Both the position numbers and the translations under genes were made by a program. The notes under the pieces were generated by a model. That model was given only the letters and a program-made list of their open reading frames with translations, was not told the DNA's origin and searched no databases. A stretch of 64,000 nt of DNA, from assembly GCA_965113315.1 (NCBI GenBank), contig OZ220363.1; one strand, written 5' to 3'. Below are positions 1 to 64,000 of this stretch, one piece after another (positions within the stretch are counted from its first letter, which is position 1; every line of letters starts with the position of its first letter). The stretch is from Podarcis vaucheri. Taxonomy: Eukaryota.

Positions 1-183
1 AGTATTGCATCACCACATATTTTTATTTCAGTTGACTTTGTGGTATTCCTTACTGTTCCTGCTTTTCCAAAGTGGTGTACAATTTCAAGCACAGATTTAC
101 AATCACCACCACCACCAATCCAGAATGTGGATTTCTAGGGAACAGAACACACAAGGCCCTCCCACCCAAAACTGGATACTTAC

Positions 184-3100
184 AGGGCTATTTCCAAAGA
201 TTTCTACTCCTTTTGGCCAAGACGATGTCAGCAAGATGTCTACGCCTTTGAACTTAGAGGCAGACAGCAGGGAGGTTTTGAGATCAGTCACATCCTTGGT
301 GCTGAAGCAGTGGGCTGGCGTTGGTTCCCCCCCTGTGGACTCAGTCCCACTGAGGTAGGCAATCTGCAGCCCAGAGGCTCCGCTGAAGACCCCTTTACGT
401 CCTACATGCACAGCACAGAAGACAACGGTCAGGATGGAACCCTCTGACACACCAGCAACGTGCCTGAAGACTGAACACAATTAATTCTACAGGGAGAACC
501 AGAGAGATCCTAGTTGGGTGTATATGCTGGAATTCTGATTTGTTCAAGAGACAGGGAAGGAGCCTCTCTGCCTTGTGCTGGAAAGAACTTTTCCCTGGCC
601 AGTAAAAATCCCCAGTCTTTTCCCAGCCCCTGGTAGAGCCTGGCAGATGCCTGCTGTCAGGGGTTCAGGAGCAGAGGCGAGGGCAAGGGAGGAAACAGAG
701 AGCGAGGGGGAGGAGGCAGAAGAAAGGATGAGTGATGACGACGACCCGAGATCTCCGAGTCTTTCCAGTGAATCAGAAGATTCACAGAAAGGAGCACCAG
801 TGGCCAGGGCAAGGGGGGAGCCTAGGGGGACACCCCAGGAAGATAGAGCCAGAGGGGACTCAGAGGGGAGCAGTTGGAGATCGGGACCAGCGTCACCAAC
901 AGAGAGCAGGGGAGAGGAAGGGGGCCAGGGATCAAGCGCTGGCAGCTCACAACAGGAGGGAGGGCACGAGTCAGGAGTGGCCACACCTCCATCGGGGAGC
1001 GAAGAAACGGTCAGGCGGAGAGTGGGAGGTTGGGCGCGCGCGCCAAGTTCAAATGCACAGGAAGGTGGCGCAGTAAGCAGCCCAGAAAGGGAGCCAGGTC
1101 CTAAAGCCCGGCGCAAGGAGACAGGAGGGTCCGGGGGGTCAGCGTCGGAGGAGTCCCGGAGGGAGGAGACCCCGGGGGGCAGAGGGACCCAGAGGAGAAC
1201 AGTCAGGCGGAAAAGGTGGAGCAGGGCTAGGATATTAAGTTGGTGCGCAAGGGGCGGAGACTCAGACGGAGCTTCGCCGATTTAAGCATAAGACGTAGGG
1301 TTGCACGCAGCAGCTCGAGAATGGAGACTGTAACTCAATAAAGACTTTTATTTAACGATCGCTGGCTAGCGTGATCCTCTGTGAGCTAGGATCTGGAAGT
1401 AACCCTGACAGTAAGCTCCGTCTCTTCAAATTGTGGGCATCCACGGCCTCGCGGAGAGGAGAGAAAGCGGGTGCCTACAAGAGAGCTCACGAACGGCAGA
1501 CAATATGACGGCCGAACAGCAAATAACGGAACTCAGAGAAGCAGTTTCACGACTGAATGCCGAGGCGGTGGCGTCCAGGAAGAGAGAGGAGGAAGCAGCT
1601 GCCGCCTACAGGGATCTCCAGGTCAGGTTGGACGTGCTTACGAAGCAAGGGCAACAGACACCCAAATCAGAGGGGATTGGGTTGGGGAGACGCACAGGCG
1701 GTCTGGTCTCGCACTTTGATGGGAATTTGCAACAGTACCCCAACTTTAGAGCAGACGTAATGTGTGCACTGCAACTACTGCACAAAGACTTTAGAGATGA
1801 ACAAGAGAAGGTGGGGTTCATCATGTCCCATTTGCATGGAGACGCAAAAGCATGGCTGCGCAATTTGTGGAGAGATAAGGATCCTGCGCTCCAAAATGCG
1901 GACGCCTTTATTAAAGCGATGGATGGCTGTTTTTTATCAAGCATTGACGTGGATCTTGCCCGAAAGGAGGTGCATGGACTAAGGCAAGGGAGGGCCAGCG
2001 TAAGGCAGTATCATGCCCGCTTTTTCGCTTTGGTCAGTGCCCTGGAATGGGACAGAGATTCGGCTCCTGTCAGAGACCTTTTTTGGGAGGGCTTGCACAA
2101 CTCGGTTAAAGATGAGATTGCGAGGGGGGAGAGACCCCGGACCACGCAGGAGATCGTTCAGAGGGCGCTGGCGGTGGGGGTGCGGCTGGAAGAACGTCCG
2201 TGGAGCAGGGACGAAGGGCGCAGCGGGCGCGAACCACCCAGGGGCTCCTCCTTCCTTCCCAGAGAAGCAGCGCGTGCGCAATCCACGCCTCCAACAGGGG
2301 GAGGGGTGGAACCGATGGAGGTTGGGAGTGCAAGGGCTCAGTCAGCAGCCAGAGCCCTAGCACCGGCAGCAGTGAAAGCGAAGCCTCCTAGAGGGAACAG
2401 GAAGTGTTATATCTGCGAGGATCCAGGGCATATGGCGAAAGAGTGTCCCCGGAGGCTCCACAAGCACACTGCAGCCTCAGCAATGGTGACTGCAGCACCG
2501 CAGCACGGAGAACCACAGCAGGGAAACGACGATGTCTGGCTGGAGGAAGAGGCACTGGGGCCCAGCCAGACGTGTCAGTGAAGCAGTCCCCAGAGATTTT
2601 ACCGCCCATGGACCCCCTTCCGCCCAAGCCAGTAGTGAGGCTCACCGCATCGCTCCAGCTACCCAATGGAATCACCATGGACGTGCCAATCACCGTCGAC
2701 TCGGGAAGCAATGCAGACTTCATAGGGCAGGACTTTGTCGACTGGCACGCTATACAGTTGCTGCCTGCCACGCTGCCCCTGCAGGTTGTCACGGTGGATG
2801 GCAGGGAGCTGTTAGGGGGGCAAGTGGTGAAGCAGACGCCACCTATGGTGCTGCGGCTTGGAAATCACAGGGAAATCATCAGCTTCAACGTCACTCAACT
2901 CTCGGACACGCCTATTGTATTGGGCATGAGTTGGCTGGACAAGCACAGCCCGGCGCTGGCTTGGTACCAGAGGCAGCTGACCTTCGGCTCTTCCTTTTGT
3001 GCTGAACACTGCATCATGCCCCGGCAGGAAGGGGAGCAAGAGGAGTCACAGCTGCTGCTAGGCACGCTACAAGCGATTCCCCACAAGTACGCAGAATTTT

Positions 3101-6100
3101 TGGAGGTTTTCTGCGAGAAGGAGGCAGACAAGCTACCCCCCCACAGACCATATGACTGCAAAATTGACCTGCTGCCGGGGGCGCCGCTGCCCAAAGGGAA
3201 GCTGTATTCCATGTCTGAGGACGAACTGCAGGAACTCAAAGAGTTCATAGATCATAATTTGGAGCGCGGTTTCATCCGAGAGTCCCAGGCAGCGGGGGGC
3301 AGTCCTGTATTCTTTGTGAAGAAGCGAGACACGCCCCAAAAAAGACTCGTAGTGGACTACCGCATTTTGAACAGTGTGACCAAGCCATCGGACTTCCCCA
3401 TGCCCCGAATCGACGACCTCCTCGCAAAAGTACGCAAAGGCAGCGTGTTCACCAAGTTGGACCTGCGAGGGGCGTACAACCTCATTCGCATGCGGGAAGG
3501 AGATGAGTGGAAGACAGCCATGTTCACGCCCCTGGGCACCTACGAATATAGGGTTATGCCTTTTGGATTGCAAAATGGCTCCCACGTTTTTCAAGCTTTC
3601 ATGCATCACGTGTTGGCGGGGCTCCTCTACAAAACGTGCGTCTGTTTCTTGGATGACATCCTGATCTTTTCGGAATCGCAGCAGGAGCATGACAGACACG
3701 TGAGGGAAGTGCTGAGCAGGCTACAGCAACATAGGCTTTACGCCAAGCTGGAGAAGTGCCAATTCGACGTGACGGAGGTGGATTTCCTGGGCTACAAGTT
3801 GTCTGACAAGGGGCTCGCCATGGACAGCGCCAAGGTTCGAGCGGTGTTGGATTGGAAAAGCCCACGCAACCGGAAGGAGGTCCAACGGTTTGTCGGCTTC
3901 GCGAACTTCTATCGCAAGTTCATCAAAGGCTTCGCTATGCAGACAGCGGCCATCACGGACACGCTCAGTTCCAAGAAAAAGAAGTTCATCTGGACAGCAC
4001 AGGCGGAGCAGTCCTTTCAGGCACTCAAGCGTCTTTTCGCGTCGGAGGAACAGCTGCTTCATGTCGACCCCAGCAGGCCGATGAGAGTTGAAACAGACGC
4101 CTCGGACAGGGCCGTCGGAGCAGTCCTGCTGCAGAAGGACCCGCAGGGGGTTTGGAGGCCCAGAGCGTTTTACTCCAGGAAGCTCAGCAAGTCCGAACAG
4201 AACTACACCATCTGGGACAGGGAGTTGCTGGCTATTCATGCAGCGTTCAAAGCATGGAGGCACTTCCTGATTGGAGCCAAGCACACGGTGCAGGTCTGCA
4301 CGGACCACAAGAATCTGGAGCACTGGCGCACGGCACAGTTCCTGAACCAGAGGCAGATACGTTGGGCTGAGTTCTTTGCGAACTTCGATTTCCGAATAGA
4401 GTATGTCCCGGGGGACACCAACATCATGGCGGACGCGCTCTCCCGTAAGCCACAGTATCTGGAGGACGCCACGCCAGCGGCCGCCATGCACATCTTCGCA
4501 CCAACAGTGTGGGCGTGCGCTGCGGCGACAGTGGACCTGGAGGCGGTGCGACGAGCGTTGCAGAATGACTCCTTCACGCAAGCAAAGATGGCAGAGATGC
4601 AAAGGGGCACGGCAGCAACCGACGGGTTCCAGCTGAGAGATGGATTGCTCATCCGCAAAGGGGCCATCTACGTGCCGGGAGACGAACTTCGCGCCAAGGT
4701 ACTGCATCAGCTGCACGACGCGCCCACTGCCGGGCACTTTGGCAAGGAGAAGACGGTGGAATTAGTCGCCAGGGATTTCTGGTGGCCCGGAATGAGAGGG
4801 GAGGTCGCGGACTACGTGGCGAGGTGCGACACCTGCCAGAGGGCCAAACCAGTGCACAGACCGCCGGCCGGACTGTTGGAACCGCTGCAAACTCCGGTCG
4901 AGCCATGGGAGAGAGTCGCCCTGGACTTCGTCACGGATCTGCCCAGCTCGAGGGGCAAGACGGCCGTGCTGGTGGTGGTGGACTTGTTCTCCAAGATGGC
5001 ACATTTCATCCCGTGTGCGAAGGTGGCCACGGCGGAACAAACCGCCAAACTGCTCATAGACCACGTGTTCAAGGTTCACGGGCTGCCACGGTCTATTCTG
5101 TCCGACCGCGGGCGGCAGTTCATCTCGAATTTCTGGCAGAAGCTGATGGGCTTCCTAAACGTCAAGATCAACCTGGCGTCGGCGAGACACCCGCAGACCA
5201 ACGGGCAAGCGGAGCGGGTCAATGCCATCATGCAGCAGTACCTGAGATGCTATGCGAATCAACAGCCGGCGACGTGGGTGGATTACCTGCCGCTCGCCGA
5301 GTTCGCCTACAACAACACGAAGCACGTGTCCACGGGGGTCACGCCGTTCTTCGCCAACAACGGGAGGCACCCCAGAACCTTCCCGTGACTGGAAAGAATG
5401 GGGGAGGGGGAGCCGCAGACAGCAGATGCGTTCGCGTCGGAGTTGCAGGAGGTCCACGATCAGCTGCGGCGGCACCTGGAGCTGGCCAAACACGCATACA
5501 AGGTGCAGGCAGACAAACACAGAAGGGTTGGCGAAGAGATCCATGTGGGAGACTGGGTCTGGTTAGCAGCCCACGCAGTGCCGGCCAGGTCGTTGGCCAA
5601 GAAGAAACTAGGGCATAAGCAACTGGGGCCCTACCAAGTCGAAGAGCAGGTCAACCCGGTGGCTTTCAGGCTGGCGCTTCCGGAGGGTTCCAGAATGCAT
5701 CCGGTGTTCCACAGATCGGTGCTCACTCCCTACAAGGCACCGCACAGGTTTCAGGAACCCGGAACGGCGCCGAGTCCGCTCCGAGAGGGAACCAGGCAAC
5801 GGGGAGTGGCACAGGAGGTGCGCCTCAACGAAGTCACGGAGATTTTGGACTCCAGATGGGGGGAAGAGGGGGTAGAATACCTTCTCGCTAAGGAGGGCAC
5901 CCTGGCCAGTGCCAACAGCTGGGTGCCGGGCTACGCTTTAGATGAACCTCTGCTCAAGGAAGAGTTTCATGCCCTCTTCCCCCATAGGCCAATGCCAGCG
6001 GACTTTTTCGACGACTGGCTTTTCACGCCCACGCTTTCAACCAGCACGTTCCGGGGGTTCGACTCGGATGAGGAACCGACACGAGACGCCCGTTCCCCGG

Positions 6101-9100
6101 AGGGGTCACCCTTGGGATCTGCTTCAGAACCCTCGTATTGGTGGGATGATCGACCAGAGGAGCAGTGGCGCAGAAAGTGGCTGGAGGGTCCAGGACGAGC
6201 AACGCCTCCAGAAGGAAGCGAGGGAGAGATGGACATGGACGTTTTCGGGGACGACCAGGGTTTCGAGCACGGCGGCACAGAGATGGAAGCAGAGGTGACC
6301 GTCGTCGACGAGAGCAGGGAGGAAGAATCGGAAGACTTCGGATGGAGGCCCGCCACGGGAAGCGAACTGTACCCGACATTCGTCCCCTTGACACTGCAGC
6401 ACCCAGTTCCCGCACCGGAAGGAGGGGAGGGGGGAAGAGGGGGCTTCGAGGGGGGGATGGATGTCAGGGGTTCAGGAGCAGAGGCGAGGGCAAGGGAGGA
6501 AACAGAGAGCGAGGGGGAGGAGGCAAAAGAAAGGATGAGTGATGACGACGACCCGAGATCTCCGAGTCTTTCCAGTGAATCAGAAGATTCACAAAAAGGA
6601 GCACCAGTGGCCAGGGCAAGGGGGGAGACTAGGGGGACACCCCAGGAAGATAGAGCCAGAGGGGACTCAGAGGGGAGCAGTTGGAGATCGGGACCAGCGT
6701 CACCGCCAGAGAGTAGGAAAGAGGAAGAGCGCCAGGGATCAAGCGCTGGCAGCTCGCAACAGGAGGGAGGGCACGAGTCAGGAGTGGCCACACCTTCATC
6801 GGGGAGCGAAGTGACGGTTAGACGGAAAGTGGAAGGTTGGGCGCGCGCGCCAAGTTCAAATGCACAGGAAGGTGGCGCAGTAGGCAGCCCGGAAAGGGAG
6901 CCAGGTCCTAAAGCCCGGCGCAAGGAGACAGGAGAGTCAGGAGGGTCAGCGTCAGAAGAATCCCGGAAGGAAGAGACCCAGGGGGGCAGAGGGACCCAGA
7001 GGAGAACTGTCAGGCGGAAAAGGTGGAGCAGGGCTAGGATATTAAGTTGGTGCGCAAGGGGCGGAGACTCAGACGGAGCTTCGCCGATTTAAGCATAAGA
7101 CGTAGGGTTGCACGCAGCAGCTCGAGAATGGAGACTGTAACTCAATAAAGACTTTAACGATCGCTGGCTAGCGTGATCCTCTGTGAGCTAGGATCTGGAA
7201 GTAACCCTGACACCTGCATTATGACCCATTCAATTCATGGGTCAGGTAGCTTGGCATGGAGTGGGGTGGGGGCTGAGTGAACAGGGGGAGAAACCTTGGG
7301 GAGCCCCACACCATCACCTTCTTGGGAGCATTGAGAGAGGCCAGAGGAGCACCATCCCTCTCCTCCAAACAAGAAGGCTGAAGATCAAAAATCTTTGTTC
7401 TCCACCAAAGAAGGGGCAGGTGGCAGCCGTGCTCCCAAGCCCAGACCCCAGCAAGGAAGGACCCAAGTGAGAAATCTCATTTGGCACAGTAACTTCCCAT
7501 TTGGAAAAAGAAACAATTTCTGGTGGGGATCAGATAAAATCCACACCCTGCTAGTTTGAAGGAAATACAAAATATGGTTCCCACAGAGCCCTAAATTGGG
7601 GCCTCAAACCATGCCTGAGTCCCAAGAGCAGTCAGCTCCTCCTCCCCTCGTCAGCTTTTAGGTGCAAGCCTGAAACCTTTCTATTTGCCGGGGCTTTGGT
7701 GGTTCTTCACCTCTATTGTGGTGCTCATCTTTTAGTGGGCATGGGGAGGGATCGTCCTTTTTATTGGATTGTTGGACGAACAGTTTTAGGATTCTGTATG
7801 GTACATCATTTTAAATTTGGCTTTTAACTGATTTATCTCTCTGTATCTCTCTGTGGTCTAAACCGCAGAGCCTAGAGCTTGCCAATCAGAAGGTCGGCAG
7901 TTCGAATCCCCGTGACAGGGTGAGCTCCCGTTGTTCGGTCCCAGCTCCTGCTCCCCTAGCAGTTTGAAAGCACGTCAAGTGCAAGTAGATAAATAGGTAC
8001 TGCTCTGGCAGGAAGGTAAACGGTGTTTCCATGTGCTGCTCTGGTTTGCCAGAAGTGGCTTAGCCACATGACCCTGAAGCTGTCTGCGGACAAACGCCGG
8101 CTCCCTCGGCCTATAGAGCGAGATGAGCGTGGAACCCCAGAGTCATCCGCGACTGGACCTAACGGTCAAGGGTAACTTTACCTTTATTTTTTTAAGAAGC
8201 TACTCTCAGACATTTTCCTCTTTCCTTTTAATTAAATGTAGTAAACAATAAGCATAAAGTTACCCAGGTAAGTGATGTTCTCCGCTAGTTCGCATCCGCT
8301 GGCATCTGGAAAACATTGTGCTGTTTCACTGTTGTTGGCACCCAAGACGTATGTCTGTATAGGAGCTGAGGGAGACAAAGCCACCATGGCCCAAATGAGA
8401 TGAACTTTGCAGAGCTGTTATTTCTCAGTGGTGGCACCTGCCCTGTGGAACGCCCTCCCATCAGATGTCAAAGAAATAAGCAACCATCTGACGTTTAGAA
8501 GACATCTGAAGGCAGCCCTGCTTAGGGAAGTTTTTAATGACTGATGTTTTAATGTATTTTTAATCTTTTGTTAGAAGCTGCCCAGAGTGGCTGGGGAATG
8601 TTGGCTTTTTGCAGTATGGTAACGCTACAGAGAGCTTGCTGGGGAGACCATGCATTAAAAAGGGACTCAAAAATAACTTAAAGAAGGTTTTAATAAGAAA
8701 AACAAAAACTCCATTTACACTAAATACATCAACAAACCAGACCCAACCACCAACCCATCCCCCAGGGTAATGGGAGAGCTAGGTGCTGCTCCTTATATAC
8801 TATACCCAATTGCTGACACAGCCTAATCAACACAACTCAGCAGCACCTGCTATGTTTCACTGCTGTAAAGCTGGGTCTCGTTATTGTGCTCTGGCCCCTT
8901 AAAGACATACACGTGGAGTGGAACAATGATGAACCTTTACATTTAAAGAAACCATTCAACAGGGAAATGCAGCCAGATGGATGGGGTATAAATTAATTAA
9001 TTATTATTATTATTTCTTTCTCCACAGACAATTCATTTCAGAGAAAGTGCTGGCTTTTGAAAAAGATATGACTGGGCACTGTGGTGTAGGTTAGAAAGAG

Positions 9101-9953
9101 AGTGAGCTTCCTACGTAGAAAGGGGTCCTTCACAGGGAGAACGATGCAGATGTGTGACCCCACAGTGAAAGTCTGAAGGGCTGCAGCCCAGACACAGATG
9201 GAAAACAGCCTGAGGTGAGGGAGAGGGGCTTGGAGTCAGGGTTTGAAACGCCCATTGTTCTGGGCGCATTTTGTGAAAGGCAATTTCATTAGCACGAGCA
9301 GCTTCTGAGCTCTGGGTGCAGGAGTGTGCCTGCGATTTCAGATTAAAACTACAGAGTGGAAGGATAGGAGGACCCTTTTCTGGCCCCACTTCCAGCCACC
9401 CTCTGAAGCCTGGAGAAGGGACCCTCATAAGAATCTTAGGGGGGCGGGCAGGGGAAGCATGGCGTTGTTTTTGTTCATTCATTTTCAGCTTTGCATCAGC
9501 CCCCCGTTCTCCTGTCTCCTGCAGCCGCCTCGCCCTACCTTTCTTGGCTCCTGTCCGGTACGCCTCCCATTCTGGGTCGTGGGCCGAGCCAAAGAAGTTC
9601 CCCGCGCACAGGAGGAGCTGCAAGAGAAGACCGGGGGAGACGGTCAGGAGGAGGCGGCCCCGGGGGAGACGCGGCGGAGGCGGCGAGGGGAAGGGGCGCC
9701 CTTACGTCGAAGGCGCCGCTCTTGCTCTGCGCCGCCTGGACGCGGCTGTACAGGGAGCCCAGGCGACCCTCCACGTCCCCGCAGACCAGCCTGCAGAGAG
9801 GGGGAGAGAGAGAGAGAGAGAGAGGAGGCGCGTCAGGCGGGCGGAGGGAGGCGGCCTGGGCCGGGAGCCCCGAGGAAGAGGAGGGGGGGAGGCCGGCGGG
9901 GAGGGGGGGGGCCCGCCCGGGACTCACACTCTCAGGGCGCCTCCGGCCGCCAT
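184..9953 (-). CDS. CWF19L1: CWF19-like protein 1, coding exons 1-5 (gene continues off the left edge)
   Basis: Minus-strand GT-AG exons 9928-9953, 9706-9790, 9539-9617, 8264-8365 and 184-401 splice in frame. They give [19 protein letters not shown]...[14 protein letters not shown]...[12 protein letters not shown]...[29 protein letters not shown]...[14 protein letters not shown], which matches the recalled metallophosphoesterase-like N-terminus of CWF19L1. Confidence 0.95.
655..1410 (+). repeat. Gypsy 5' LTR (756 bp); U3 about 655-1263, R starting near 1264
   Basis: TATA-like TATTAA at 1233-1238, Inr-like TCAG with +1 near 1264, and AATAAA at 1337-1342. About 96% identical to the 3' LTR by manual count. 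Confidence 0.93.
1505..2581 (+). CDS. gag: Gypsy Gag (capsid domain plus CCHC zinc knuckle)
   Basis: ATG at 1505, N-terminal coiled coil, capsid-like segment (FDG...[16 protein letters not shown]...[15 protein letters not shown]...FWEGL), EPMEVG motif, and the knuckle [14 protein letters not shown]. Confidence 0.92.
   Translation: MTAEQQITELREAVSRLNAEAVASRKREEEAAAAYRDLQVRLDVLTKQGQQTPKSEGIGLGRRTGGLVSHFDGNLQQYPNFRADVMCALQLLHKDFRDEQEKVGFIMSHLHGDAKAWLRNLWRDKDPALQNADAFIKAMDGCFLSSIDVDLARKEVHGLRQGRASVRQYHARFFALVSALEWDRDSAPVRDLFWEGLHNSVKDEIARGERPRTTQEIVQRALAVGVRLEERPWSRDEGRSGREPPRGSSFLPREAARAQSTPPTGGGVEPMEVGSARAQSAARALAPAAVKAKPPRGNRKCYICEDPGHMAKECPRRLHKHTAASAMVTAAPQHGEPQQGNDDVWLEEEALGPSQTCQ
2521..2580 (+). 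promoter_or_regulatory. -1 programmed ribosomal frameshift signal (G GGA AAC plus H-type pseudoknot)
   Basis: The heptamer at 2521-2527 is correctly phased to gag codons, and pol is in the -1 frame. Stem 1 is GTCTGGCTGG 2534-2543 with CCAGCCAGAC 2562-2571. Stem 2 is CACTG 2553-2557 with CAGTG 2576-2580. Confidence 0.8.
2527..7092 (+). CDS. pol: Gypsy Pol (PR-RT-RNase H-IN-chromodomain-long tail) with one in-frame TGA at 5386-5388
   Basis: Protease VDSGSNADF; [18 protein letters not shown] and FLDD; RNase H ETDASD and ELLA; [17 protein letters not shown] and [12 protein letters not shown]; GPY module. ORFs 2404-5388 and 5398-7092 are in the same frame. Confidence 0.93.
6462..7212 (+). repeat. 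Gypsy 3' LTR (751 bp)
   Basis: Direct repeat of 655-1410. It follows the PPT, ends CCCTGACA and is followed by the TSD. Confidence 0.95.
7853..8186 (+). mobile_element. Sauria SINE (Squam1-type)
   Basis: tRNA-like B box (CAGTTCGAATCC), typical body (GTGAGCTCCCGTTG...GCAAGTAGATAAATAGGTAC) and a CTTTACCTTT tail. Confidence 0.85.
8420..9015 (+). mobile_element. L2-type LINE 3' fragment, interrupted by a solo LTR
   Basis: Same 3' end as the other L2 copies in the window (TGGAACGCCCTCCCATCAGATGTC...CCAGATGGATGGGGTATAAAT plus an ATT tail). Confidence 0.75.
8599..8961 (-). mobile_element. Solo LTR (363 bp)
   Basis: TGTTG...CAACA termini with TSD GGGAA at 8594-8598 and 8962-8966. The minus strand has TATATAA near 8797 followed by ATTAAA near 8690. 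Confidence 0.8.
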
Positions 9954-10084
9954 CGCTCTCCCGCGCGCTTCCTCTTCCGGCGGAAGGGCCCTTCCGGCGG
10001 GGGCGCCCAAAGTCCTCCGGGGCGGGAGGCGCTTCTGCGCAGGCGCCTCCCCAGAGCGAGCGAGAGCAGGAAGGAGGCAGCGCC
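9954..10084. promoter_or_regulatory. Bidirectional CpG-island promoter for CWF19L1 and ERLIN1
   Basis: There are 131 nt between the divergent ATGs. ETS/GABP-type sites CTTCCGG/CGGAAG lie at 9974-9986 and 9991-9997, inside a CpG island of about 9500-10750. Confidence 0.75.
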
Positions 10085-13000
10085 ATGTCCTCCTCCGGCG
10101 GCGGCCTGGCCGGGGAGGGGGAGTCCCGTGGCGGGCCCGGCCCGGCTCCTCCGCGCTCCCTCCCCCCCGCCCGCCCGCCCCGCTGGGCCGGGGCCAGTCT
10201 GGCCGGGGCGGCGGCGGCGGCGCTGCTCCTCCTCCTCCTGCTGGGCGCCTCCGTCCACAAGGTGCAGGAGGGCCACCTGGCCGTCTATTACAGGTGAGGG
10301 GAGACCCCAGCAGGGACCCCCCCCCCGACCCGACCCGGACCCCCCTCCGGCCTCTCCGCTCAGCCCCCCCTCTCTCTCTCTCCCCCCCAGGGGCGGGGCG
10401 CTGCTGGCCACCCTCAGCGGCCCGGGCTTCCACCTCATGCTGCCCTTCGTCACCACGCCCAGAGCCGTCCAGGTCGGTATCTCCCCGGGGAAGCCGGGCC
10501 GGGCGGGGAAAGGGGCGGGCTCTGCTTCTGGGCTTGGCCGGGACCCCCTCCGCCCCCGCCCCCCCCCCGGGCTGCTCAGTCTCGCTTCTCTTTCAGACCA
10601 CGCTGCAAACGGACGAGGTGAAGAACGTGCCTTGCGGGACCAGGTGGGTGGCCGGGGGGCGGGCGGGCTGCGCCGGGAGGAGCGCCTTGGGCTGGGTGCG
10701 GGGGGGCCAGGGCGGCAGTTTCTGGGCTGGAAGCACCCAGCCCCCCGCCAGGGGCTCTGCTGCTTGGCTGCTCAGTGAGATGTGTGGCGCAGGATGCTGC
10801 CAGGGCTCCAAGGCAGTTTGCTTAATGGAAGCCGCAAGCAGCCCACAGGCTCCCCTTGGGCAAGCTGCTCTCTTGTGGGGCTGCTGGCCTTTCTCTTGCG
10901 GGGGGGGGGGGCTAGGCAGGTGTATGGGAGGCGCCCCAGCTGGCTCTTGGCAGCTGCTGGACGCAGCCAGGCTACCTGGTTCTCTTTCAGTTGTAGCAGT
11001 GGGAAGGCAAAGCAGGGAGCTGGGGCTGCCTCTAGAGTCCTGTGTTGCTTCCTCTTCATTTTCTCTTGCATGTTGCTCAGTAGAGGTGTAGCTTAACTTT
11101 CAGTCTGGGCCAATAGCAGTGCAATAACCGTGGGACCTGCGTCTGTTCCAAGTCACTTGGCCGGCGGCTTCATTGCCACCCGCTCCGTGACACAGGCTGT
11201 GAGGAACCGCAAAGGCTGTTGTCGTCATTGGCTCTGGCGGGAGTTTGTGTTGTGGAGGGAAGTGCTGCTGGTGCAGCAGCCCAGCTGGGCGGTCTGTGCC
11301 ACTTGCTCCTGGGCCCATTGTTGAGGGCCAAAGGTTATCTGGGGTCTCCTGGTTCTAACCCTGAGATGAGAGCAGGAAGCTGCCTCAGACCAGCCCCCTG
11401 CCCACCCCCGGCTCTCTTGCACTTAACCTCTGTGCACGCTGTCTCTGCCTCTCTCCCTCTTGGTGCAGAGAAAGGCTGCAGGAAACTGAGTTTGCCCCAA
11501 GGGGTGGCAATAGCTCATCTTCCTCCTTTTTTCCTTGCAGTGGAGGCGTCATGATCTACATTGATCGGATAGAGGTGGTGAACATGTTGGCTCCACATGC
11601 AGGTATGGCTCCTTTCCCTGTGCCTGAAAGCGAATCCTGGAGGAAGGAGAGAAGCAGAGCCCCTCGGAGACAGGGGCGGGTGGGCTCACCAGCAGCAAGA
11701 GCGGAGGGAGGGGGAGGGTTGGTGGGCAGGGAAAGGGGCTTGAGGAGGGAAGTTGGAGGAGCTCATGTTGCTGAAAAGGAGGGTTTCCTGTTGACTGTTC
11801 CTGACTTTTGATGTTGGCTCAGTAAGGATTGCTAGGTTGGTGGAAAACAGCCAGGGGTGGGTCCGGATTCTGATGCTCTTCAGTGTTGTTATTGGTGACT
11901 GGCATGAGCGAGACTTACACCCTCTGAAGGAACTGATTTTGGTCCAGCCGAAAAGGCTAAATTGCTTCTGAATCTGTCAGAGTCAAAGGCGTGTTTGTCT
12001 GTGTGGGGCAGGCAGGCAGACTCTCCTTGGGCACCTGCAGGGGCGGCAGTGGGCAGAGCTGTTCTGGTGGGGGGAGTGGCTGGGGCGGCAGGAGGAGGGG
12101 GAAGAGAAGGGAAGTGGGGTCCGGAAGGGCACCAGCTGGAAAAGGAGCGCAGGACAGGGCTTCTTGGGGTTGGCAGAGGGTGAGCTCTGAGAAGAAGCTT
12201 CGCAGCTGGGCTTCTAGGAAAAAGCAGAGACTGACTCCCGCTGTGGCCTGGCTCTCACCACAGTCCCTGCGAGGCTTTGGAGGATGTTGGGAACTGCTGC
12301 TCACTGGACTTGTAAAGGTGGACTTCTTTATAGAAGCCTTCAGTTGCAGTTGACATAGGAAGAAAAATATTATCAGTCTCCCGTAACATCACATTGTAAT
12401 GTTTTCATTAGAGCTGCTCACTTTGGAACTGCTGAGTAAAAATTAGGACGTTTGCTCATTAGGCCACTGCCATCTTTTTGGGGCGGCAGCCTTAAGCACA
12501 CTTTCTTGCAAGTAAATCACACTAAAACCAGTTGGACTTCCTTCTGAGTAAATATAGCTAGGATCCGGCTTCCGATGTGTGGACAATCTTTTATACTTAC
12601 AAGTCATATTCAGTTGTTAGATAGAAATTGTGATTAATTCAGAGAAATAGCTCCTATGTGTTCAAGAAACTCTGAGCACCAGCATCTTGAATTTGCCTGA
12701 CAGGTGCGAGAGCACCAATGGCATCAGAGTGCCTTTCCGGTGACACTTCTGCTGTTCCTTTTCTTAGTATACGATGTTGTGAAGAACTACACTGCAGATT
12801 ATGACAAGACCCTCATTTTCAACAAAGTCCATCATGAGCTCAACCAGTTCTGCAGTGCCCACACCCTCCAGGAGGTCTACATTGAGCTCTTTGGTAAGCA
12901 GGTGACGGGGGGGGGGGGGCGGCTAGCTTTTGCTGGTACCATTTCCCCAAAGCACATCCAGTGAATTGGAAATGGAGCAAGGATGTTTACACAGTTCCAT

Positions 13001-16000
13001 CCCTCCTCTTCTGGGACGGCATGGAAGAGGAAGCCCATAGATATCTTGTGCCTCTTGCTCGGTCAGGACTTCGTCCTCCAGCTCTCACCTGATGATGATG
13101 ATGATGATATTTTCTCATATATACACCACCCATCTGGTTGGATTTCCCCAGTCACTCTGGGCAGCTTACAACATACCTAAAAATAATAAAAAGATCATTC
13201 CTTAAAAACTTCACTTAACAGTGCTGCCTTCAGATGTCTTCTAAAAATCAGATAGTTGTTTATTTCATTGACTTCTGGAGGGAAGGTGTTCCACAGGGAG
13301 GGCACCACTACCGAGAAGGTCCTCTGCCTGATTCCCTGTAACTTCGCTTCTTGCAGTGAGGGAACAAGCAGAAGATCCTTGGAGGAGGACCTTAGTGTCC
13401 GTGCTGAGCAATGGGGGTGGAGGCGCTCCTTTGGGTATACTGGACCGAGGCCGTTTAGGGCTTTAAAGGTCAGCACCAACACTTTGAATTGTGCTTGGAA
13501 ACGTCTTGGGAGCCAATGAAAGTCTTTCAGGACCAGTGTTATGTGGTCTCGGCAGCCACTCCTAGTCCCCAGTCTAGCTGCCACATTCTGGATTAATTGT
13601 AATTTCCGGGTCACCTTCAAAGGTAGCCCCACGTAGAGCGCATTGTAGTAGTCCAAGCAGGAGATAACCAGAGCATGCACCACTGGTGAGACAGTCTGCG
13701 GGCAGGGAGGGTCTCAGCCTGCATACCAGATGGAGCTGGTAGACATCTGCCCTGGATACAGAATTGACCTGCGCCTCCATGGACAGCTGTGAGTCCAAAA
13801 TGATTCCCAGGCTGCGCACCTGGTCCTTCAGGGGCACAGTTACCCCATTCAAGACCAGGGAGTCCCCCACCCCCGCCCACCCCCTGTCCTCCAAGAACAG
13901 TACTTCTGTCTTGTCGCGGTTCAACCATCCGCCAGCTGCCTCCAGACACTCACACAGGACCTTCACCGCCCTGTTTCTGATTTGAAGGAGAGGTAGAGCT
14001 GGGTCTTCCTGGTCCTCCTGAGGTGCTGGAACAGGAGGAATGCAGGGGCCTTTTATGTTGTTGGACCTGCTCCCATTTCAGAATCTGCCCTCCTGTTTCC
14101 TTAGATGTCTGGCAGGCAGGGTGAGAGGCTGCCTGACCAGACTGGGATGGAGTGCTTGGGGAATTTGGGATTTCTGAAGGAGGAAGAATATTTTTAGGAG
14201 AGAGATGCAGCTGGCAGCTGGGCATTGTGTAGAGACCCCCACAGAGTTTCAAGTATTCTGCTTCACATTAAGCACCACAGAATTACTCTTGGTAGTGAGA
14301 ACAATATTTATTATGGCATCCTGATATTTTGCCAGCTGTTCTTGGGCTTGTCTGGCAGATCCGTTTCTCTGCTTTTGGGAATCTTTGACTGGGTTGCCTG
14401 AGGGCCCCGTCCACAGCTGGGCAGTTGGCAGGGCAGTCTGGTGTCTTTGTTGACTCTTGCCTGTGGTTGGCACAGGGGGTGCATGTGGTTCAGTGGCGCA
14501 GCATCTGCGGTGCATGCAGAATTCCTGTGGGTCAAGTCCTGGCAGTGTTCCCAGGTGAGACTGACCTGAAGCCATTGTGGCTGGTCAGTGCAGGGCAGCA
14601 CAGAGCCAGCTGGAGAAATGCTGGGACTCTTGGGTAGCGGACTCTCTTTGGCTGATGCTGCCTCTCATCTTTTCTCCCCCTAATCCTAGATCAAATAGAT
14701 GAAAATCTGAAGTTGGCCCTGCAGCAGGATCTGAATGCCATGGCTCCAGGTCTCACCATCCAGGTAATGCCCCCCCCTTCCCTTTTTAGCTTTGGTTTTT
14801 TCCCTTTCCTGGATCTTGGTGGATTTAGGACTAGCCCACTTCTCTGCGTGGGGATGCAGGTTGAGGAGGGAGAGCTTCCCTCTGTCGAAAGTGGAAACTT
14901 GCCATATTGAATCATAGAATCATAGAATCATAGAGTTGGAAGAGACCACAAGGGCCATCGAGTCCAACCCCCTGCCAAGCAGGAAACACCTGCTGGCTGG
15001 GGGGTCCAGTCCAGCAGGACGGGCCCAGATGCAGGGGCCGCTTCCTTTCTCTGCAGCAGAGGAGCTTGCACTTGGGGGGCAGCTGCAGTCTTATGAGGTC
15101 TGCTGGCTTTTGTGTGTGTGCAGGCAGTGCGTGTGACGAAGCCCAAGATCCCAGAAGCCATCCGAAGAGATTTTGAACTTGTGTGAGTATTTGCTGAGAG
15201 CATCAGAGAAAGGTCAGGCCAAAGCACAGGGCCAGGGAGGGGCTCTAGGCTGGTGTTTCAGGATTCCCACGGGGGCCAGCCAAACGTCTCTTCTGGGAAG
15301 CCCTGGCAGGCAAGCTGGACCTGAACTCCACCAGTCCACCTCCCCTTGGGCTCCTCAGCCCCTGCTCTCCTGAGGCACCTCCTCCGTCCGGCAATGAAGG
15401 ACAGCCTCCTCCTCCGTGGATTTGTGCCCACCATTTTCTCAGAGGTCTCTCCCCATTCTGTGCAGCTGATGCAAAGGCCAGGGTGGGAGAAGCGCCTCTC
15501 AGGTGGCTTTGCTTGACATCTCCTTCTCAGGGCTTTCAGGCCAGGGCTGCCCTCCAGTTGCCAGGAGAATCAGAGCGGAGTGTCTCTGCTTGCCAGGCCC
15601 CTGCAAAGAGGAAAGGAGCAACCAAGGCTGTTGCTGGATTGCTCTGGGCCATGCCTGAGATTGCTCAGGTCTGGCCCTTCTATGGCGGAGGGGCGGGCAT
15701 GTGAAGAGAGAGATGGTTATTCGGGGGGTTTGGGGCTTCGATTCTGGCATATGGAGAAGTAGCTGGCCGTCAGTTGGACTGCTGTAAACTAGCAGAAGAT
15801 GGCAGGAGTTGGAGGCCACCGGTGGTGCCTGGAGGTACTGGGCAGAGCAGGCCGAGAGACGTGGCTGGAAGGCTGAAGGAAAAACATCTCGGGCAGCTCA
15901 TTAACTCTTCAGGGCCGGTGACAATCTGAAGTGCAAATGTTTATCTTTTGGGTCCCCCCCCCCAAACACACCATGTATCTGAATGAGAAAACATTCTGTC

Positions 16001-18481
16001 TAGTGAAGGGAAGGGCAAGATCCAGTGCTGGAAAAGGAAACACGTGAGTCCAGAGCAGGGCAAAAGCTGGAGGGGATTTAAAGGCCAAGCTCCTGCTTTG
16101 CGCAGCACCTTGGGATGCAAACAGCAGGGGGGGGGTCAGCCACCCCCTCCCAGGGCCCCTTCCTTCCCAGGGCGGGGCGGGGGGGGCAGCTGGGGCCCCA
16201 CACCAAGGAGGAGCAGGGAAGGACCTTTCCTGTTTTGCCATTCAGGGAAGCAGAGAAGACGAAGCTCCTGATAGCGACCCAGAAGCAGAGAGTGGTGGAG
16301 AAGGAGGCCGAGACGGAGAGGAAAAGGGCCGTCATAGGTAACCAGACTCCCTATGGGAGAGTCTCTCTCCTCCCCCCACCCCCAGTCCCTTATCTTCCCT
16401 TTGGACAGAAAATGGGGGGGGGGGGTGGGAGGCATGTGTGGCACAAAGACCTTAGATTCTAGGCTTCTGGCTGGATCTAGACACATCCCAAAAGCATTTC
16501 AGGAAAATGCATTGCAAACCTCATGAAAAACGGAACTCCACAGTGACATACTTGTTTCATACAATTTATATACCATGTGATTGTTAAAAAACTCTAAAGT
16601 GGTTTATGAAATGCATGAAATGAATAAAGCAGTTAAAGCAGTTAAAAACAGCTATTTAAAACAATTAGATAAGAATTGAAACAAGCAGCAAGCTAAAGAT
16701 GGATAAAACATCTTACATTTTTGGGCAGGCTTGTCTTAAACAAAATATTCTTAGCAGGCGCCAAAAAGGCCACCGTGATGAAGGCACCTGCCTGGTGTCA
16801 ATAAACAGGGAGTTCTGAAGTGTGGAGGCTGCTGCAGTAAAAGATCAATTTCTGGCAAATGCGGAACGAGAATCCTGTGGCAGCTGTGTAGCTCATTGCT
16901 TGACATGGCAAAGAGTTGCTAGGGCCTGGTTGCAAAGACAGCCTGGAGCAAGAGACTCTGGAGAGAGGCCTGTGGCGACCACAACTTCACTTCTGGCAGA
17001 GGCCAGAGGGTCTTCTTTCCCCAGGCCTGGCAGGGCCTTTCTGAGAAGCGGACGTGGCCTATGAGCTCCCAGTGACGGTGTGTCGCAAGCCAGGCTGCGG
17101 GCCCTTTGGGGCTCTTGGTTGCCTGCTGCTAGAGCGCTGTTGCCACGGATTTCCTCTCGGGAGTCCTGGAGCGCTGGCTGTGGGGCTCTGGAGCATTGGC
17201 GCCCTTGGCTGCTGGCGCTGCTGGTGTTTGACTGACTGCTCTCTCCTCACAGAAGCAGAGAAGGCGGCTCAGGTGGCAAAGATTCATTGCCAGCAGAGGG
17301 TCATGGAGACTTTGATGGAGAAGCAAATTTCTGAGCTTGAAGGTAGCTATGCAGCCCTTACCTCTACCTCCTCCCTGCCTGCAAAGCAGAAGCTGTGAGC
17401 CAAATAACCCCGCGTCTCTGGCTGTGCTACCCACAAGCATTTTGCCTGCAGCCAAGCAGAGCACTGGGACTTTGCCTGTCTTCTGGGGACTGAGAAGCCA
17501 AGTCCGGGTGCAGCCTGGGTGTCTGGCCATAGTTGAGCATTGATGCCTTGTGGATGCCACTGGGGGTGGCCCAAGGCAGGGGCTCCTTTGCTCCAGATTC
17601 ACTTGTGTTCACTGGCTCAGATTGCTTGAGCCTGAAAAACAGATCTGCAGAGCCTGCACAAGCCATGTGCCTCATGGAGAGTGAGAAGGGGTGTGTGTGT
17701 GTTTGTGTCTTGTCCCCAAAGCCTTGTGTGCAAAGCATAATCCAGGTCCCCAAAGCCAAGGTGGGCAGGGAGGAGGCAGGCAGAAAAGGGGCTGCTTTCT
17801 GCTCTGGTGAATCCTCTGGACCGTGGGGTTGGGGCTGTTTATTATCTTCATCATGGGTGGAACCAGTGAGAAACCAGCCTGTGCTTGAGTGGGATGTTGC
17901 TTTGCTGTGGGTTTCCAGGGCCGTATCCCCATGGGACACCCTGGTGACCCTCCTTTCTCCTGAGCTGCCTTCCTTGGTCCCTTCCCAGACACGGCTTTCT
18001 TGGCGCGAGAGAAGGCCAAGGCGGACGCCAACTTCTACATGGCCCAGAAAGCAGCTGCCTCGAACAAGGTGGGTGTTGACTCTTGGCTGCCCGTGTGTGT
18101 GCTGGGGAGAAGGAAAAGGATTTTGCCTCAGAAACGCAGAACTCCTGCTCATTTGGAAGGATGGGTGCACTGTGAGTATCCCGCGGATGCTCGTGGCACA
18201 GAAATCCTTGCCTCATTCGTTCTCCTCCTCTCTCCCCCTGCCCTGTGCAGCTGAAACTGACACCTGCCTTCCTGGAGCTGATGAGGGACCAGGCCGTGGC
18301 CTCCAACAGCAAGCTCTACTTTGGCAGCAGCCTCCCCCCCAACCTCTTTCTGGGCTCTTACGCCTTTGAGCCGGCAGAGGCGAGGACTGCTAGAGACAGC
18401 CGTCTCCTCTCCAAAGCAGGGAAGCTGCGCCTCCAGCACGGGGGAGGCGGGGCCAGCTCTGCCACGGCAGCCGCCACTTGA
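10085..18481 (+). CDS. ERLIN1: Erlin-1 (ER lipid raft SPFH protein), 11 coding exons, 383 aa
   Basis: Exons 10085-10293, 10391-10472, 10597-10643, 11541-11602, 12768-12893, 14690-14763, 15124-15182, 16246-16337, 17253-17342, 17989-18068 and 18251-18481 are all GT-AG and in frame (1152 nt). [11 protein letters not shown] and [15 protein letters not shown] are ERLIN1-type rather than ERLIN2-type. AATAAA at 19340-19345. Confidence 0.95.
13090..14005 (-). mobile_element. L2-clade LINE, 5'-truncated and degenerate
   Basis: RT C-terminal peptides ([27 protein letters not shown]-like, [11 protein letters not shown]) with a microsatellite tail. Intronic in ERLIN1. Confidence 0.85.
14908..14990 (-). 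mobile_element. CR1 LINE extreme 3' end
   Basis: (ATCATAGA)n tail on the plus strand. Near-exact reverse complement of 26970-27048. Confidence 0.75.
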
Positions 18482-20097
18482 TGCCTCTGCTGCACCAGCC
18501 GTCGTGTCTGCTCCGTGGTCTGAAACTGCAACTCACTGGCTGCCTCAGATCTGCCTTATTCAGGGCAGCACAAACCGTCCTTGAAGTTGCGTGGTCCTGC
18601 ACAGCCCAAGGGCCAGCTTTCATGGGAGTTTTATGGCTGCTGCATCTGCCCCACAGAGGAGGGGTGGGGGGGGGAATGCTCTGGAGGAGCCGTTAAGTCC
18701 GTGGAGGGTAGACTCTACCGCAGACCTCCTGTGAGGACAACTTGGACACAGCAAAAGGGGGGGGATCTGATTTTACCACTGGTGCTTGCATGGTCATGGG
18801 CTTTGTTGGAAAGCTGCTCTTTAGCCTCCTTGCAGGGTTTGCTTGTGATGAAGGAGCATCTGTTGTCCTTTTGGAGAGTGTTCCTCACTCAAAACCTTCC
18901 TCCAGGTAGTACTTTCAAGCAGATGGGCTTAGGGTGCAAGCTCCCTTGGGTGTGGGTGTGTTGTGCTGCTTTATCATTGCTTATTTCTCTGTGTCCCCTG
19001 GGTGGGGGCATTGCCCCTCCGCGGAGCCCACCCCACAGCATGGTACTGGATGCTCCTTGCAGAGATGCCCAAAGGCTCAGAGTGTCGTCATTCTGGGGGC
19101 CAATGGCCAGGTTGAATGAACCGCGATGCCAGGGCGTGCGCAGACGTGGGGGCACATTTGTTGGGTTGTAACTGTAAACTGGATTAAACTGGTGGGCAGA
19201 CTTTGCTTCAGAACTTAAAAATGCATTTGTGGAAGGTAAACCTGCTGACTGGAAGTGTTTCCTGGCTTTTTTTGTATGGCTTTTATTTCAAATGAGCGAG
19301 AGAGATATATGCAAAATGTTGAACTTTGGATTAAGGGAAAATAAAGTTATTTTCATAATCTTTTCCTGTGGAGTCTGTATCTGTGCTGCATCTCCTTGAT
19401 GGTTGCCTTCTAGCCTTTAACAAGCTGCTCTTCATCTCACACACACTGCATTTCGCCAGAGCAGATTAGTTTCTCACTCCGCTCCCCCGCAGAAAACTAA
19501 TGGGGGGGGGGTTTGAAGAGTGAGTCTGAAGTGCCAGTTTCTCAGCTCCAAAAAAGGCAGGTTGCAGCAACATTGCCAATGCCGTATGAACAAGCAAGAA
19601 GCTTCCCTCCTTGCGGTTGTGTGTGTGTTGGGGTGTTACAAGGGAGCTTTCAATATATGGTGTGTGTGTCCTCTTTGGCAAGCCCACAACTAAGACAGTC
19701 TAATGGAAAGGAGCCTCTTTCCCAACAGAGCATGTAGGATGCAGTGTGGGTGAACATCCACCCACCCACTGCCCCAAGGTTATGGGGTGGGGCCTTGCTG
19801 TGCCCCCTTCGGCTCCATCACCATCTCATAGGCCTCAACGCCTCCCTCCCGCCACCTGTGTCACATGACAGGACTTCAGGAACTGCTTACAGGAACTTTT
19901 TATGTCAAGTAAAATACACCAAATTGTTCAGCTGCGTTGTAAAAGTAGAAGCATCCAGAAACGCCACAATTCTTTATGGACAAGCAACGGCGGCAGCAGC
20001 GGGAGTGTGTTGCTGCAGCTCTAGGCTACCTACGCAATAAAAGTGCTAAATTTACGTGGGGAGTTCTGGGTGCAGCCCCCGGGGAGAGGGAAGGGGG

Positions 20098-23000
20098 TCA
20101 CTGGGTGGCCACCAGAGGCCTGGGGGGCCCCGCCTGCAGCACGGCCTTCTGGCTCCGCTCGGCAGACATGTGCTCCAGCCGCTCCGTGTAGAAGCCGTTG
20201 AAGTCCAACCTGGGGGCGGAGAGAGAGAGAGAGAGAGGGAGAGGAGGGTGGGAGCAGCACAGGAGCGTGACCAGGAAGTCCCTCTGCCAGAGCAGAAGAG
20301 CAGGGTCTGCAGAGTCCAGCCTCCTCCTTCCTGCCATGACCAAGCAGGCGCCATTCCCTGCACAGCCGCCCTGATGCTGGGAGGAGGACAGAGCCGCCAC
20401 ACGAGCCCCAGGCTCCCTCCAGCTGCCCAAGAGATGCTGCTCCCTGCTCACCTGTAAATGATGTTGATCATGCTGTGCTCACAGTCGTTGGTGCTGTAGA
20501 TGCTCAGCTTGTCCAGCAGGTCCAGCAGGTGGGCTGAGAAATTGCTGTCAAACTTGTTGATTGTGGCCTCGAAGCCAGAGGTGGCCTGCATGGTATCGGC
20601 CTGCTCTGCTGACAGCTGCGGAGGTGGGGGGGGGGAGAGAGTTAAGGCTCACAAGGGAGAAGGGAGGGCAGGCAAGGAAGCGCCCCTGGCCTTGCTGCCA
20701 TGGTTCATCCTGGGGCAGGATTTCCTGGAGAGCACAAGGACTTGGGAAGGAGCCAGATAGTGCTCAGCACCACGAGAGAAGGGCTCTGCCCACACCTGAG
20801 GTGCTTTCCTGAGCGAAGGGCTGGGATCTGCAAATGAAGAGGCACCTCCACCCTCCCCTGAACCCCTACCTTGTTCGCCAGCTGCTTCCGGGTGGATTCC
20901 TCTGTGCGCTCCTGCTCGGTGGGGGGCCCCCTCATGGTCCCGTGCTCCACCGTCGGGCGTCCCGGCTCATTGTCCAGCTTTATACTGTTGGATAATCTCT
21001 GGTGGGTGGGACAAAGGCAGGCATAAGCCCAGAGCACGCTGGCGCACCCAGGGGGTGCCCCTTGCTCCCCGTGGCACAGAGGGACGCAAGAGGAAGCCCA
21101 CCTGCATGCAGTTGGTGAACATGACGCAGACAGACATCATCTTGGAGAAGATCTTCAGCAGCTCTGGGTTGGTGAGCATGCAGTCCTTCAAGCAGTTGTC
21201 CAGGAAGCTGGTGTGGTGGCTCAAGACATCATCAATATTGGAAGCCTGCCCAGAGGAGACAGCAGCCCATCAGAAACGCCCAGCAACGAGGGAATCGGAA
21301 ACAGCCATGGCCAGAAATAGTGCTCTGTTCTTTTGCTACAGTCAACATGCAGAGCTAGCGATGACAAAGCCTTATTTTCAGGGGCTGAGGCAGGTGGCAA
21401 AGGGAGCTCCACCTCACTGTCACATTGGAGGAAAGGGAGCACTAGAAGCCAAAACGTGGCCAAGGGGGTTTCTGGGCCAGAGGCCTCCTGTGAGCAGCTG
21501 CTTCAGGCTCTCTGGCACAGCAGAAAGCTCCTTACCAGCCAGAACCTTGCTTTCCCAAAAGAGCCTGACACCCTTCCAACTCACAAATGAAGCCCCTGTT
21601 TCAGCGGAAAAAGAAGAAAGCCCCTTGGGAACAGAGGCCCCACCCAGCCCCACCACTGGGGGGCGAAAGGAGGACTCGGGGGGCCTTGTGTGGCCCACAG
21701 AGGCTCTGAGAGCCACTGGCCCAAAACTGACCGACTTCAGGTTCTTCTCCAGGATGTGCCAAGTTGGCTCCATCACTTCGAACATCATGTAGTACTGGAT
21801 ATTCTGCACAAAGTTGAGCATCCGTTGGCGGAGAGTGAAGGCGCCAGCAAACCTGGGAACGAGAGAGGGAGGAGTCTGGAGGGGTAGATGGGAGGGGAGC
21901 CCCTGTGGGGCTGCAGGATGCTGCCCAGAAGCCCAGGAAGGAGCCCAAACCAGTGCCAGGCAGGAGGAGCCCTGCAATTGGGGGGGGGGGGGGAGAGGAG
22001 AGGAAGGCAGCAAGGAGAAGAGACACCCCCCCCCGCAGCCAGTTCTGACTACCAAGGTCTTTGCCCCTTGAGTGGCTTCTGAAGCCTCAGTGCCCCCTTC
22101 CAGAATCTGAAGGGGGAGCTCCCAGGGTCAGAGGACTTGCAGGGAGAGACCCTCTTGCTGCCAGGGGACCCAGCAGCCCAATGCCCTCCCATTGGCCTCA
22201 TCCATCCAAGAGGGTGTTCATTCTGCAGAAAGCAGGAAGGCCCAGGAAGCGGCCACAGCTCAGTGGGCTGAGCACCCACGGCACATGTGGAGGGGCCAGG
22301 CTCCGCTCTAGGCCTCTGCCTTCAGAGACTCTGCTGGCGACTGGGCCTGCTTGGCTCTGGGAAAGCTCACCATTTGGAGGAGTGCAGGGAGCACTGCTTG
22401 GCCGTCTTGCTGCTGATCCAGACGTTGCACAGCTGGCGCTCCACATGTTTGCAATAAAACATGTGCCGGAAGAGCATCTGGTAGCGCGTCAAGGCCTTCC
22501 TAGGAGACGGGGAGAGGCGTGGAGGAGCCGCTGCTTGGCCAGGGCCCGGAGGGGCTAAGGCAGGTTCCCTCAGGGCCAGGGGCCAGCCAGCCCTCTTTCC
22601 TCCAGAGGAGGCCTTCCCAGCACCTCCTTCCCCTCCAGAGTTATGATGCATTGACTGAGGCACATGCACGGAGGGAGGAGGATCAGGATCAGGCCAATGG
22701 CTGGCTGTGCTCTGCCCCCTCTGGATGGAAAGGATGAGCCCCCATCAGCTGAGCTGCTCTGCCTTACCTGTTGATGATCAGCGAGAGAGGCCACTTCACG
22801 ATGTAATCGAAGGAAAAGGCTTCCAGGCCGCTGAGCGAGAGCTCCGTGGGGTCTGCGTGGATGATGGCCTTCTCCTGCTTGGTTTCGATGGCCAGGACTC
22901 TCAGGAGCTGCGTGATGAGATCGTGGGGCATCAAGTCAACCTAGAAAGAGGGGAAAGGGCCGCGAGAGGAAGGAGGCCAGTCAGACACTCAAACTGCCAA

Positions 23001-26000
23001 ACAGAGCATGTGACCAGACTGTCAACAAACAAATGATAGCAAATATTTGAATTTTCATTCACTGACAGTCCGTGAGGCCAAAGTCAAACCCTGAACCAGC
23101 AGAAACGCTCCATAGTAGTCTTAAAAAACCTGGAATAGTAATAGTAATAATAATAATAATAATAATTTATTTATACCCCATCCATCTGGCTGGGTTTTCG
23201 CAGCCATTCTGGGCAGCTTTCAACAAAGTATTAAAACACATTGGTCCGTCAAACATTAAAAGCTTCCCTAAACAGGGCTGCCTTCATATGTCTTCTAAAT
23301 GGGGTAGATGTTTTTCTCTTTGACATCTGGTGGGAGGGTGGGTGCCACTATCGAGAAGACCCTCTGCCTGGTTCCCTGTAACTTGGCTTCTCACAGTGAG
23401 GGAACCACCAGAAGGCCCACAGCGCTGGACCTCAGTGTCTGGGCAGAACGATGGGGGTGGAGACGCTCCTTCAGGTATACAGGACCGAGGCCATTTAGGG
23501 GTTTAAAGGTCAGCACCAACACTTTGAATTGTGCTCAGAAACGTCCTGGGAGCCAATGTAGGTCTTTCAAGACCGGTGTTATGTGGTCTCGGTGGCCACT
23601 CCCAGTCACCAGTCTAGCTGCCACATTCTGGATTAGTTGTAGTTTCCGGGTCACCTTCAAAGGTAGCCCCACGTAGAGCGCATTGCAGTAGTCCAAGCGA
23701 GAGATAACCAGAGCATGCAGCACTCTGGGGAGACATTCCGCAAGCAGATAGGATTCCAGTCTGCGTACCAGACGGAGCTGGTAGACAGCCGCCCTGGACA
23801 CAGAATTGGCCTGCGCCTCCATGGACAGCTGTGAGTCCAAAATGACTCCCAGACCGCGCACCTGGTCCTTCAGGGGCACAGTTACCCTGTTCAGGACCGC
23901 ATAGTCCTCCGCACCTGCCCGCCCCCTGTCCCCCCAAAACAGTACTTCTGTCTTGTCAGGATTCAACCTCAATCTGTTAGCCGCCATCCATCCTCCAACC
24001 GCCTCCAGGCACTCACACAGGACCTTCACCGCCTTCACTGGTTCTGATTTAAAGGAGAGGTAGAGCTGGGTGTCATCTGCATACTGATGAACACTCAGCC
24101 CAAACCCCCTGATGATCTCTCCCAGCGGCTGCATGTAGATGTTGAAAAGCATGGGGGAGAGGACGGAACCCTGAGGCACCCCACAAGTGAGAGCCCAGGG
24201 GTCTGAACACTCATCCCCCCACACTTTCTGATCATGGCCCAGGAGGAAGGAGCGGAACCACTGTATGACAGTGCCCCCAGCTCCCAGCCCCTCAAGACGG
24301 TCCAGAAGGATGTTATGGTCGATGGTATCAAACGCCGCTGAGAGATCCAGCAGAACTAGGAAACAGCTCTCACCTTTGTCCCTAGCCCGCCGGAGATCAT
24401 CAACCAGTGCGACCAAGGCAGTTTCAGTCCCATGGTGAGGCCTGAATCCCGATTCGAAGGGATCCAAATGGTTCACATCCTCCAGGAGTGCTTGGAGTTG
24501 TTCAGCAACCACCCGCTCAATCACCTTGCCTAAGAATGGTAGATTTGAGACTGGGCAGTAGTTGGCCATCGTTGCCGCATCTAAAGATGTTTTTTTAAGA
24601 AGCGGTTTAATGACTGCATCTTTCAGCGGGTCTGGGAAGGCTCCCTCACAGAGGGAAGCATTCACCACCCCGCAGAGCCCATCGCTCAGCCCTTCCCGGC
24701 TAGCTTTTATAAGCCAGGATGGGCAAGGATCAAGGAGACAGGTGGTTGGTTTCACTTGTCCAAGCAGCCTGTCCACATCCTCAGAGGTGACAGATTGGAA
24801 TTGATTCCATGCAACTTGACTAGACAGGATTCTAGCACTCTCCTGGCCTGACCCTGCTCCCACGGTGGAGTCTACCTCTTCCCGAATCTGAGCAACTTTA
24901 TCTGCAAAAAGTCTTTTCTTTGGTTGGGTGGGCAAGGGCTCCACACCAAACGTCCCCCAGAGCCCTGCTAGACAAGCCAAAGCCACTCGCGGGGTTGCCC
25001 AGGCTCAATGGGGAGACACCGGCAGCAGCTCTGGGGCTCTGAGGCCTTGCCTTTGTGCTGGGCATCCTTTACCTTCAAGTCATCCTTGAAGGGGTCCGTG
25101 TTTGCTGTGCTCATCCGCAGGGCCAGCTCCAGCAAAGCCTCCAGCCGGGTGGGGACAATGTCGTCCACCGGCTTCTTCAGCTCCTCTTCGGTGAGGTCCA
25201 TGAAATGGACGTAGAAGTCCCCCTGGTCCATGAGGAAGTAGTGCTTGATGGACCTGCTCACAGAAAGGGGCCACCAGTCAACTCACTGCGGCAGGAACAG
25301 AGGAGGCAGGAGGGACCCCTCACCCACCGCCTGCCTCCTCCCGCCCAGTAGAAACAGGAAGAAGCGGACCTGGCTTTTGGAATAAGAAGTGCTGCAAGTA
25401 TCTTTATGCCATCTGCAATAAAGCAGCCCCTTGCAATTCAGCTGGGAGGCAGGAAATGGGAGGACTCTCTCTTGGAGTGGGGGTCCCATGGCCCCTGCCC
25501 CTCCACCCAGCTCCTCCTGCAGCCTCAGGGCAAGTCTATGAAAGTGCCTGCTTCCCGCCCCCTGCGGGGAAAGCACAAGCTCCTCCACACTTTTGCCCCT
25601 TCATTTCCCAAATCAGCAGCCCCTAAAACTGTCCCCGTTGGCATGGAGAAGGAAAGCAGCCTGCCAGAGACGCCACTTGGAAGGAAGCAAACCTTAAGTG
25701 GGCCACAAGTTCTTTTTCCTCCATGAGGAAATCGAGCAGCACTTTGCTGGCGTAGTTGTAGGCTTTCTCGATCTGCTCCACATATTCCCGCTCCTTCAGT
25801 GTGTAGATGACCTCTTTGGCCAGGGGGCAAGTGACATCACGGCCACACTCCCGAACGACATTCAAATACTTCCCTGCAGGACGGGAGGGACAAAGGGACA
25901 TGAGGACGGGCTCAGCTCTTCACTAAACGCTGTTCAGACCTTGTGCACAAACAAATGAGCACATTAACTCTCCCTTCCCTGCTGTCCCTCTCATCCTCCC

Positions 26001-29000
26001 AATGCGTGAAACTTAAGCACAGAACCTGACATTAGTCTCTGCTGAAACTCATTTTGTTAGTTTGGGCTGACTTCTCCAATCCGTTAAGGTATTTTTGCAT
26101 CCTGATTCTGTCTTCTGCAGCATTAGCTACCCCTCCCAGTTTGGTATCCTCTGCAAATTTGATGAGGATCCCCTCAATTGCATCATCTGTCACCTCCCTC
26201 CTTGACGGAAGGGCAATGGAAAGAAGCCAGATAAATACAACGATCGGCTTTTGGAGCTTGAGAAAAAATCTCACAGGATATCCTCCATACGACTCGCCCA
26301 GAGGCAGAAGGGAAGAGCTGCAAAGGGAACCAGACCTCCCAGGCACTCCACAAGCGCTCTTTCCCCCCCCCCGCCCCCCCCGCCTGGGGGCTTCTCCATC
26401 CACTGCATGGCCCTCCCTCCTCCCCTCCCGCTTTCCTGTCAAGCAGGAATTTGGCTCCTCACCTGTGCTGAGAATTTTGTCTGCAATCTTCTGGAGGAAG
26501 GAGGGGATCTGCTGCTGGACGATCGTGTACCTCTGGTCCCAGTACTTGTCATTATAGTCTTCTTGGATCTTCTCCTTCTGGAGCTCATGCTCTTCCACCA
26601 TGAATTCACTGTGGAATTAAAAAGCGGTTAGGCCCATGGCAGGGAGGCGCAGAGCAGGAGGCTCCCCAGGGCTCTTCATCCAGGCAGTCCCAGGACACAG
26701 TGCCCTGCTTGGACTCCCCAACAGACCACAGAGGTTTCTCCAGCTCACAGGCCAAGAGAAGGACCACAGGTTTTCTGCTGCTCCAGAGAAGCGGACACGG
26801 AGCAATGGAGCCAAACTACAAGAAAGAAGATTCCACCTAAACATTAGGAAGAACTTCCTGACAGTAAGAGCTGTTTGACAGTGGAATTTGCTGCCAAGGA
26901 GTGTGGTGGAGTCTCCTTCTTTGGAGGTCTTTAGGCAGAGGCTTGACAACCATATGTCAGAAGTGCTCTGATGGTGTTTCCTGCTTGGCAGGGGGTTGGA
27001 CTCGATGGCCCTTGTGGTCTCTTCCAACTCTATGATTCTATGATTCTAGGATCCTCCACCCACCTGTAGGGATCATTGATGATGCCTCGGTAGATCCATT
27101 TCTCCAGGATTTCGAAGTAGGGGACGCTGGCAGCCTTGGTCAAGTAGAGGCAGAGCTCCTGGGCTTGGCTGTCTCCCGTGTAGTTGAACGTCTTATCGTG
27201 CAGCAGGCTGAGTGTTGACCCTCCAACACACTCCCCTTTGTCCACAGAAGTGGCTGGAACAAGAAGCAAAGGCCAAGAAGAGTCATGTCCTGCTGAAGCC
27301 AGGGTTGGTCAGGGCACAGGTGCCCATCAATGGCAGACACACCTGGATGTTGCAGGAGCTCCCCCATCTGAAAAGGGGTCAGCAGGAGATGGCTGCTCTG
27401 GACCGTGGCCTGGGACACCGGCTTACGAGGTGAGCACCCAGAGCGGAGGCAGGGTTTCCGCAAGGCTCAATGGGCCCTTGGGGTTGGTGAAGCGAAACCT
27501 GCCTCTCAGGGGTCACTTGTGGCCCCCAAAGGTGCCCAAGAACAACTCTGAAAAGAGGCTACTGGCAACCACTTCAGGAACAGAACCTCTGCCACTCCCT
27601 GGTTGTCCTCAAGTGCACTTATGACGATTGAGGTGCTCCAGCCAATCCGCTGTGTTGAATCTGAATCATGTAGAACTGTTTATTCAAAGAATGTCCCCCC
27701 ACCCCACCCTATTCAGCTGATAGAAGCTTCTGCAAAATCCACAAATAGTGTACAGCTCACAGACTGCAGACACACAGAAACAGAGAGCGAGCACGCCAGC
27801 ATTATTCCTGCAGTCAGCAGGAGGGGCCAGGGGATTGGCTTTAATAACTGCATTATAAGTTGGAATTGTTATAATGAGGCTATTATCAGATTGTAATTGC
27901 AAACTTCTTCTTCTTCTTAATTGAATTTATATACCACCCAATACCCAGAGGTCTCAGGGCGGTTCACAGAAGAGATCAACCTTAAAAACTGTAATATATA
28001 TATACAGTAATCAAAACGAAGACATCCCGACATCCCTCTGTGGCAACTTTATAAAAATTATTACCAAAATAAGGAGGGGCCAGAGGATGCCCCCTTCTGC
28101 TCACCAGGGTGGGGGGGGGACTTGGAGGCTTCCACAGCATTTGGGGGGGGGTACAAAGGAAGCTCCCCTGCAGCTCCTCTTTCTAGGGCTGAGGGATGGG
28201 GCTCCTTGTGGGAAGGAGGAGGAGTGGCATTCCCAGGGGGCCCTGGTCCTCCCTCCAGGGGGGCGGGGAGGCCCAGAGGGAGCCCCTTTGACCTTGCTGC
28301 CCCCAGGAAAAGGAATGACCCAGTCACTGGCCTCACCTGAGACTGACTGTGGCACGAGGGAACCCCTTTCGGCGCTGGGCTGCTGGACCCCCTTGGAAGG
28401 ACCCTCCCTGCAGCAACACCCCAGCAGTGGGCAGAGCCAGAGGCCCGCCTGGACACACGGACCCAGCTCCTTCCACCGCCCCCCTTGATGAAGGAGAGCC
28501 GCCTCGGCCTCTCCTGGCGCTGGGGCTCCAAGGTCCAAGCCTCCCTCCCTCCCTCCCTCCCTTGCCCCCTCCAGGGGAGCAGGAGGCAAGCAGACAGAGA
28601 CACCCTGCTCACTGCCTCCCCCCTTGCCCTGCACTCACCCAGGGAAGCCAGGATCTCCATGGTCCTCATGGTGGGCTGGATGTAGAACCAGAGCTTTTGC
28701 AGGGAGAGGAGGCCTTGGCGCTGCAGGTGCTCCAGCTGCGTCACCAGGGTCATGTATTCCTTGACCAGGGCCCTCATGGCGGCCGCCAGCGCGTGGTTCA
28801 CCTGCCCGTACTCAAAGGAAGACTTCTCTTCCACAAACCTGTCAGGGCGCAGGACGGAGAGCTGCTGCTGGAAGCCAGCCCATCACCTCTCGGCCCCACC
28901 AGAAACGTGGCCCACCAATGCCCCCCCGCCCCCCCCCGCCCGAGATGCAAGGAAGCCTCGTTCTTGTGCAGCTCAGCCATGAGAGGAAGCAGGAAGCTCC

Positions 29001-32000
29001 CTGGGGTCCCTGAGCTCCAGGGGCCTTTGGGGGCTCTGAGCTGCTGCAGCCCCCGGGGGGGAGGAACCCCAGAGGCCCCCCCCCAGCCCTCAGCCGGAGG
29101 GATGGGACACAGGCTGTCGCTGCGTCCTCTTCGCCTCCCCCAGCTCCGTCCCTGATGAGGAACCCCAGGCTGCTACCTGGTGACGATGGAGTAGCTCGCT
29201 GCCACGGGGAGGATCCTGGTGACCAGCTCCTTGACGGACATATCCAGGTTGGGATCCACCAAGAAAGTGCGGCTCTCTCTGCCCACCAGTGGCTGCGCAG
29301 TGATGTACCGGCCATCCACCCCAATCAGGACGTAGAGCAAGTCCTCCACCACAGCAGATTCCTGGGCTGCCAGGGGCAAAGTCCCTGGCAGAGGAAAGCG
29401 GCACGTCATGCACCGGCGCCACTCAAACAAATGCATCTGGGGAACCCGCCTGAGGGCCAAAAGGGCAGCTGGCCATTCTTAAAAAGAGCAGGGTCTCCCA
29501 CCACCGGGAGAGGAGAGGGCATTTGACAGGTGGCTGCCTTGAAATGCTCTTTGACTTTATCCCTATTGATAATTTGTGCACCTGGACACGGTTTTGTGTG
29601 CTTATTTTTTTACGTCAAGCTGTTTGACACTGTTTTTACTGTGCCTGCTGGGCTCACAAATAAAACTCTACTCACATTCGTGTGTTTTCAATCTATGGTA
29701 AGCTGGCAGTTGTTGGCAGCTATGGGAGAGGAGAGGGCTTTTGGGCTTGGATCCTGCCAACGGATTTCCCACTGGGGGCATCTGGGGGGCCCCTGTGAGG
29801 ACAGGATGCTGGAATGGATAGGCCCCTTTGGCCTGATCCAGCCGCCCCACTCTTCTTGTGTTCTGGACCTTCCGCGCTGCACTGCCCAGACCCACGTTGG
29901 CAGAGCATCACCAGCTGCCCATTCAGGGTCCCAGAGAAGCATCCAGCAGGCAGGGGAGGCAGAAACAGCCCCAAGCTGGGAGACCCTCTGCTCCTCCTCT
30001 CGTGCAAGACTCACCGATAGGCACCGTGGTGTCCAGGCTCAGGCTGGAGCTCGTGAGGAAGTCCCCGATGAGGGCCGGCCTCTCATACACCCAGGCGGGA
30101 AAGGACGGGATGGGCTGCCCAGAGTTCTTCCTGTTCTGCTTGTCCCTGAGCGACTTCCGCACCAGCTCAAGAGACTGCCAAGGAAGAGAGCGAGTGACAG
30201 GCCAGCCATGGCAGCAGGGGGTGTGGCAGCTGGGCTCCCACTCACTGCCAGTTTCTGCCCCCTTTGCTCAGGGGGCAAAAGAGGCTGGCACAGTATTTGC
30301 ACCCAGGGAGGCCTCTCCGGACCCACCCCTAGTCCCCTTGGCAAACCGGAGAGCAGCCCACCTGCCCGGAGCGTTGGACAAGGCAGAACTTCCTCTGGTG
30401 TAGGCACTACAGGGAGCCCAGCTAAGGGCCTCCGGCAGGTGCCCACTGAGGTCACTGGCTTCCCATCCCAGGCTTGCTGTGTGTGAGAGAGAGATCCCAA
30501 AGGCTTTGGCTGCAGCAGACCCTTCCCTTCCCAAATAACAAATCAGGGGACCCAAGAGAAGAGAGGGACCTGTGGGGCGCTGGAGCTGGTTGTGACGGTG
30601 CCCAGCTGCTTCCGTAGCTCCTCCAGCTCCTGGACGGTCATTTTGGCTGTTGTTGAGGGGATGGAGAAAGTGACGCTGCTGCTGGCTCCGCCACTGTTGG
30701 CCGCTGCATTGGCTGCTAGCTCTGCCCTTTCCTTGGCATTTTGCTGCAAGTACTGGAGGGTCTGCAAAAGCCCCACAAAAAGCAGAACTCAGGAAGGACA
30801 CCAAAGAGCCCAAGAGCCACGGCCCACGAGGAGAGTGGATCTCCCAGCGCCTCCCCAGTCTTGATATAGGACAGCCGAGGTGGGCAACCGGCAGCCCTCA
30901 GGGGCCCGAATTCAAATTCAGGCCTCAGGCCAGAGCAACCTGTCTGTCTCTGGTCAGTCTGCCGGGTGGGAAGGGAGAGGGGGGCGGGGGGGGGCTCTGG
31001 ACCCTCCGACCACGGGCTGCAGGTCCCGCCCACCCTCTGCTTCCTCTCTTGATGGGGAACTGGTGAGCCAGCGCTGGGCCGGGCCGAGGAATGGCTGGCT
31101 GGGGCTGCTCCTGGGGGGGGGGGGACCCCGCCGAGGTCTGCCCCGTCTCTCTGTCCCCGCCCGCGCCGCCCGCCTCTCCTCACCTCCTTGTCCTCGGTCA
31201 GCTTGGCCAGCAGCTGCACCAGCGAGTCCAGGTGCCGCGTGTTCTTCGACTTCAGCTCGTCGTACTTGGTCAGAAAGTCTTCCGGCGTCCGAGAAAACTC
31301 CGCGATCTTCACCTGCGGGGAGACGGGGCGGGGCGGGGGGTCAGCGCCCGGCGGGAGGAGTCCCGGGGGGGGGCCACCCAGGGAGGGAGGGGTCCCGGGG
31401 GGGGTCCTTCCCTCCCTCTCCCTCCCTCCCTCCCCCCCGGGGCGGGGGGGGGGTCAGCGCCCGGCGGGAGGAGTCCCGGGGGGGGCCACCCAGGGAGGGA
31501 GGGAGGGGTCCCGGGGGGGTCCTTCCCTCTCTCCCTCCCCCTCCCTCCCTCCCCCCCGGGGCGGGGGGGGGGGTCAGCGCCCGGCGGGAGGAGTCCCGGG
31601 GGGGGCCACCCAGGGAGGGAGGGAGGGGTCCCGGGGGGGGTCCTTCCCTCCCTCTCCCTCCCTCCCTCCCCCCCGGGGCGGGGGGGGGGTCAGCGCCCGG
31701 CGGGAGGAGTCCCGGGGAGGGCCACCCAGGGAGGGAGGGAGGGGTCCCGGGGGGGTCCTTCCCTCTCTCCCTCCCCCTCCCTCCCTCCCCCCCGGGGCGG
31801 GGGGGGGGTCAGCGCCCGGCGGGAGGAGTCCCGGGGGGGGCCACCCAGGGAGGGAGGGAGGGGTCCCGGGGGGGGTCCTTCCCTCCCTCTCCCTCCCTCC
31901 CTCCCCCCCGGGGCGGGGGGGGGTCAGCGCCCGGCGGGAGGAGTCCCGGGGGGGGCCACCCAGGGAGGGAGGGAGGGGTCCCGGGGGGGTCCTTCCCTCT

Positions 32001-32428
32001 CTCCCTCCCCCTCCCTCCCTCCCCCCCGGGGCGGGGGGGGGTCAGCGCCCGGCGGGAGGAGTCCCGGGGGGGGCCACCCAGGGAGGGAGGGAGGGGTCCC
32101 GGGGGGGTCCTTCCCTCCCTCTCCCTCCCTCCCTCCCCCCCGGGGCGGGGGGGGGGTCAGCGCCCGGCGGGAGGAGTCCCGGGGAGGGCCACCCAGGGAG
32201 GGAGGGAGGGGGTCCGGCGGGGGTCCTTCCCTCCCTCCCCCCCCCCGGGGCCTCGCTCGCCTTGGCTCCGAGGGCGGCGGCGGAGGTGGCGGCGGCGAGG
32301 AAGGGCCCGCCCTGGCTCCTCTGCAGCAGCTCCACGTAGCCCTCGGCGCCGCCTTCCCCGCAGGAGCCCCTCGCGCGGAGGAGCCGGAGCAGCTCGTTCA
32401 CGTCGTGGTGGAGCCGGAACTCGCTCAT
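20098..32428 (-). CDS. TUBGCP2: Gamma-tubulin complex component 2, 17 coding exons, about 908 aa
   Basis: Exons 32261-32428, 31184-31312, 30570-30761, 30015-30174, 29177-29384, 28639-28838, 27064-27253, 26463-26608, 25693-25873, 25073-25253, 22768-22940, 22371-22499, 21732-21852, 21102-21245, 20870-20998, 20452-20615 and 20098-20209 sum to 2727 nt in frame. The protein reads MSEFRLHHDVNELL...RSIKHYFLMDQGDF...RLDFNGFY. An alternative upstream ATG is at 32437. The first donor is GC. Confidence 0.95.
23135..24910 (-). mobile_element. L2-clade LINE, 5'-truncated, with an open RT domain
   Basis: ORF 23535-24986 contains LLDLSAAFDTIDH, GVPQGSVLSP and YADDTQLY, and there is a (TAA)n tail near 23135-23170. 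Intronic in TUBGCP2. Confidence 0.92.
26010..26190 (-). mobile_element. CR1 LINE RT fragment
   Basis: Peptide IEGILIKFAEDTKLGGVAN (FADDTKL motif). Confidence 0.75.
26769..27048 (+). mobile_element. CR1 LINE 3' end
   Basis: Peptide RTRSNGAKLQERRFHLNIRKNFLTVRAV, then PSLEVF, then a (TCTATGAT)n tail. Confidence 0.85.
31330..32250. repeat. GC-rich minisatellite, 8 units of about 113-120 bp, filling TUBGCP2 intron 1
   Basis: The anchor TCAGCGCCCGGCGGGAGGAGTCCC recurs at about 31341, 31454, 31574, 31690, 31809, 31924, 32042 and 32157. Confidence 0.95.
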
Positions 32429-32536
32429 GGCCGCCATGGACCGGGAGGCGTCTCCCCGGCAACGGGCCACCGGAAGCGGAAGCGGGAGAGAGAGAGAGAC
32501 CCGCCTCTTCCGGCCGCGGGCGAGGAAAGCGGGAGG
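32429..32536. promoter_or_regulatory. Bidirectional promoter for TUBGCP2 and ZNF511
   Basis: There are 108 nt between the divergent ATGs. Tandem ETS/GABP site CCGGAAGCGGAAG at 32470-32482, CTTCCGG near 32507, and a YY1-like GCCGCCATGG near 32430. Confidence 0.75.
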
Positions 32537-34986
32537 ATGCGGGACGAGGAAGGCGAGCGCGGCGGCGGGGGAGGCGGAGGGCCCTTCCGCTTCCGCCCGG
32601 CCAGGCTCCGCTTCCCCGCGCAGCACCCCTTCTTCGAGGCAGGCGGGCGGGCGGGCGGGCGGGCGGGCTGGGGGGGGGAGAGGGGAGCTCGGGGGGGCCC
32701 TCCCGGAAGTGGCGTCATCCGGGTCTTTCTTCCTTCCTTCCTTCCTCTTAGGACGGCGACGTCCAGCGGCATCTCCGCCTCCCGGATGCGCAGCCCCGCG
32801 CCCCGCCCGGAGGGGCCTCCCGGTGAGCCCGGCGCCCCTTCTCCCCTCCCTCCCTCCCTCCCGGCGGGGCGGGCGGGTCTGGCTGGCCTTTGGGTGCCCC
32901 TTGCGACCCCCCCCTCCGCTGTGTCTCCCGCAGGCCCCCCGCCGCCGCCGCCGCCGCCTTCCCGTGCCCGGCCGCGGGCTGCGCGCAGGTCTTCGACTCC
33001 CTGGCCGGCTGCGAGCACCACTACGGCCTCCTGCACCGCAGCGCCTGCTCGGCCTGCCAGCGCGCCTTCCCCTCGGCGCACCTGCTGCACCTGCACCTGC
33101 TGGAGTGGCACGACGCCCTCTTCGCGGTCCTGGCGGAGACGCGCAGCCTGGTGAGGCCCCGGGAAGGCAAGGCAGCCCCGGCGGCTGCTCCATGAAGAGC
33201 ATGGCACCAGGAGCCAGCTGCTTCTTCATGATCAGAATTTGATTATTTGTATCTTGTCCGCCTGACTGTATTGCCCCAGCCACTCTGGGCGGCTTCCAAC
33301 AAAATATAAAAACGCAATAAGACATCAGAGTTTTTTTTTAAGAAACCCATCTCTGCTTGAGTGGTTGGAACCCCAAATGCTGACCAGCCCCCTCTTGCCC
33401 CCTTTCCTAGTACCAATGCCTGGTTGAGAGCTGTCCAGAGAAGTTCAAGAACAGCAAAGAGCGCAAGGAGCACTTGGTCCAAGTTCACTGCTACCCGTCG
33501 GACTTCCGCTTTGATAAACCCGTGAAGGCAAAGAGGTAAGTACTCAGGTGTGGGTAACGGGGGGGGGGGAGGCAGACATGCTCACTGTTCAGCAGACTGG
33601 CTTCGGACATGGAGTGGCGGGGGGGGAGAGAGAGCAGACAAATCTTCTAGACAAATCTAGTGCTGTTTGGCTTTCTTTGGAATCCTGCCTGTTTCGCCCA
33701 GGAGCCAAGGTAGGTGCCTGACCCCAAAGCCACTTGGTGAGCCTCAGGGGTGGGGAGGGATTTAGATCCTCTTCTAAAAAGTCTTTGCCTGCCACTGTGA
33801 CTGCTGCACCACCCAGGCTCCTGCCTGCATGTTGCAGGAAGAAAAGCAAGGCTGGGGGGAGAAGAAGCTGACAGGGGAGAAGGGCCTGGACTCACAGACA
33901 GCCTCCATGTGGTGAGAGAAACTGGGGTGGTGGCAGCAGCAAGGTCCTCATGCCTTTTCATAAAAAGTTTGCAAGGGTTTTGCTCTGGGCTGTGTTTTTG
34001 CGCCAGCACAAAGGCAGCGAGATCTCCCTCCAGAGAGAGCGCCTTCCCGATGGATGTGTGGGAGGGAGAAGACTGCAGGGAGCCGGCAGCGGACGATGCC
34101 ATGGAAGTTGGCCCCAGCGAGAGCACAGAGGAGAAGCCGCCCCAGCCCGGGGCAGAGGACACGCCAGCCTTTCCGCCACCTGAGAGGCGGCTCTACAGCT
34201 CCAGGTCGGTGCCTCTCCTGGAGCGCTGTCCTCGTCTTAGCATCCGCTTGTTCTTTGTGTGTAGAGAACCATGTCAACGCTTGCTTCTTCTGTCAGCCAC
34301 AAACTAAAAAGGGTCACAAAACCTCCAAGAGAAAATAGGTATCTCATCTTAAAATCCTGCCCCAAATCTTTTTGAATGGCTGGAAGCTGCATGAATGGCA
34401 TTGTGTGAGTGAAACTCGGGGCGATTTGGCACTACTAACTAATATTGCTGTTTATATTAAAATTATATCCCCTTTCCTCCTGAAGAAGCACAGGGTAGTA
34501 ACGTCTTGAAATGTGTAAGTCTGGCCTCTGGAATAAGTCAGGAAGAGCTGTTCTGCTTTTGGAATGTTGTTTGCATGTATATATGTTTGCATAGCTTAGT
34601 TACTGAACTGGTGACTGAGTAATTTTCTACTAATCAAATGACAACGCTGCATGCACTTGTGGTAACATGAGCTCAATCTGGAGGTACCAGAAATGAGTTA
34701 AAATAAGGAACTACACCTGTTGTTGAGCCTGAGTGTAACAAGTTTCAATAGATTTCTGGGCCTTCTGTAGTCACACAAGTTATCTTAAACGGCCGCGCTC
34801 ACATATGGCATTTGAAAACCTGAGAGGCCTCAGCCAAGCCTCTGATCCACCCGGAGCCCTTTTTACTGCTGGCCATGAGGGCACTGAAAGCTCTCTTGCT
34901 GTTCCTTCTCTTCCAGTGTCCCACACACTGTTTGCTTTGGACAAGGGGCAAAGCGCAGCTTCCAAGGCAGAAAAAAGAAGGCCTGA
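32537..34986 (+). CDS. ZNF511: Zinc finger protein 511, 6 coding exons
   Basis: Exons 32537-32638, 32752-32822, 32934-33150, 33411-33535, 34007-34204 and 34917-34986 give PFRF...HPFFE|DGDVQRHL...FPCPAAGC...HLLEWHD...YQCLVESC...HCYPSDFRFDKP...VPHTVCFGQGA. Head-to-head with TUBGCP2. AATAAA at 35247-35252. The first donor is GC. Confidence 0.92.
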
Positions 34987-36099
34987 GGGACCAAAGAGGA
35001 ACTTCAGGAAGTGGCGGAGTGAAGAAAGGCTTTTGCAAAGCCCAGGCGGCCTTTCCTCGGGCGGAGGAGCTGGTTTTGACCCTTCAGCAGAGGCAAAGTG
35101 GGCTCTGGTGCAGGGAGGTGCGCCTGACCTACCTGGCAGAGACAGTGAACTGGGTCCTTCTCCAACTGGGAGCTGCTCCTGCAGGCCAGGAGTCCCCAGA
35201 ACCAGGGTTGCGTGCGGAGGGTGAAAATCGTTTCTGTATTTTTGAAAATAAAATGCTTGGTGTTTACAGAATCCTGGATGTTGAAAAGAGCAGCTGGTGG
35301 ATTAAGCCACAAGAGGCAAATGGAGGGTCATCTCTCTCTGAACAAAATACACAATCTGCATCTAAAAGTAATCTGTTCCTATGTTGCAAGAGATGTCCTG
35401 TCGTCTCTCCATTAATCAAAAGGGCCAAAGTATTATCTTTCCAGTCAATATCAGTCTTTTGGCAGAAGTAAGGGCACAAAGAGTCATAGAATCATAGTTG
35501 GAAGAGACCACAAGGGCCATTGAGTCCAACCCCCTGCCTAGATCTAGATCAACTAGCTGCCAAGCCCCATATAATTGACATGACATTTAGGATAATGTTA
35601 TCATCTGACAATTTTATTTCCCCCCAGATATAGTATTTATACATCCTAAGACTTTAATCCAAAAATTCATATATGTCAGACATTGCTTAAACTTATGTTT
35701 CAAAGAAGCATTTTCCTAATTACATCTTCTGCAACGTGTTGTGAATGGTCCCTTTCTGTACAAAAGTACCAGTCCAATTCTAAATATTATCTTTTGTTGC
35801 CCGAGATGTAGTTTATAATCTAACAACACATTTGCTATGGAAGCTAAGACATTATTACGTTTCTTAGTGGCTTTATACAAAGAAAATCTCAAAGCAACAC
35901 TGTATAAAATGGAACTGGATAAAACCAGTTAAAAATTGGGGTGGAGGGAGACCCCTAAGGTACCTATGAAACATTTGAATCATCAGTATGTGCTGGTGGT
36001 TCTATACAAAAATGTATTGAGGTGGCCTGTCTTAAAAGGACTGTTTCCAAGAGACACCTAAAAAGGTGCAGGGAGTTTCACGGGCATCCTTCTCCTTCC

Positions 36100-37330
36100 T
36101 GTGGGGCCGACAGCACCTTGTTGAGTTTCTCGACCAGGGAATCCCCCCCCCCCAGCGCAGCCAGGTGCAGTCCGGAGACCCTCTCATGGGGGGGGGCTTA
36201 TCTCGCCCCCCCCGCTGGAGCCGGTGCTTCTTTTGTTGGGGCTCAGGGCAGCCCCCCCCCAGCCTGCGCCCCTGCACCTGCTCAGCCTGGACGGGCAGGG
36301 AGGGGTCCCTTGGCTGCAGCCCCTCTTCCTCCTTCGCCCCCCCCCGTTTCCATGGCGACGGGGTGGGGGTGGGGAGGGAGCCCGGCCGGGAGGAGGAGGA
36401 GGCGGACGCCGCGCAGCAGCAGCAGCGACTGGGACGGAGGCGCCGCCAGGTGAGGGGGGGGGAGGAGGGGGCGCCTCCCTGGACCCGGTCTGGGCGGGGG
36501 GGGGAGTGGGATGGGCAACCTCGCCCTCCCCCGGAGGCGACCCAGAGTTCTCCCCCCCCCCGGCCGGGATGGGCTTCCGTCTGCCCCCACAGGACCCCCC
36601 TCGCGGCCCTTCTGTGTCCCCCCCCCATCCCTCTCGAGACGGAGGCTTCTGCAAGGAGGCGCCCTCGGCAGAAGGAGCAGGGGCCCCTCCAAGGCTGCCT
36701 CCCCCCCCGGCTTGCCCCTCTTTGGAAGCAAGGGGGACTGCACTGCGGGGGGGGGGTGGGCTAGATGCCCCGGGGTCCCCCCCAGACCCGGCCAGTCTTG
36801 GGTCCTGGAGGCATCCGCCCGTCCCCTCCGGCGGGGCTGCTCTGCCTTCGTCCTTCTCTGGCTTCCTGCCTGGGCGAGAACAGGAAAGGTGAGTCATGTT
36901 AGCTGAAGGCGGCTCCGTCCAGTCCCCGGTCCGCCCCCCCCCGCGGCCCTTCTCCCAGGAATCGGACCATCCCGCCCCCCCCCCCGGCCGAGAGCAGGAG
37001 GCGGCGGGCAGGTGAGGGCCCCCGGTCCGGAGCAGCAGCGCCTCCCCGCCGCTCTGGGCGCGCCAGGGGCGGAGGTGGTGCTGGGCACCGGGGGGGGGGC
37101 GGGAGGGAGGTCCAGGCTGTGCCCGGAGGAGGAGGAGGAGGAGGAGGAAACGGGAGCCTGGTCTCTCCGCTGCGCCAGGAGCTCCGGAGCGGCCGGCAGA
37201 CGCGCCTTGGGGGCTCAGGACGCGGAGCAGCAGGTGGGTCTTGGCCGGGCTGGGCGCTGCCTGCCGGGGCTGGACTGCGCGGCGAAGGAGGCAGCGCAGG
37301 GGGCACCCAGGAGGGAAGAGTCAGGCCCCT
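36100..37330 (+). promoter_or_regulatory. CpG island; probable CYB561 promoter with candidate non-coding first exons
   Basis: CpG-dense. Strong donor-like sites follow 36449 (CAG|gtgagg), 36888 (AAG|gtgagt), 37011 and 37233. There is an acceptor at 40512, just upstream of the CYB561 ATG. Confidence 0.6.
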
Positions 37331-37729
37331 CACAACCTGGGTCGCTTGGGCTTCCGCCAGGTGGAGGGAGGATTTCTTTGGCTCTGCTGACTGCAAGGGG
37401 CGCCCAAGGAAGCAGATGGCTCTTTTGCAGAACTGGGTGGCAAGGGCAGGTCTGCCAGCCACTTCGGAGTGGATCCTACTTGCCAGAGTTCAGCCAAACA
37501 GGTGGAGGGGCCTCTGGGCAAGATGCCTTTCGTGGTTCTTTTTTTATATAACGTAGAACCTATAATATTTATTTATTTGCAGAATTTGTAGAAATTTTCA
37601 AGTCAGTGCTGGGGGTTTTGTGCAAGAGAAGTCTAGAAAGTGTGTGTGGGGGGGTATCTCTCTGCTGTGACTTGGGGGGCAACTTGTATGAAAATAGCTT
37701 ACATTCATTTTTGCCGAGCCCCCCACTTT

Positions 37730-38100
37730 TCTTTCTGGTTGGTATTGTCTGCATTTGGGCCTTCAATATTTCTCCTTTTAGAAACTCCCATCCTTCTTGG
37801 ACTCCCTTCTCTTTGACCGTGGGATCACACCCAGTAGCTCCTTAAGCTATATGAAGTTGGCCTTTTTGAAGTCCAGAGTCTGTGTCCGACTCCCCTTTCG
37901 TTTCCCCTTTCCTCTGTATCCTGACACCCAGGAGAAGAGGATCACTTCCTCCCAAGTTTCAGAGTTTCCAAGTGCTTCCAGCTCCTCCCTATTAGTGAGG
38001 ACCAGATCCAAGATAGACGATCCCCTTGTTGGTTCTTCCACCTTCTGGGAAATGACATGGTCAGCAAGGCAAGGGAGGAATTTGTCAGACCTTACACTCT
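37730..38100 (-). mobile_element. CR1 LINE fragment (endonuclease/linker region)
   Basis: Peptide SQKVEEPTRGSSILDLVLTNREEL...TQTLDFKKANF. Confidence 0.75.
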
Positions 38101-39126
38101 TGGACCAGAAGATGATGCCCAGGGTCCCTTTCAGCTCTGCAATGGCACAGGGGGAACTTGGGACTTGGGATGTATGAAAGTTGGTTTGAGGTTTTGCTTT
38201 TTTGTCCCTTGGCAGCAACTGGTAACTTCATTCTACTACCCACCCCCCGGCACTGTGATTGGGAGACGGAAGGAGAGCCTGGCAAAGGTGCTCCCTGATT
38301 AGAGGCTGGTGCTGCCAGTCACCTTCTCCCCTCCTGCCCTGGCACACCCCTTACATGGCAGGCTTCACGAGACAGCCAGTGTGGGCCTGGCATGGAGGTG
38401 GGGGGGGGGTGCACTGCTGCCTTATACTGAGTGGGACCCATTGCTGCATCTTGCTCAGTACCGTCTGCACTGACTGGCAGCAGTGGCTCTCCAGGATTTC
38501 AGGCAAGGAGTCTCTCCCCAGCCCTGCCTGGAGATGCCAATGACCTTCTGCATGCCAAGCAGCTGTTCTACCACAGACCCAGTTATGGGGAGGAGGGAGG
38601 AAAGTGCAGCCCCTCCCCTGGCAAGTCAGCACAGCCTAAGGAATCCCCTGCCTTGCGCCTCTCCCATGGGAGGCCTGTTCTGCAGCCAGATGTTTCCACC
38701 TGTTTTAATGGTAGCCCCTGCTCTTTGCTGTTGTGGAGCAGCAGACTCCAAAGTGCTCAGGGGGCCAGAGGGGGGTCTGGTTGGGGAGCAGGATGTTCCC
38801 AACAGAAGCCTGGATCCTGCAAGCTGAGGTGGGAGTGGGTGTCTTTATCACATTTGCATCGATTCTTGGCCAGAGCTGCAGGCCTTATTAGATCAGCGCA
38901 GTTAAGTGGATTAAGTCAATTGGCTTAGCCCCGTCCTCCTCCCTGCTGCAAAGGCCAGCTGTGTGCTGTGCAACAGAACAGGCCCCTAGGGTACCCATGT
39001 CCCTGGCAGAGGGGCAGGGAAATCCAGAGCCCAGCAACGCAGCTAGGGGACAACTCACCAGGCTCCTCAGAGGCATTGCAGGCTCTGCTTCTCCACCAGC
39101 AAATGGTGGTGCTGAGGTTTTGCCCA

Positions 39127-39480
39127 TAAAGGTAAAGGACCCCTGGACTATTAAGTCCAGTCAAAGGCGACTACGGGGGTGTGGCGCTCATCTCGCTTTC
39201 AGGCTGAGGGAGCCGCTTTTTGTCCATAGACAGCTTTTCGGATCATGTGGCTAGCAGGACTAAACCACTTCTGGTGCAATTGGACACCATGACAGAAGCC
39301 AGAGCACACAGAAACGCCATTTAGCTTCCCGTCACAGCGGTACCTATTTATCTACTTGCACTGGCATGCTTTCGAACTGCTAGGTTGGCAGGAGCTGGGG
39401 AAGGGCCACAGGAACTCATTCTTGTGGGGATTTGAACTGCCGACCTTCTCATCAGCAAGCCCAAGAGGCTCAGTGGTTTA
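39127..39480 (-). mobile_element. Sauria SINE
   Basis: TAAAGGTAAAGGACCCC tail on the plus strand and the GTACCTATTTATCTACTTGCAC core. Reverse orientation relative to 7853-8186. Confidence 0.8.
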
Positions 39481-40535
39481 GTCCTGGTTCTGCCCATAAG
39501 CACATCGAGGCTCCATCCTGCCCTATCTTTGGGTGGAGGCTCAGTAGAAGAGAGAAGCTGGAAGGCAGCCTGCAGGCGGTGGGGGGCGGTCAGACTTTGC
39601 ATTTCCCTTTCCCAAGAGCAGAGGCTCTTGCTTGGATTGGGAACTCCCAGCGCAGAGAGGACATCATCATTGTTGGTTGTGGCCCAATGAAGGCATTTTT
39701 GTGTTTTCCTGGGGCTTGTGTTTGTTTTAAAGGGGAGGATGTTTGCAGACCTTTCTGCTGTGCTGGGTCAAAGTGCAGAGAAGGGCCTGAAGATGCAGGT
39801 GGGGAACAAGCATTTTGGGTGAGGGACTCCTGGGGGGAGTTTGGCCAGAGTGGCCTTCCCCAGCATGGTGCTTCATGCCTGCTCAGATGTTCTGAACTCT
39901 CCAGGTCCCATCAGGTACCCTAAAGCATTGCTGTATGATGCCGAGGAGGATGGGAGTTGTAGTTCCCAGTTGCAGAAGGTGGAGAAGCCTCAGACTCTTG
40001 CCCCACAGTTTCTGCTTGGGCTTTCTGCCCCAGGGCCAAGTGGGGCCATTCCAGCTTCCTTTTCTCCCTGATCCTTATAGAGCCACGAAATGGTGAAGGA
40101 GAAACCCCAGGCAGCCTGGCCCAGCGTCTTAGTTGTGTATGAAAAGTATTCATAGAGCACCTTTCGTGCAAAATTCCAGAGCGGTGTGCAGCAAGCTTTA
40201 CAAAAGAGATAAAATATCACTTTAAAACAATGCAGACAGAGAATTAAGAATCGCAACGGGCTCCACTGGAAGTCCAGTGAGATCTTGAGCGCCACCTTTG
40301 GCTCGTAACTGGTCCACCCTCTGGGCCTTCTTTGGCCACTGGAATCAACAGAAGATCTGGTGACGGGTGCAGCTTCTCCAAGCTGCTGCCGCCAAGTGGG
40401 ACAAGGAGGGGTGCAGGTCTCCCCCAAATTCCAGTTCCCCCGAGATTTCCAGAGGCAGCCCCTGCCCTCCCTGGGTCTACCTGCTGACAGCTGTGCTCCT
40501 CTTGTTTGGCAGCCCCGGGCTCTGCTGAGCACAGC

Positions 40536-41634
40536 ATGGAGGATTCTCCGGCCAGGAGCGCCAGTCCATCTGGCCTCACGTATGCCGTGGCCGCTTCACA
40601 GGTGGTGGGCCTGGCTGTGATTACCCTGACGGGGGCCTGGATGGGCCAATACCGGGGCGGCATTGCCTGGGATGGATCCAAGCTGCAGTTCAATGCCCAC
40701 CCGCTGTGCATGGTCATTGGGATGGTCTTCCTCCAAGGAGACGGTAAGGAAGTGGGGGGAGGGGGGCCTTTTGAGAACTCTCTTCCAACGGAGACAACTG
40801 GGAGCTGCTTATTTCAAACCTCTCCCCCTGCTGTAACTGCATTCACAATTTAGGAGAGGGGGCAGAGCAGGATGTGCCACCCCCACCCCCCATCCCAAAG
40901 GAGGCAGAAGCACATCTTGCACTGCCCAGCCAAGGGTCCACAAACTGTGTCTGCGCATGGTCATTTAGCCACATGATTAAGGCAGATGCTCCACTAGATT
41001 ATCTTCCAGTCTGTTACTCAAATCCCAGACTTTTGAGAGACCCTCAAACCTTTTCAATTATTTGTTTGTTTTTTTTAAATATATTTATGAATTTATAAGT
41101 GTACAAAATACAGAACTGAAGAATGCTACTTGTGGGGTCTGAGCGGAGCAGTTCCTGGCCAGGGGAGCAAGAGCCAAGCCCCCTCTCAGCCAGCCCCACA
41201 CCTCATTGCCCCTCTCCCCCCTCCCTCTTCTCCTCTTGCAGCCCTCCTGGTATATCGGGTCTTCCGGCACGAGAGCAAGCGCTCCACCAAAATTCTGCAC
41301 GGGCTGCTCCACGCCCTGGCGCTGGGCATTGCACTGGTTGGTGAGTCCGGGGGGGGGGCAGCTGGAATAATCTGCCCTGTTTGCTTGAGCGTCAACCTCC
41401 TGCCTGCCTTCTCAGAAGCCCCTCTGAGGGGCACCAGGCTCAAGGGGGTGGTCAGAGGCTTCCCTGAGTCTCAGGGTCAACCCACAGCTCCTCTGAGTTC
41501 TCCAATAAGCTGGAGGAAGCGGGCATGTTTTGGGCCTCCTCTCCCATAAAAACATAAGGCTGGGGTGGACGAGGCCGTGAGTGGCTGACTGTGTTCCTCA
41601 CATATGGATTGGACTACAGCTAGCAGGGCTCCCC

Positions 41635-41665
<31 letters not shown>

Positions 41666-43665
41666 CACCACCTGCCATTTCCACCCATATGCTTCTTCCC
41701 AGGCAAGCTGGACCTGCCCATCTCCCCATCCCTCATGTTAAGTGGGGTCCCACTCTGGTGGGGAAAGGCAGGGGGTCACCTGAGGCCTCTCCCTCCCTCC
41801 AGGTCTGATAGCCGTGTTCCAATTCCACAAGAAGCAGAGCATCCCGGACATGTACAGCCTGCACAGCTGGTGCGGCATCCTGGCCTTCGGCTTCTACTTT
41901 GTGCAGGTGAGGCAAAAGCAGAGTGGGGGGAAGAAAGGGGGCTGGTGTCTGCCTGGCCTCCTTCCAAAGCAGGTCGTGCCCCAGAGAGCAGCAAGGGAGA
42001 AATGCATGAGGGGCAGGAAATCAGAGGAAGAGAAAGGAAGAAACTCTGGCTTCTCATTCCCCTGCTGAAACGGCATCTGGTGCTGGGGCTCCCTAGATTC
42101 CTCAGCAACCTTGGAGTTGGGCTTGAGCTGTCCAGGGGTCTGTCTGGACACAAGCGATTAGAGGAAGGACACCCTTGAGCCACATCCTTGCTGGACGCTG
42201 CAGCCTGACAGCTTCAGAGCTTCCAGCAGCCACCCACATCCTTCTCAGGGGGGCCTTTGATTCCAGGCGCTGGAAGGGGGATCTCTGGGAGGGCTCCATC
42301 TGCACTGCAGAAACAACACGGGGCTCTTGACACTGTCTGCCTGGGGAGCTGGGTCTTGGCTCCCAGGAGCCTCATCTTTCCCCAAAGCACAGCTGATCTG
42401 CATTGCTGGGAGCCCTTCCTGCGCCCCCTTCCTCCTGGGGGGGGTCACTTGCAGTGGCACCTCATAAAATCTTAAGAGTTGGAAGGCACCCTCCAGGGTC
42501 ATCCAGTCCAACCCCCTGCAATGCAGGAATCTCAGCTCAAGTATCCATGACAGAGGGCCATCCAACCTCTGCTTAAAAACCTCCAAGGAAGGAGGCTGCT
42601 GCTCTGAATTGCCTTTGAGCCAGTCCTTGTGCCCCCCCCCAGTCATGGCTTCATGGGATCAGAAGGAGGCCATGGGGGTGGATTATTGGAAGGGAGACCT
42701 TTCGCCCCTCATCCTGGGGCACCGCCCGCCTCTCGCCAGAACTTAAAGGTGGTGGCGTCAAGGGAGTTTACAGTGTTTGAGGGCTGGCTCCTCTTTGCCT
42801 CCTGATTGTTGAGTCAATTCTGGGGGTGGGATGGGAGGTGGGCTGCTGTCTCCTGACTTTGGGGCACTGCCTCCCCTTCTTCCTTAGTGGCTGCTGGGCT
42901 GGAGCTTCTTCCTCTTCCCCGGAGCCTCCTTTTCGCTCCGCAGCAGATACAAACCGCAGCATGTCTTCTTTGGGGCTGCCCTCCTCATCCTTTCCGTCGC
43001 CACTGCCCTGCTGGGGATCCTGGAGGTGCTGCTCTTCAACATCAAGTGAGTGGCCCCCACTTTGTGGAAGTGTTTCTGTTTTAACTTACAACCTGATGGC
43101 TCTGTCTCTGCTCAGCTTCCTTCTGATAAATCCAGAATTCTGGGCTGCAAAGTGAGGGATGGAGCAGAAATGACTGCCTGGGAGGGGTGTTCATAAACAG
43201 CTTTTTGCAGTTTACTTGGCTAATATATTCTCAAATCAACATCCTGCAAAATGGCAGCAGTGCTGGGCTTGGAACTGAGTGCCGCCTCCATTGCCTCCTC
43301 TGGCCTGGAAGGCAGAATGAGATTCTGAACATGTCTGGTCAGCAGACGAGTTGCCCAAAGCCCTGAGCTGCCTTTTTCTTAAATGAATGAATGAATTAGA
43401 AATTTGGGGGGGTGGGGGGGGTGGAGATAAAGTGCTTGTGCTAATGTCAACCTTTCTGTTCTTGCTCAGGGAGACTTACAGCTCCTTTGCCCCAGAAGGA
43501 GTCCTTGCCAACACCTTGGGCCTCCTCCTGGTGGCTTTTGGGGCCATTGTGGGCTACATCTTGACACGGGAGGAGTGGCAAAGGCCCCCCTTGGCTGAGG
43601 AGATGGCCCTGTCCATGGATTTCAAGACCCTCACAGAAGAGGGCAGCCCAACAAGCCCCCAGTGA
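40536..43665 (+). CDS. CYB561: Transmembrane ascorbate-dependent reductase cytochrome b561, 5 coding exons, 254 aa
   Basis: Exons 40536-40743, 41242-41340, 41803-41906, 42888-43045 and 43470-43665 (765 nt). Motifs [31 protein letters not shown] and the C-terminal [17 protein letters not shown] at 44742-44747. Confidence 0.96.
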
Positions 43666-45535
43666 CGGCCGCCATCGCCGCCTGCCTGTGTCTCCATGTG
43701 GTGTCTCTTGCTTGTCGTGCAACATGGTGGTTGCCACCTTTCCTGCTGGGCCATGTGTCAGCAAGCCCTCTCCAGAGGACTCTTTGCCATCCCTTTTCCT
43801 TCAGTGGCCATTGCAAGGGTCTCGTTCTGAGCAGGGGTCTCACAGGGGGTCGGTGCCTTGGGGTGTTGTGCCACATTCCCTGTGAAGAGGGGATTTAACA
43901 GGGACTTCCAGTTTCTGCTCTGGAAGCGGCTCCTCTCTTCCTGCTCAGTGTTCATTAATGGCAGCAGGACAAGGAGTCCCCTGGGGCCATTCCCAGAAGG
44001 GGGGCTGACAGCACTCACAAAAAGGGTTCAGGGGTGTTGGGAGGGCAGCTGCAGATTCTGTGCAGCTGGAGGCTGTGACTTCTTGCAGAGCTGCATCAGT
44101 AAAAAACAAAATTCTGAAGGCTTTAGACATACACACCTTCCTTCCAAAAGATTGTCCAAAAGATTTAAGCCTGAATATTTGTAGAGTTTCTCCTGTTTAC
44201 ACAGTGATTATCAGGCATAAGAACTGGGAGGCTGAGGCAAGAATGTTGCTTGTGCAATTCTGTCTCCTCTTTCTCTGCCAGCAGATATTTGATTGAAATG
44301 TTTGTTTTTTCCAACTCCAGAAAGCCCTAAAGTTGACAGTCTCTCACTTATCCTGTTTTCTGGGGTTTGGATGCAGGCATTTCCTCTGACGCAAACTGCT
44401 CTGGGAGATCTCTGGGGGACCTGGATGTTTAATCTCTCCTAATGGCTCAACTATATAAAAAAGATTATACAATACTGTGGTTTGCAAAATCTTTGTAAGA
44501 AAAAGGTGGGACATGACCCTATGGAAGTGTTTGAATTGAATGCATCAGGTGTAATAGTGGGGTTGTATAAGAATTGCTTAGCTAAGGATGAGGACCACTA
44601 TGAGCACTCAATAGGCACTATGATAATACTGATCTTAAGTGTGAAATTATTTATTTTCCTGGGGACTCCTTGCCTTAATACAAATACACTCTCTTGTGTA
44701 CTGACCAGTATATATTGTGTTTGGTGGTTGAGATGAACTTCAATAAATATTTGCAGCAAGTTCTTGAATTGTTTGAAGTTGAATTCTCAGTGAAATCTCA
44801 GCAGGGCCCTTTAGGACTGGATCTCGGCTGCTGGTCAAGCTACACTCATGAAGCTACTTAGTCCTGCTTAGCTCTTTCAAGAGTCGGTCCCAAATCAAGC
44901 CCAAAACTCTTCCACAAACCAGAGGCCCAGCCATTTCAGCATCTTTGTTGTGTTCTGCCAAGGGCAGCTGCTCTTTCTGGATTTGAAGGCAATAAAAATG
45001 CTTGGGGTGACGACCACACGTTACTCATACCCAGCAAGAATGAAGCACAACATAGCTGCGTAGCCAACCTGCAGAATGTATTATGTGTAATGCACAGTTC
45101 TAGCCTGCATACCGCATGTTAAAGCACAAAGACTAACAGGGTAATGCTCAGCACCACAGTTGGAGTGCCCTAGTGCCATCAGTGTGTCCAGCCCCAACTT
45201 ATAGGATGCCAGGCAAAGCAAGAAGCCCGGTTCCTAGATTGGGCTTCTATATTACGGCATGAAACAGTACACTTAATAGCGAAGTATCCGGCTTCCAGGC
45301 AAGACCTTACTGCTTACGGCGCTTTAGTAGTTCAGAACCTTGGACAGCAATGGACGTGGCCCCTTGTAGTCAGCCTGCAGCATCTCCAGCAGCCCTGGGC
45401 CTTGCTTTGCTGCTGATTTGCGGAGTCTGAGCTGAGTTGAAGTCTTTCCCTTCCATCTGGCTCCCTGACTCCTGCCCACACAGTGTCGCACTGTCAGGAA
45501 AGGGGAATGTTAGTTACACTGCAAAGCACGAGGTA

Positions 45536-45715
45536 CCGTATTTACTTGAGTCTAATGTGCCATCGAATTTAATGCACACCTCAATTTTCAGAACCTTGAA
45601 ACCAAAAAAAGTATTTGCTGGCAAATGTAAATGTGTCATCGAGTCTAATGCACACCTAAATATTCATAACGTGATTTGGCCAAAAAAGGTGTGCATTAGA
45701 TTCGAGTAAATATGG
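45536..45715. mobile_element. MITE, Tc1/mariner-pogo type (180 bp)
   Basis: Imperfect TIRs CCGTATTTACTTGAGTCTAATG and CATTAGATTCGAGTAAATATGG, flanked by TA on both sides. Internal repeats of CATCGARTYTAATGCACACCT. Confidence 0.8.
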
Positions 45716-48059
45716 TAATTAGGGCATATTCAATGTGGTGTGATAATTGAGATTTGAACACAAAAGTCAGATAAACAGGTGTTATTTTGCTTTGTTAGGA
45801 GACATGGAAGAATGGAGTTAGTAAGGGATGTATAATGTAACAAGTGCTTTGGGTAAAGCCACATTTTCCCAATGCGCATAGGGCTTCCCCATCATTCCCA
45901 TGTCTCTCATTGCCCTTTGTGGCTGAAGTTAATTGCACTGAATATGCTAGAACATGCTGACTACCAAACTGATGGGCCACTGTCCTTACCCAAAGGAAAA
46001 CCAAAGACAGCAGGCTAGGACACCCTATATTGTGAACTGCTTTGTGATCTTTGGGTGAAGGGCAGAAAACAAATTTGAAAACAAAACAATGTAAAGTAAA
46101 GCAAAATAAATAAAACAAAGGAGCCTCTTGTCCTGCCTGCTGGCTGCTCACAGCCATGTGACCTAAGCGTCAGCTGTCATGCCGGCTCTTTCTGGTGCTG
46201 TGGACGGTGCCCCACGAGTTTGTCCCCCACTCCTCTAGTACTTTCTTTAGGAAGGAGACCTCACTCTTTGTGGAAGCCAGCTCCATATACGTATTTGCTC
46301 TGGAGCTGCTGCTGTAGACTTTCCCCACCTGTTTCAGGTGGCCCTCTACCTTGCTGAAGGCAAGTGCTCTAGAGGAACCTGCAAGGATACAAGAAGGTAA
46401 GCAGGAGGCAGAAGAGCCACTGGACTATCGGAGTCAAACAGGTGTTCCATTCCTCTCCCACTACCTCCCTTCATCAATTCTCTTATTCTTTCTCTTTATT
46501 TTTCTTCCTTCCTTTCTTGGCTGAAACTTCTAGCAGAAGTTGAGCAGTGGGCAATGGTGGAGGGGGAAGTTTCTTAACAATTTTGCTTCCATTTTTTCTG
46601 CTACAAATCCACCCCAAGCTGCATCTCCTACTGACAGGAAAAAGATAATGAGTACAGTTAAATTGTCAATGCTTTAAAACCTGCTGAGTTGTGTGAATAT
46701 ATCATAGTGTGATCCATGACATCAGTCCAGAGGCTTAAGCAGTTGGGAATACATCACTGTATGATCTACGACATCAATTTAGCTTCTTAAGCAAGAAACC
46801 AGAAAATCTTAGCTTTCTTTTTTTAGAGTGTTAATAAAGTCCTTATGCTTTAAAAGAACACGGTTGCTCTTACAAGTCTGATTCATGGGGCTCAGATATA
46901 ATTGTACAGATTTTCAATTTTTTCCCCCTTGAGTTCATAAATTCTGAGCTTAAACTTACACATATTTCAATGCACTGAAATTGGGGGCAGGGTGAGGTAA
47001 CAAGCTTTGGTTCACATAGATAAAAGCTCAGATATCCTGAGTTTTACTACATTGTACTAAACTTTGATTTTGTGTACCAAAAATGAATGCATTCTCAGAT
47101 GGCACTATTCATTCCACCAGCATTGTTATGCTTATGTGAAGTGGGATTTTGTAGCGCAACGCCTAGAAGGCCTGAATGCAGTAGTCTTAGGAATCCCCTT
47201 GGGGACTTTGAGAAGAATATGCAGTTTGTTTACCGCCAGGCTTGAGGCAGAAATGCTACACACTTCACCTGGGAGAAAGTCCCACTGAACTCAGTGAGAC
47301 TGGCTGCTAGTAGAGATGCACGAGATGGTACTGTAAGTGCAGTGTCTGTTCTTGCTTACATTTCTTTGATAAACTCAGATGCAACATGCCTATATTATTA
47401 ATAATAATAATAATAATAAATTTTATTTATATCCCGCCCTCCCCAGCCGAAGCCGGGCTCAGGGCGGCTAACAACAATAAAACAGTACAAAGGTACAACA
47501 TAAACAACATTCTAAAATCATTCATTATAAAAATTAATTAGGCACGGAATTTGTATTCTCAGCTTGAATTCTGTGTGTCCCTATCACAGAAGCAGGGTAG
47601 TTAAAAGAAATCTCATCCAGTGATTTTTTTAAACGTATGGATTCCCCCTGAATGCCATTATTGCCATTATTGGAGGACTCTTCATGGAGCGCTCCTCTGG
47701 TGTGCACTGAAAGCCAGAGCCACGGCACCCAGAAGGATCTCTGGCCCCAATCCAGGCAGGACCTTTGCTTCCTCAGAAGGACTGGAATTGCCAGAAGGGC
47801 ACAAGCAGGGCAGGCAGCTGGTGAAGGGCCCAATTCCCCAGGCCACGTTGGTTGCTGTGAGCCAAGGAAGCCTCGCCTCCCCGACACACGGGGGGACGGA
47901 GCCACTGCAAAGGCCTTACAAGCCCTTCCCGTGAGATAGGAATCAACCTCCAGAAGAAAGGATTTACTGTTTCTGCCTAGATATTGCTTATTTGTGTAGC
48001 CAAAGCCATTACAAAGCAATGAAACCAAGAAGGATTTCCCTGAGCATCCCTGCAAACTT

Positions 48060-48760
48060 CTCATGGAGAAATGCAAAGGGCGCCGAAGGGCAAGCGAGCG
48101 GAGGGCCCCAGGGGCCAATCCCCGGCCAAGGAGGCACTTCCGGGCCCTTGGCTCCCCGGGAGGCGGGCGCTCTTCAGAGGCGTCTGACTGGGCCGGCAGC
48201 GGGCGCGAGGCGGGGCCCCATGGGGACAGGCAGGCGGAGCAGCCAACGCCGAGACCGAAAAGGCGAGCGCGGAGGGGAGGGAAGCCCAGAAGCGGCTCTC
48301 GCCCTTTGCTTCGTTTCGCCTGAGGCGCCGGAGGGGGCGGGAAGGAGGCGGCGGCGAGGCGCGCCAGGGGGTCCCTGGCCCCCCCCTCGCCGGAGCGGAG
48401 CTGGCGGGTGCTGCGCCCTGGGCGGCCCCCTCCTCCGAGTCGAGGCGGGCCCGGGCCCCGAGCAAGCAAGGCTGCGGCCCCCGCCCGCGCCCCGCCGAGG
48501 AGCTCGCCTAGGCAAGCGCGGGGAGGCGAGGAGAGGAGGCCGCGCTCCCCGGGAGAGAACGGGAGAGAAGCCTGCAGGAGCTTTGGGCGCCCCGGGACTC
48601 CTCGCGCGGCCTCTCCAGCCAAGATGGTGCCCTTTGGAGAGCTGCCCTGGGGGTCGGGCCCGCTCCGGGACCCAGAAAGCGCCGGCTCTGGGCGGCCTCT
48701 CCCGCCTGGCCCCGCCGGACTCCCTTTCGTAGCTCCTCTGCGGGGAGATAATGTCATGTT
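48060..48760. promoter_or_regulatory. Orphan CpG island, no assignable gene
   Basis: About 700 bp of very GC- and CpG-dense sequence between AT-richer flanks, with an ETS-like CACTTCCGG near 48134. Confidence 0.6.
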
Positions 48761-49234
48761 TCCCCCGTCAAGAGCAGAGATTTGGAAATAATCACCAGTA
48801 TGAAAGTGCTTCTGTCGTTTGAGTCGGATTAGGCTGAAATAGAAACCATGGAGATGAGGAATTCTATCTCTCGCCATCAAATTAAAGCGTCTCTGCCTTG
48901 TGTGAAATGCCAGCCTTCATAGGTTGTGACAACTTTAGGCTTTGGTGAAATCCTCTTAGGAAGAATGTTTGGGGGCTTCTTTGTTCTCCACCCTGTAATC
49001 ATGGAGCCCAGAACAAAGGGGACATCTCTCGCCTTCCGTTTCTCAATGAATGCAGCATGCAACTCTGGATAACCTGAATTAAGAAAGAACAAGGATTACA
49101 GGGGGAAAAGATCCCAAAGTTTCAAGCAGTGTGATACCAAGGTTTTGTGACAAAATATTTGTGAAGTCAGGAGTCCTGCAAGGGGCATCCAGGCATATAG
49201 TGCTTACTCTTGAAGTGACCCACCTGCTGCAAAT

Positions 49235-50570
49235 TTCATACAATACTCCATTGAAACATCAGGAACAACTCCTGGGTAAGATCCCATGGTCAGAAATACT
49301 CAGAGAGAGTCCAAGACTGATGGGAGTTTCCTTAAGATGAAATTTTGAAGGTCCAAATGCAGACATTTCCAACAAGAAAGAAAAGCGGGAGGCATCTAAG
49401 GAAACCGGTGTTGCTGCACAAGGAGCTTACAGATGAACTGAGAGTTAAGAAGGGAATGTATAAGAAATAGAAGAATGGAGAAATCACAAAGGAGGAGTAT
49501 ACACAAGTAGCCAATAGATGTAGGGTGAATGTCAGGTGGGCTAAAGCTCAGTATGAACTCAGGCTTGCAAGAGAGGTTAATAATAATAATAAAGGTTTAT
49601 TCAGCTATGCTCGAAGGAGGAGGAAGAACAAGCAAGTGGTAGGTCATTTGCATGGAGAAGACAGAGCAATGCTCTTGGGTGACAGAGAGAAGGCAGAACT
49701 GCTTAACATATACTTTTTCTCTGTCTTCACACAAAAGGAACGCAATGATCAACCTAGTGACAAAAGAAATGATGCAAAAAAGGAGTTGTAGCTCATGAAA
49801 GGAAAGGAGGTAGTAAGGGGACATTTAGCTACTTTAAATGAATTCAGATTTCCAGGGCCTAATGAGCTGCATCCAAGGGTACTAAAGGAGCTTGCGGGTG
49901 TAATCTCAGCCTTTGTGATCTTTGAGAATTCTTGGCGATTAGGTGAGGAGGTGGTCAAATGTCCCCATTTTCAAAAAGAGAAAAAGAAGACCCAGGTAAC
50001 TACTGACTGGTGAGCATAAAATCAATACTAGGAAAGGTCCTAGTACAGATAATTCAACAGTCAATCTATGAGCACTTAGAAAAGGATGCTGTGATTACTA
50101 AGCTCCAGCATGGGTTTCTCAAAAATATGTCACGCCAGACCAATCTCAATTCTTTTTTTGATGGACTTACAGGCTTGCTGGATCAGGGCAATGCTGTGGT
50201 CATAGTGTATCTTGATTTCAGTAAGGCTTTTGATGAAGTCCCTCATGATGTCCTTCAGAGGAAGCTGGTAAAATGTGGGCTGGATGAGATAACTGTTAAG
50301 TGGATTTGTAGCTGGTTGACTTACTGAACCCAAAGAATACTCGTTAATGGTTCCTCGTCATGCTGGAAAAAAGTGAAAAGTGGGGTGCTTCAGGGTTCTG
50401 TCCTGGGCCCATCGTCTTTATAAATGACTTGGATGAAGGAATTGAGGGGATGCTCACCCAGAGACACCAGACCAGGAAGGATAGCTAATGCTACAGAAGA
50501 CAGAATTGGGATTCAAGATGACTTTAACAGATTGGAGAAGACTGGGCCAAAACTAACAAAATGCATTTCA
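49235..50570 (+). mobile_element. CR1 LINE ORF2 remnant, frameshifted; resumes at about 51684-51789 after a nested L2
   Basis: Peptides KAQYELRLAR, PGPNELHPRVLKELA, QHGF and VYLDFSKAFDEVPH. Confidence 0.9.
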
Positions 50571-51682
50571 ATACTACTACTACTACTACTAATTTATACC
50601 ATGCCCATCTGGTTGGGTTTCCCTAGCCACTCTGGACGGCTTCCAACAAAATATTAAAATATGATAGCTTCCCTAAACAGGGCTGCCGTCAGATGTCTTC
50701 TAAAATTCTGGTAGTTGTTTTTCTCTTTGACATCTGGTGGGAGGGTGTTCTACAGGGCAGTGCTGCTACCGAGAAGGCCCTCTGCCTGGTTCCCTATAAC
50801 TTGGCTTCATGCAGTGAGGGAACCGCCAGAAGACCCTCGGCGCTGGACCTCAGTGTCTGAGCAGAACGATGGAGGTGGAGATGTTCCTTCAGGTATACTG
50901 GACCGAGGCTGTTTAAGGCTTTAAAGGTCAGCACCAACACTTTGAATTGTGCACAGAAATGTACAGTAGGTCTTTCAAGACCACTGTTATGTGGTCTTGG
51001 CGGCCACTCCCAGTCATCAGTCTAGCTGCTGCATTCTGGATTAGTTGTAGTTTCTGGGTCACCTTCAAAGGTAGCCCCACATAGAGCACATAGCAGTAGT
51101 CCAAGCGAGAGATAACTAGAGCATGCACCACTCTGGCGAGACAGTCTGCGGGCAGGTAGGGTCTCAGCCTGTGTACCAGATGGAGCTGATAAACAGCTGC
51201 CCTGGACACATAATTGACTTCAAAATGGACACAAAATGACTTCCAAGCCGTGCAGCTGGTCCTTCAGGGTCACAGTTACCCCATTCAGGACCAGGGAGTC
51301 CTCCACACCTGCCCACCTCCTGTCTCCTGAAAACAGTACTTCTGTCTTGTCAGGATTCAACTTCAATATGTTAGCTGCCATCCATCCTCCAAACACCTCC
51401 AGATACTCACTCAGGACCTTCACCGCCTTCACTGGTTCTGATTTGAAAGAGAGTTAGAGCTGGATATCATCCGGATATTGATGAACACCCAGCTCAAGCC
51501 CCCTGATGATCTCTCCCAGTGGCTGCATGTAGATGTTGAAAAGCATGGGGGGGGGAGAGGACAGAACCTTGAGGCACCCCACAAGTGAGAGCCCAGGGGT
51601 CTGAACACTCACTCCCCCCCACTCTCTGAACATGGCCCAGGAGGAAGGAGCGGAACCACTGTATAACAGTGCCCCCAGCTCC
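50571..51682 (-). mobile_element. L2-clade LINE nested in CR1
   Basis: Same family as 23135-24910 (LNPDKTEVL, ISRLDYC, QLIQNAAARL) with a (CTA)n tail. Confidence 0.88.
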
Positions 51683-51789
51683 TAGGGGGTCAAATGGAAG
51701 CTTCTACACTTAGACAGGAAGAACCAGGTGCACAAATATAAGATGAGAGACACCTAGTTGCCAGTAGTACATGTGAAAATGATCTAGGG

Positions 51790-52560
51790 TGTCACAGAGT
51801 GAGCTGTCAGAAAAGCACACTGCTTAAAGTTGGAGTTAACTCTTTATTGTAAAGACACAATCTTCACAGATTTTGCTGAGTGTCAGATCTAATTGCAGAG
51901 ACTGAAACTCATAGCTTTCCCACAGCCATCACAGTCCTCTCCTCTCCGGTGCTTCCCCCAAGCAATCTGAGACTGTGTCTGCATGCAGCCTGCCCTTCCT
52001 TCTCCCATTTCAACCCTTTTTTGGTTCTGGGAGATGGGAGGAGAGCTTGTTGCAGCAGGAGGGGGAGATCCCCTTGACTCTTCACCTGTGTACATCAATG
52101 GCTGATCATTACATGGTCCATGACAGTGTGATCCATCCATGCCCCCCTTGAAGTTGCTCTGATTGACCAAAGCCAAGAGACTTGAGTCCATGAATGGACT
52201 GGAGGTGACCATCCTAATGAAGCTCGAACTCCCAAGATCCCAGACTGCTGCCAAAGCACTTGGTCTACACAGCACTCAACTGCCCGTGCTTGGCACTTGC
52301 GACTGAAATTATTAGAGGCACTTTGCCCAGTGAGTCCCAGGTAGCAAATGGCACATGGTCTCAGTTGCTTGGCAAAGGCTCTGTGTCCAACAGCCCCTCG
52401 TGATGAAGTGTAGGCCTGGTTACTGAGAAGGAGCCATTTCATGTTTCGGAAAGTGTCAGTGTGATGCTTCTTGGCCTGCACGTTAATCATGGCCCCCTGG
52501 CCCAGATTTATGCGCACTATGAGTGCCTCCCTTTATGCCATAATAAATCTTGCAACTTCT
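51790..52560 (-). mobile_element. Possible decayed Gypsy remnant (LTR-like 51790-52125 plus IN C-terminal relic)
   Basis: TGTCA...TGACA termini with a minus-strand AATAAA at 51843-51848. The adjacent peptide VQAKKHH...WLLLS...AKQLRP resembles VQADKHR...WVWLA...HKQLGP of the intact element. No TSD was found. Confidence 0.4.
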
Positions 52561-53008
52561 GCTCCTGCTTTGGCCATACTAAAGAGAGGTTTTAATAGCA
52601 ATTGTGAGTTCCAGGAATGAAACTCCCAGCATGCCATTGTCCTCAGTCTTGATTACCTCAAAACACCTTGAACATCTCAGCACTGATAAATTGGGCACCT
52701 TGATTTCCCTAATTCAATGATAATAGAACCATTTTTTTAAAATGCAGCTCCTGAATTTTGAAACATTCTTTGTTCTAACAATTCGTTCTCATGAATTATT
52801 TTGCTTCATTAATTCCATACATAAATTACATTTGAATCATTCTGTTGCTGAGTAAAACACTCGAGATTAAATGTATCGTGCACATGAGCTGCTGATGCTG
52901 TACATGGACACATTAATCAACCCTCCCATTTTCTCCTATCTGGTCATGCATCACATATTGATCACATTCTTATTTCAGCCACTCAAATGACTTCAGGCCT
53001 GTGCCTTG

Positions 53009-53258
53009 GAAGAAGAAGAAGAAGAGTTTGGATTTGATATCCCGCCTTTCACTCCCCTTCAGGAGTCTCAAAGCGGCTAACAATCTCCTTTCCCTTCCTC
53101 CCCCACAACAAACACTCTGTGGGGTGAGTGGGGCTGAGAGACTTCACAGAAGTGTGACTGGCCCAAGGTCACCCAGCAGCTGCATGTGGAGGAGCGGAGA
53201 CGCGAACCCGGTTACCCAGATTACGTGACTACCGCTCTTAACCACTACACCACACTGG
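53009..53258 (-). mobile_element. tRNA-derived squamate SINE (Squam3-like)
   Basis: The minus strand begins CCAGTGTGGTGTAGTGGTTAAGAG (A box), has GGTTCGCGTCT (B box-like) and ends in a (CTT)n tail. Confidence 0.75.
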
Positions 53259-56200
53259 AAGCCAAAGGGGGTGGGGTGGGGGATGAAGGCAGGGCTGGGC
53301 AACCCCATCACAACATGAGCCTGTGACGTGGCCCATGACCAATACTCCAGCCACCCCATCGCACCAGTCCTCAGCAATGTTATTGGTATAAGGCAGGTGA
53401 ATTGTGGCTGGTGAAGAGCACTTGGCAGACCCCTCAGTGGGGCAGGTGAGAAGGCCAGCTGGATTCCTGAGCTGGTGAGCCCCCCAACTTAGTGTCCTGG
53501 TCACTGATGGACTCTGGGATTGTGGCACTCCAGATGCAATTCATCAGGCCCAGAGAAAGATTGGTTTTCATTCCGAATGCCTAGGAGTTTTCCTTCCCAA
53601 CCACAGGCTGCCCTTGGTGGACCTACCTCTTCCTTGGTTCTCCTCTTCCTCTAAACATAGTCCCAAAGCCCCATCCTCCCCTCTAGGTGCCAGCTGGTGG
53701 CAGCAGAGCCTACCAGAAAGTGCTCCCAACTGAGACAAGTGCTGCCGCATGAAGGGAGCATGCCTCTGGGACACTTGGACGTGTTTTATAAGGATGAAGA
53801 ATGGTCTACTTGTGCCCCTCGTGACAAGGAGGGCCCTTTTGATTACACATTGTCAACTGCAAGCCTCTCTGAAACGTGTCTGCCAAGGTTGCCGTTAGTC
53901 AATGGCCGTTGTGGCCAAGCCCTTCCTCCAGGATGTAAAGAATTAGCCACACGTTAGCGGACTTATTGAATCCTTTCTGAGTCATTAAACTGTCATCTGC
54001 ACATCATGTCTTTTGGGTTCACTTGCCAGCAACACCGAAGGAAAGGTTCACTCAGAAGTAACCTCTGCTGGTGTGCCGACAGACCCCTTCAAATGCTCCC
54101 TTCCGTCACTGGCTGTGGCATTGTCCAGAACCATCATAGCACAGCTTCTGTCCTGTACAAATGTGCGGAGTCCCAATCCTCCTCCCCTGCTGGCGCTGCT
54201 CTGTGGGAATGTCTGACTGCTCCACAGGCCTGCCTGCTGCCCATGGTGAATCAGCACCACTTTTGCTGGGAGCAGTGAGCCATTCCATGGGAGCTCCAGG
54301 CTGGGCCCCAAGATCCGACCACCCCCAAAAGACATTCCCTACTTGCACAGGCACTCGTGTCGCTGTTACTGGAGGGGCAGGAAACAAAACTTTTGGTTTG
54401 CTTATTGAGACACCCCCAATCTCACACACAAAGTGAACAAAAGCACCACATAAAAACTTTGGAAGAGCCTGCTGGAGTCCAGCATCCTTTCCTCAGTGGC
54501 CAGCCAGATGCCTCCTAGGCAGCAAGAAGAACGTGAGCCCAAGAGCACCTCCTCCTCCTCCTGTGGATCCTAGCAGCTGGTCTTTGGCAGCATTGCTGTC
54601 TCCCCATGGCCATTGGCCTTTGATAGCCCTCCTCGCCTCTGTGAATTTGTCCAATCCACTTTTAAAGCCACCCAAGTTGATGGCCATCACGGCCTCCTGA
54701 GGCAGAGAGTTCCATAATTGCTCTCTAAAAAGAGAGGCCCTTTCCCTTTGAACTAGGGTGCCTTGTAAATCTGGATGGACTGACGGATGGGAGACAATGG
54801 GGGCCCAGACTTGCCTGGAGGGAGAAGATGAGTCAAGAAGTCAGGGCAGAATTCCCTCCTCAGCCCCAGGAGGTCCTGGTTACAGGAACAGTGGAGCAAA
54901 CAGAGCCACGTCTCAGCCCTTGGCGGGGTGGGGGGGAGGGCTTTGCTTCAGGGCTGCAGTTATTAATTACTGGCATTTATTATTCTTGTCAGCCTCTTAA
55001 TGCCCATTAGATTTTTCAATGGAAGCACTGCAATAAAAGTACAGTTCTTTGGATGGTTTATGATGCATGTTAATGAGGACACACAAAGGCCTTCTCAGTT
55101 ATGCACTTTCTCTTCTGGAAGACAGACGTTCCTGGGAAAGGTGGTGGCTGCAGTTGCACAGGATGTCTGGCCAAAGCCAAGTTGCCATGTTTTCAAGTAA
55201 GTAGTCTTGCAAGGAGTGATGCTTCTGAGTGAAAGGACATCAGAGTCAGCTGGTGAGAGTTGGCCAGGGTCCCTGTTGGGACAGCCACGTGTGTATCCCC
55301 TTCCTCCTGAAAAAGAAGCACTAAGAGGATGGGGACCTGCATAAAATTTGCCTATGCTGACTTCAAGGCATAGATACAGATTTAGAAATATTTATTATGC
55401 TTTGTAGAAACTCTCTGGTGGGAAAGGGTATGACATCACACTGTAATGGTGCTGTAGAGTTCAGTCCTTCAGCAACGTGATTTCCCATTATGAGCTTTAC
55501 AATGCGTTTTCCTGAAAAGTTTTTGGAATGTGTCTAGATCCAGCCCAGGTGAGCTTTGTGAGTGCCTGCTCAGTCTGTAGCCCAGACGCTGCTCATGGTT
55601 GACAGGCAACTTCATGGCCCCGACTGCTCTTCCTCCTTCGAGTTCTCGTATTTGAGCTGGACTCAGGCTAGATATGATGCTAATTGGCTACAGGCCTGGG
55701 TATAAAGAAATGTTCTCGCCTGGCACTTAAAGATATGCAATGAAGGTGCCAGGTGAGCCTCCCTGGGGGGGGGGAGGGAGAAAAGGCTCATTTTTGTGTT
55801 GCTGCCCTCTGGACCTCTGGACCGTCTCCAGAGGCAGCCCCACATATAATGCATTGCAGTACTCTAACCTAGAGGTTAAATAACAGTAATTTGGTTCCCA
55901 TAGTGCACAGGGTGAGGCCATTCAGCAGAGAATCCTGCTGACTTGCAGAAGGACTTAACTCCTAAATGATACCAGTTTTGAATAGCTCCAGATTCATTCA
56001 AACCACAGGACTATGAATCTTTTCCAAACTGCCTGGCAGAGATTCCTGCCCCCTCCCCTAGAAAGCATTTCCTGCAAGGTCTTGCTCTGCTTCTTGACCA
56101 TCGGCACCCAGGGGTGCCTTTCACATGATTTATGCATTGCCATATTGCTTTCAGCACTCTGCACCAGGAGTGCTGCTGGGCTTGCCTTCTTCATTGGCTC

Positions 56201-58889
56201 TGCCGTCTCGTGAGAGTCATCGCTGGCTGGCTTTTCTTTGCCACCTATCAGTTATCCAGATGCGCTGTAATGTTGAGTAGGGCATGCCCTCCTGCTCTTC
56301 TCCTCCGCTTTGACCAGAGGGCTACATCATGCTTTGGGGGCTGGGAGTAGCAGTGGTACCCTGTTCAGGCAAAGACCAGGCAGTGCTCATGACAACGGTC
56401 AGGACACCTTATTAGTATTATTACAGTTATGTGTTGTTTTGCAGCCAGAAAGACCCTTGAAGCAGCAGGCAACAATAACGAGATGAGCATCAATAAAAAT
56501 AAGCGTCAGGAAACAATAAGCAAGAAAACCAGCTTCTCAAGGGCCGCAAATCACTCAAGACTGAAAGTCGGTCTGAGCAAGTCTGTTTTTGCCATTTTCC
56601 TAAGAATGAGAAGAGAAGGGGATCGGCGGGATTTCTGACAGATGCAGGTCCGGAGTCCGGGGAACAACCAAGAAGGCATCACATACCCCACCCAATACTC
56701 TCTGCATACTCACCTGCCTTATTTTACAAGGTCATGGATGTGGAGCAGAGACTCTGTGGGCAGGCACAGGCATAGCAAGAGCAAGCTGTTTTTTAGACAT
56801 CCTGGATCAAAAAGGTGACGCTCACCTTTAAATCGGGCTCAGGGAGGAACAGGAAGCCAGAACAGAGCCATTTAGAGGATCCCCAATTGAGTTAATCCAT
56901 GGCTGTCCAACTGGGCTGGATTCAGCCCCCAGTGATGCTATGGGATTTTAGTCAAGGTGGGATTAAAAGGTTTCCTGATTTGTGAGGATCTCTCTTCCTC
57001 AAAAAAAATATATATGATAAAATTTCACTGGAATTGAATAGGGGACTCAGCAAGCATGGAGGTGATTGGAGTGGATGGTCCTCAGGGTCCCTGAGGGATG
57101 ATGCTGAGATGCTAGCAGTGGGCTTCCAGTGCCCCTCAACCTTCCTAGCAACACCTGTGTAGCACCAAAGAGTCAGCAGACAGGAGAGTGGCTTTCTAGC
57201 ACTCTAAGGCCCCCTCTCTTGCACTGACTTGGGGGCAGAGGTCTCCGTGGCTTACAGCACTTCTGAGGGGATGCTTTTGCCCCCAGAGTCCTCTTGCGCT
57301 TTCATGCACTGCAGAAAAAGGAAACGGCACCCCACATTTGACCACATTTACTAATGAATGCTGTTTCCTCAACAGGGAAGTCCAAAATCATGTTGGTGGG
57401 ATCTTATTTACAGAAAATATTGATAGACTACCTTTCTTCAGCTCAAGGCAGTTCCCATAAATTTCAGTAAAATATAATGCTAAAAGGAAAACCAACGTAA
57501 GAGGAGTCTGCTGGATCAGGCCGGTGGCCCATCTGGCGCAGCATCCTGTTCCATTATGGCAAACCCCCAAGCAGGGCCTGAGTGCCATAGTCCTCTCCCC
57601 TCCTGTGGTTTCCAGCAACTGGCATTCAGAGGCACGGCTTCCTCTCCCTGTGGAGACAGAGTCCAGCCCCCGACAGCCCTCTCTGCCTCCGTGGATTCAC
57701 CTGATCCTCTTTTAAAGCCATCCAGGTTGGTGGCATCACTGCCTCCTGGGTGAGCAAGTCCCATCTCTGCTGGATGAAGAGGGACTTTCCTTCGACTGCC
57801 CTGAATCTTCCAGCGTTCGGCTTCATTGGATGTCCACAGGTTCTGGAGTTAGGAGAGAGGGAAGAGAACTTTTCTGCATCCATTTTCTCCATGCCAGCCA
57901 TCATTTTATAAACTTCTGTCATGTTGCCTCTTCCTTGCCTTTTCTTAAAAATAAAAATAAAAAAGTCTGCAGCAAAGCCGCCAATTCAGCAGCCCAAGGC
58001 AGAGTGGATCAGAGCAGCAGCCCCATCAAAGGTGCCCTGACAATGTTTCCCTTCTTTTGAATGGGATAATTACTTTGTTTGCATGTTAAAGTCTTGTTAT
58101 TCTAATAGCTTCCTAATGCAATTAGCAAGTTTATACTGCATTATGCAAATCTATATATATAGAGGGGAAAAGCAAGTGATGTGAAATCAGCTTCCCTACC
58201 ATCATGGTGTCATGCTTAATCTGGAATGATTTGGGAGTGAGCTCCACACTTCCTGTTTTTGGCAGGGAGAAATTGCACCTGAGGCTTTGCTAAGCAGAAG
58301 GAGCACATTTGACCAAAAAGGGTGATGGATTTTGAGGTGTTGCCAAATAGGCTGGCTGGCTTTTCTTTCTTCTATCATTCACCTCACAAACAGCCTCTAT
58401 TCATCATCATACATATATTCCCCAGATTTCAACAAAGAGCTTGTTGTCTGTTAACTATCCAGCTGCAGCTGGTGGTTTTTCAGAAATTCTGTGGAAATGA
58501 CTAGAGTTGGGTCTGCGGTTGTGTGAACGCTTCAGAACTGGCTGACAGCCCATCACCAGGAGTTAAAGGCGGGGCCCCTCAGAGCTCTCCTGTGCCTTTG
58601 GCCACCCAGATGGACAGTCCTGCACAGACAGGAACGGGAAATGGCCTGACCTTGGCCCCACGTTCCACATCATAAGTCAATAGGCACTGACAGGGACCCC
58701 ACTGGCAAAGAGGGGATCAGGAGCTCACTTTAGCCTCCCATTGGAGCCCCATCTGGACTTGCCCCATGCTGGGTGGGCATGGTTGTGGGGAATGGCCTTG
58801 TGGGTCAACACAGGACCCATGTTGCACCTCATGAGACCTGCAGGCCAGGCATTCCCCACCTCTGATCTAGCAACACCATGAACCAGGAA

Positions 58890-59115
58890 AATCATAGAAT
58901 CATAGAACTATAGAGTTGGAAGGGACCCAGAGGGTCATCTAGTCCTGCCCCCTGCAATGCTGGAATCACAGCTAAAGCTCTTAAAAACCTCCAAGGAAGG
59001 ACGGTTCATAACCTCCCAAGGGAGACCTGTCCACTTGGACAGCTCTTGCCATCAGAAAGTTCTTCCTGACGCTGAGTCAGAATCTCCTTTCTTGTAACTT
59101 GAAGTCATTGGGTTG
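58890..59115 (-). mobile_element. CR1 LINE 3' end
   Basis: ATCATAGAATCATAGA tail and a ...GAAAGTTCTTCCTGA...CTCCTTTCTTGTAACTTG body. Confidence 0.75.
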
Positions 59116-59157
59116 AGGTACAGATAGGTAGCCGTGTTGGTCTGCCATAGTCAAAAT

Positions 59158-62100
59158 TGTTGGAGTCGGAACTTAACAGGTTAAGTTTGTCCCATGATGC
59201 CTCAACATTCTGACGTCAGCTTTAGAAGCTGGGAGGAGTTTTCTGCTCTCTCTCGGTTGTTGAGAGGAAAGGACGAAGTTTTGCCATGGCTGCAAGGAGT
59301 CCTGGAGATTTCTGAGAAATGTCGCAATAAAGAACTGTAAATAGACACGAAAGAAGGCTCTGTGTGTCTGTGGGAAGCAACGTGACAGCTTTGACCGCTG
59401 TGTTCACTCTGCTAGCCGTGACCAGAGGAAGCAAGAACGCGCAGCTGAAGGAAGCGTGCCGGGCTGTTGTTAAAAGCTAAGTTGGGTCGTAAACCCATTA
59501 GCCGGTCACGGTTGATTAAAAACATTCACAGGTTATGGACATAAATCACCGCTTGTAAAGCTGTCGCTGGGGCTGCTGGAATGCTTTGAAGTTCTGCGTT
59601 CGGAAGCAGTGGCGCTGACGGAAGCGGGGCCTGTGTCTGAGGCAAGCAAGCAACCTGAAAGACGCTGTGCTGAATGCTGCAGTGCTAAAAGCAGCAGGGA
59701 ATCGTTTCTCCACGGACAGGAGCCAGAAGAGCTTGTGAGTAAAGCTTGTGGGCACCTGGGAAGAACGGGAGACTATGGACAGAAAGCCTGTTGAAAAAAA
59801 AGGCTGCTTAGAGCTGAGAGCTGTGCCTAGCGTTTGAAGGCAAGCTGATGTCGATGCCTGAGACAGCTTTGAGTCCTGCCTGAAGTGGTGAGGCAGTCGA
59901 TCTCAGCTGGGAGCTGACCTGCTAGACCGGGAGCTGGAGAGCGGCTGTTTGTTTACGTGAGTACGCTGGGCCCCGGGGGAAGATGGCAGATGGCCAGGAG
60001 GTGATTCAAGCTCCGTTTGAACAGCTTGAGGAACTCACCGCCCAAGCGTGGAATACATGGGCAAGATGGGTGAGAGCGTGGTTTATAGCCACGGAGGTTT
60101 GGGACATTTCCCAGAGGGAACCAGTGCAACTGGTGGACAGAGATGCAGGAAAGCTGCAGTCTGCTTCTCTGGAGGAGAAAATGCAGAGAGAGAAAGCTGA
60201 CAGAGCTGAGATCTGCATGTTGCGAGCTAGCGTACACGCTAAGCTGTTGCCGTGTTTGGAAGGCATTGAGTCAGCCTGTGAAGCCTGGAAGGTGCTGAGG
60301 AGTTTGTGTCAAAGCTCAGCAGGTGGCCAGGAGCAGGAGGATGCCGAGGGCTCAGCCAGAAGCCCTGAATCTACAGCCTCACGGAGTGCTGTTGGAAGTG
60401 TTGGGGGGGCAGAGAAGCCCAAAAGCCAGTTTGGAAAAGTTTCCACTGCGTATGCTGAGAGAAAGTGCTGTTTCAGCGGGGGCGGAGCTGATGTCCCGGA
60501 AGCTGTGCTAGCTGAGAGCTCACCCCAGTACTTTTCCACTCGGAGGTGCTACGTGTGTAATTCTCCAGAACATCTGCGAAGAAATTGCCCCCACCGGAGC
60601 AAGGAGGCAAGGCAGGATGTTGTCAAGGTCAACTCACATGGGAACCAGTCGGGTTACCATGGAAACCAGCCTGGGAAAGGAGCCAGGCGTGCAACTGAGT
60701 CTGGTGGACGTGACGGAGACCAGGGGAAGATTTATCAAATAACTGCTAGTATGGCATTGTTTGAGAACAGCTGTGAGAAAGGCTCAATGTTTTGTTTTGT
60801 GATAGACTCAGCAGCTAATTGCAACTTGATTCCAGAGACCCCTGCTGTCGAGATGTGGAATTGCAGAGCAGTTACGCTCGGAAAAACAGTTCAGTTTGCA
60901 AATGGACAGAGAAATAATGTCACTAACGTTGTAAATGTGTTCTTTTCTGTTTTGCAGGAAACGTTGGAGTGTTGTACTGTCCCAGGGATACAGCACTGTC
61001 TTTTGTCTGTGCCTTATTTGTTAAAGAAGGGGTTTAAGGTTTGCTTCGAGGATAATGCCTGCACAATCTCCAAAGGAGGGAGGATACTTGCCAAGGTTAA
61101 AAAGGGGCAGAATGATCTCTTCATTCTTAAGACGCCTCTGGAGGGTGAGGGGAAAGTTGGAAAAGCACAAGCCTTACGTGCTACAGTTCCCACACATGTG
61201 TCATGTGCTCATGTTTGGCATGCAAGGACAGCTCATAGTTCTTTAGAAGAACTACAGACGCTACCTGAGGTCGCCAAAGGTTGTCACATTGTCGAATGTG
61301 GATGTGTCATAGATTGTGAAGCATGTAGACAAGCAAAGGTGAAAGGGTGCAGTTACCCAAAGGTGGAGAGGGTACACACCAAACCCTTTGAAATGGTTCA
61401 CATAGATCTGTTGGGTCCCATAAAGGAACCAAGTCTGGGAGGGTCAAGGTTTCTGCTGACGATGCAGGATAACTTTACGCAGAACACCTGGAATCACGGC
61501 CTCAAATCTAAGGAAGAGGCAGCACAACTGATCAAAAGTTGGGTAGAGGAAGTGGAACTAAGGTTTTCCACCAAAGTGCAAGCTGTCACAAGTGACAGAG
61601 GAGCTGAGTTTACAGGATCTGCTTTGCAGAGGTTCTTTCACAAGAAAGGGATACATCACACAGTGACTTCACCCAATCAGAGGGGGTGGGCTGAGCTAAG
61701 ATGTGAAGCTCTGGTTAAGACTGCAAAGGTGTTGCTGACAGATTCTGGGTTGCCACCAAAGTTTTGGCTGGAGGCAATCAAGTATGTAAGCTTCACCTGG
61801 AATCGCACCTACAATTCAATGGTAGGTGACACACCATTTGGTTTGTTGCATGGCAGGAAACCCCAGATTCATTTTTTGCGCAAGTTTGGGTCTCAATCAT
61901 CTGTGCCGGTGCCTGAGGCTTTGCAAGGGCCAGATGGATCCAAGTTCCGGAAAATGATCTTCTGTGGGTATGAGCCAGCAGCACGTGCATGGAGGTTTGC
62001 TTTCCCTTCAGGTGATCAGAGTAAGTTGCTGATCAGCAAACACGCTGAGTTCTATGAACAGGATGTAAAGTCAAAGACTCCTGTTGGGCGGGATGTTCTC

Positions 62101-62886
62101 TCAGAATGTCTTTTTGATTCAGAGCAGGAAGATGCTGGGGAGGAAGAAGAAGAGGCTGAGTCTGCTGATGACGACCAGGTCACAGACCAAGGTCTGGAGC
62201 AGGGTGGGGCATCTCCACAAGTTGTTAAAAGGGAGGTCAAGAGTGAGCCTAGTCCTCCGGTGAGTGTAAGGGAGAAGATTCGAAGTCGTTATAAGTCAGA
62301 GGGGGAATCCCGGGATGCAGAGGACACACCTGCTGGTGATGTTGTGTCAAGGGAAACATCTGAGTTTGTGCCCAGACGGTCTAGTCGCACAACGAAGGGT
62401 GTTCCACCTGAAAGATATCAGGCCACTGGTGCGTGGGTTAGTTTCGCACAGTGTGAACCTGAGAGTTATGTGGTAAGTCCACAGGTTTTGTCAGAATGTG
62501 ACGCAAGAGGGGGTGTTGGAGTCGGAACTTAACAGGTTAAGTTTGTCCCATGATGCCTCAACATTCTGACGTCAGCTTTAGAAGCTGGGAGGAGTTTTCT
62601 GCTCTCTCTCGGTTGTTGAGAGGAAAGGACGAAGTTTTGCCATGGCTGCAAGGAGTCCTGGAGATTTCTGAGAAATGTCGCAATAAAGAACTGTAAATAG
62701 ACACGAAAGAAGGCTCTGTGTGTCTGTGGGAAGCAACGTGACAGCTTTGACCGCTGTGTTCACTCTGCTAGCCGTGACCAGAGGAAGCAAGAACGCGCAG
62801 CTGAAGGAAGCGTGCCGGGCTGTTGTTAAAAGCTAAGTTGGGTCGTAAACCCATTAGCCGGTCACGGTTGATTAAAAACATTCACA
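59158..62886 (+). mobile_element. Non-autonomous Ty1/copia-type LTR element lacking RT/RNase H (3729 bp)
   Basis: The 373-bp LTRs at 59158-59530 and 62514-62886 (TGT...ACA) are identical by eye. TSD AAAAT at 59153-59157 and 62887-62891. PBS-like GGTTATGG at 59531. PPT AAGAGGGGG at 62505-62513. Confidence 0.95.
59983..62532 (+). CDS. Copia-type Gag-protease-integrase polyprotein, 849 aa, with no RT
   Basis: Knuckle CYVCNSPEHLRRNC; protease-like FVIDSAA and LLSV; IN zinc domain WHARTAH...CEAC; IN core VHIDLLGP, SDRGAEF, GWAE and PPKFWLEA; SH3-like IFCGYE; RRSSR...PPERY. The ORF ends shortly after EPESY. Confidence 0.92.
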   Translation: MADGQEVIQAPFEQLEELTAQAWNTWARWVRAWFIATEVWDISQREPVQLVDRDAGKLQSASLEEKMQREKADRAEICMLRASVHAKLLPCLEGIESACEAWKVLRSLCQSSAGGQEQEDAEGSARSPESTASRSAVGSVGGAEKPKSQFGKVSTAYAERKCCFSGGGADVPEAVLAESSPQYFSTRRCYVCNSPEHLRRNCPHRSKEARQDVVKVNSHGNQSGYHGNQPGKGARRATESGGRDGDQGKIYQITASMALFENSCEKGSMFCFVIDSAANCNLIPETPAVEMWNCRAVTLGKTVQFANGQRNNVTNVVNVFFSVLQETLECCTVPGIQHCLLSVPYLLKKGFKVCFEDNACTISKGGRILAKVKKGQNDLFILKTPLEGEGKVGKAQALRATVPTHVSCAHVWHARTAHSSLEELQTLPEVAKGCHIVECGCVIDCEACRQAKVKGCSYPKVERVHTKPFEMVHIDLLGPIKEPSLGGSRFLLTMQDNFTQNTWNHGLKSKEEAAQLIKSWVEEVELRFSTKVQAVTSDRGAEFTGSALQRFFHKKGIHHTVTSPNQRGWAELRCEALVKTAKVLLTDSGLPPKFWLEAIKYVSFTWNRTYNSMVGDTPFGLLHGRKPQIHFLRKFGSQSSVPVPEALQGPDGSKFRKMIFCGYEPAARAWRFAFPSGDQSKLLISKHAEFYEQDVKSKTPVGRDVLSECLFDSEQEDAGEEEEEAESADDDQVTDQGLEQGGASPQVVKREVKSEPSPPVSVREKIRSRYKSEGESRDAEDTPAGDVVSRETSEFVPRRSSRTTKGVPPERYQATGAWVSFAQCEPESYVVSPQVLSECDARGGVGVGT

Positions 62887-62941
62887 AAAATAACAAAATT
62901 CCTTCCAGTAGCACCTTAAAGACCAACTAAGTTAGTTCTTG

Positions 62942-62979
62942 GTATGAGCTTTCGCGTGCATGCACACTTCTTCAGATAC
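62942..62979 (-). ncRNA. Minimal type I hammerhead ribozyme of the Penelope-like element
   Basis: The minus strand reads GUAU-CUGAAGA-A-GUGUGC-AU-GCACGC-GAAA-GC-UC-AUAC. This gives the core boxes CUGANGA and GAAA, stem II, stem I GUAU/AUAC and a palindromic AGCU stem III. Confidence 0.75.
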
Positions 62980-63509
62980 ACTGAAACAGAAGTTGCCAGA
63001 TCCTTCTATATAGTGAGAAGGTGGGGAGGGGTATTACTCAGAAGGGTGGTGGGAATGAGAGATTGGCAGATAGCTGAGATGAGCCTGTTGACGACTCTTA
63101 ATGACTGCAATAGGTCTTACAGGAAAAGGCAAGGGGTGCGAAGGTGAAGAATGGCTTAGTCATGTATAATGAGATAAGAATCCAATGTCCTTGTTCAAAC
63201 CAGGTCTCTCCATGGTTTTAAGTTTGGTAATGAGTTGCAATTCAGCAGCTTCTCTTTGCAGTCTATTTCTGAAATTCCTTTGTAGTAAAACAGCTACTTT
63301 GAGATCTTGTATACAAGCTAACTTGGGAACAACAGCTAACTGCTTTCCTAGAAATAAGTGGGGGCTTGTTGGTCCCTAGGAGGCCAAGTTGCTGACCTAG
63401 ATGGGGCCTCTTTGGCCTGTTTGCATGGATTTGGGACTATCTGTTGGAGTGTTTAAACTGCACTTCCACAGATGTTCAACCTATGTGTAAAAGGTCACAA
63501 GGGAACCAG

Positions 63510-63810
63510 ACCCAGATCTTCAAATATCTGAAGGGCCGTCCCATGGAAGATGGAGCCAGCTTGTGTTCTGCTGCTCCAAAGGGGAGGGACCGGAACCTAT
63601 GGATTCAAATGACAAGAAAGGAGGTTCTGCCTCAACATCAGGGAGAATTTTTCGATGGCAAGAATTGTTCAGCAGTGAAACTCCCTTGGAAGGTGGTGGA
63701 TTCTCCTTCCTTGGAGGTTTTGAAGTAGAGATCGTACGGGCATCTGTCTTGGATCATTTAGCTGTGATTCCTGCATTGCAGGGGATTGGACTGGATGACC
63801 CTTTGGGGTC
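63510..63810 (+). mobile_element. CR1 LINE 3' fragment
   Basis: Peptide IFKYLKG...VVDSPSLEV with a typical 3' UTR (GGACTGGATGACCCT). Confidence 0.75.
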
Positions 63811-64000
63811 TACAACTGGGGTCTCTGACCTGCCCCTGAAATTCCCCATCACCCTGAGAACTGGGACACATCTACCACAGCAACAAGCAAGGAAACAGTA
63901 GCAGCCAAGACCTGAATTTGCCCAGCAGGATTCAAAACAGAGCCTGTCTGCTGTGAGTGGATTCAGGGTAAAGCCCTTTTCTCCACATCCTGGCTAGGAC

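Follow-up and report, generated by a model that had tools for sequence, protein, structure and literature searches.

Architecture of the element

The window, a 64,000 nt stretch of Podarcis vaucheri contig OZ220363.1 (GCA_965113315.1), contains a self-priming Gypsy chromovirus at positions 655-7212, inserted inside an intron of CWF19L1. LTRs, a target-site duplication, and gag and pol in Gypsy order are all present, laid out as follows.

650..654, + strand: 5-bp target-site duplication, repeated at 7213-7217
655..1410, + strand: 5' LTR, a mosaic of alleles from different subfamilies, with 95% identity to the 3' LTR
1413..1423, + strand: self-priming primer-binding site (PBS), an 11-bp match complementary to 1264-1274, the inferred start of R
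1415..2581, + strand: gag frame (capsid, CCHC knuckle), overlapping pol
2392..5388, + strand: pol frame (protease, RT, RNase H, integrase), terminated by a TGA private to the window's copy
5548..5733, + strand: integrase SH3-like (Tf2-1) domain (PF24626, E 1.5e-15)
5830..5979, + strand: chromodomain without aromatic cage residues (PF00385, E 0.01, under the cut-off; pLDDT 80-86)
6004..6075, + strand: TIM-like motif (short helix ending LF, 8-residue S/T linker, FxGF, acidic tail), a candidate LEDGF/HRP2 binder
6076..6428, + strand: acidic disordered tail 5' of the polypurine tract (PPT), omega 0.31, with a conserved Trp-rich patch at 6136-6180
6429..6461, + strand: G-runs and PPT, translated in frame, where copy-level 1-base losses concentrate
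6462-7212, + strand: 3' LTR
6462..7070, + strand: U3 of the 3' LTR, read as codons of the Pol frame and subject to purifying selection
6843..6862, + strand: 20-bp block invariant at the DNA level in 7 diverged copies, likely a promoter element within the coding frame
7000..7053, + strand: basic cluster and LLxW-type end motif, overlapping a TATA-like site ~30 nt 5' of the inferred start
7071..7092, + strand: inferred start of R (self-priming 11-mer), with the Pol stop codon at 7090-7092
7144..7149, + strand: AATAAA polyadenylation signal

The overlap between gag and pol carries a slippery-like GGGAAAC near 2520, a putative site of frameshifting. In other lineages the pairing between the PBS and the start of R is kept by compensatory changes with different matching pairs, as seen in 4/8 LTR pairs of one set. 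The in-frame TGA at 5386-5388 truncates Pol of the window's copy ahead of the SH3 domain, chromodomain and tail, and sister copies have a sense codon there in 13/13 3' ends.

The chromodomain aligns to HP1 and is predicted to fold, and its sister-lineage counterparts match PF00385 with E-values of 6e-11 to 6e-13. With the first cage position placed where we presume it to lie, 89/94 parsable copies have no aromatic residue at any cage position, as against the three expected of Group I; in distant lineages the middle cage Trp alone is kept (32/34).

A Pol frame that runs through U3

Beyond the chromodomain, the frame behaves as the original prediction described. It is open over 5389-7092 (567 aa); the part from 5992 onwards amounts to 366 codons, of which 209 fall within the 3' LTR, and the same frame is open in the 5' LTR up to 1285. 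If transcription starts at the self-priming site at 7071, the Pol stop falls in R, 19 nt past its start. Composition accounts poorly for this openness: of 5000 dinucleotide shuffles, 0.9% keep U3 free of stops in this frame and 0.06% keep the entire tail free of them. The predicted disorder of the tail is likewise borne out by the structure model, in which 324/429 residues have a pLDDT below 50 and the chromodomain is folded.

The recount of differences between the two LTRs agrees with the earlier one: 30 substitutions that divide into 15 synonymous and 15 non-synonymous changes, without any stop, and one 5-bp indel located after the stop codon. When substitutions of the same types are redistributed at random, the mean is 8.7 synonymous changes (P 0.0098). 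Of the 30 sites that differ, 27 have both alleles represented in a set of 59 other LTRs. The comparison is therefore one between subfamilies rather than of decay after insertion, and from their alleles the window's two LTRs read as a subfamily patchwork.

The youngest subfamily keeps the frame in 14/14 junctions, while losses of 1-2 bases in G-runs affect 4/14 sister junctions and 5/9 in an older group. We rejected the idea that frameshifted lineages have spread: explaining the most frequent loss in 10 copies takes 8 changes, as it does in shuffles, and the loci were retrieved with a frameshifted query, which biases their frequency.

Across three lineages the Pol frame spans U3 despite U3 lengths of about 215, 309 and 609 nt, stopping at the inferred start or 19 nt beyond it. 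Such constancy would suit a U3 part that is a generic disordered spacer plus import signal, open mainly to place the stop near poly(A) (a short 3' UTR, allowing escape from decay), and low complexity points the same way. We nevertheless consider this quite unlikely: an omega of 0.3 and conservation at the level of residues exceed what openness alone would give, and with a gag-pol frameshift the majority of ribosomes would terminate well upstream in any case.

Selection on the tail

Codon-based comparison of copies supports the claim that the LTR-encoded peptide is selected. In seven diverged copies, dN/dS of the U3/R frame is 0.30-0.34 (p 4e-31), and in DNA-level alignments of 7 copies the Pol frame has an omega of 0.30 against 0.88-1.42 in four other frames. 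A maximum-likelihood estimate over 196 codons in 10 copies is 0.336 (2dL 134.5 against omega=1). All these omega values come from copies that were picked because they are open. Among the invariant residues, 47/64 are encoded by more than one codon.

The prediction that U3 is dual-use DNA also holds, as codon-level selection extends over all four quarters of U3/R (omega 0.28-0.40) and the embedded 20-bp block at 6843-6862 tolerates no synonymous change. U3 thus serves twice, as promoter in the 5' LTR and as protein code in the 3' LTR.

Variation among 54 LTRs from 30 elements gives a complementary view. Mutations private to a single LTR fall on the three codon positions as 19/16/17 and include 4 stops and 7 frameshifts; they look neutral. 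Variants common to at least 3 elements fall as 18/15/30 and include no stop; none of the coding indels is shared among these LTRs. The synonymous/non-synonymous contrast between private and shared variants in the same set is not significant (p 0.18), and a singleton-versus-shared test on 59 window-like LTRs does not discriminate (p 0.69). The comparison of 54 LTRs replaced a neutral control based on LTR pairs within elements, from which minus-strand rows were left out and in which pN/pS was 0.41 in 14 of 40 pairs tried, a value driven by recombinant pairs. Pairwise DNA indels are multiples of three in 75/169 cases in U3 and 7/33 after the stop, a noisy contrast from copies chosen open that deserves little weight.

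An accidental frame would have to arise from purine-rich composition and promoter constraint, or reflect selection on the antisense frame at 5967-7088. U3 is indeed only 10% T, the antisense frame is open in the window's copy with an omega of 0.42, and one 20-bp block is constrained at the DNA level. However, shuffled sequences rarely stay open, third-position bias is limited to inherited variants, the antisense frame has stops in 5/7 diverged copies, and third-position transversions track sense rather than antisense degeneracy. We therefore rejected an antisense gene, and the frame omegas, degeneracy pattern and private-versus-shared variants largely refute an accidental origin as a whole, which we regard as very improbable. 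The tail is almost certainly a selected coding frame.

A candidate LEDGF/HRP2-binding motif ahead of the LTR

Searches by sequence place the tail in no known family: Pfam holds no family for it or for the antisense frame, and atlas searches return no match of at least 0.9. Its most informative part is a short motif at 6004-6075, which precedes the PPT and lies outside the LTR. The pattern is F-x8-FxGF followed by acidic residues; F, G and F are invariant in 94/94 copies and x is variable. PMC9987994 describes TIMs as consisting of a helix, a linker 8-16 residues long that is acidic or can be phosphorylated, and FxGF, which LEDGF/HRP2 binding requires. Among human ligands, F-x8-FxGF occurs in JPO2 M1 and POGZ, and others have x10 and x14. 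In the window's lineage the linker has 8 residues, is S/T-rich and contains no Asp or Glu, a helix (66-72) is predicted at the motif with pLDDT below 50, and the helix-to-motif spacing differs from that of the human ligands, which the second of two distant lineages does fit.

Two distant lineages, with integrases 52-63% identical, carry the motif with a fully acidic linker. Of 34 matches from these lineages, 20 have two copies, 8 have one and 6 have none, 5 of the last being truncated by stops. In shuffle tests of a pattern that was spotted before testing, single motifs reach P 0.001-0.005 and pairs at most 5e-5. With a profile built on the element motifs, human TIM constructs fill 5 of the top 7 ranks among 1292 sequences; local E-values are weak (best 0.003 without and 0.16 with composition correction), and a search of PDB sequences with this profile returned no TIM construct and two weak, unrelated matches. 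A complex prediction of the lizard LEDGF IBD with a 40-residue motif peptide scored 0.01, in a run without alignments and with peptide performance unbenchmarked, and weighs neither for nor against binding. The motif probably binds a TND reader in the two distant lineages, and in the window's lineage the balance tips slightly towards such binding.

Fate of the tail and choice of insertion site

We slightly favour the view that the tail is a disordered, selected extension of Pol, likely retained on integrase, whose FxGF motif likely binds LEDGF or HRP2, chromatin readers of the host, the former also exploited by HIV. The tail would be translated by -1 frameshifting from genomic RNA bearing U3-R at its 3' end and would stay on integrase as a string of short motifs. 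In the window's lineage, phosphorylation may confer acidity on the S/T linker; the FxGF motif would dock on the TND of LEDGF/HRP2 and so tether the integration complex to chromatin, and the basic end of the tail would drive nuclear import. Such elements likely use the tail to steer insertion.

Retention on integrase is itself probable. Release by the element's protease, or expression from a spliced RNA, would instead turn the tail into an accessory protein in its own right, comparable to Nef or Sag. The length of the tail, its own basic end, and a pyrimidine tract with an AG and an ATG within 5960-5994 speak for this. We judge it improbable: a conserved splice acceptor before 5992 was rejected because the AG is missing in 23/94 copies, annotated relatives (P0002) have the frame joined to Pol without a break, and a tethering motif would serve nothing once cut off.

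The positions of young insertions complicate the choice of partner. Among the best 40 matches listed, 6/19 and 4/13 young insertions map no further than 1.2 Mb from the end of a contig (0.3 and 0.2 expected, respectively), and TTAGGG-like arrays flank 4/16. Tethering to gene bodies does not predict this clustering. It would suit an integrase targeting tail that mainly engages a heterochromatin or telomere factor, in the manner of Ty5 or the plant CR motif, and does so through the U3-encoded [15 protein letters not shown] and basic-LLxW end. The CR motif is LTR-encoded and tied to centromere targeting, and the basic-LLxW end is found in all three lineages. Against this, subtelomeres may be gene-rich, the insertion lists comprise the best 40 matches, the tail has no sequence match to any family, and the FxGF motif is the feature best conserved across lineages; we regard a main partner of this kind as unlikely.

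LEDGF/HRP2 binding by the FxGF motif, our preferred reading, leaves the coding status of U3 itself unexplained. A broader scenario, which we advance tentatively and at a little under even chances, is that chromoviruses radiating in lizards swapped histone reading by the chromodomain for peptide mimicry of the host transcription-elongation network. FxGF TIMs on the disordered integrase tail would hijack LEDGF/HRP2, converging with HIV through another interface, and the remainder of the tail, running through the whole promoter, would add a second, possibly telomere-directed, signal.

If the motif binds, integration tethering by LEDGF/HRP2 arose outside lentiviruses, in a retrotransposon and through host peptide grammar, and site choice by elements with cage-less chromodomains gains a short, testable account, for which one genome offers thousands of natural insertions. 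Regardless of binding, the family offers a clear example of DNA that combines the roles of promoter, priming site and protein code, and its young and old subfamilies allow each constraint on such multi-use DNA to be measured.

Comparison with known systems

A frame overlapping the LTR had been thought not typical of chromoviruses. This does not stand: plant CRM elements and several Reina (Bingo) elements have a gag-pol ORF that reaches into the 3' LTR (PMC3605345), so the layout is not new. In these elements (Beetle and CRM2 among CRM, and Reina/Bingo) the added stretch is presumed to guide where integration occurs (PMC3605345, PMC6317226). The lizard element differs in retaining an ordinary chromodomain upstream of the PPT, with no CR-motif replacement, and in its animal host, a frame that covers all of U3 and a motif that resembles a TIM. 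With the Tf1/sushi group (Sushi-ichi, vertebrate Ty3/Gypsy) it shares gag, a pol whose integrase ends in SH3 and chromodomain, and a self-priming PBS, a feature of that group (PMC6317226), and these shared features are the basis for its probable placement there. Unlike that group, its chromodomain is cage-less and its Pol runs 366 codons through the PPT and U3 into R.

The motif itself recalls the TIMs of JPO2/CDCA7L, POGZ, MLL1/KMT2A, IWS1 and fly JIL-1, in having a helix ending in F, a linker of 8-10 residues, FxGF, an acidic flank and a disordered setting, and its tandem copies in distant lineages resemble JPO2. Unlike the host TIMs, it sits in a retrotransposon integrase, has an S/T-rich rather than acidic linker in the window's lineage, and is a candidate binder.

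The coding sequences of HIV nef and MMTV sag overlap U3, and to that extent the analogy originally drawn with them stands. These are separate genes on spliced RNAs, whereas the lizard frame is continuous with Pol, so an integrase targeting tail is the better comparison. HIV integrase contacts LEDGF through its folded core rather than an FxGF peptide. The lentiviral integrase-LEDGF tether, Ty1 and Ty5 are alike in that integrase borrows a host chromatin protein for site choice. Ty1 and Ty5 provide precedent for short targeting motifs and nuclear localization signals in integrase tails (PMC7459421); the Ty1 C-terminus combines a motif with a bipartite signal, and the partners of both differ from those proposed here. 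What is new is the motif ahead of the LTR, invariant in 94/94 copies, together with its tandem acidic versions in two distant lineages.

The element and its setting

A complete Gypsy LTR retrotransposon occupies 655-7212, flanked by a 5-bp target-site duplication. It codes for gag and for a pol that comprises protease, RT, RNase H, integrase and an SH3-like domain. Among its close relatives, the sole named ones are UniRef Pol proteins labelled Podarcis muralis, which points to a lacertid lizard as the probable host. The family is large (1657 first-look LTR candidates). It lies antisense within an intron of CWF19L1, between consecutive exons:

200-410, minus strand: CWF19L1 exon
8260-8370, minus strand: CWF19L1 exon

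The PBS can base-pair with an 11-mer present in each LTR (1264 and 7071), and other lineages have different versions of both sequences that still match each other; R would thus begin at ~7071, as expected from self-priming. Further along, a GC-rich island (~9500-13000) separates CWF19L1 from a Band 7/SPFH gene on the plus strand, which has a weak Pfam match at 12701-12961 and which we take to be ERLIN-like; the island is probably a promoter common to both genes. The window also holds a GC-rich tandem array of eight copies (31324-32245, period ~115-118) and an identical direct repeat of at least 300 nt (59158-59457 and 62514-62813, spaced 3356 nt), possibly another young element.

Selection on the Pol frame through U3

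Beyond the chromodomain the Pol frame continues through the PPT and U3 (6462-7070) to a stop in the predicted R, forming a tail (5992-7092). On recount, the original prediction was correct on its length (366 further codons, 209 of them in the LTR), on the 15 synonymous and 15 non-synonymous differences between the LTRs and on the position of the lone 5-bp indel after the stop. A chance origin is unlikely both for the synonymous excess (P 0.0098) and for the open frame, where shuffling, which addressed openness by composition, gives P 0.009 for U3 and 0.0006 for the whole tail. At 27 of the 30 differing sites both alleles occur in other copies, and the LTRs of the window element are a mosaic; their comparison is informative because the differences it captured had become fixed between subfamilies that were active. 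An in-frame stop at 5386-5388 is private to the window copy (absent in 13/13 sister ends), which therefore cannot produce a Pol that includes the tail. Patchwork LTR pairs with intact target-site duplications, up to 5.7% apart, also occur at L127/L159, L133/L165 and L138/L169, so LTR divergence overdates some insertions.

In 35 of 94 genomic copies with a chromodomain end, the frame reaches the terminal stop uninterrupted and 200 or more codons upstream are open; seven of these were used for pairwise and ten for ML estimates of dN/dS (omega). The pairwise values, from frame-blind DNA alignments and 21 non-independent pairs, bear out the predicted selection: omega is 0.30 in U3/R (dN 0.25, dS 0.82), 0.31 in the pre-LTR tail and 0.10 in the SH3-like domain plus chromodomain, against 0.88-1.42 in four other frames. 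ML gives 0.336 (2dL 134.5, p 4e-31), with 0.28, 0.40, 0.37 and 0.28 in four sub-windows. The 0.42 of the antisense frame with common third positions is a shadow of the sense frame; selection on it was rejected, as it carries stops in 5/7 copies and transversions track sense degeneracy.

As a control we compared mutations private to one LTR with variants shared by several elements, in 54 LTRs from 30 elements whose choice did not depend on an open U3. Private mutations are spread evenly over the codon positions (19/16/17) and include four stops and seven frameshifts, whereas shared variants are rich in third positions (18/15/30), with no stops, and shared indels fall only after the stop; taken by itself, the S/N contrast does not reach significance (p 0.18; p 0.69 in a second set). 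In a distant lineage, U3 omega is 0.59 (2dL 11.2, nine copies) and shared variants distribute 18/18/34. Because 47 of 64 invariant U3/R residues are written by several codons and one 20-bp block is frozen at the DNA level, U3 is constrained both as protein and as DNA. The open frame is thus a real, selected, dual-use sequence, as originally proposed, and that it is an artefact is very improbable.

Older copies often carry frameshifts in the PPT G-runs (4/14 and 5/9); the youngest subfamily, where the original prediction would have counted them against selection, has none (0/14). They are decay of individual copies; a tail-less lineage was rejected, the frameshifted copies being scattered on the tree. 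Within the G-runs (6429-6461), older copies show repeated single-base losses and never gains.

An FxGF motif in the tail

Structure prediction suggests a folded chromodomain followed by disorder, in line with the disordered extension proposed earlier. Weak helices are predicted at 66-72, 119-127 and 410-418. The chromodomain aromatic cage is absent in the window lineage, and the middle Trp is its sole remaining residue in two distant lineages. Directly after the chromodomain, a short predicted helix ending LF is separated by eight residues from FxGF, which is followed by an acidic stretch (6004-6075); F, G and F are invariant in 94/94 copies. Human LEDGF ligands have the same motif frame, their linkers before FxGF in solved constructs being 8 (JPO2 M1, POGZ), 10 (JPO2 M2) and 14 (MLL1). 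Such TND-interacting motifs (TIMs) have been defined, with FxGF essential for LEDGF and HRP2 (PMC9987994), and likewise in fly JIL-1 (bioRxiv 624023). Chance occurrence is unlikely (shuffle P 0.001-0.005 for one motif and at most 5e-5 for a pair). A profile of the element motif places human TIMs top of the local background with weak E-values, and found no TIM match among PDB sequences.

Searching 1.84 billion proteins with a profile gave 16 matches, four of them distant elements with a fully acidic motif, which form two further lineages in the genome (RT-RNase H ~66-75% and integrase 52-63% identical). Across 40 loci, 20/34 matches carry two motifs, 8/34 one and 6/34 none. Their frames also run through the PPT and U3. 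The encoded tails close with a basic cluster plus an LLxW-type motif ~30 nt ahead of where R is inferred to start, and the stop falls at that start or 19 nt past it; LTR pairs were recovered in 8/12, with a self-priming match in 4/8.

Candidate partners and insertion sites

We propose that genomic RNA ending in U3-R likely yields Gag-Pol via a -1 frameshift and that the tail likely stays on integrase. Its basic end would probably help nuclear import, by analogy with Ty1; the FxGF motif, likely made acidic by phosphorylation in the window lineage, would dock on the TND of LEDGF or HRP2, a reader of H3K36 methylation, and would likely replace the histone reading lost by the chromodomain. The original alternative of a cleaved accessory protein, here widened to a spliced one, seems improbable. 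Against the tether, the window-lineage linker has no acidic residues, and the motif, lying outside U3, does not explain the U3-encoded residues. A spacer role, keeping the 3' UTR short, is slightly less improbable than an accessory protein, set against the codon-level constraint on U3.

Young insertions, also against the tether, cluster near contig ends (6/19 and 4/13 within 1.2 Mb, on four large contigs and in best-40 lists) and in TTAGGG-like arrays (4/16 flanks). A heterochromatin or telomere factor as tail partner would suit these sites and is unlikely beside the invariant FxGF, though less so than the spacer. Insertions within TTAGGG-like arrays are L026, L103, L105, L106, L108, L131 and L147. 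At L032, L036, L039 and L043, LTRs start exactly 5 bp past another LTR's end, as would result from insertion directly abutting an older copy; some of these cases probably arose by duplication of a single event. A considerable fraction of the older copies, from each of the three lineages, sits on one 41-Mb contig (C41).

Relation to known elements

In the literature searched, no vertebrate chromovirus is reported to have a Pol tail that spans U3, and no retrotransposon integrase to carry an FxGF TIM; subscription papers, Repbase reports and supplements may describe either. The main interest of the finding is a testable lead on LEDGF mimicry. Ty1 and Ty5 offer established cases of short targeting motifs at the C-terminus (PMC7459421), and in Ty3 a vestigial chromodomain is accompanied by new partners (bioRxiv 2021.07.27.453949). 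Self-priming, the mode of the Tf1/sushi group (PMC6317226), is common to that group and the window element. An ORF overlapping the LTR had been called not typical of chromoviruses; the layout is already known in kind, because gag-pol ORFs running into the 3' LTR are described in plant CRM and some Reina chromoviruses (PMC3605345). The window element differs from CRM in keeping its chromodomain before the PPT, and is therefore not a CRM member.

Follow-up and report, generated by a model that had tools for sequence, protein, structure and literature searches.

A probable RT-less copia lineage of lizards with signs of a maintained open frame and a possible packaging role for its protein

In the 64,000-nt stretch of DNA that was analysed (the window), an LTR retrotransposon was found that we explain best, at a probability of roughly 60%, as a member of an old and still-spreading non-autonomous copia lineage of lizards, the protein of which would tag its own RNA for the particles of a helper, by analogy with the mouse IAP 1Δ1 element. 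That the element belongs to a non-autonomous family and is not a one-off is very probable. Given such a family, a role of the protein as a tag in cis is likely. The element is assigned to Ty1/copia by its domain order up to integrase, its pre-integrase and SH3 integrase domains and its placement in the tree, and the structural hallmarks of the group were present, namely direct TG...CA LTRs, a 5-bp target duplication and a purine tract.

The first-pass annotation had described identical 373-bp LTRs, a perfect target duplication and an intact purine tract, and all three were verified by the sequence coordinates (Table 1). The two LTRs, each with TG...CA ends, showed 0 differences over exactly 373 nt with no further extension on either side, the purine tract directly adjoined the 3′ LTR, and AAAAT was duplicated at the flanks. 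The element had also been called freshly inserted; the identical LTRs agree with this, but the age is only loosely bounded, as 0 differences in 373 nt give a 95% upper bound of 0.8% on LTR divergence. The insertion interrupted a host repeat, the right part of which was very high-copy as judged by word depth (Table 1), although contig or word depth is not copy number. The identical LTRs, the target duplication and the split repeat are marks of retrotransposition after the loss of RT. A second copy of the element was not found in the window. Word depth was far higher over the initial ~50 nt of the LTR than over its body (~20,000 vs 1,500 in run X2 and ~9,500 vs <100 in run X8), and thus the LTR end is common to other elements.

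Table 1. Features of the element and its flanks, with window coordinates
Feature	Position	Strand	Evidence or remark
Host repeat, left part, with the target duplication in its final 5 nt (59153-59157)	59128..59157	+	24/30 letters are those directly before 62887 in other copies of the repeat (run X17)
5′ LTR, 373 nt; hexamers resembling poly(A) signals at 59326 and 59515	59158..59530	+	
LTR segment pairing with tRNA-Met(CAT) nt 1-22; may form the other half of a split primer-binding site	59388..59413	+	22/22 paired, two G-U, two bulges
LTR segment similar, in sense, to this tRNA half; pairing with 59388-59413 possible	59439..59464	+	score reached by 1/500 shuffles; best of 158 background tiles one point lower
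Primer-binding site reduced to 8 nt, complementary to the anticodon arm of tRNA-Met (nt 32-39), as in half-tRNA priming	59531..59538	+	
Leader, ~450 nt	59539..59982	+	upstream ATGs, length variants among copies
Open frame: Gag remnant, zinc knuckle, protease-like domain, integrase, acidic linker, short tail	59983..62532	+	849 aa
Gag remnant at the N terminus (aa 1-115) with four predicted helices	59983..60327	+	26/107 identical to P0001; helices 20-110, pLDDT ~65-76
Low-complexity stretch (aa 116-185) replacing the C-terminal half of the capsid	60328..60537	+	~50 residues shorter than relatives; pLDDT <30; 93% identity in X8
CCHC zinc knuckle (nucleocapsid), intact	60547..60588	+	PF00098; 4/4 conserved columns
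Protease-like domain with the catalytic Asp in a non-canonical motif	60784..61137	+	9/13 conserved columns; beta-rich in model
Integrase HHCC zinc-binding region, intact	61216..61326	+	7/7 conserved columns; PF13976 weak
Integrase core: D475, D538, E571 present; 3-residue gap in loop before Glu, several nearby changes	61378..61848	+	PF00665 E 6e-11; 24/36 conserved columns; integrase fold in model
Integrase SH3-like domain, eroded	61849..62064	+	PF25597 E 2e-9; 9/14 conserved columns
EPESY, RT/RNase H deletion junction and purine tract (62505-62513), in frame	62455..62513	+	P0001 alignment ends at P0001 residue 918; tail like RT-less P0011
3′ LTR; stop codon 62530-62532; second tRNA-pairing segment 62744-62769	62514..62886	+	identical to 5′ LTR
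Target duplication (62887-62891) and right part of host repeat	62887..62950	+	word depth 0.67-1.4 million, three runs

The coordinates also agreed with the earlier description of a single ORF that runs past the EPxSY motif (EPESY, aa 825-829, 62455-62469) and through the purine tract and stops 19 nt inside the 3′ LTR, with the first poly(A)-like hexamer ~150 nt further. The reported lack of YVDD and RNase H sequence was confirmed: the element gave no Pfam RVT match at E≤1, an RT-type motif was absent from all six frames, and tblastn with the RT-RNase H of two relatives gave no match past window position 56000 at E≤10. The RT and RNase H expected of an autonomous copia were therefore not found. 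A splice-donor-like motif was seen at the deletion junction, and splicing is a conceivable origin of the RT loss.

The description of the protein as Gag-PR-IN held for the domain order up to integrase but not for a whole Gag. The copia Gag family PF14223, which three relatives matched at E 1e-28 to 1e-33, was absent from the protein at E≤10, and from the last Gag helix to the zinc knuckle we counted 85 residues compared to 134-143 in four relatives. About 50 capsid residues are thus missing, and the complete capsid of an autonomous copia was not present. Both zinc motifs were whole (11 of 11 conserved columns), while the adjacent enzyme columns had decayed. PF22936 was not found in the protease-like domain at E≤1. 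For the integrase core and the SH3-like domain, conservation was in each case below that of all 24 references; besides the 3-residue gap there were four changes around the catalytic Glu, and PF13683, present in three relatives, was not found. The integrase core was nevertheless predicted to fold (pLDDT 80-90), and a fold search with the predicted structure returned integrases exclusively among the matches listed, with no information on the Gag remnant. The capsid loss, the family-wide deletion in the integrase loop and the tRNA-pairing segment in the LTR had been overlooked by the first-pass annotation.

Near-identical copies with RT, named beforehand as the finding that would speak against a non-autonomous family, did not appear in the protein searches. 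The closest RT-bearing protein in two protein libraries was only 39% identical (P0001, Podarcis lilfordi CAI5768508.1). P0011 (LOC144327940), a possibly spliced gene model from Podarcis muralis, was 73% identical and without RT. Its tail resembled that of our element in running through the purine tract and into the LTR, and derived changes were common to both. The two proteins formed a clade with a support of 100/100 and a stem of 0.78, compared to tips of 0.24-0.32 for the RT-bearing sisters, and our protein nested among RT-bearing lizard copia proteins (support 99/98). The autonomous lizard clade (P0001, P0009 and P0166) had the same domain order up to EPxS(Y/F), but with the full capsid PF14223, RT PF07727 and short branches, all of which our element lacks. 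Of 2983 candidates for aa 1-560 none was a short relative, and of 1569 for aa 560-849 one was, namely P0011.

Parts of the element were found in 20 of the 24 sequencing runs listed, from seven organisms and 11 studies; small word shares (runs X5-X7, X9-X16 and X18-X20) were not counted as evidence, and the largest share of the element's words in any run was 0.51. None of the runs listed as holding the element was marked as RNA, although X17 may be. Relatives were abundant in all four runs examined in detail (30, 30, 30 and 29 of 30 bins covered), which, with the independent RT-less P0011, supports the earlier proposal of a non-autonomous family. The pieces listed for these four runs were 79-100% identical, including pieces with 0 differences at word depths of 496 and 1122. 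A contig from run X17 with 79-84% identity had the same length across the integrase loop gap, and this gap must therefore be old; the capsid and integrase lesions were also common to our element and sequences from other runs. In runs X1, X2 and X8, only 0-1% of the aligned sequence ran into unlike sequence. No contig spanned the deletion junction by 31 letters on each side among the contigs listed, outside of which were 506 loose ends and 9908 pieces, and an X2 contig (85% identity, depth 4) stopped at the junction with 187 more letters not displayed. A loose end in X17 continued into an RT start like that of P0001, and P0001 is a candidate for the helper.

The earlier claim that the long ORF is maintained was supported by three weak and borderline tests, and the in-frame deletion ORF shows signs of being kept open under selection. 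Fifteen of the 36 ORF differences listed were synonymous (26% expected) with 0 stops (p = 0.03), giving a crude dN/dS near 0.5; gap totals were divisible by three in five of six gapped pieces inside the ORF and in none of four outside (p = 0.048); and the probability of an open frame after 5% neutral change was 0.003. The material for these tests was selected by the software, with subfamilies mixed, and comprised 36 out of 697 differences and 10 pieces with gaps. Copies in X1 and X2 carried a 2-nt insertion at 61359.

The primer-binding site was shortened (Table 1), and two variant junctions in X1 paired 8 and 9 nt of tRNA-Met, where the tRNA-Met(CAT) sequence used came from metagenome records and not from a lizard. 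We take this tRNA to be the initiator. The LTR segment at 59388-59413 paired with tRNA-Met nt 1-22 at -34.9 kcal/mol (z -6.1, 0 of 200 shuffles), was the sole standout of 11 tRNA windows and paired more strongly than any site in a 118-kb background. A control window from the 5′ end of tRNA-His gave z -3.2, and the signal may thus be partly generic. When all 39 nt of the tRNA half were used, four background sites paired as well as the LTR site, and the signal was confined to nt 1-22. A stable hairpin between this segment and 59439-59464 was rejected, as it was no more stable than shuffles (z +1.19). An Rfam search of 59100-60050 at E≤10 yielded neither a tRNA nor another convincing family. Identity with Helenus/TRIMp3, short non-coding elements whose LTRs carry a tRNA-like Pol III promoter, was also rejected; the element is 3.7 kb and coding, without an Rfam tRNA, and its strongest match was complementary and not sense.

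Together the two sites suggest a split primer site made of 8 nt at the primer-binding site and the 22-nt LTR segment. According to the available text of PMC10886601, the primer sites of copia and Ty5 match the anticodon arm of tRNA-Met, as does the site found here for half-tRNA priming. Ty3 is described in the available text of PMC5371799 as having a bipartite primer site with a second pairing site in the LTR, a likeness to our element, but Ty3 primes from the 3′ end of a whole tRNA. For a split site that takes the 5′ end of a half tRNA, no precedent was found in the literature searched; if real, the site extends what is known of half-tRNA priming.

A scenario that would account for these features starts with an ancestor that lost RT-RNase H in frame together with the C-terminal half of the capsid; the loss is observed, and its ancestral timing is what we infer. 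Copying and integration of the RNA would then fall to an autonomous P0001-type relative, for which the LTR ends, the purine tract and the half-tRNA-Met primer site would be retained in cis, the 8-nt part probably being backed by the 22-nt LTR segment, which by its computed pairing could hold the 5′ end of the tRNA. The ORF would be retained since its product acts in cis. If the analogy with IAP 1Δ1 holds, newly made protein would use its intact zinc knuckle to bind the mRNA that it came from, and would co-assemble with the helper particle via the Gag remnant, the integrase zinc domain or both, and open-frame copies would thereby be packaged preferentially. With enzymes from the helper, the protease motif, the integrase catalytic loop and the SH3 domain could decay; their erosion is observed, and activity was presumably lost with it. 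Among three roles proposed earlier for the protein or its translation, cis-packaging fits best and has a precedent, evasion of NMD accounts for the open frame and leaves the intact zinc motifs unexplained, and dominant-negative interference is unlikely. Counting against our explanation, all three acidic residues and the predicted fold of the integrase survive, and the enzyme may still work. A more tentative idea, which we hold to be somewhat doubtful, is that the whole polyprotein, with the N-terminal part of Gag, the knuckle and dead protease and integrase folds, became a non-catalytic packaging tag in cis over a long coexistence with the helper, and that the half tRNA is won by a split site with its larger part in the LTR.

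Translation alone could be what matters, with a frame open into the 3′ LTR that shields the RNA from degradation or directs it to sites of assembly, and a protein sequence that is nearly irrelevant. The position of the stop ahead of the first poly(A)-like hexamer, the fast protein change (stem 0.78), the modest synonymous excess and the P0011 frame, which likewise enters its LTR, are all in line with this, but selection on the frame only does not predict that 11 of 11 zinc-region columns are kept while enzyme columns decay, nor the retained predicted fold of the integrase core, and we consider it unlikely. Quite unlikely, too, is a semi-autonomous partner that would borrow only RT and capsid and equip the common particles with a working integrase (and protease), possibly one that prefers ends or targets of its own. 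In favour of this, the element has the D, D, E and HHCC residues as well as the protease Asp, its predicted structure resembles retroviral integrases, and plant precedents, as far as the available texts describe them, supply Gag (PMC9744471, PMC11302176). Against a working integrase speak the 3-residue gap, the four altered positions near the catalytic Glu, a conservation of core and SH3 domain under that of all 24 references, and the absence of the PF13683 match seen in three relatives.

A dominant-negative or host-favoured restriction factor against autonomous copia is very improbable. Assembly might be poisoned by a shortened Gag that still has its RNA-binding knuckle; however, the element is helper-dependent, young and dispersed and not a fixed single locus, and the Ty1 restriction factor p22 works through the C-terminal part of the capsid, which is missing here. 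We see just as little chance that this is a copy of an RT-bearing family with a deletion after insertion at this locus or an assembly error. No run held more than 0.51 of the words, so the exact copy lacks independent confirmation, and none of the contigs listed spanned the junction. Against these points stand the lack of any RT-bearing protein above 39% identity in either library, the independent RT-less sister P0011, the lesions found in other runs, the 0-1% of aligned sequence that enters unlike sequence in X1, X2 and X8, and a junction that is in frame between identical LTRs.

The non-autonomous lineage that we favour matters in that surveys based on RT are blind to such families, and in that hundreds of public lizard copies offer a natural, domain-by-domain readout of which parts of a retrotransposon polyprotein are active in cis. 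No description of this RT-less family was found in the literature searched; Repbase, Dfam, subscription papers and supplements may hold one.

In the available portions of the sources, non-autonomous LTR elements that keep an ORF are already known from plants and mouse, and those compared keep Gag or derive closely from the helper. In mouse IAP 1Δ1, an internal in-frame deletion made one Gag-Pol fusion that aids retrotransposition in cis, with Gag and Pol in trans (Saito et al. 2008 as cited in PMC7411935). Our element is alike in its in-frame internal deletion and single fusion ORF, but on this account IAP is retrovirus-type and close to its helper, whereas ours is a copia at 39% identity to the nearest RT-bearing protein, without all of RT-RNase H and half of the capsid, and in at least two diverged subfamilies. 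The wheat elements RLG_Sabrina_SA/WHAM and RLG_Quinta are described in the available texts as long-lived 'semi-autonomous' Gypsy partners with intact ORFs that co-evolve with the helper, the partnership being tested by shared primer site and LTR ends (PMC9744471, PMC11302176). As described there, they keep Gag with a protease or DUF and lack RT and integrase; our element keeps integrase and has a broken capsid, and thus cannot be a Gag donor in that sense. Non-autonomous Athila elements form whole families without pol, with ORFs under purifying selection (PMC2410132, available text), and TR-GAG and other TR types have two LTRs around one partial ORF (PMC9784723, available text). Identity with TR-GAG was rejected since its ORF is Gag-only, whereas ours holds protease and integrase with an incomplete capsid, and among the Athila and TR types described in these portions, all from plants (Gag, Gag+Env, RT, RT-RH, RH and INT-RT), none combined a Gag remnant with protease and integrase without RT. 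What is new here compared to these systems is a copia lineage with an RT-less frame, integrase included, that was kept across deep divergence.

The RT-less copia element at 59158..62886 (+) has LTRs of 373 nt (59158-59530 and 62514-62886) with no differences between them and with TG and CA ends, a 5-nt duplication on both sides, and a purine tract immediately before the 3′ LTR. A single 849-codon reading frame begins at 59983 and ends at 62532, its stop lying 19 nt within the 3′ LTR; all of this agreed with the first-pass annotation. The reported lack of RT was also confirmed, as the Pfam matches in the ORF comprised the integrase core, an SH3-like domain, the zinc knuckle and a pre-integrase domain but no RT, no RT motif was found in the six frames of the element, and RT-RH of two relatives gave zero matches past window position 56000. 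The element is a copia, as shown by the anatomy of its LTRs, the order of its domains, its place in the tree and its type of primer, and it is not an autonomous one. It interrupts a very abundant host repeat, with 24 of 30 letters of the left flank found just before 62887 in other repeat copies. A short host repeat is present as two inverted copies either side of the element (58926-59111 and 63596-63807). Because identical LTRs only bound divergence at 0.8% (95%), the element, described as freshly inserted, is young and not necessarily brand-new. Other features of the window are listed in the table.

Other annotated features of the window
Feature	Position	Strand	Remark
Gypsy/Ty3-type element	655-7212	+	direct repeats 655-1410, 6462-7212: 95.4% alike over 756 nt
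Gypsy/Ty3-type Gag frame	1415-2581	+	
Gypsy/Ty3-type Pol frame (PR, RT, RH, IN)	2392-5388	+	
Gypsy/Ty3-type SH3 part	from 5389	+	cut off from Pol by in-frame stop
Non-LTR-type RT fragments	23535-25004	-	related copies 13092-14004, 50570-51685; 78-83% alike
Host exons	about 21400-32400; 41091-41549	-; +	GC-rich, gene-dense region
Gamma-tubulin complex component domain	28061-28882		within host exons
Cytochrome b561 piece			among the host exons

The protein proved to be an incomplete Gag-PR-IN, more eroded than the first-pass annotation held. It has 85 residues separating the last Gag helix from the CCHC zinc knuckle, compared to 134-143 in four relatives, the capsid family PF14223 was undetectable, and a structure model from a 9-row alignment showed four N-terminal helices followed by disorder (mean pLDDT 53.8). 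Conservation was scored against 24 references, namely P0009, an RT-bearing lizard copia protein, and 23 RT-motif proteins, 1150-1500 aa long, from a set of 171 (two near-duplicates left out); columns at least 80% conserved among them were counted, with leave-one-out for the references. The query kept every conserved column of the zinc motifs (knuckle 4/4, integrase HHCC region 7/7), 5/7 in the Gag N-part and 9/13 in the protease. It retained 24/36 in the integrase core and 9/14 in SH3, and none of the 24 references scored so low in either. Losses in the core were concentrated around the catalytic Glu, directly preceded by a 3-residue gap. Since the acidic triad persists and the fold is retained in the model, predicted integrase activity is doubtful but possible.

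The closest named proteins came from Podarcis lilfordi and P. muralis, which points to a lacertid lizard as the most probable host. A search of 1.84 billion representatives returned P0011, a P. muralis gene model (XP_077785850.1), at 73% identity over aa 585-836, and no RT domain was found in it; as a prediction, it could be spliced. After the EPxS-like motif, P0011 has about 20 residues aligning with the RT start and then a query-like tail, which passes through Arg-Gly-Gly where the query DNA is the purine tract; the query is about 26 codons shorter here. Directly after EPESY, at 62470-62490, there is a splice-donor-like motif and, a few letters on, an acceptor-like one, a pair that could act to shorten the tail or be due to chance. 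A 26-row tree built on aa 586-700 joined the query and P0011 in a clade with 100/100 support, whose stem measured 0.78 changes per site. With 99/98 support, this clade was nested among the RT-bearing P0001 (P. lilfordi CAI5768508.1) and P0009 (tips 0.24 and 0.32). A quick tree of aa 268-700 gave the query a branch of 1.1 versus about 0.5. Near-identical RT-bearing copies were absent from two protein libraries, where the nearest RT-bearing protein was 39% identical. Three Logan contigs (P0165, P0166 and P0168) encode a second, apparently complete copia family of 1385-1386 aa that clusters with P. lilfordi proteins and is another possible helper, besides the candidate P0001.

Part of the element was present in 20 of the 24 sequencing runs listed (7 coded organisms, 11 studies). 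The best runs contained 0.51 of its words, and therefore no run holds this exact copy. Four of the 24 runs (X1, X2, X8 and X17) were compared with 59531-62950 at 80% likeness and covered 30, 30, 30 and 29 of 30 bins. Among the matches listed (32 pieces; 9908 others), identity spanned 79 to 100%, and two pieces had zero differences at word depths of 496 and 1122, word depth being no copy number. Numerous diverged variants thus exist in the runs. The stretch replacing the capsid also occurred in X8 (93% identity), and an X17 contig (79-84%) equalled the query in length at the integrase loop gap. X1 and X2 had in common a leader variant at 59668-59773 (104 nt swapped for 32 other letters, depth about 300), a distinct subfamily in two organisms. 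Related sequence was plentiful in all four runs (79-100% identity among the matches listed), whereas no piece among the matches listed bridged the RT junction. X1, X2 and X8 had no junction loose end among the matches listed (506 other loose ends), and 0-1% of their compared sequence continued into unlike sequence; one X2 contig (85%, depth 4) ended at 62474, with 187 further letters not displayed. At 62462, an X17 loose end ran on into sequence that resembles the beginning of the P0001 RT, and an RT-bearing relative is therefore present in X17.

Three weak tests concurred in suggesting that the frame is kept open, in samples that were tool-chosen and mixed subfamilies. Among the matches listed, 36 of 40 differences (657 others) fell in the ORF, with 15 synonymous, 21 nonsynonymous and no stops, and the synonymous share exceeded the expected 26% (p=0.03). 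Total gap lengths in the 10 gapped pieces among the matches listed were divisible by three in 5/6 within the ORF and 0/4 elsewhere (p=0.048), and the probability of frame survival under 5% neutral change was 0.003. Against a kept frame stood an insertion of 2 nt at 61359, present in two of the runs.

Selection on a parasite's ORF would necessarily act in cis, because a freely shared product would equally favour copies with a broken frame. The decay pattern, as read from the alignments, points to RNA binding and assembly rather than catalysis. The best reading, with a probability of about 0.6, is that the protein would bind its own mRNA and co-assemble into the particle of a helper, whose enzymes would perform the RT and integrase work. 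Mouse IAP 1Δ1 has been reported, in the part of the source cited, to act likewise (PMC7411935).

That translation alone matters, whatever the product, is unlikely. Slightly less probable is a working integrase donated to shared particles, which the acidic triad and modelled fold would favour and the losses around the catalytic Glu, with the gap, argue against. A local deletion or assembly error would agree with the unbridged RT junction among the matches listed, but the independent RT-less sister P0011 makes it very improbable; a role as restriction factor is equally improbable. The RT-less copia is real, and it very probably represents a family.

A metagenome search with three short window motifs gave 116 loci; 15 of the 16 checked were tRNA-Met(CAT) at the match, presumably the initiator tRNA, and 108 matches had one 39-nt 5′ half in common. 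The primer site of the element was complementary to just 8 nt of this tRNA (nt 32-39, anticodon arm), which is metagenomic and differs in source from the lizard's own gene. The LTR segment 59388-59413 paired with the entire nt 1-22, the sole standout of 11 sliding tRNA windows (-34.9 kcal/mol, z -6.1, 0/200 shuffles); a tRNA-His control gave z -3.2, and across 118 kb of background sequence nothing matched the segment's pairing with nt 1-24. The two sites are probably a split primer site. Within the Gag coding region, 60058-60100 paired at -40 kcal/mol with the other, 3′ half of this tRNA, as well as 2/150 block shuffles did; a half-tRNA primer should be without that half. The leader has a second stretch that resembles tRNA-Met in sense orientation (59605-59631; score reached by 2/500 shuffles), and it could pair with the LTR segment. 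The anticodon arm of tRNA-Met is the primer region of copia and Ty5 according to section 3.6 of PMC10886601, and the candidate split site resembles the bipartite primer site of Ty3, as far as described in PMC5371799.

A copia element with full domains from a squamate is on record in the part of PMC4657000 cited. A literature search, with repeat libraries, subscription papers and supplements beyond its reach, returned no account of the present family or of its domain set. The general idea of an ORF-keeping non-autonomous element already has precedent, as excerpts describe mouse IAP 1Δ1 (PMC7411935), wheat Sabrina_SA and Quinta (PMC9744471, PMC11302176), Athila families (PMC2410132) and TR-GAG and related types (PMC9784723), and the element would work in a similar way. 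As described there, and unlike the element, IAP 1Δ1, Sabrina_SA, Quinta, Athila and TR-GAG keep Gag or are without integrase.
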